From contig NC_009925.1 in assembly GCF_000018105.1 (NCBI RefSeq), positions 1,140,001 through 1,172,000 on the forward strand: 32,000 bases of DNA. Direction: 5' to 3'. Shown piece after piece: positions 1-32,000 of this stretch (the first letter of the stretch is position 1; every line of letters starts with the position of its first letter). A program made the position numbers and the translations under genes. The notes under the pieces are model-generated. The model ran no database searches and was not told where the DNA came from. It saw nothing but the letters and a program-made list of their open reading frames with translations. The DNA is from Acaryochloris marina MBIC11017 (GTDB taxonomy: Bacteria > Cyanobacteriota > Cyanobacteriia > Thermosynechococcales > Thermosynechococcaceae).

Positions 1-318
1 CCTGTTTCACTACGCTAGGGTAAGCCGTTGGAGTTAGCTACATTGCCACAATTTTCTAGTTAGTCGGGTGATAGCTACATCGAAAAATTAGCCTGAGAAT
101 GAATTCAATCCTTCAAACTTCATATCAGTAATCATGAGGATAAGCACGTTCTTCAGGCAATAACAGAGGGGTTATTATTTCTCATCTGTTTAAATCTCTT
201 GAACATCGAAAAAATATCGCTGTTTTGATGAGATGATACAAAATAATACATCGACAAACTCAAAATTCAACGTTTCAGCCTTGATTCAGAAGACGCTGTA
301 TCGTAGATCTTTGGCTTT

Positions 319-960
319 GTGCGGGTACTACTAGATAAAGAAGATCACCTCGCGAAGAACATGCCAGTTTATCAATCCCACTATGAAGAGTTGCTGGCAA
401 CCTATAGTAATCATCACCATGCGGTGGAACTGCTTCGGCAGCACCGTCCTTACTTTGAGAAGATCCCTAGTATTCGTCGGTCTCGGGATAGTGTGATCAC
501 CATCCCCCTGCCGGTGGTGCAAGTAAGGTGCCGGATCCCCCAATCTGAGCTAAAGTCCTCCGATAGCCCCTATGAACTCATTACACTCCCTTGCGATCTA
601 GCACTGCTGATGTGTGATCCAGAGTGGAAAATAAAAACTGGGGTAGAAATCTTAGTCTTTATTCACCGTCCCCAAGAAGATTTTTCGCATTTGGTGGGCC
701 GCTGGCGGCAAACCCAAGTTGCCTTGAGTCGAGGCTACACCTGGGAGATGCCCCAGCAGTTTCAACATATTTTCAATGAGGGGGCAGAGAAAATGTATCC
801 CTTGTTTGTGCTGTTTGAAGAAACATCAGAACGCATTAAGCGAGGGCTTAAAGGGGCATTCTTGCCCTATGTGATTCAAAATGTGGATATTGCCGCCGAA
901 GAACGCAGTGAGACCTCAGGAGTGGCGGCGACACCAGAAGCTAAACCTGATGTCGAGTAA
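319..960 (+). CDS. Hypothetical protein, no family recognised
   Basis: 213-codon ORF opening with GTG at 319. The first ATG is at 361 (MPVYQSHYEE...) and is an alternative start. Its 3' end overlaps the convergent DUF255 gene by 20 nt. I can assign no diagnostic motif. Confidence 0.45.
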   Translation: MRVLLDKEDHLAKNMPVYQSHYEELLATYSNHHHAVELLRQHRPYFEKIPSIRRSRDSVITIPLPVVQVRCRIPQSELKSSDSPYELITLPCDLALLMCDPEWKIKTGVEILVFIHRPQEDFSHLVGRWRQTQVALSRGYTWEMPQQFQHIFNEGAEKMYPLFVLFEETSERIKRGLKGAFLPYVIQNVDIAAEERSETSGVAATPEAKPDVE

Positions 961-3001
961 GGCTGTCTGAAATTTGCTGGTGGAGTTCTGCCATTGTCAT
1001 GGCCGGTTCTAGGCATCTGAATCCTTGGCAAACCAAGCCTATGGCGCCGGTCGGAACTTCAGAGGATGGACTGTACACTGCGGTGGGCAAATAGGTTGAC
1101 GCTAAGTCTGCCGATGTCCGAATGGACGTGTGATGGAAATACCAGTCCAAAGCGACAAATAGGCTAGGGCAGGCCTGGGTTGAGGAACCCATGACTTGTC
1201 CAAAGGTTTGCAGGGCTTGTTCTGCTTGGCTGAGATACTCGGTGCGATCGCACACCAAACTCAGGCGTATCAAATTTGCGATCGCAACCCCATTGGCCGC
1301 AGGCGTGGCATTATCCAGCCAGCTCCGCTCCCGAATCAGTAGTTCTTCAGACATTTCACTGCCCGTATTAAAGTAACCACCCCCTTCGACGGCCCACAAA
1401 TGCTCATCAAACTCAGCCTGTGTGGTTTGTGCTGCTTCCAGCCAACGACTGGCTTGATCCACGGCCAGGCTTTGACTAGCCTGATGGAGATCCAGAAACG
1501 CCTTGATCAAAAGTGCATAGTCCTCTGATTGAGCGATCACGGCAATTTCGCCATCATAATTAACGCGGTGTAGCCGTCCCTCGGACCATTGCTGATCAAG
1601 AATAAATCTGGCAGCTTTCGTGGCTAATGCTAGATAGTCAGGCTGTTGAAATACTGCTGCGGCCCGAGCCAAGCCTGAAATCATCAAGCTATTCCAGGCC
1701 ACAATCATTTTGGTGTCGGTGACGGGAGGAATACGACCAGGCCAAGGATGGGTTTTAGCCACCTGGTTATTGGTGGCAGGTGGAAAGGTCGTCAAGGATT
1801 CGGGCCGTTCGCCATATCGAACCTGAAAGAGTTTCCGCAAGGCTTCTTCTACTGTTTCGCTGATCACACCCGGTTGCTGGCGCTGCAGTACCGTCAGCCC
1901 GTCTTCGAAGTTGCCCTGAGCACTCAGATTAAAAATCTCTGCCATGGCAGCATATTCTTCTGTGGTCAGCAGATGGGTCAACTCCGAGTCAGTCCAGGTA
2001 TAAAAGCGCCCCTCCTCAGGCTCAATGTCTGCCGTCGTGACGAAGTTATCCGCATCTTGAGCTGCATAGAAATAGCCCGCCTCTGCCGTCATTTCTCGCT
2101 GGAGCCAGGCAACGGTACCCGCAATTGCCCGTTCAAAGGCTGGTTCTTTAACCCCTGCACTCCACAGATTGGCTAAGTATTCGACAATCTGGCCATTGTC
2201 GTAGAGCATTTTCTCGAAATGAGGCACCGTCCAGGTGGGATCGACGGTGTAGCGATGGAAACCGCCAGCCACATGGTCATAAATCCCACCCAAGGCCAAA
2301 TCCAGTCCCCGTTGGCGACAGGCTTGCTGGGCCTTCTCCTGATCTGGGGTGGAAAACCGCGATCCGTGAAGTGCGATCGCAGCGTAGGGCATCATGGGAA
2401 AGCTTGGCCCTGGCATTTTATTGATCAGCACCGTTGTATTCTTGGCGATGCCCTTACTCAACAGTTCAGGCTGGAGATCACCAATGGGATTGAGAACGGT
2501 TGAGCTTTGCAGATGGCCACTCAGCTTCTCTTTCTGAGTATCTAGTTTCTCTTTCTCAGTGTCATAAAAGCTGCGAATTGCTTCTAGAACCTGTAGAAAT
2601 CCAGGGCGTCCGTATCGAGGTTCCTCTGGGAAATAGGTGCCGCCATAGAAAGGCACCAAGTCTCCTGGCGACAGAAACATATTGAGGGGCCATCCCCCCT
2701 GCCCAGTCATCGCCTGAACCGCCTGCATATAGATGCTGTCGATATCGGGGCGCTCTTCCCGGTCCACCTTGATGGGGATATACTGCGCGTTCATATACTT
2801 GGCAATTTCAGAATTGGAGAAGGCTTCTCCTTCCATGACCGTGCACCAATGGCAACTGGAATACCCTACCGAGAGAAAAATAGGTTTATTCTCTTGGGCT
2901 GCACGTTCTAGGGCTTCTTCACACCAGGGCCACCAGTCAATGGGATTATCAGCATGCTTGCGCAGATAGAGGCTAGCAGAATGGGCAAGACGATTCGGCA
3001 T
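941..3001 (-). CDS. Thioredoxin-domain protein of the DUF255/YyaL family (thioredoxin-like N-domain plus large alpha-helical C-domain)
   Basis: The N-terminus MPNRLAHSASLYLRKHADNPIDWWPWCEEALERAAQENKPIFLSVGYSSCHWCTVME carries the family-typical NP(I/V)DW and CHWC motifs, and the ~686 aa length is typical. The ORF track begins at 3028, but the ATG at 3001 gives the canonical MxNRL N-terminus. Confidence 0.85.
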   Translation of the reverse strand: MPNRLAHSASLYLRKHADNPIDWWPWCEEALERAAQENKPIFLSVGYSSCHWCTVMEGEAFSNSEIAKYMNAQYIPIKVDREERPDIDSIYMQAVQAMTGQGGWPLNMFLSPGDLVPFYGGTYFPEEPRYGRPGFLQVLEAIRSFYDTEKEKLDTQKEKLSGHLQSSTVLNPIGDLQPELLSKGIAKNTTVLINKMPGPSFPMMPYAAIALHGSRFSTPDQEKAQQACRQRGLDLALGGIYDHVAGGFHRYTVDPTWTVPHFEKMLYDNGQIVEYLANLWSAGVKEPAFERAIAGTVAWLQREMTAEAGYFYAAQDADNFVTTADIEPEEGRFYTWTDSELTHLLTTEEYAAMAEIFNLSAQGNFEDGLTVLQRQQPGVISETVEEALRKLFQVRYGERPESLTTFPPATNNQVAKTHPWPGRIPPVTDTKMIVAWNSLMISGLARAAAVFQQPDYLALATKAARFILDQQWSEGRLHRVNYDGEIAVIAQSEDYALLIKAFLDLHQASQSLAVDQASRWLEAAQTTQAEFDEHLWAVEGGGYFNTGSEMSEELLIRERSWLDNATPAANGVAIANLIRLSLVCDRTEYLSQAEQALQTFGQVMGSSTQACPSLFVALDWYFHHTSIRTSADLASTYLPTAVYSPSSEVPTGAIGLVCQGFRCLEPAMTMAELHQQISDSLTRHQV

Positions 3002-3142
3002 GAAGCCACCAGAGGAGAGTGCATTCACAGTCTATCGCTATCTTCTGGGGGGAAATTTTCCTAATCCCAAAAATATTCTTAAAGTCAAATCTCGCCCTTA
3101 AACCCAAAGAAACCCATGATTTCCGACGTTCACTGGGGATGA

Positions 3143-3589
3143 ATGAGTATACTTGACCTAGGCGTTTTGGCAATCGTTATGGTCGTTTCTTCCTTTCCCC
3201 AAGACCAGCAGGAAACCCTTCTATCCAAGAAAGCGGTCATTGCCGAACTTAAAAAGATCCATCAACTCGATATCGCTTTTGCCCAACGCATGAGTGCCGA
3301 TCAAGTCCGAGCATTGCTCTATGCCGTCAGAGAACAAGATGATTTGGCCGATGCGATTCGATCGTTGATCAAGCAGCGTAGCCACTTTGCCAAAAATAAT
3401 CGCAGCTATGGCTTGGTTAAATATCGCATTGAGAATGAGCGAGATTACGCCTTAAATCAGCTCAACTATGTGGAACAACAGCTCGAAAAATATCAGCAGT
3501 ATTTCAAAGAACTCCTCAGAAATTTCCTTGATTTAGAACGGAGCGAAATCCTGCGACTGGTGAGAACGCTTTTAGCCCAACTGGATTAG
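3143..3589 (+). CDS. Hypothetical, predominantly helical/coiled-coil protein (first gene of a 3-gene operon)
   Basis: 148-codon ORF whose C-terminal half is rich in heptad-like E/Q/L/K sequence (NYVEQQLEKYQQYFKELLRNFLDLERSEILRL). Its stop lies 8 nt before the next ATG and overlaps that gene's Shine-Dalgarno sequence. The true start may be the internal ATG (MVVSSF...). Confidence 0.5.
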   Translation: MSILDLGVLAIVMVVSSFPQDQQETLLSKKAVIAELKKIHQLDIAFAQRMSADQVRALLYAVREQDDLADAIRSLIKQRSHFAKNNRSYGLVKYRIENERDYALNQLNYVEQQLEKYQQYFKELLRNFLDLERSEILRLVRTLLAQLD

Positions 3590-3597
3590 GAGGGGAT

Positions 3598-3966
3598 ATG
3601 GCGCGTACCCACGACAACATGCCCTATCGGGACCTGCAAACCTATAATCGGACCTTGCTCACTCAGCATCAACTCAATACAGAGCGCAAACAGCAGGGAC
3701 TCCTCAACCGAGGCTGGCAGCAAGTGATTGATTTATACACCTGGATTACCCAGAAAATTCAGGTTACTTCTGGTCAGGTTGAAGCCAAAATCCTGTCTAA
3801 CTTTGCCCGCATGCAACAGGCTGCAACGGCCATCAAATCAACGGTCAAGCAAGTTCACAAACGCTCTCAGTATTGGCAGCACACCGAACTCGTCAACAAT
3901 ATTTATGAATTTGAAGCCAAGGACAGTAGCGATGACCCGGATGGAAACTTGCCTGCAACTCTTTAA
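3598..3966 (+). CDS. Hypothetical protein (second gene of operon)
   Basis: 122-codon ORF preceded by a strong GGAGGGG Shine-Dalgarno at 3589..3595. It is tightly packed between the upstream ORF and the HNH gene. No family recognised. Confidence 0.55.
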   Translation: MARTHDNMPYRDLQTYNRTLLTQHQLNTERKQQGLLNRGWQQVIDLYTWITQKIQVTSGQVEAKILSNFARMQQAATAIKSTVKQVHKRSQYWQHTELVNNIYEFEAKDSSDDPDGNLPATL

Positions 3967-4375
3967 CCAAATGCAAGGGGCAAAGCTGCGGGCCCATGCA
4001 GCGGTGAATCGAGTCTATTCTCAATACCGCGAGCAGTACCAGGATTGGCGACAAACGCCGGAAGCCCGTCAACTGATTGAGCAACAACTCCAGAAACTGG
4101 GAGATATCTGTCCTGTCTGCCAGCGAGGATTGGCGGTCTCCAATAGCACCATCGACCATCTGGAACCGAAGCGCAACCATATCAGTAAAACCCTGTGCCA
4201 AGAGAATATGCTGGTGATGTGTTGGAGGTGCAATACTCAAAAAGGCACTCTACCCTTTACCCTATGGCGACACCAACTGCATCCGTTTCGCCAACAGTCT
4301 CTGGATTATGCCATTATGCAAATTCATGGGGAAGCTAAACTGGCTGAATTACTGGCACCAAATACGTTGCAGTAA
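3932..4375 (+). CDS. HNH endonuclease (small, zinc-finger type)
   Basis: CPVCQRGL...STIDHLEPKRNH...NMLVMCWRCNTQKG gives the CxxC...DH...N...CxxCN HNH/beta-beta-alpha-metal signature. I place the start at ATG 3932 (or 3941), which overlaps the upstream stop by about 35 nt. The ORF-track TTG start at 3728 gives an R/S/L/P-rich, off-frame-looking extension. Confidence 0.75.
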   Translation: MTRMETCLQLFNQMQGAKLRAHAAVNRVYSQYREQYQDWRQTPEARQLIEQQLQKLGDICPVCQRGLAVSNSTIDHLEPKRNHISKTLCQENMLVMCWRCNTQKGTLPFTLWRHQLHPFRQQSLDYAIMQIHGEAKLAELLAPNTLQ

Positions 4376-4482
4376 TTTTTAACGCTGAACCCAGACTGAT
4401 TAGGTAATAACGGGATATATTAGACAACCCGATAGTTTTCTGAGTAGCCGAACCGTATCATGCATCGTTTGAAATACTGAAA

Positions 4483-4917
4483 ATGAGTATTGAGGAGTTT
4501 AAATATCTTTGGGATGGTAGTGAAACGGGCTGGTTCTTACAACATATCGATCACGTCGAATGGCATCTGATCTTCTACTTTGGGAAGACAGGGCCATCGA
4601 AGCTAGAATTTATTAAATTACATAAAATAGTTCCAGAACTAAAATCTTTAAAAATAACCACAATTTATAACCATCTGAAAGGTCATTCGATCTATCGGAC
4701 TCAAGAGAAATACGGCAATATAGAGTCTAGAAGATTGTTTGAGCAAGCCAGTGCGATTGGATTAAATGTAGACCTAGAGAGCAAACAGGTTGGGGGTTAT
4801 CTACCTATCTCAAAAGATAATTGTGTGCTCATTATCGAGGATGACAACCTCGCGAATAGAGTCGTTGAAAAAATGATTGAAGCTGGAGTCGAGGTTGTTG
4901 AGATTCATGTTGACTAA
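4483..4917 (+). CDS. Hypothetical protein in an AT-rich segment
   Basis: 144-codon ORF with no recognised motif. By hand count, the first 100 nt contain 40 G+C, against 51 G+C in 5201..5300 of the neighbouring yaiI-like gene. Confidence 0.5.
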   Translation: MSIEEFKYLWDGSETGWFLQHIDHVEWHLIFYFGKTGPSKLEFIKLHKIVPELKSLKITTIYNHLKGHSIYRTQEKYGNIESRRLFEQASAIGLNVDLESKQVGGYLPISKDNCVLIIEDDNLANRVVEKMIEAGVEVVEIHVD

Positions 4918-5036
4918 TGCCATCCCCGTGCTTAAGGTTTAGCCAGCCTATGTGAATTGACTCTGAGGTTCATATCATTTGGAACTATACCCTCTGATAG
5001 CAAAGGCCACATCAGAAATAGAACGGGAAAGAAATT

Positions 5037-5495
5037 ATGAAAATTTGGGTTGATGCCGATGCCTGCCCGAATGCAATCAAAGAAATTCTGTATCGAGCTG
5101 CAAGGCGAGTCAAAATTCACCTCACTTTAGTCGCAAATCAATATATCAATCCCCCTGCATCCGATTATATTGATGCGGTTCAAGTCCCTGCGGGCTTTGA
5201 TGGCGCTGACAACCATATTGTGGAACATCTGCAGGCTGGCGATTTAGTGATCACAGCTGACATTCCCCTGGCCGCGGCTGTGATTGAAAAATTAGGCCAT
5301 GCCCTGAACCCCCGAGGTGAGCTGTATACGCAAAACAACATGCGAGAACGACTCTCCATGCGTAACTTTATGGAAGAGATGCGGGAAGGGGGACTGGTCA
5401 CGGGCGGACCACCGGCATTAAATCAACGGGATCGACAACTGTTTGCCAATCAACTCGATCGATTTTTAGCCAAACACCATCAGCCACCCGCCTGA
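5037..5495 (+). CDS. YaiI/YqxD family protein (UPF0178/DUF188)
   Basis: [22 protein letters not shown]...[25 protein letters not shown] matches the characteristic UPF0178 N-terminal (I/V)WVDADACP and ITxDIPLA motifs. The ~150 aa length is typical. Confidence 0.85.
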
Positions 5496-6109
5496 GGTTT
5501 AACCGCTACAATCACCACCCAGGACTGCTGATCTTGGGGAAGTCCCGGAGGGCGGTAGTAATGATCCACTACGGTGAATCCAGCGGCTTGCACCAAAGGG
5601 GCAAGAGTTTCATATTGCCAATAGGAGACAAACCGCTGACCAGAAGGGCGATTAACAAAGCCTTCTTGATTGCCTCGGGCCATAGATAGGACAATAACCC
5701 CTTCAACCACCAAGGATTGCCACAAGTTTTTGAGGACCGACTCCATTGAGGCTTGGGGGACGTGCAACAGAGATGCATTAGCAAAAATCCCGTCAAAGAA
5801 GCCATCAGGCAGATCTAGATCCAGAAAAGTTTGCTGCCAGACTTCACAACCCGTTTGTTGAGCCATTTCCACAAAAGCGGGAGTGGCATCTAAACCAATC
5901 GCTTCATGCCCTTGTGATTTGAACGCTAAGAGATCGCGACCGGGGCCGCAGCCTAAATCTAAGATACGACCCGGATTGTGGGGTATCCATTTCACTAACG
6001 CCTGTCGGTTCTGGGAAACATCATGGTCCCAGGTGCCTTCCCGGAAACTGTTGGCGGTAGCCTGATATTCAGCAATAGTGATATTTTCGTGGGATTCCAC
6101 TCGGCTCAA
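5480..6109 (-). CDS. Class I SAM-dependent methyltransferase
   Basis: Motif I is [12 protein letters not shown], followed by an acidic residue after beta-2 (GLDATP) and FANASLLHV (motif IV-like). There is no in-frame ATG upstream of motif I, so the start must be the TTG at 6109 or the GTG at 6100. The TTG overlaps the hydrolase TGA stop (TTGA), which suggests translational coupling. Confidence 0.8.
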
Positions 6110-6978
6110 CTCATCAAAAAGGTTCGCATATATTGGTTGACCAGCTCGGGCTGTTCTTGCTGGATCCAGTGGCTACACTCGCTGAGATAGTGCAATTCAA
6201 GATCGCGAACATAGTCTTGGGTGCCGTAGGTCAGTTCCTTACCCAGGGCAAAGTCATCTTCTCCCCATAGCAGCAGGGTAGGAACGTCCAAGACTCCCCA
6301 ATCTTTGGGCTTCAAGAGCATATCAAGGTTACTGCGATAGTAGTTGATCATGGCAGTGAGGGCACCTCGCTTGGCCACAGCGTTTTTATATGCTTCTAAA
6401 TCGGCAGGGCTAAAGGCATTTTTATTAGTCGCCCGTTCTGAAAACATAGATGAGATCGCACGGTAGTCATTAGCCTGAAACATCAGCTCCGGCAACATCG
6501 GCACTTGGAAAAAGCCGATATACCAGCTCCGCAACATTTGCCGGGGATTACTGATAAGCGCTTCTTGGAACTTAGCGGGATGGGGCAAGTTCATAATGAT
6601 CAGTTTGTGCAGCATCTCTGGGTGAGCATAGGCGAATTGCCATGCGATCGCACCACCCCAATCATGAGCGACCAAGATGCACTGGTCATAGCCCAGCCCT
6701 TGAATCACCCCCTGCACATCCTTAATCAGCTCTGCCATGCGATAGGCACTGACATCCTGGGGCTTTTCACTATCGTTGTACCCTCGCATATCCAAGGCCA
6801 CAACTTTATAGTCCTGGGCAAAAACAGGAATTTGATGTTGCCAAGAATACCAAAATTCTGGGAAGCCATGTAGCATCAGCATCAATGGCCCTTCCCCCTG
6901 GGTCACATAATGTAACCGCACCTGGTTAGTGGTGATGTAATCATGTTGAAAAGCGGATCCTAGCTCATTGTCAGCCAT
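6106..6978 (-). CDS. Alpha/beta hydrolase, epoxide-hydrolase-like
   Basis: HGFPEFWYSWQHQIP (the HGxP oxyanion motif plus the WYSW typical of epoxide hydrolases/haloalkane dehalogenases), nucleophile elbow AHDWGG, and C-terminal SECSHWIQQEQPE containing the catalytic His. Confidence 0.85.
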   Translation of the reverse strand: MADNELGSAFQHDYITTNQVRLHYVTQGEGPLMLMLHGFPEFWYSWQHQIPVFAQDYKVVALDMRGYNDSEKPQDVSAYRMAELIKDVQGVIQGLGYDQCILVAHDWGGAIAWQFAYAHPEMLHKLIIMNLPHPAKFQEALISNPRQMLRSWYIGFFQVPMLPELMFQANDYRAISSMFSERATNKNAFSPADLEAYKNAVAKRGALTAMINYYRSNLDMLLKPKDWGVLDVPTLLLWGEDDFALGKELTYGTQDYVRDLELHYLSECSHWIQQEQPELVNQYMRTFLMS

Positions 6979-7170
6979 AGCTTTAAGAAGATTCAGCTTA
7001 TCTAGGGTTATCGTGTTTTTGAAGGACCAATATTGCGATTATGAGGCATCCTTCCATAAATTCAAAGTTCCAGGCTGATGCCTATTCCTGCCATCTGGAT
7101 TAGTGATAATGACTATCATAAGTAGGGGGTATAAATGCCCGCATGGATAGACACCTAATTTCACCCAGGA

Positions 7171-7470
7171 ATGGATCAAGGCAAAGCACCCATCACGGTT
7201 TTCTTATCTTTAATCTTAGGGGTACTCGCTTATTTCCTCTGGAGTAAAACACCCATCGGCCACCACATCGTCTTTAAACAATCTGAGATCCTGCGGGGTG
7301 ACATTGCCAAAATTTCGGTTGTGCCCAATACCTTTACCAATTTACGAATTTATTTATTTGCCTATAGCGTTAAACAAACCTTTTTTTGGGTGAAGCTGCT
7401 TGGCCCATTTGTGGCTGCAGCAGGATTATTGATCCTGGCCGCGACTGCTCTTTTTTCGCCAGAAGAATAA
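7171..7470 (+). CDS. Small hypothetical membrane protein
   Basis: 99-codon ORF with two hydrophobic stretches (ITVFLSLILGVLAYFLW and LLGPFVAAAGLLILAATALF). There is no supporting homology, so this is a weak call. Confidence 0.4.
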   Translation: MDQGKAPITVFLSLILGVLAYFLWSKTPIGHHIVFKQSEILRGDIAKISVVPNTFTNLRIYLFAYSVKQTFFWVKLLGPFVAAAGLLILAATALFSPEE

Positions 7471-7560
7471 GTTAGCATCTGTACATCATCACTGCCCTGA
7501 TCTTGAAAAGAGCAGGCTATATCCCTCACTCCCCTCGCCACTGTTCTACCTATTTTCACC

Positions 7561-8265
7561 ATGATTGAGCTATATTATTGGCCCACTCCCAACGGACATA
7601 AAATAACCCTATTCCTAGAGGAAGCCGGGCTAGAATACGAGATTAAGCCCATCAACATTGGGGCTGGGGATCAGTTTCAGACAGATTTTCTCAAAATCTC
7701 TCCCAATAATCGGATTCCTGCCATCATTGACCAAGCCCCTGCGGATGGCGGTGAACCTGTTTCAGTCTTTGAATCTGGCGCTATCTTGTTGTACTTAGCA
7801 GAAAAAACCAGAAAATTCCTGCCGAACGATATACGGCAACGCAATATTGTTCAGGAATGGCTATTTTGGCAAGTAGGGGGATTAGGGCCAATGGCTGGGC
7901 AAAACCATCACTTTTCTCAATATGCACCAGAAAAGCTGCCCTATGCCATTACCCGATATGTGAATGAAACGAATCGATTATATGGCGTTTTAAATCAGCA
8001 TCTCCAAGGGAAAGACTTTATTGCGGGTGACTACTCCATTGCCGACATGGCCTGTTATCCATGGATTGCGCCCTACAAATGGCAAGGTCAACAGTTAGAG
8101 GACTTTCCAGAGATTAACCGCTGGTTTCAGCAGATTGAACAGAGACCTGCTACCGTCACCGCTTATGAAAAAGGCAAGCAGATCAGCCAATCAGCCCAAT
8201 TGACCGCCGAAAAGAGAAAAGTCTTATTTGGCCAAACGGCAAAAACTCAATCGTCGCAAGTTTGA
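7561..8265 (+). CDS. Glutathione S-transferase, YfcG-like (Nu-class disulfide reductase type)
   Basis: MIELYYWPTPNGHKITLFLEEAGLEYEIKPINIGAGDQFQTDFLKISPNNRIPAIID is nearly colinear with the E. coli YfcG N-terminus as I recall it (TPNGHKITLFLEE...ISPNNKIPAI), and ESGAILLYLAEK is also present. Confidence 0.85.
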   Translation: MIELYYWPTPNGHKITLFLEEAGLEYEIKPINIGAGDQFQTDFLKISPNNRIPAIIDQAPADGGEPVSVFESGAILLYLAEKTRKFLPNDIRQRNIVQEWLFWQVGGLGPMAGQNHHFSQYAPEKLPYAITRYVNETNRLYGVLNQHLQGKDFIAGDYSIADMACYPWIAPYKWQGQQLEDFPEINRWFQQIEQRPATVTAYEKGKQISQSAQLTAEKRKVLFGQTAKTQSSQV

Positions 8266-8475
8266 GGTGATAGAGGCAAGGCAATGATTTGGGCCAGGCT
8301 AGCAGACAAAACAAACCCCCCGGTCGAGTACAGAACCAGGAGATACATAAGGTTATTTAGAGTCTTAATCGCTTTGAAGCGGGAATAAGCGTGATTTAAT
8401 GAGGCCAGAATTCTTAACAAAGAAAATGCTAGGGATCTAAATTAATCTATTAATTCAGAAGGCCAATGGTGACGC

Positions 8476-8634
8476 TTAGTTCAGACCGCCTAGGCTAGCC
8501 AATAGATCATAAGCTTGGTCGGGAAGTGTGTAGGGTCCCATCTTCTGCAAGTCATCCATACTGACTTGAGTTAATTCTTCAATCGCTCCATGAATCTCTA
8601 ATTTAGGGGAAGTCCAGGCTTTTTTCATGCTCAT
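8476..8634 (-). CDS. Small ORF (52 aa) encoding a RiPP/lasso-precursor-like peptide; absent from the supplied ORF track
   Basis: My own translation of the minus strand gives MSMKKAWTSPKLEIHGAIEELTQVSMDDLQKMGPYTLPDQAYDLLASLGGLN, ending in TAA. W7..Q23 match (Y/W)xxPxLxxxGxxxxxTx with exact spacing. The ORF starts 23 nt downstream of the HPrK-like kinase stop on the same strand. An alternative ATG lies at 8628. Confidence 0.55.
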   Translation of the reverse strand: MSMKKAWTSPKLEIHGAIEELTQVSMDDLQKMGPYTLPDQAYDLLASLGGLN

Positions 8635-8657
8635 TTCAGTTATTCCGCGACGGAACT

Positions 8658-9584
8658 CTATTTTACCACTTCACACCTTAGCGAATATTTCCCAGAATAG
8701 GTACTCTTTATATGGTCTTTTAAGAATTCAGCTAATTTCGAAAGCTGGTTTAAGTCCCGTGGACGCCTTAGTCTATACAGATTTACATGCTTTACCAGTT
8801 GAGCCGCTTGCTTAAAATGGCGGCGGTCTCGAACCGGCAACACGGACTTTAAACCAGAAAACCTGAGTAGTTCAATAATGGCTTGCTGCTGGGGCACGGT
8901 TTCTATAGACCAGTCTGCTCCATATTCCAAAATGTACAAATTCTGAAGGTTATAGGCTTTGGAGGAGTTGGCTGTCAAAAATGCGAAAGCAGATTCTTCA
9001 GCCGTCGACATTGAGGAGACCAACTGGAGCTGAGTGGCGGCGGCTGCAGACAGCTTCATCTTGGGGACGCCCGAATAGAGCGAGACGTTATCTGTATTGA
9101 CATGAACGGCTGTTAAATCATCCGTGATACCGATCCATCCCTGATCTACCGATGCAGCCAAAGCGGATGATTTACCCGCCCCCGAGTCTCCTAGAAAGGC
9201 AATGGCGATGTTGTGAGTAGCGACTGCACTCGCATGCAATATATAGAGTCCTCGTTGATGAAGCAGCACGGCCAGTACAACTCCTAATAAAGCCTGACAG
9301 ATGGATTCTTGTTCTGCACCTTGGGTACAAACGAGGACTATCTTGCACCCCCCTTGAACAATAAAAACACCGATACCCCGTAGATAAACTAAGGCATCCG
9401 TTGGATCAATTTGGATCGCAATGGGCTGTTGGGCAACCCCTAGGGGGATAAAGTCATGGATACAGCCATCCTTCACCAACTGAATCGTGGCATCTGGCTT
9501 CTGGTCTGTAGGCAATAATTCTGGTAAGTCTGGAATAGAAAAGGTTGATTGAAAAATCAGACCATAAAGTTGATAAAAATGCAT
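8658..9584 (-). CDS. HPr kinase/phosphorylase-like serine kinase (HprK-related, RiPP-associated type)
   Basis: It has LYILHASAVATHNIAIAFLGDSGAGKSS (P-loop GxSGxGKS preceded by LHAS), followed by ITDD. The N-terminus YQLYGLIFQSTFSIPDLPEL is typical of stand-alone HprK-related kinases in lasso-type clusters. Length is 308 aa. Confidence 0.8.
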   Translation of the reverse strand: MHFYQLYGLIFQSTFSIPDLPELLPTDQKPDATIQLVKDGCIHDFIPLGVAQQPIAIQIDPTDALVYLRGIGVFIVQGGCKIVLVCTQGAEQESICQALLGVVLAVLLHQRGLYILHASAVATHNIAIAFLGDSGAGKSSALAASVDQGWIGITDDLTAVHVNTDNVSLYSGVPKMKLSAAAATQLQLVSSMSTAEESAFAFLTANSSKAYNLQNLYILEYGADWSIETVPQQQAIIELLRFSGLKSVLPVRDRRHFKQAAQLVKHVNLYRLRRPRDLNQLSKLAEFLKDHIKSTYSGKYSLRCEVVK

Positions 9585-9780
9585 ATCGAGAGTGAGGGCA
9601 CAAAGGGATAGATGCTCGCCTCTCGTGCTTGGAGAAAGTGGAGAGTTTTAGAGCGATGCTTTGACAGGGGGCCGAAACAGGTCAGAAATGGGTTGGGAAA
9701 TTGATTGGCTCCAAATAATAATCTAACTCGCGTCAGGAATTAGGGTTGAAAATACACCTTTCTGGGCATTCTCAAAAGTA

Positions 9781-12700
9781 ATGGACCTTGTGGGAAAAAT
9801 GGATCTTTCTGACATGCGCCTGACTCCAAGTGCTCGTTTGAGCGGATATACTCCCCTTGAAATGCTGCATGAGGGACAGAAGACGCAGGTCTATCGGGCC
9901 TTACGGGTCACTGATCAGCAACCTGTAGTCATCAAAACCACGCCTCCTCAAGTGATCTTAAGGTTTTCAGATCACCTTGCTTTTCGGAATCAATTCACTA
10001 TCAGTCAAAACTTAGATCATCCTGGGATTATCACGACCTATGGTCTAGAGTCCTACGATCAGACCTACGCCCTGGTGATGGAAGATATCCAGGGGATTCC
10101 CCTTTCACAATTCTTACAGTCTTCTGTTTCTCTCAAAGATGGGTTAAATATTGCCCTGCAATTGGCAGACGTACTTCATTACCTCGGTCAACAGCGTGTC
10201 TTACACAAAGATATCAAGCCCGCCAATATTCTGATCCATCCTCAAACGCTTCAGGTTAAGCTGATTGACTTTGGGATTGCTTCCCTCTTACCCAAAGAGA
10301 CTCAAGAACTCAAAAATCCTAATGCCTTAGAAGGGACCTTGGCTTATATGGCCCCAGAGCAAACGGGGCGTATGAACCGGGGGATTGATTTTAGAAGTGA
10401 CTTTTATGGTTTAGGCATAACGCTCTTTGAACTGTTTGCAGCACAGCTACCGTTTCAAGCGGATGAACCGATGGCTTGGCTCCACTGTCATATTGCTCAG
10501 GTGCCCCCTTCTCTAACTCAGTTTGGGATACCAGAAGTTGTGGCTAGCATTGTGGCCAAGCTTCTAGCAAAAAATGCTGAAGATCGCTACCAAAGTGCCT
10601 TGGGATTGAAGTATGACCTGGAACAGTGCCTAACTCGACTATCGGAACAGGACAGGATTGAGCCGTTTGAGGTCGGGCAGAGAGATGTGTGCGATCGATT
10701 CTTGATACCTGACAAACTCTATGGCAGGGAAGCAGAAGTTCAGGCCTTGCTCGATGCATTTGACCGGGTGGCTCACGGTCGTGCAGAGTTAATGCTGGTC
10801 GCTGGTTTCTCAGGGATTGGCAAAACGGCAGTGGTGAATGAAGTCCACAAGCCCATCACTCAGAAAAACGGCTATTTCATTAAAGGAAAATTCGACCAGT
10901 TCAAGCGCAGCACTCCTTTCGCTGCCTTTGTTGAGGCCCTCCGCAGTTTAGTGAAGCAATTGCTGGGGGAATCTGACTTCGTTCTGGCACAGTGGCGAAC
11001 TCGAATTCTCAAGGTTGTGGGTAATAATGGCCAATTACTCATCGATGTTATTCCTGAGTTGGAAACTTTAATTGGGACACAACCTACCGTCTCTGAATTA
11101 GAAGGCAGTGCTGCCCAAAATCGCTTCAACCTAGTCTTGAGTAACTTCATTCAGGCCTTTACCACCCCAGACCATCCGCTGGTGTTGTTTCTGGATGACT
11201 TGCAATGGGCAGACCTAGCTTCTCTAAAGCTGTTACAAGTGTTGATGGAGAGTCATGGATATCTGCTTGTTATTGGAGCCTATCGAGATAATGAGGTAAC
11301 GGCGGGTCATTCTCTCATCCATACCTTAGATACCCTCAGCACTCAGTCTGTTGCCGTTACCTCATTAACCCTAGCGCCCTTAGCCCCTGGTGATATCAAA
11401 CGGCTGGTCGCTGAGAGTCTGAAATGTGCTGTGGTGGTGGCTGAACCCTTAGCTCACCTCGTGTTTCAAAAGACCCAGGGTAACCCTTTCTTCGCGACTC
11501 AGTTTTTACAATCTCTACATCAGGATCAGTTAATCCAGTTTGACTTTAAGCAAGGCTGCTGGCAGTGCGATCTGAGCCAAATTGAGCTTCTTAGCCTGAC
11601 CGATGATGTTGTGACCTTTATGGTTCAACAATTACAAAAGCTGCCCCTAGGGACTCAAACAGTCCTCCAAGTCGCTGCCTGTATTGGTACTCAATTTGAC
11701 TTACATACCTTAGCAACTGCCTGCGACGAAGATCCAACGGAGGCTGCCATCTCCATTTGGGCAGCTTTACAGGCCGGGCTGGTCATTCCCGCGACGCAAA
11801 CCTATAAGTTCTTTCACTCAAGCTGCCATAGCCACACAGCATCTTGTTCAGAACTGAATGGGATTGACGGCACTGTCACCTATCGCTTCTTGCATGATCG
11901 AGTCCAGCAAGCAGCTTACGCACTCATTGATACGACAGAAAAGCTACAAACTCACCTTTCCATTGGGCGTTTGCTGCTCAACGATACACCGGATATTCAA
12001 GGATCCTCTGAGCTCCTGAACATTGTTAATCAGTTTAATGTGGCGGCGTCAATCATTGATGATCCCCAAGAACGCCAGCAGCTGGCGCAGATGAATCTAT
12101 GGGCTGGGCAAAAAGCCCGACAAAATACAGCATTTCAGAGTGCCTTAGACTATAGCTTGCAGGGCATTGATTTCTTGGCTAACAACCCCTGGGAGCAACA
12201 GTATGAGTGGGCGTTAGCACTTTACAATATTGCAGCGGAAACAGCCCAATTAACGGCTAACCCGAACTTCAACCTATATGTCAAAACGGTCTTAGACCAT
12301 GCCACCCATTCTTTAGATAGTTGTGCCGTCCAGAAGACTGAGGTAGCTAACCTAATTGCCCTAGGTGATCTGCTAGGTGCAGTTGATCTTTGTATTGAAG
12401 TACTAAGAAAGCTAGGGGTTGACTTAAATCAAAATGTGAGCGAAATCCAAGCTGGGCTGAGTGTTTTAAAGACTGAGGCTCAGTTAAGGTTTAGGGATCC
12501 GGCCTCTCTAGAAAACTTACCTCACCTGTGCGATCGCAAAATAGAACATATTCTGGGCTTCCTTAACACATTGGTTTCAGTTTCATACCTAACCTATCCC
12601 AACCTCTATGTAGTGGTGGGTGCGAAATTAGTGGAACTGTCCTATCGCTACGGGAACAGCCAGTATTCCTGCACAGGCTATACCATCCTGGGGGTTTTGC

Positions 12701-15700
12701 TGACGGCAGTTTTCAACCGTATCCCTAGAGGGATTCAATATGGCAAAGCAGCGGAAGCGATTATTGATCAATTTCAGAGTGATTATCAAAAATGCTCAGT
12801 ATGGTTTAGCTGTTTGGTCGGTATTCAGCATCGCCACACCCCAATCCGGCAGTTAGAAGCGATTCACCATCAGGGATACGAAATAGGCGTTAATTCAGGA
12901 AATTTCGAATATGCAGCTTGGCACCTGATGATGGAGGGGTTAACCCTCTACTATGCAGGCGCAAATCTAGAAGAGGTGGATCGGCGCGTTGTTAAAAATC
13001 GCGATATTATTGCATCCCTCAAACAGGAAGTTCCTTCCAACTTCAATAACCGCACGGGGCAATGTGCCCTCAATTTGTTAGGTGCTACATCCCACCCCTT
13101 AGATTTCAAAGGCTCACATTTTAACGATGAGCAGTTCACTGAGGAATGTCGCCAATCTGCCTATATTGTTGGTATTACAGGTCTAAATGTTGAGAAACTC
13201 ATTCTCTGTTATTTGTTTGGAGAATTCGAGCAGGCGATGGTCATGGTTGATCGTTGCCAAGAGAAGATTAAAGCCGTCACTGGACAGTTCTATACTTGTC
13301 TATTTCACTTCTACAGCGCACTAACTCTGCTCACCACTGCTTCTGAGCAACACAGTAAACCACTGAATAAACGCATTCAAAAGCACCACAGCGAATTACA
13401 GGTGTGGGCTAAATATGGGCCGATGAATGCTGCTCATAAATGGTCTCTGGTAGAAGCTGAACAGTTGCGATGTCTAGGGCAATACCAGCAGGCAATGGAC
13501 TACTATGACCAGGCGATTGCTGGGGCTCGGGAGAACCAATTTACCCAGGAAGAAGCGCTTGCTAATGAATTGGCCGCTAAATTTTATGGGGAATGGGGCA
13601 AGACGAAAATCGCTGCAACTTATTTGCAGGAAGCTTATTCGTGCTATGCCCGTTGGGGAGCCAAAGCAAAAATCGATGCTCTTGAACAACGATATCCCGA
13701 TTTACTCCGGCCTATCCTCCAGCAGTCGGCACCCTCTCTGAATCCCCTGGAGACTTTAACTGGTTTTACGGGTCCTAAGCTATCAATTCACTCATCTGGC
13801 CCAACCGCTGCGCCTCATGCCAACCTCAATACAGCGCTAGATTTTGCGGCTATCTTCCAGGGTGCTCAAACCCTATCTAAAAGTCTGCATCTAGAGGAAC
13901 TGCTAGAGAAACTGACCCAGATGATGCTGCAAAATTCTGGAGCAGATCGGCTGGCTCTGCTTTTGCCTGAAGCCGATGGTGCTTTATTGGTCAGAGTCTC
14001 TGCCACCCCTGAGCAGACACAGCTTACATCTACCCCTCTGGCAGACCACCTGGATCTACCGGTTCAACTGATTCAGTATGTTAAAAATACCCAAGAAACT
14101 CTGGTCGTAGATGATCTCGCCACGGACTTGCCCATCCTGGATGACTTTCTCCAACAGTCTCAGCCTCGGAGTTTACTGTGTTTACCGATCCTGTATCAAA
14201 GTCATCTTAGGGGCCTGTTGTATTTACAGAATCGCAATATGGCGGGGGTATTTACACGCGATCGCGTCACCGTCCTCAACTTTCTCTGTTCTCAAGCGGC
14301 TATCTCTTTAGAGAATGCCAGACTGTTCGAATCACTGGCACTTAAGTCTTCCATCATCGAATCTGCAGTGGATGGCATGGCGATATTAGAAGGGGGTAAA
14401 TTTATTTATCTCAACCAATTCCATACCACCCTTTTTGGTTATGAACCGAATGAGCTGCTCGGGCAAAGTTGGGAAAAACTATACTCCCCAGCAGAAGTAC
14501 AACTCTTTCAAGAAATAGCATTTCCAATATTGGCAAAGACAGGACGATGGTCAGGAGAAGCTACCGCTATCCGCAAAGATGGCAGTTCTCTGGATGAAGA
14601 AGTAAGTTTATTCCTTTTAGACAATGGCAAACTCATTTGCATTTGCCGAGATATTAGCGATCGCAAAATTGCTGAGGCCAACTCTCGTTTGCTAGCATCT
14701 GTGGTCGAGTCGTCTAATGATGTGATTGTCACTAAGAACTTAGAAGGTATAATCACGAGCTGGAATCAGGCTGCCACAGATTTATTTGGATATTCGGAAG
14801 CAGAAGCGATTGGCCAATCTATCCTGATGCTGTTTCCACCCGATCGGCACCATGAAGAAACCCACATTCTTACTTGTCTTAAGAACAAGAAAAGTGTTGA
14901 GAACTTTGAAACTGTTCGGCTCCACAAACAGGGGTATCCGATTGATATTTCAGTTACGATTTCTCCCTTAGTGAACAGCCAAGGTAAGGTGATTGGAGCA
15001 TCAAAGATCGTCAGAGATATTCGCGAACGAAAAATTGCAGAGGTTGCACTACGACAAAGTGAAAGTAAATTCCGTAACCTGCTCACAAATTTAGATGGCG
15101 TCGTGTATCGTTGCCAAAACGATGCGCACTGGACTATGGAGTTTATGAGTGATGCAGTTACAGCTTTATCTGGTTATCCGGTTGCAGACTTTATCGATAA
15201 TCGCCATCGCAGTTACGCTAGCATTATCCATCCTGGCGATGTGGAATGGGTGGATCAAGTCATTAATGAACAACTGACTCACCATCAACCCTTCTCCCTG
15301 GAGTATCGTGTGATCCACCGAGATGGTTCAATTCGCTGGGTGACGGAAAAGGGGAAGGGCATTTTTAATGCCGACCATCAACTCCAACATTTAGAAGGTG
15401 TGATATTTGATATTAGCGATCGCAAACATACAGAACTGGCCCTTCAACTCAGCGAAGCCCGAGCTAATGCAGCATTCGATCAGGCAGCTTTAGGCATTGT
15501 TGAAGTCAATAATCAAACGGGTAAGATTTCTCGGGTTAATAACTATATGTGCGACTTGCTGGGCTATAGTCGCCTTGAACTATTGCAAAAGACCGTTGCA
15601 GACATCACCCATCCTGATGATTTATCCGAATCTTATCAGCTGATGCAGCTCCTCCAGAGGGGAAAAATCGGTAATTTTACGACCGAGGAACGATATCTCC

Positions 15701-18267
15701 GTCAGGATGGTGGCATTATTTGGTCATCAACCACCGTTACCCTCGTGGAAATGGGAAATGGAGAAGCCCAGTATTCCCTAGGGATGATTCAAGATATTAG
15801 CGATCGCAAAGCTGCGGAACTGGCCCTGAAAGATAGTCAGGCTCAATTTCGACGCATGACCGAAAACGTACCGGGGATGATCTATCGCTACGTCTTCCAC
15901 CCTGATGGTCAGAATGAGCTGACCTATATCAGTTCTCAGGTTCGGGAAATATTTGAAATAGAACCTGAAGTGGCACTGCAGGATGCGAGCAAGCTCTGGG
16001 AGAGGGTCCATCCCGATGACCTTGCCTTTGTCCAATCTGAGATTCAGGGATTTCACGAAACCTTGCAGTCAACTCCGATTGAGTGTCGACTCCTCTTACC
16101 CCAAAAAGGATTGTGCTGGATTCAACTCATCGCTCGCATCGAACGATTGGATAATGGCGATACCGTCTGGGATGGCGTTGCCCTAGACATTAGCGATCGC
16201 AAAGCAGCAGAAGCAAACCTGCGTTTTAGTGAACAACGGTTTCGGCGGGCGATTGAGGATGCCCCTTTCCCCATTATGCTTCATGCCGAAGATGGTGAAG
16301 TTCTCCAAATCAATACCACCTGGACAGAACTCACTGGCTATACTCACCCAGAGATTCCCTCCACAGCCGCTTGGGCAGAACGTGCTTATGGGAAAGATGC
16401 GGCCAGAGTCCTTAAGGAAGTGATGGCTAAAAAATATACCCTGACGTCTCGTTGGGAAGAAGGCGAGTTCACCATTCAAACCAAAAATGGCGATCAATGC
16501 CGCTGGCAATTTAGTTCAGCTCCCTTAGGGGTTTTACCGGATGGTCGGCGGATCGTCATTTCAATGGCCGTGGATGTCACCCAACGACGGCAGACCGAAG
16601 ATGAATTAGAACAAGCCAATCAGCAACTAGCAGAATACTCTCATACCCTAGAGCAACGAGTTGAAGAAAGAACCCAGGCACTCCAAATCGCTAAGGAACA
16701 AGCAGACAGTGCCAACCAAGCGAAAAGCGAATTTCTGGCCAATATGAGTCATGAATTGCGCACCCCCCTCAACGGCATTCTGGGGTATGCTCAAATCCTC
16801 AATCGATCCACAACCTTAATAGATAAAGAACGAGATGGCATTAAAGTTATCCATCAATGTGGTTCCCATTTACTCAGCCTGATTGACGACATCCTAGATC
16901 TGGCTAAAATTGAAGCGCGCAAATTGGAACTGGTGCCGGTTGATACCTACCTCCCTGCGGTCCTCCACAGTGTGGTCGAAATTTGCAAAATCAAAGCCCA
17001 GCAAAAAGGAATCGATTTTGTTTATGCCCCAAAAGACCTGCCTATAGGGGTTAGGGTTGATGAAAAATGCCTACGGCAAGTGTTAATCAATTTATTAGGC
17101 AACGCCGTCAAATTTACGGACAATGGAACGGTCACCCTAAACGTCGAAGTGTTGAGCACCTCAAACCAGGAAGCTTCGCTATTATTTCAGGTGATGGATA
17201 CGGGGATCGGTATTGCTGAGACGGATCTCTCTAAACTCTTTGATGCCTTTGAACAAGTTGGTGCCCGTGATCGGCGAGCGGAAGGGACTGGTTTGGGACT
17301 TGCCATCAGTCAACGGATTGTCCAACTGATGGGCCACAGTATTGAGGTAAAAAGCCAGGTAGGAATAGGGAGCCAGTTCTCCTTTAGGCTGGACCTCCCT
17401 CTCACCGAGAATAAAGTTCAACGCCAGTCTATTCTCAACAACCATGATCGGATTATTGGCTACCAAGGTGAGCGCAAGCGAATTCTTGTGGTTGACGACC
17501 ATGAGAATAATGTCGCGATGCTATGCAATCTCCTAGAACCCCTCGGGTTTAAAGTAGATGTTGCTCATAATGGTTTAGAAGCCTTGGACAAACTCAACCA
17601 TCGCCCGGATCTGGTACTGACGGATTTATCCATGCCAGTGATGGATGGTTTTGAGTTGTTACGGCACATTCGCGCTGATGCCGATCTCCAAACCCTCAAG
17701 TTCATCGTTTCCTCGGCCTCTGTTGATCCCGTATACCAACAACAAGCTTTAGAAGTGGGTAGCGATGCATTTCTCGCGAAACCCATTGATACCCAAGCCT
17801 TATTTCAGGCCTTTTCCGAACAGCTTAATTTGGACTGGATCTATGAAGCACTCACCCCCGCACCTCAACAGATGGAGGTTGCTTCATCAGAAATAGTATC
17901 TGAAGTCACTTCGACAGTAAAATTCGCTTCAACTGCTGATCAACTGAGCCTAATAAAGGATCAGCGAGTCTTGCCAGATATTGACGGGGAGAGATCGTCT
18001 CCAGTCATACTTAACACTCCAGCCAGAGAAAAAACACCACATTTAAACGGGGTTTATCCACCGAAGGAAACCATAGAAAGACTAGTAGGCATGGCAAATA
18101 AAGGTAGTATATTTGAGATCAAAGATGAATTATTAAACATTCAACTTTCCAACCCAAAATATCAACTCTTTTGCCATAAAATATCACATTGGACTGACCA
18201 CTTTGAACTGAATAAAATTCAAGCCTTTTTACAAGATGCTTATGAAAATTATCAGGACCACACATAG
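9781..18267 (+). CDS. Giant hybrid multi-kinase: Ser/Thr kinase - AAA/STAND ATPase - helical repeat region - GAF - about 6 PAS - histidine kinase - receiver - C-terminal tail (HstK-like), 2828 aa
   Basis: Uninterrupted 8.5-kb ORF. Motifs with coordinates: HKDIKPANIL 10204..10233, DFG 10267..10275, LAYMAPEQ, Walker A GFSGIGKT 10804..10827, Walker B LFLDDLQWAD, GAF (~13840..14330), PAS cassettes each ending in ISDRK/IRERK, H-box SHELRTPLN (His 16750..16752), G2 box GTGLGLAISQRIV, and receiver DD...TD(17623..17625)...KP. Confidence 0.92.
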   Translation: MDLVGKMDLSDMRLTPSARLSGYTPLEMLHEGQKTQVYRALRVTDQQPVVIKTTPPQVILRFSDHLAFRNQFTISQNLDHPGIITTYGLESYDQTYALVMEDIQGIPLSQFLQSSVSLKDGLNIALQLADVLHYLGQQRVLHKDIKPANILIHPQTLQVKLIDFGIASLLPKETQELKNPNALEGTLAYMAPEQTGRMNRGIDFRSDFYGLGITLFELFAAQLPFQADEPMAWLHCHIAQVPPSLTQFGIPEVVASIVAKLLAKNAEDRYQSALGLKYDLEQCLTRLSEQDRIEPFEVGQRDVCDRFLIPDKLYGREAEVQALLDAFDRVAHGRAELMLVAGFSGIGKTAVVNEVHKPITQKNGYFIKGKFDQFKRSTPFAAFVEALRSLVKQLLGESDFVLAQWRTRILKVVGNNGQLLIDVIPELETLIGTQPTVSELEGSAAQNRFNLVLSNFIQAFTTPDHPLVLFLDDLQWADLASLKLLQVLMESHGYLLVIGAYRDNEVTAGHSLIHTLDTLSTQSVAVTSLTLAPLAPGDIKRLVAESLKCAVVVAEPLAHLVFQKTQGNPFFATQFLQSLHQDQLIQFDFKQGCWQCDLSQIELLSLTDDVVTFMVQQLQKLPLGTQTVLQVAACIGTQFDLHTLATACDEDPTEAAISIWAALQAGLVIPATQTYKFFHSSCHSHTASCSELNGIDGTVTYRFLHDRVQQAAYALIDTTEKLQTHLSIGRLLLNDTPDIQGSSELLNIVNQFNVAASIIDDPQERQQLAQMNLWAGQKARQNTAFQSALDYSLQGIDFLANNPWEQQYEWALALYNIAAETAQLTANPNFNLYVKTVLDHATHSLDSCAVQKTEVANLIALGDLLGAVDLCIEVLRKLGVDLNQNVSEIQAGLSVLKTEAQLRFRDPASLENLPHLCDRKIEHILGFLNTLVSVSYLTYPNLYVVVGAKLVELSYRYGNSQYSCTGYTILGVLLTAVFNRIPRGIQYGKAAEAIIDQFQSDYQKCSVWFSCLVGIQHRHTPIRQLEAIHHQGYEIGVNSGNFEYAAWHLMMEGLTLYYAGANLEEVDRRVVKNRDIIASLKQEVPSNFNNRTGQCALNLLGATSHPLDFKGSHFNDEQFTEECRQSAYIVGITGLNVEKLILCYLFGEFEQAMVMVDRCQEKIKAVTGQFYTCLFHFYSALTLLTTASEQHSKPLNKRIQKHHSELQVWAKYGPMNAAHKWSLVEAEQLRCLGQYQQAMDYYDQAIAGARENQFTQEEALANELAAKFYGEWGKTKIAATYLQEAYSCYARWGAKAKIDALEQRYPDLLRPILQQSAPSLNPLETLTGFTGPKLSIHSSGPTAAPHANLNTALDFAAIFQGAQTLSKSLHLEELLEKLTQMMLQNSGADRLALLLPEADGALLVRVSATPEQTQLTSTPLADHLDLPVQLIQYVKNTQETLVVDDLATDLPILDDFLQQSQPRSLLCLPILYQSHLRGLLYLQNRNMAGVFTRDRVTVLNFLCSQAAISLENARLFESLALKSSIIESAVDGMAILEGGKFIYLNQFHTTLFGYEPNELLGQSWEKLYSPAEVQLFQEIAFPILAKTGRWSGEATAIRKDGSSLDEEVSLFLLDNGKLICICRDISDRKIAEANSRLLASVVESSNDVIVTKNLEGIITSWNQAATDLFGYSEAEAIGQSILMLFPPDRHHEETHILTCLKNKKSVENFETVRLHKQGYPIDISVTISPLVNSQGKVIGASKIVRDIRERKIAEVALRQSESKFRNLLTNLDGVVYRCQNDAHWTMEFMSDAVTALSGYPVADFIDNRHRSYASIIHPGDVEWVDQVINEQLTHHQPFSLEYRVIHRDGSIRWVTEKGKGIFNADHQLQHLEGVIFDISDRKHTELALQLSEARANAAFDQAALGIVEVNNQTGKISRVNNYMCDLLGYSRLELLQKTVADITHPDDLSESYQLMQLLQRGKIGNFTTEERYLRQDGGIIWSSTTVTLVEMGNGEAQYSLGMIQDISDRKAAELALKDSQAQFRRMTENVPGMIYRYVFHPDGQNELTYISSQVREIFEIEPEVALQDASKLWERVHPDDLAFVQSEIQGFHETLQSTPIECRLLLPQKGLCWIQLIARIERLDNGDTVWDGVALDISDRKAAEANLRFSEQRFRRAIEDAPFPIMLHAEDGEVLQINTTWTELTGYTHPEIPSTAAWAERAYGKDAARVLKEVMAKKYTLTSRWEEGEFTIQTKNGDQCRWQFSSAPLGVLPDGRRIVISMAVDVTQRRQTEDELEQANQQLAEYSHTLEQRVEERTQALQIAKEQADSANQAKSEFLANMSHELRTPLNGILGYAQILNRSTTLIDKERDGIKVIHQCGSHLLSLIDDILDLAKIEARKLELVPVDTYLPAVLHSVVEICKIKAQQKGIDFVYAPKDLPIGVRVDEKCLRQVLINLLGNAVKFTDNGTVTLNVEVLSTSNQEASLLFQVMDTGIGIAETDLSKLFDAFEQVGARDRRAEGTGLGLAISQRIVQLMGHSIEVKSQVGIGSQFSFRLDLPLTENKVQRQSILNNHDRIIGYQGERKRILVVDDHENNVAMLCNLLEPLGFKVDVAHNGLEALDKLNHRPDLVLTDLSMPVMDGFELLRHIRADADLQTLKFIVSSASVDPVYQQQALEVGSDAFLAKPIDTQALFQAFSEQLNLDWIYEALTPAPQQMEVASSEIVSEVTSTVKFASTADQLSLIKDQRVLPDIDGERSSPVILNTPAREKTPHLNGVYPPKETIERLVGMANKGSIFEIKDELLNIQLSNPKYQLFCHKISHWTDHFELNKIQAFLQDAYENYQDHT

Positions 18268-18312
18268 AAAAAGTAGTCTATTTTGTCGCCATATCTACGC
18301 CTTGGATGCGTT

Positions 18313-18350
18313 GATTTCAGATTTGAACTCCCTGATCTGAAATCTTTTTC
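18313..18350 (+). terminator. Putative intrinsic terminator between the two giant kinase genes
   Basis: Perfect 10-bp inverted repeat GATTTCAGAT (18313..18322) / ATCTGAAATC (18335..18344) with a 12-nt loop, followed by TTTTTCTTGTGTTT. It lies 46 nt after the upstream stop. The stem has only 3 G:C pairs, so stability is moderate. Confidence 0.5.
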
Positions 18351-18420
18351 TTGTGTTTATCCCCCTGTTACCAACCCACAATACTTATCATCTGTTGCTG
18401 AGACTAAGGCTTAGCAGAAT

Positions 18421-21400
18421 ATGGCACCTTCTATCGATGTTTCCTTGCCAGTTATTCCGGGTTATACCCTCTCGGAACAGCTCCATGAAGGACGTCACTC
18501 TGCTGTCTATCGAGCTTTTTCTGTTCCAGAACAGCAATCGGTGATTCTCAAAATCTTGCGTTCTCAGTATCCCCACTTTCGGGAGCTGGTTAAGTTTCGC
18601 AATCAGTTTACCCTAACGCAAAATCTCGATATCCCAGGGGTGGTCAAACCACTTTGTCTAAGGCCCTGGAACAGCAGCTATGTTCTGGTGATGGCGGATC
18701 ATCATGCCTTTTCTCTTCACCACTACTGCCGCCATCAATCCCTTGACTGGCCTGAGGTCTTGGAGCTGGCTCTCCAACTAGCAGACATTCTTCACCATCT
18801 CAACCAATCCCACATTATTCATAAGGATATTAAACCAGCCAATATTCTGATTCATTCCCAATCTATGGAAGTCTGGCTGATCGATTTCAGTATTGCATCG
18901 TTATTACCAAAGGAACGACAGGTTCTCCAAAGTCCAGGGAATTTGGAAGGGACCCTGGCCTATCTGGCCCCCGAACAGACCGGACGCATGAACCGAGGGA
19001 TCGACTACCGAACCGATTTTTATGGATTGGGGGTGACGCTCTATGAGTTACTGACTGGCAGGCTTCCCTTTTCTACAGATGACTGGATGGAATTGGTTCA
19101 TTGCCATCTAGCGAAGCCGCCACAGCCGCCCCACGAGGTGAATCCCCAGATTCCCCTGCCGGTCTCCCAAATGGTGTTAAAGTTAATGGCCAAGAATGCG
19201 GAAGACCGCTATCAAAGTGCGTTGGGGCTAAAGCATGATCTACAACGGTGTTTAGAGCTGAGGCACGGCCAGAACAGCGATCAAACCTTTGAATTGGGAT
19301 TGCGAGATGTTTGCGATCGCTTCTTGATACCCGAAAAACTCTATGGCCGTGAACCGGAAGTCCAAAAATTGATCGATGCCTTTGAGCGAGTGGTCCAGGG
19401 GCATTCAGAGCTAGTGCTGGTGGCTGGATTCTCGGGAATTGGCAAAACGGCAGTGATCCATGAAGTGCATAAGCCCATTACCCAAAAGAAGGGCTACTTT
19501 ATCAAGGGGAAGTTTGACCAGTTCAACCGCAACATCCCCTTTTCGGCCTTTGTCCAAGCCTTTCGCGGCTTAATGGCCCAGCTCCTAGGTGAATCGGACG
19601 ATCGCTTAGCCCATAGGAAAACCCAAATTCTAGAGGCCGTGGGGGAGAGTGGTCAGGTCCTACTAGAGGTGATTCCTGAACTGGAGCATATTATTGGTGA
19701 GCAGCCCGCCGTCCCAGAATTATCTGGTCTCTCTGCCCAAAATCGATTTAATCGATTATTTAGCCAATTCGTCCAGGTCTTTACCACGCCAGAACATCCC
19801 TTAGTTATCTTTTTGGATGATCTGCAGTGGGTCGATTCGGCTTCCTTGGGTCTGCTTAAATTGCTAATGGTCGAAGCCCAGGCAGGCCACCTGCTTGTCC
19901 TCGGTGCTTATCGAGATAATGAGGTATTCCCGGCTCATCAGTTGATGCTGACGGTAGATGACCTAAAGAAGCAACATGCCGCAATCCACACCGTTACCTT
20001 GCCCCCCCTTGGGCAGCTCCATGTCAATCAACTGGTTGCGGATACCCTGCTTTGTGAACCGGAAGTAGCAGTCCCCTTATCTCAGCTGGTGTACCAAAAG
20101 ACCCAGGGCAATCCCTTTTTTATGACCCAATTCTTGCTGGGGTTGCAGAGTGATGGTCATCTTACGTTTAACCGTGATCTGGGATATTGGCAGTGTGATT
20201 TAGTCCAGGTGCAACAACTGGCACTGACGGATGATGTCGTGGCGTTTATGGAAGAGCGACTCCAAAAGCTCCCCACTCCCACCCAAGATGTTTTAAAGCT
20301 GGCAGCCTGTATTGGTAACCTGTTTGACTTGGCTACTTTGTCACTGGTTTGCGATCGCAAACCTCAAACCGTCGCTTCAGATCTTTGGCCAGCCCTACAG
20401 GCAGGTCTCGTTATTCCTGAAAGTGCTTTATACAAGTTTTTCCAGGGTGAGAATCGAGACCTCACCGATATGGCAGCCGTAACCACCTCCTACCGCTTTT
20501 TGCACGATCGGGTGCAGCAAGCCGCCTATGCTTTAATTCCAGAGGCGCAAAAGCAAGCCACCCATGTCAATATTGGCCGGTCGCTGATCAGCCAACTCTC
20601 CCCCACAGAAATCGAAGAGCGACTCTTTGATATCGTCAATCACTGGAATATCGGCATTGCTGTCCTCACCAATCCTGTTGAACAAGAGCAGCTTTGCCAG
20701 CTCAACCTCAGAGCAGGAGAAAAAGCAAAAGGGGCGATTGCCTATGATATGGCTCAGCATTATGCGGAAAAAGCGGTTGAGTTCCTCCATCCCCAGAGTT
20801 GGCAAACGGATTATGCTCAGACCCTAGCCATCCAGAACTTGTCCGCAGAAGCAGCCTATCTTAATGGCGATTTTGCCCAAGTAACCCATTGGACTGAGCG
20901 GATATTACAACATGCCCAACAGCTGGATCAAACGAAAGCCTATGAAATCAAGATTCTGGCAACGGTTGCCCAAAAACAGTTTTTAGAGGCCATTGAATTA
21001 GGTCGACAGGTTCTGAAATCGTTAGATGTCGATATTCCTCACGAGCCTGATGCCCATGAAATTCAACAGGCCCTTGACGCTACGGCTGAGCTAGTTCCTC
21101 AAGCCCAAATTCAGTCTCTGGTGGATTTGCCAGTGATGACTGATCCGATGTCCCTGGCTGCCCTGCGCATTCTCAATAGCATTGCGGTCAGCGTTTACCT
21201 GGCTCAACCTCAGCTTTTTCCCCTGATTGTCCTTGCCCAGGTCAATCTGTCGATCTTGCATGGCAATGCCCCTATTTCAGCGGGAGCTTACGCTCGCTAC
21301 AGTTTAGTGCTCTGCGGCAAGGTCAATGATATTGAAGCGGGCTACGCCTTTGGTCAATTAGCCTTAACCCTTTCAGATCGGTTTGGCAACCGAGAGATTA

Positions 21401-24400
21401 ACGCCCGTGTCCTCTTGATGGTGGGGGCGTTAACGTTGCCCTGGCAGGAGCACTTGAATACGGCCATCCCTCTTCTTCAGCAGGGCTACATCGATGGCCT
21501 GGAATCTGGAAGTTTAGAAGCGGCGGCCCTGAGTCATTACTACGAAAGTCAATCTGCATATCTAGTGGGTCAAGAACTCGGGGCCTTTGAGCAACAAGCT
21601 CGGTTCTACAGCGAGCATATTCGTCAAATTAAGCAGGCGGTCCACCTCCAGAACAACGAACTTTTCCGTCAAGTTGCCTTGAACTTGAGAGGTGAAGGGG
21701 ACGATCCTTGTGCCTTAAAGGGAGAGGCCTTTGATGAAGCAGTGATGCTGCCACAGTATCAAGCCACCAATAATCTATTAGGACTGTTTTGCTTCCATCT
21801 GCACAAACTAATGCTGTGCTATTGGTTTAACCAACCGGAGCAAGCTATCGCCCATGCCCAGCAGGCAGTGGACTATTTATCTGGGGTAACGGCTCAGGCA
21901 ACCGTACCGGTCTTCTACTTTTATGATTCATTGACAAGGTTGTCTGATTCAGTCCCTGATATCGATTCGGCGACCTTGGAACGGTCAGAGGCCAGCTTAG
22001 ATTTAGAAGTCGTTCATAAGAATCGTGCCAAGTTAGCGCATTGGGCACAATTTTGTCCAGAGAACTTCCAGCACAAACTGGACTTAGTTGATGCCGAGTA
22101 TTACGCTCGCATGGGGCAAAAGCTGGAAGCGATAGAACATTATGACCGCGCTATTCAAGGGGCAAAGGAAAATCAGTATATTCAGGAAGAAGCCCTCGCG
22201 AATGAACGGGCTGGAAAGTTTTACCTGAATTGGGGGAAAGGGCAGGCCGCTGTCGGTTACCTGCAGGCAGCCTACTACTGCTATGCCCATTGGGGAGCCA
22301 CCGCTAAAACCGATGACTTGGAATGGTGTTATCCCGACCTACTCCAACCGATTCTCCAACAGGCCCATCAAGCCTCTATCTCCTTGGGCACCTTAAACAA
22401 TATTGCACCGCTGACGCTGTCCATTCATTCGTCCACCAGTACGTCTGAACCGTCCAACCAAGGCGTTAATCAAACTCTGGATCTAGCTGCCATTTTGAAA
22501 GCTGGTCAAGCCCTGTCTATCAGCCTTGATCTGGATGAGCTGCTAGACAAGCTGGCGGGGATAGTGCTACGGACGTCTGGCGCAGATAGATTAAATCTTC
22601 TGCTACCGGAAGAGGATGGTTCTTGGCAAATCAGAGTCAACGCTACGCCTGAGACTACACAACTGGATGCTACGCCTCTGGTTGCCCCTGCTAACCTACC
22701 GATTCAACTGATCCAATACGTCAAACATACCCAGGAAGTTCTGTGTATTGATGGCTTGGAAGCAGAATTGCCCATCGTTGATCCGTACCTGCAAGAGCAT
22801 CAACCTCGGAGTGTCCTTTGTCTCCCTCTTTTGCACCAAGGAAATCTCAGCGGGCTACTGTATCTAGAAAATCAAGCAACGGCTGGTGTATTTACTTGCG
22901 ATCGCATCACCATCCTTAACTTCCTCTGTTCCCAAGCTGCGATTTCCTTAGAGAATGCCAAACTCTATGAATCTGCCAAGCTCAAATCATCCATCATCGA
23001 ATCAGCGATTGATGGCATGGCAATATTAGAAGATGGTAAATACATTTATCTCAACGAAGTCCATGCCACGCTGTTTGGCTATGAACGAGATGAGTTGGTG
23101 GGACAAAGTTGCGAAATTCTATACTCTCCAATAGAACTTCAGCGCCTGCACGAATTAGCATTTCCGATAGTCGCAAAGACGGGGCAATGGTCTGGAGAGG
23201 CGACCGCCACTCGCAAAGATGGCAGTTCTTTCCCAATAGACGTGAGTCTATTTTTACTAGAAGATGGCAAACTCATTTGCATCTGTCGAGATATTAGTGA
23301 TCGCAAGGCTGCAGAAATACAGCTCAGGCAACAAGAGAACCAGTATCGACAAGTCTTTGAAAGTATTGTTGATGGCTTGAACATCGTTGATTTAGAAACA
23401 GGTCAACTGGTCAAAGTTAACCCTGCTTACAGTCAAATGATGGGCTATTCTTCTTTAGAAGAATGTTTAAGAGCGCCAATCAGCCACAATATCCATCCAG
23501 ACTCTTTATACCTATTGGATGATTGTCTCAATGCAGTTCGGAATGGGCAGGAGTTTAGTTGCCAAGCTCAGAATCTTCATCAAGATGGGACCGTTATTGA
23601 TGTTGAAGTGAGCGCCATTCCCTATCCGTATAGGGGGAAGATCCATGCTTTAGCAATTGTGCGGGATATTAGCGATCGCAAACGGCTGGAAAAGGAACAA
23701 GCCCAATTGTATGAGTCCCTCGCGCTCAAGTCTTCTGCCATAGAGGCGTCTGATGCGGGTATCGCGATTTTAAAGGATGGACACTATATCTATCTCAACG
23801 CCAGCCATCTTTCGTTATTAGGGTATGAAGAACATGAGCTGATGGGGGCCAGTTGGGAAATTCTCTACGAGCCTGAAGAAGTTGAACGATTCAGTCAACA
23901 AATATTCCCTCAACTAGCAAAAGAGGGGCGCTGGTTTGGAGAAGCAACGGCTCGAAGAAAAGATGGGAGCTATTTTCCCCAAGAGGTGAGTTTGTCTGCC
24001 TTGGAAGACCATAAGTTGATTTGTATTTGCCGAGATATTAGCGAACGCAAACGGCTCGAGGCCAAACAACAACGGCAGCTTGATATTTTGGCCAGCACAT
24101 CAGATTTTATTGGCACAGCCGACCCCAACGGCAACATCCTATACCTCAATGAGGCTTGGCAACAGCTGTTACAGAGAGAGCAAGGTGAACCAGCCCATCG
24201 CGTACAAATTTCTGAACAGCACCCAGCCTGGGCTTTAGAGATTATTGTTCATGAGGCTTTACCCGTAGCAGCACAAAAAGGCATGTGGTGTGGAGAAACG
24301 GCATTACTGGATGGCGATGGGAATGAAGTCCCCGTGTCTCAAGTGGTGATTGCACACAAATCTAGCAATGGTGGGGTGAAGTATTTCTCCACGATCGTCC

Positions 24401-27400
24401 GTGATATTAGCGAACGCAAACAACTAGAACAGGAGCAAGCCCGACTGACTGCTGTGTTAGAAGCGACCCCTGACTATATTGGGATAGCCAGTACCACAGG
24501 AGAGATCTTATGGCACAACAGGCAGCTTAGAGCCCTCCGTTCAGATCTGGAGCAACATCAGGATCATCGCTCCATTGCAGATTGTCATCCCGATTGGGTT
24601 AACCAAATTATTGTGGAAGAGGCCTTACCTGCTGCAATTGAATATGGCAGTTGGACGGGAGAATTGGCACTTCTTGAGGGTAATGGCGATGAAATCCCCG
24701 TTTCGCAAGTCATTATTGCCCATAAAGCAGCAGATGGAACTGTAGAAAACTTTTCAACGATCATGCGAGATATGCGCGATCGTAGATCCGCAGAACAAGC
24801 CTTGGCAGAAAGTCAGGCCCAATTTCGACGCATGACTGAAAATGTACCAGGGATGATCTTTCGCTATGTTTCACATCCTGATGGTAGTAAAGAAATGACC
24901 TATGTTAGTTCACAGGTTCGCGAGATTTATGAACTTGAACCCGAGACAGTTCTCCAAGATTTTGCTTGTCTGTGGGAGAGAACCCATCCCGAGGATATTG
25001 CATGGTTAGAAGCAACAGCTAAAGTCTGTGCCAAGACTTTGCAACCATTCAAGACTGAAAATCGCCTGATCCTCCCTCAGAAGGGGCTGCGATGGGTACA
25101 AGCATCTGCTCTGCCAAAACGATTAGAGAATGGTGATATCGTTTGGGATGGCGTTGTGCTGGATATTAATGATCGCAAAGCGGCAGAAGCGAATCTTCGA
25201 GCCAGCGAGCAGCGGTTCCGACGCGCCATTGAAGATGCGCCTTTCCCGATTATGATTCACGCAGAAGATGGAGAGATTCTGCAGATTAGCTCCACATGGA
25301 CCGAGTTAACCGGCTATACCCTCGCCGACATCCCCACAACAACGGACTGGGCCCAGCGAGCCTATGGAGCAGATGCTCCCCGAATCCTTAAAGAAGTAAT
25401 GGCACAAAAATACAGCCGAACTACACGTTGGGATGAAGGAGAGTTTGCCATTCGCAAACAGGATGGCGACTACTGTTTTTGGCAGTTTAGCTCTGCCCCC
25501 CTGGGAACCTTACCCGATGGACGTCGCCTAGTCGTCTCCATGGCAGTTGATGTCACTCAACGACGCCAAGCTGAAAATGACCTGGAACAGGCCAATCAAC
25601 AATTGGAAGAGTATTCTCAAACCCTCAAACAAAAAGTTGAAGCGCGAACCATTGCCCTACAGGCCGCCAAAGAGCAGGTCGAAAAAGCCAATGAGTATGA
25701 ACAGGCACTCAATCGGATCACCAAAGAGATTCGCCAAAGCCTCAACCTCCATGACATTTTTGCAACCACAACCCAAGCCGTCAGACCCATTCTGGGGTGC
25801 GAACGGGTAACGGTCTATCAATTTGATGCGGAGTGGGGCGGTAAATTTGTATTCGAATCGAAACACGATTCTCTTGAACCGCTAGTGTTTAGTTCACGTC
25901 AAGCCGAGTGGAATGATTCCTTTTTGGTCAACGAAGAGGGGAATCCCTGTGTATTTAACACCACTTATCAGGTTGATGATATCTCCGAGAAAGAACTGTC
26001 CCCCTGTCACCTTGAGGTTCTGGAACGCTTTAATATCAGGGCCTACCTGGTGGTCCCGATTTATGTCGGCAAGAAGCTCTGGGGGTTACTGGCGGCCTAC
26101 AATCATTCCCAACCCCGAGCATGGCAGCCCGGTGAGGTCAGGCTATTTGAACAGGTCTGCAGTCATTTAGGCGTTGCCCTCAAGCAAGCTGAGTTGCTAT
26201 CAGCCATGGCTGAATCCAAAGAAAAAGCCGATGCGGCGAACGAAGCCAAAAGCCTTTTTCTCGCCAATATGAGTCACGAACTTCGCACGCCCCTTAATGG
26301 CATCCTGGGCTATGCCCAAATCCTGCGCCGCTCAGAATCCCTATCGAATAAAGAACTGGAAGGGGTTGACACTATCTATCAGTGTGGTTCCCACCTGCTC
26401 AACTTGATTAATGACATTCTGGATATTTCTAAAATTGAGGCGCTCAAACTTGAGCTGACCCCTAAAGCAGCCAATCTGCCTTACCTCTTACAGACTGTCG
26501 TCGAAATGTGCAAGGTTAAAGCCGATCAAAAGGGAATTCAATTTAACTATCAACCCAGTTCACAGCTTCCTCAGCAGGTTGAGGTGGATGACAAGCGCTT
26601 GCAACAGGTTCTGCTCAATCTATTGGGGAATGCTGTCAAATTTACGGATCATGGCTCGGTTACCTTTATCGTCGATGTCTCCCCCCTTTCGGAGCAACAG
26701 GTTTCCATCTCTTTCCGGGTCATCGATACAGGGGTAGGCATTGCTGAACAGGATTTAGTAAAACTTTTCCAGTCCTTCAAACAGGTCGGTGATCAACATA
26801 AACAAGCTGAAGGGACGGGCTTGGGACTGGCCATTAGTCAGCGCATTGTCCGGCTGATGGGCAGTGAAATTCATGTCACCAGTCAGCCTCAACAAGGCAG
26901 TGAATTTTCCTTTACGATTAATCTTCCCCTAGCGGAGCAGAGGCTAGCTCAGCAGCAGAGTAATCCTGTGATTGTCGATTACCAAGGAAAACGACGACAA
27001 GTGTTGGTCGTCGATGATCGATGGGAAAATCGGGTCGTTCTGTCGACGTTGTTAGAATTGGTGGGCTTCACTGTCCTTGAGGCAGAGCAGGGACAGGCTG
27101 GACTCGACATTCTGAACCAGGGAACCCCCGATCTAGTCATTACTGATCTGATCATGCCAGGCATAGATGGTTATGAATTTTTAGCTGCAGTTCGCCAGGC
27201 TGAACCCATCAAAACGTTAAAGATGATTGCGACGTCGGCAACGATTAACCTAAATGTACAGAAGAGAGCATTTAAGGCGGGTTGTGATGCTTTTCTGCCA
27301 AAGCCCATTGATGTACAGAATTTGTATAACACGATTGCTGAACTGCTTCAGTTGGAGTGGATTTATGAAGCCTTACCCGAGGGACAAACACCTGAACCGA

Positions 27401-27642
27401 CTGGATTGATAACTCCGAGTGCTGATATCATTGTGCCGCCCCCGGAGAAGCTGACTGTTTTGCTGGAATATGCTGCCAGTGGTATTGTCAAAGACTTGCG
27501 CGAGCAACTCGATCAGCTGGTTGCAACTGACACCCGGTATGCCGCCTTTGCCCAACCGCTTATGAGGCTATCCAAACAATTCAAGATTGAAGAGATCGAA
27601 GGGATACTTACAGATTATTTAGGTCAAGCAGACTCCAATTGA
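18421..27642 (+). CDS. Giant hybrid multi-kinase paralog: Ser/Thr kinase - AAA/STAND ATPase - helical repeat region - GAF - about 7 PAS - second phytochrome/CBCR-like GAF - histidine kinase - receiver - tail, 3073 aa
   Basis: Uninterrupted 9.2-kb ORF, colinear with 9781..18267 at both ends. Motifs with coordinates: [10 protein letters not shown] from 18820, DFS instead of DFG at 18883..18891, Walker A 19426..19449, GAF1 (~22480..22970), extra GAF (~25696..26200, Cys-His at 26005..26010), H-box His 26275..26277, [13 protein letters not shown], and receiver Asp 27145..27147. Confidence 0.92.
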   Translation: [3073 protein letters not shown]

Positions 27643-27698
27643 TACATTACCCACAGAGCCATCTGGGATTTGAGGATAAGCCTGTTCTGTCTCAATTT

Positions 27699-29789
<2,091 letters not shown>

Positions 29790-29833
29790 CTAGGGTATAT
29801 CCCACTCTGGTTTAGAGCTAAAAAAATGAACAA

Positions 29834-30715
29834 TCACTGAAGGAATGGATTGATCGAAATCGGTGTTTTTTGCAGCTTTGCCCCGGCTGGAGGGACAAAG
29901 CGAAAGGCATCGGCAGGAACCGCAAGGGGATTGGTGTATTGAATCACCTTCTCCTGAATATTGAAGTTCAAGGTTTGGTGATTCTGACTGGCCATTTGCA
30001 AGTACTTAATTTCAGAGGTCAACGCATCAATAAAGGCCTGCAGCTGATACCCTTTCGTTTGATCCAAATAGGAGTAGGTAGTGTATTGAGCCCCCTCTAA
30101 CCGTTGGGTATCAGACTTGAGTCCAGCCTTATCCGGTGCAAACTTAGTTTCCAAAATCTCCACTAGCTTGTCTTCTGGCACAGTCACCAACAAGGCAATA
30201 TTGTCTTTCCCGGCACTATTGCGGATCGTTGAAAACAGTCTTGATAACATGCCAGAGAGGAAATTATCATTGGCGTCTTGGAATTGTTGATAGTCACGAA
30301 CCGAGTAAACATTTTTACTGAGATCGTGAGTCCATACTTGTTGGCCGTCTGAGACTAAAAGATATTCTCTCCCCACTTCCCCCGTCTGATCCCTAAAGCT
30401 AATCTTGGTTCTGAACCGATTGGGCTCTTCTGAAATGGTTTGGATTTGAGCCACTGAAACCAGATCTGCCCCAGGTGTTTTAGCCTTCAGGGTTAATTCT
30501 GACTGGAGCAAATAACGATCGTTGGCCAAAAACTGTCGCATGGCCCGAACAAGCAGACCATAGTCAACGGTCTTCCCCGCCGGATGGACAAAGGGTTGGG
30601 CAACGGGAGTCAAGGTCTGAGACTGAGACCAGGCGGGTTGAACCCACAATCCCACCACAAAAGCCGACAACAAACAGACCTGGCGCTGATAGCCAAAAAG
30701 TTTCGTCATATCCAT
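29834..30715 (-). CDS. Secreted/periplasmic protein, LolA-like (DUF2092-like) fold suspected
   Basis: Starting at ATG 30715 (MDMTKLFGYQRQVCLLSAFVVGLWVQPAWSQ) gives a signal-peptide-like N-terminus, whereas the ORF-track start at 30787 adds a charged extension. The internal YLLVSDGQQVWTHDLSKNVYSV resembles the 'DG..w.yd...n.Y' strand of LolA/DUF2092 proteins. The family assignment is tentative. Confidence 0.55.
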   Translation of the reverse strand: MDMTKLFGYQRQVCLLSAFVVGLWVQPAWSQSQTLTPVAQPFVHPAGKTVDYGLLVRAMRQFLANDRYLLQSELTLKAKTPGADLVSVAQIQTISEEPNRFRTKISFRDQTGEVGREYLLVSDGQQVWTHDLSKNVYSVRDYQQFQDANDNFLSGMLSRLFSTIRNSAGKDNIALLVTVPEDKLVEILETKFAPDKAGLKSDTQRLEGAQYTTYSYLDQTKGYQLQAFIDALTSEIKYLQMASQNHQTLNFNIQEKVIQYTNPLAVPADAFRFVPPAGAKLQKTPISINPFLQ

Positions 30716-30801
30716 CAACCACCTACGCCAGCTATCACCTACCGTTCTAGCCTGGATTTTTTGCCGTAGCCAGTCGGGCTTTGGCATAGGATGCCCTATT
30801 G

Positions 30802-31272
30802 CTACCCTGCCTTTTTCAGGGGTTGACGATTCTTTTGGGTACGAATTTGCTGTCGCATATCGGAGTAGGCATAGGCTCTGCCATCCCCCTGTTTCTGCAT
30901 ATGCTTAATTACAAATTCTTGATTGTCGAGGTAGGCCCCGACACCAAATTGCTCAGCCGCATTTTTGAAGGCATCGGCAATGGCTCGTTCGATGGGAGTG
31001 CCATAGGTTTGCTTTTCTGGATAAGCCTTGTCGTTCCCCACACCTTCGCGGGTTAACCCGTCAAGAGTGAGTTGGCAGCGCACCACCACATACTCCCCTA
31101 CAATCACCGGATCGCTGTAGGAAACGGACCAGTCTGGACAAACCTCATTGAGTCGTTTGCGAATTCGCTGCCACGGGATAAAGAACCACTTACCGCCTCC
31201 TGGCAGAGTTCGATCTTGATGATCTGCGGCGGGGAAGGGGGCTTTGAGTTGGTCTAGAAGTTCAGTCTTCAT
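30802..31272 (-). CDS. Rad52/22-family single-strand annealing protein (DUF1071-like)
   Basis: LPGGGKWFFIPWQRIRKRLNEVCPDWS / YVVVRCQLTLDGLTREGVGND / ERAIADAFKNAAEQFGVGAYL align by eye with human RAD52 [28 protein letters not shown] / FVRVQLKDGSYHEDVGYG / EAVTDGLKRALRSFGNALG. I place the start at ATG 31272 (MKTELL...). The upstream 27 codons in the ORF track are AT-rich and hydrophobic, and probably not coding. Confidence 0.7.
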   Translation of the reverse strand: MKTELLDQLKAPFPAADHQDRTLPGGGKWFFIPWQRIRKRLNEVCPDWSVSYSDPVIVGEYVVVRCQLTLDGLTREGVGNDKAYPEKQTYGTPIERAIADAFKNAAEQFGVGAYLDNQEFVIKHMQKQGDGRAYAYSDMRQQIRTQKNRQPLKKAG

Positions 31273-31429
31273 GACTTCGATAGCTTTATAGTATATTTGT
31301 ACTATAATGCACCAATATAAATACAGTGACAATAAGCAAATTACCGAAACCATTTATCAGTCTTTGGTCGATGATTCCTTAAGGTTTATTGCAGAATCCC
31401 CTGAAACCCTTTTTGTTGTGTGAACCTGA

Positions 31430-32000
<571 letters not shown>

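What the first reader, a model, noticed from the sequence alone, without database searches (positions are those of the whole stretch)
8476..9584. Unannotated 52-aa ORF with a lasso-type leader motif next to an HPrK-like kinase, with no lasso maturation genes in reach
The minus-strand ORF 8634..8476 falls below the ORF-track size cut-off. It encodes MSMKKAWTSPKLEIHGAIEELTQVSMDDLQKMGPYTLPDQAYDLLASLGGLN. Residues W7-Q23 fit, with exact spacing, the (Y/W)xxPxLxxxGxxxxxTx leader motif recognised by PqqD-like RRE domains and leader peptidases in lasso-peptide precursors. The MKK-x-(Y/W)-(S/T)-x-P-x-LE opening also resembles the paeninodin precursor as I remember it. The ORF begins 23 nt after the stop of a 308-aa HPr-kinase-like protein, the family that phosphorylates the precursor peptide in paeninodin-type clusters. 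Three things do not fit a normal lasso cluster. (i) The window has no Asn-synthetase-like cyclase, transglutaminase-like protease, RRE or ABC exporter; the pair is boxed in by a convergent GST gene and a divergent giant kinase gene. (ii) Canonical cleavage after T22-Q23 gives a core starting with Val and lacking Asp/Glu at positions 7-9, so no standard macrolactam can form. Only a non-canonical cut before G33 would give GPYTLPD... with a possible G1-D7 ring. (iii) The C-terminal residue is Asn, not the Ser phosphorylated in paeninodin. This is therefore either a split pathway with the maturation genes elsewhere, or a minimal stand-alone kinase-plus-peptide module that makes a linear phosphopeptide. 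I am not aware of the latter having been described. The module shares a 196-bp divergent intergenic region (9585..9780) with the first giant sensor kinase, so a regulatory link is conceivable, though that is pure speculation.
Basis: partly seen in the sequence, partly recalled or inferred. Interest (0 to 1): 0.75.

Follow-up and report, generated by a model that had tools for sequence, protein, structure and literature searches.

The report
Orphan kinase plus lasso-leader peptide pair
A small unannotated peptide gene next to a kinase in the cyanobacterium Acaryochloris marina is real and strongly conserved; it looks like a cut-down remnant of a lasso-peptide pathway that can no longer make a lasso and probably makes a linear phosphorylated peptide.

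Summary
The peptide ORF 8634..8476(-) lies 23 nt downstream of a 308-aa HPrK/ScmC-type P-loop kinase (9584..8658). It carries the only WxxPxLxxxGxxxxxTx match in the window.

The window is Acaryochloris marina. It contains no RRE, B2 protease, cyclase or exporter.

The kinase-peptide pair recurs in at least 10 Acaryochloridaceae loci, in at least four different neighbourhoods, and never has lasso genes within 10 kb. Synonymous sites are saturated, yet the peptide stays 69-94% identical while the kinase is only 45-72% identical.

Other cyanobacteria have full B1-B2-C-A-K-D-N lasso clusters whose precursors share the same leader. Their cores also start with V or Q, and they have an Asp9 ring acceptor and a Ser near the C-terminus. 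The A. marina core has Met at position 9, so no macrolactam can form.

Intermediate clusters exist (B1-B2-K-A and B1-K-A, both beside cyanoexosortase A). A second cyanobacterial lineage has the peptide and kinase alone.

Best reading: a reduced, still functional derivative of a phosphorylated-lasso pathway that makes a linear phosphopeptide, probably on the invariant Ser47. Linear polyphosphorylated peptides (LPPs) were described in Bacillota in 2026, but those need an RRE, a peptidase and an exporter.

I could not search the whole genome for unlinked B1/B2 genes. I class this as a new variant of a known kind.

The parts
8476..8634 (-). Peptide gene. The mechanical ORF is 52 aa. The likely true start is M3 at 8628, giving a 50-aa product: MKKAWTSPKLEIHGAIEELTQVSMDDLQKMGPYTLPDQAYDLLASLGGLN.
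   Evidence: Orthologues begin at MKK. The ORF is intact in all 10 loci examined. Peptide pN is 0.06-0.19 against pS 0.5-1.0.
8566..8628 (-). Lasso-type leader (M3-Q23). It contains the WxxPxL RRE-binding motif, the conserved HG, and Thr at position -2 (T22).
   Evidence: It is the only motif match in the window. It hits lasso_cyano at E=2e-6. It is about 60% identical to the leaders of precursors in complete B1-B2-C-A-K-D-N clusters. Seventeen of the 21 leader positions are invariant or nearly so.
8479..8565 (-). Core region V24-N52 (29 aa). It has a variable linker (VSMDDLQKM) followed by a nearly invariant GPFxLP(D/E)QAxDLLASL block. There is no Asp/Glu at core positions 7-9.
   Evidence: The homologous true lasso cores have Asp9 followed by Gly; here position 9 is Met, Val or Lys, followed by Gly.
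8494..8496 (-). Codon for Ser47, the only invariant hydroxyl residue in the core and the predicted phospho-acceptor.
   Evidence: It is invariant in 12 of 12 orthologues. A Ser or Thr sits in the equivalent (L/F)A(S/T)L motif in most related peptides. The true lasso homologues have a Ser 1-2 residues from the C-terminus. The assignment as acceptor is an inference.
8658..9584 (-). 308-aa HPrK/ScmC-type P-loop peptide kinase. It has an N-terminal all-beta domain (about residues 1-90) and a PEPCK/HPrK-like catalytic domain.
   Evidence: PF27840 is named ScmC. The AF2 model has pLDDT 89 and pTM 0.87. Foldseek matches PEPCK at 1.7e-7 and HPrK/P at 1.3e-4.
9117..9236 (-). Catalytic motif of the kinase: His117, the Walker A motif G132-D-S-G-A-G-K-S-S140, and Asp155-Asp156.
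   Evidence: The motif is invariant across the Acaryochloris clade and across 31 family members. It corresponds to the H-G-G-G-K-S-D-D motif shown to be essential in BsfK and the paeninodin kinases (PMC10368454; PMC9266682).
8635..8657 (-). Spacer between kinase and peptide (23 nt; 29 nt if the start is M3). The two genes are co-directional and are presumably one operon.
   Evidence: The spacer is 26-63 nt in orthologues and has no conserved hairpin.
9585..9780 (.). Divergent intergenic region, presumed to hold the promoter of the kinase-peptide operon.
   Evidence: Position only. The consensus scan gave nothing above shuffle expectation on the minus strand. The divergent partner gene is not conserved in relatives.

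Best explanation
The locus is a two-gene operon (kinase, then a 50-aa peptide) descended from a cyanobacterial paeninodin-like lasso-peptide cluster (B1-B2-C-A-K-D-N). It has lost the RRE, leader protease, cyclase, exporter and nucleotidyltransferase, and the peptide has lost its ring-acceptor Asp. The pair has been kept under strong purifying selection across the Acaryochloridaceae. Proposed mechanism: the HPrK/ScmC-type kinase recognises the retained lasso-type leader directly, without an RRE. It then uses ATP to (poly)phosphorylate the peptide, most probably on the invariant Ser47 in the DLLASL motif. This would give a linear, non-lasso phosphopeptide. With no linked exporter or protease, the product may keep its leader and act inside the cell. 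Shown here: homology, descent from a lasso cluster, the impossibility of a canonical macrolactam, selection on the peptide, and an intact catalytic motif. Inferred: that the kinase acts on this peptide, which residue is modified, independence from an RRE, and the fate and role of the product.
For: (1) The leader is homologous to precursors inside complete lasso clusters of Leptolyngbya cf. ectocarpi and three cyanobacterial MAGs. These share the MKKTWTTPxLxxHGAVExLTQ leader, a core starting with V or Q, and a core of 29 aa or slightly more against 29 here. (2) The nearest kinase relatives outside the clade (30-36% identity) sit in canonical B1-B2-C clusters. (3) The pair recurs in at least 10 Acaryochloridaceae loci with at least four unrelated neighbourhoods, and no B1, B2, C, D or N gene lies within the up to 10 kb of flank available on each side. 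(4) The peptide ORF is intact everywhere. Its pN is 0.06-0.19 while pS is saturated (0.5-1.0). Peptide identity is 69-94% against 45-72% for the kinase. (5) The catalytic residues H, GxSGxGKS and DD are invariant, and the fold is confirmed. (6) Characterised kinases of this family phosphorylate linear, leader-bearing precursors, not cores or mature lassos, on a C-terminal Ser or on Ser3. (7) A reductive series exists with the same leader: B1-B2-K-A (L024), B1-K-A (L018) and peptide plus kinase alone in a second lineage (L031-L033), none with a cyclase. (8) Loss of Asp9 coincides with loss of the cyclase across these loci.
Against: There is no biochemical or expression evidence. BsfK works poorly without its RRE, and no RRE is linked here. 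The RRE-binding WxxPxL motif and the protease-recognition Thr(-2) are invariant, which could mean unlinked B1/B2 partners still act on the peptide. The sister peptides in L024 and L025 have no Ser or Thr in the equivalent region, so a Ser target is not universal in the wider family. A peptide that is more conserved than its enzyme is unusual for a RiPP substrate. The whole genome could not be searched for B1, B2 or C.
Confidence: 0.55

Rival explanations
1. Split pathway giving a linear product. Unlinked RRE/B2 genes, or another protease and an exporter, elsewhere in the genome remove the leader after phosphorylation and export a linear phosphopeptide. This would be analogous to the Bacillota LPPs.
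For: The WxxPxL motif and Thr(-2) are invariant. The sister loci L018 and L024 keep B1, or B1 and B2, next to the kinase and peptide. BsfB1 accelerates BsfK. LPPs set a precedent for cyclase-less processing.
Against: No B1 or B2 lies within the up to 10 kb of flank in at least 10 loci. A protein search with the L018 B1 found 5 relatives, none named Acaryochloris. tblastn with a cyanobacterial B2 hit no Acaryochloris plasmid, though that search has low sensitivity. The top 120 kinase hits contain no second kinase named A. marina.
Confidence: 0.25
2. The peptide is not the kinase's substrate. It is instead a small regulatory or adaptor protein (for example a pseudo-substrate or targeting subunit), and the kinase phosphorylates something else.
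For: The peptide is more conserved than the kinase, and its C-terminal block is nearly invariant. This pattern is typical of a protein with a fixed interaction partner rather than a RiPP core. There is no exporter or protease.
Against: Every characterised member of this kinase family modifies the adjacent leader-bearing peptide. The leader is retained intact. A conserved Ser is present.
Confidence: 0.12
3. A true lasso peptide is made by an unlinked cyclase, for example through a non-canonical cut before G33 with a G33-D39 seven-residue ring.
For: G33 and an acidic residue at position 39 are conserved in all orthologues.
Against: Core positions 7-9 after the canonical TQ junction are never acidic. 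The alternative cut would have Lys, not Thr, at position -2, and the WxxPxL motif would be 9 residues too far from the cut. Loss of Asp9 tracks loss of the cyclase in L018, L024 and L031. No cyclase was found near any orthologue.
Confidence: 0.04
4. A non-functional relic of a decayed lasso cluster.
For: The maturation genes have been lost and the ring acceptor is gone.
Against: The ORF is intact in all loci. Synonymous sites are saturated while dN is low. The catalytic motif is invariant. The pair has been retained through several genomic rearrangements.
Confidence: 0.03

Closest known systems
Phosphorylated (paeninodin-type) lasso peptide clusters: PadeK/ThcoK/SyanK/PsmK, and BsfK of Bradymonas
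   Same: Same kinase family, with the catalytic H...GxSGxGKS...DD motif. The substrate gene is adjacent and encodes a peptide with a (Y/W)xxPxL...T(-2) leader. The kinase acts on the linear precursor. Direct cyanobacterial homologues with the same leader exist (L019-L022).
   Different: The locus has no B1, B2, C, D or N genes and the core has no ring acceptor. The candidate Ser is 6 residues from the C-terminus, rather than C-terminal or at core position 3. The core is highly conserved rather than variable.
Linear polyphosphorylated peptides (LPP) of Bacillota (Popov et al., Nat Commun 2026, PMC13381572)
   Same: The system is derived from a lasso-type pathway, lacks a cyclase, has an HprK-like kinase as the primary modifier, and the expected product is a linear phosphopeptide.
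   Different: [quoted passage not shown] Their leaders follow YxxPxVLxHQxIxFETxxS and they are reported only from Bacillota. None of these features is present here. The leader here uses Trp and a different downstream consensus.
NCBIfam NF033528 lasso_cyano precursor family
   Same: It is the best-scoring model, and the leader aligns to model positions 1-22.
   Different: The score of 27.6 is below the 33-bit cutoff and the core part of the model is not matched.
HPr kinase/phosphorylase and ScmC / HprK-related kinases A and B
   Same: The P-loop PEPCK-like fold and the Walker A motif.
   Different: Sequence similarity is very low: Hpr_kinase_C scores 15.5 bits against a cutoff of 33.3, and HprK_rel_A scores 24.9 against 200. 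There is no HPr, SPASM or GRASP context.

Membership tests
Lasso peptide precursor / lasso BGC | Leader with (Y/W)xxPxL...G...T(-2) at canonical spacing | tested here: met
   W7-Q23 matches and is the only match in the window. It is homologous to the leaders of bona fide cluster precursors.
Lasso peptide precursor / lasso BGC | Asp/Glu at core position 7, 8 or 9 to form the macrolactam | tested here: not met
   Core positions 7-9 are Q-K-M here and are never acidic in 12 orthologues. The homologous true precursors have Asp9.
Lasso peptide precursor / lasso BGC | Asn-synthetase-like cyclase (C) in the cluster | tested here: not met
   Absent from the 32-kb window and from the up to 10-kb flanks of at least 10 orthologous loci. 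The rest of the genome was not searched.
Lasso peptide precursor / lasso BGC | RRE (PqqD-like B1) and transglutaminase-like B2 protease | tested here: not met
   No PqqD or Transglut_core3 ORF of 40 aa or more in the window or in orthologous loci. Searches for unlinked copies were inconclusive.
Lasso peptide precursor / lasso BGC | Curated NCBIfam precursor model passed | tested here: not met
   lasso_cyano scores 27.6-27.8 bits against a cutoff of 33.
Lasso-precursor HprK-like kinases | Conserved catalytic motif H...G..G.GKS...DD | tested here: met
   H117, G132, G135, G137, K138, S139, D155 and D156 are present and invariant. The motif is defined in PMC10368454.
Lasso-precursor HprK-like kinases | PEPCK/HPrK-like P-loop fold | tested here: met
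   AF2 model pLDDT 89. Foldseek matches PEPCK at 1.7e-7 and HPrK/P at 1.3e-4.
Lasso-precursor HprK-like kinases | ATP-dependent phosphorylation of the adjacent leader-bearing peptide | not testable with these tools
   This needs an enzyme assay and mass spectrometry.
LPP (linear polyphosphorylated peptides) | SpI-like leader peptidase, discrete RRE, NTP-transferase and MsbA-like exporter alongside the kinase | tested here: not met
   None is present in the window or in orthologous loci. The definition is from PMC13381572.
LPP (linear polyphosphorylated peptides) | Leader consensus YxxPxVLxHQxIxFETxxS | tested here: not met
   The leader here is WTSPKLEIHGAIEELTQ, as read directly from the sequence and compared with the motif.
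PEP-CTERM / exosortase substrate | PEP motif, a transmembrane helix and a basic tail at the C-terminus | tested here: not met
   No PEP-CTERM or cyano_PEP hit even at E<=10. There is no basic tail. The resemblance is superficial.

The most novel reading that the evidence does not exclude
A RiPP precursor and its tailoring kinase have been exapted into an autonomous two-gene system that needs no RRE. The kinase reads a lasso-type leader by itself and phosphorylates a highly conserved 50-aa peptide. That peptide is neither cleaved nor exported, and acts inside the cell as a phospho-switch or regulator. The role may be linked to envelope or exopolysaccharide biology, since sister peptides sit beside cyanoexosortase A. 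This would be a peptide-kinase signalling pair born from a natural-product pathway, present in at least two cyanobacterial lineages.
Probability: 0.25. Interest if true: 0.8.

Novelty: new variant of a known kind. Interest (0 to 1): 0.6.

Why it matters
If the kinase modifies this peptide without an RRE, that would show a lasso-type leader can be read directly by a tailoring enzyme. It would also define the smallest known derivative of the lasso/LPP machinery. In addition, it would give a clear evolutionary series in one phylum with one leader: full lasso cluster, then B1-B2-K-A, then B1-K-A, then K-A. In that series, loss of the cyclase coincides with loss of the ring-acceptor Asp. The peptide's unusually strong conservation, above that of its enzyme, points to a fixed cellular target rather than an arms-race antimicrobial. 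On the practical side, genome-mining tools and NCBI's lasso_cyano model can label such peptides as lasso peptides when they cannot form one.

Tried and rejected
(1) I made four attempts at a whole-genome check for unlinked lasso genes, all inconclusive.
- tblastn of a Leptolyngbya cyclase against PLSDB plasmids gave 511 records, mostly AsnB, with no Acaryochloris among the organisms listed.
- The Leptolyngbya B2 gave only 2 weak hits.
- A protein search with the L018 B1 gave 5 hits, none named Acaryochloris.
- The antiSMASH table in PMC8600333 is cut off before the 'lasso peptide' column, and the RODEO paper and Zhu 2016 are not held.

(2) The GPFxLPEQAxDLLASLGG block looks a little like a truncated PEP-CTERM signal. 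No profile supports this, even at E<=10, so I rejected the idea.

(3) DLLASLGG resembles a double-glycine leader, but several orthologues end in ASLTI, ASLGI or ASLNI with no GG. Rejected by inspection.

(4) There is no conserved RNA hairpin in the kinase-peptide spacer. The A. marina palindrome is not conserved.

(5) I tried to predict a kinase-peptide complex with a fused chain.

(6) A kinase-family alignment was too diverse for the metagenome scan, so I used the peptide alignment instead.

(7) A regulatory link to the giant kinase is rejected, because the adjacency is not conserved.

(8) The promoter and terminator scans were not above shuffle expectation.
Full report
**Observation.** The minus-strand ORF 8634..8476 encodes MSMKKAWTSPKLEIHGAIEELTQVSMDDLQKMGPYTLPDQAYDLLASLGGLN. 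It begins 23 nt after the stop of a 308-aa ORF at 9584..8658. W7-Q23 is the only match to [YW]xxPx[LVIFA]xxxGxxxxxTx in six-frame translation of the 32 kb; shuffled sequence gives 0.1 matches on average.

NCBIfam places residues 3-24 on the leader part of NF033528 lasso_cyano at E=2e-6 (27.6 bits, cutoff 33). The rhodolasso and paeninodin-family models hit more weakly.

The 308-aa protein hits Hpr_kinase_C and HprK_rel_A only weakly. Its identical database entry is from Acaryochloris marina, on a 6.5-Mb contig, and carries PF27840, which names ScmC. An AlphaFold2 model built on 31 homologues has pLDDT 89 and pTM 0.87. It shows an all-beta N-terminal domain and a catalytic domain that Foldseek matches to ATP-PEPCK (1.7e-7) and HPrK/P (1.3e-4). 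There is no winged-helix RRE domain.

Pfam and phmmer scans of all window ORFs found no PqqD, Transglut_core3, Asn_synthase, ABC exporter or NTP_transf_5.

**Is the small ORF real?** The peptide has 8 database relatives at 73-93% identity, all from Acaryochloridaceae. Scans of GTDB genomes and JGI metagenomes with the peptide profile, together with contig look-ups for kinase homologues, recovered the kinase-then-peptide pair in at least 10 distinct Acaryochloridaceae loci: L001/L013, L005/L006/L017, L007/L008/L023, L009, L012, L014, L015 and L016.

- The ORF is intact in every locus. One copy had not been called by the assembler's gene finder.
- Nei-Gojobori counts show saturated synonymous sites (pS 0.5-1.0) but pN of only 0.06-0.19 for the peptide, against 0.15-0.38 for the kinase.
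- Peptide identity is 69-94% where the kinases are 45-72% identical.
- Orthologues start at MKK, so the real start is probably the second ATG, at nt 8628.

This is a real gene under strong constraint.

**Where does it come from?** The same scans found peptides with the same leader inside complete lasso clusters ordered B1-B2-C-A-K-D(-N; N lies within the fetched flank in three of the four genome loci). These are in Leptolyngbya cf. ectocarpi LEGE 11479 and three cyanobacterial MAGs (L019-L022). Two metagenome contigs (L026, L027) carry parts of the same cluster.

- These precursors read MKKTWTTPNLQxHGAVEALTQ | (V/Q)TKT(L/I)GFxDGVIL...PIGS(M).
- Their cores also start with V or Q. They have Asp at position 9 followed by Gly, a Ser 1-2 residues from the C-terminus, and a length of 29 aa or slightly more.
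- The A. marina core is also 29 aa, but has Met (Val or Lys in relatives) at position 9, followed by the conserved Gly.
- A Val at the start of the core is therefore normal for this family. What is missing is the ring acceptor.

Outside the Acaryochloris clade the kinase is only 30-36% identical. Most of those relatives sit in canonical lasso clusters with PqqD, Transglut_core3 and Asn_synthase: L002, L028, L029 and L030.

**A reductive series.** Loci with the same leader but fewer genes also exist.

- L024 has a GH3-family gene, then B1, B2, K, A, cyanoexosortase A, an HpsJ-like gene and N, with no cyclase.
- L018 has B1, K, A and cyanoexosortase A.
- L031-L033 belong to a different cyanobacterial lineage and have the peptide followed by the kinase alone.
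- None of these peptides has an acidic residue at core positions 7-9. Loss of the cyclase and loss of the acceptor go together.

A profile search of 1.84 billion representative proteins found about 15 clusters (at 50% identity) of peptides that share the leader and end in a motif like xGL(F/L)A(S/T)Lxx. A smaller set has NDG-type ring acceptors. The A. marina peptide belongs to the first, non-lasso group.

**Autonomy of the pair.** The flanking genes differ between lineages.

- Window: GST on one side and a giant kinase on the other.
- L007, L008 and L023: DNA ligase and a 99-aa ORF.
- L005 and L006: rhodanese and DUF2949.
- L009: an amidase.
- L001: an AMP-binding enzyme downstream.

L007/L008 is syntenic with the window (Rad52, ligase ... 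abhydrolase, methyltransferase) but lacks the two giant Pkinase-AAA_16-GAF-PAS-HisKA-REC genes and the GST. The suggested regulatory link to the giant kinase is therefore not conserved. The kinase-peptide spacer is 26-63 nt and has no conserved hairpin.

**Mechanism.**

*Shown.* The kinase keeps His117, G132-DSGAGKS-S140 and Asp155-Asp156 unchanged across the clade and the wider family. This is the motif shown by mutagenesis to be essential in lasso-precursor kinases (PMC10368454; PMC9266682).

*From the literature.* These kinases act on linear, leader-bearing precursors, not on cores or mature lassos. They add one to four phosphates to a C-terminal Ser (paeninodin, ThcoA, SyanA, pseudomycoidin) or to Ser3 (BsfA, LppA). 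The RRE BsfB1 accelerates BsfK.

*Inferred.* The A. marina kinase binds the retained leader and phosphorylates the peptide. The likely site is Ser47, the only invariant hydroxyl residue in the core, which lies close to where the conserved near-C-terminal Ser of the true lasso homologues aligns. With no cyclase and no acceptor, the product stays linear. With no linked protease or exporter, it may stay full length and inside the cell.

*Uncertain.* The invariance of WxxPxL and Thr(-2), which are recognition elements for B1 and B2, may mean unlinked B1/B2 genes still act on the peptide. I could not search the complete genome. Indirect checks were negative but weak.

**Comparison with known systems.** The closest relatives are the phosphorylated lasso clusters and, in function, the linear polyphosphorylated peptides (LPPs) reported in Bacillota in May 2026 (PMC13381572).

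[quoted passage not shown] Their leaders are YxxP-type.
- The locus here has none of those features, so it is not an LPP.
- It also fails the defining lasso features: ring acceptor, cyclase, B1/B2 and the curated model cutoff.
- It does work like the first step of those pathways.

I found no paper describing a kinase-peptide-only module, or any lasso-type system in Acaryochloris.

**Verdict.** It should now be framed as the end point of a reductive series from a cyanobacterial phosphorylated-lasso cluster, and as a leaner cousin of the LPPs. It is a new variant of a known kind. The interest is moderate to high. The pair is autonomous, conserved across a family and recurrent in a second lineage, and the peptide is more conserved than its enzyme. 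These features raise a directly testable question about RRE-independent leader recognition and a possible intracellular role.

Noticed in passing
L018:8409-10995 and L024:8176-12419; also L025:3797-6026: Sister peptides with the same lasso-type leader but non-lasso cores (...KIGKFLLPxKG...) lie immediately upstream of cyanoexosortase A (TIGR03763, 275-292 bits). In L024 a cyanoexosortase-A-associated HpsJ-like protein follows as well. In L025 the peptide follows two cyano PEP-CTERM proteins and no kinase was found. This link between lasso-leader peptides with their kinase/RRE and the PEP-CTERM/exosortase system may not have been described before.
   Followed up: partly
L031:8555-11357 (also L032, L033): A second cyanobacterial lineage has the peptide and kinase alone, in reversed order. 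A retropepsin-like Asp_protease_2 + PDZ protein lies just upstream on the same strand, and a DegT aminotransferase and a glycosyltransferase lie downstream. The protease could be an alternative leader peptidase.
   Followed up: partly
L024:6080-7801: A GH3-family acyl-acid amido synthetase (270 bits) sits directly upstream of the cyclase-less B1-B2-K-A cluster. It is an ATP-dependent amide-forming enzyme in the position where the lasso cyclase would be.
   Followed up: no
L011:4304-9524: This cluster reads B1-B2-A-K-D-N with no Asn-synthase cyclase within the 14 kb available. Yet its precursor (core AGGKTSHDF...KTGS) still has Asp8 and a C-terminal Ser, like paeninodin.
   Followed up: no
L010:7753-10534 (Abditibacteriota genome AP024152): A 71-aa peptide with a YHAPGLKIHGKLERLTL leader and a Gly-rich core lies next to a kinase, a PqqD gene and an NTP_transf_5 gene. 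No B2 or cyclase is present. This is another cyclase-less arrangement, outside the cyanobacteria.
   Followed up: no
window 9781-18267 and 18421-27642 (+): Two tandem paralogous giant proteins (2828 and 3073 aa) have the architecture Ser/Thr kinase, AAA_16 (STAND), GAF, multiple PAS, HisKA, HATPase, REC. Relative to syntenic relatives (L007/L008), they are inserted between the kinase-peptide pair and DNA ligase.
   Followed up: partly
L024:10001-10147 peptide: This peptide scores 39.3 bits on NCBIfam lasso_cyano, above the 33-bit cutoff, so it would be named 'lasso peptide'. It has no ring acceptor and no cyclase nearby. A genuine cluster precursor from L019 scores 32.4, below the cutoff. The model seems to capture the leader only.
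   Followed up: partly
L028:6145-7956: In a canonical B1-B2-C...K lasso cluster, three tandem proteins of 164-176 aa with Peptidase_S74 (intramolecular chaperone) domains occupy the position of the precursor genes.
   Followed up: no
window 8643-8655: A perfect 5-bp palindrome (TTCCG-NNN-CGGAA) lies in the kinase-peptide spacer of A. marina. It is not conserved in orthologues.
   Followed up: yes
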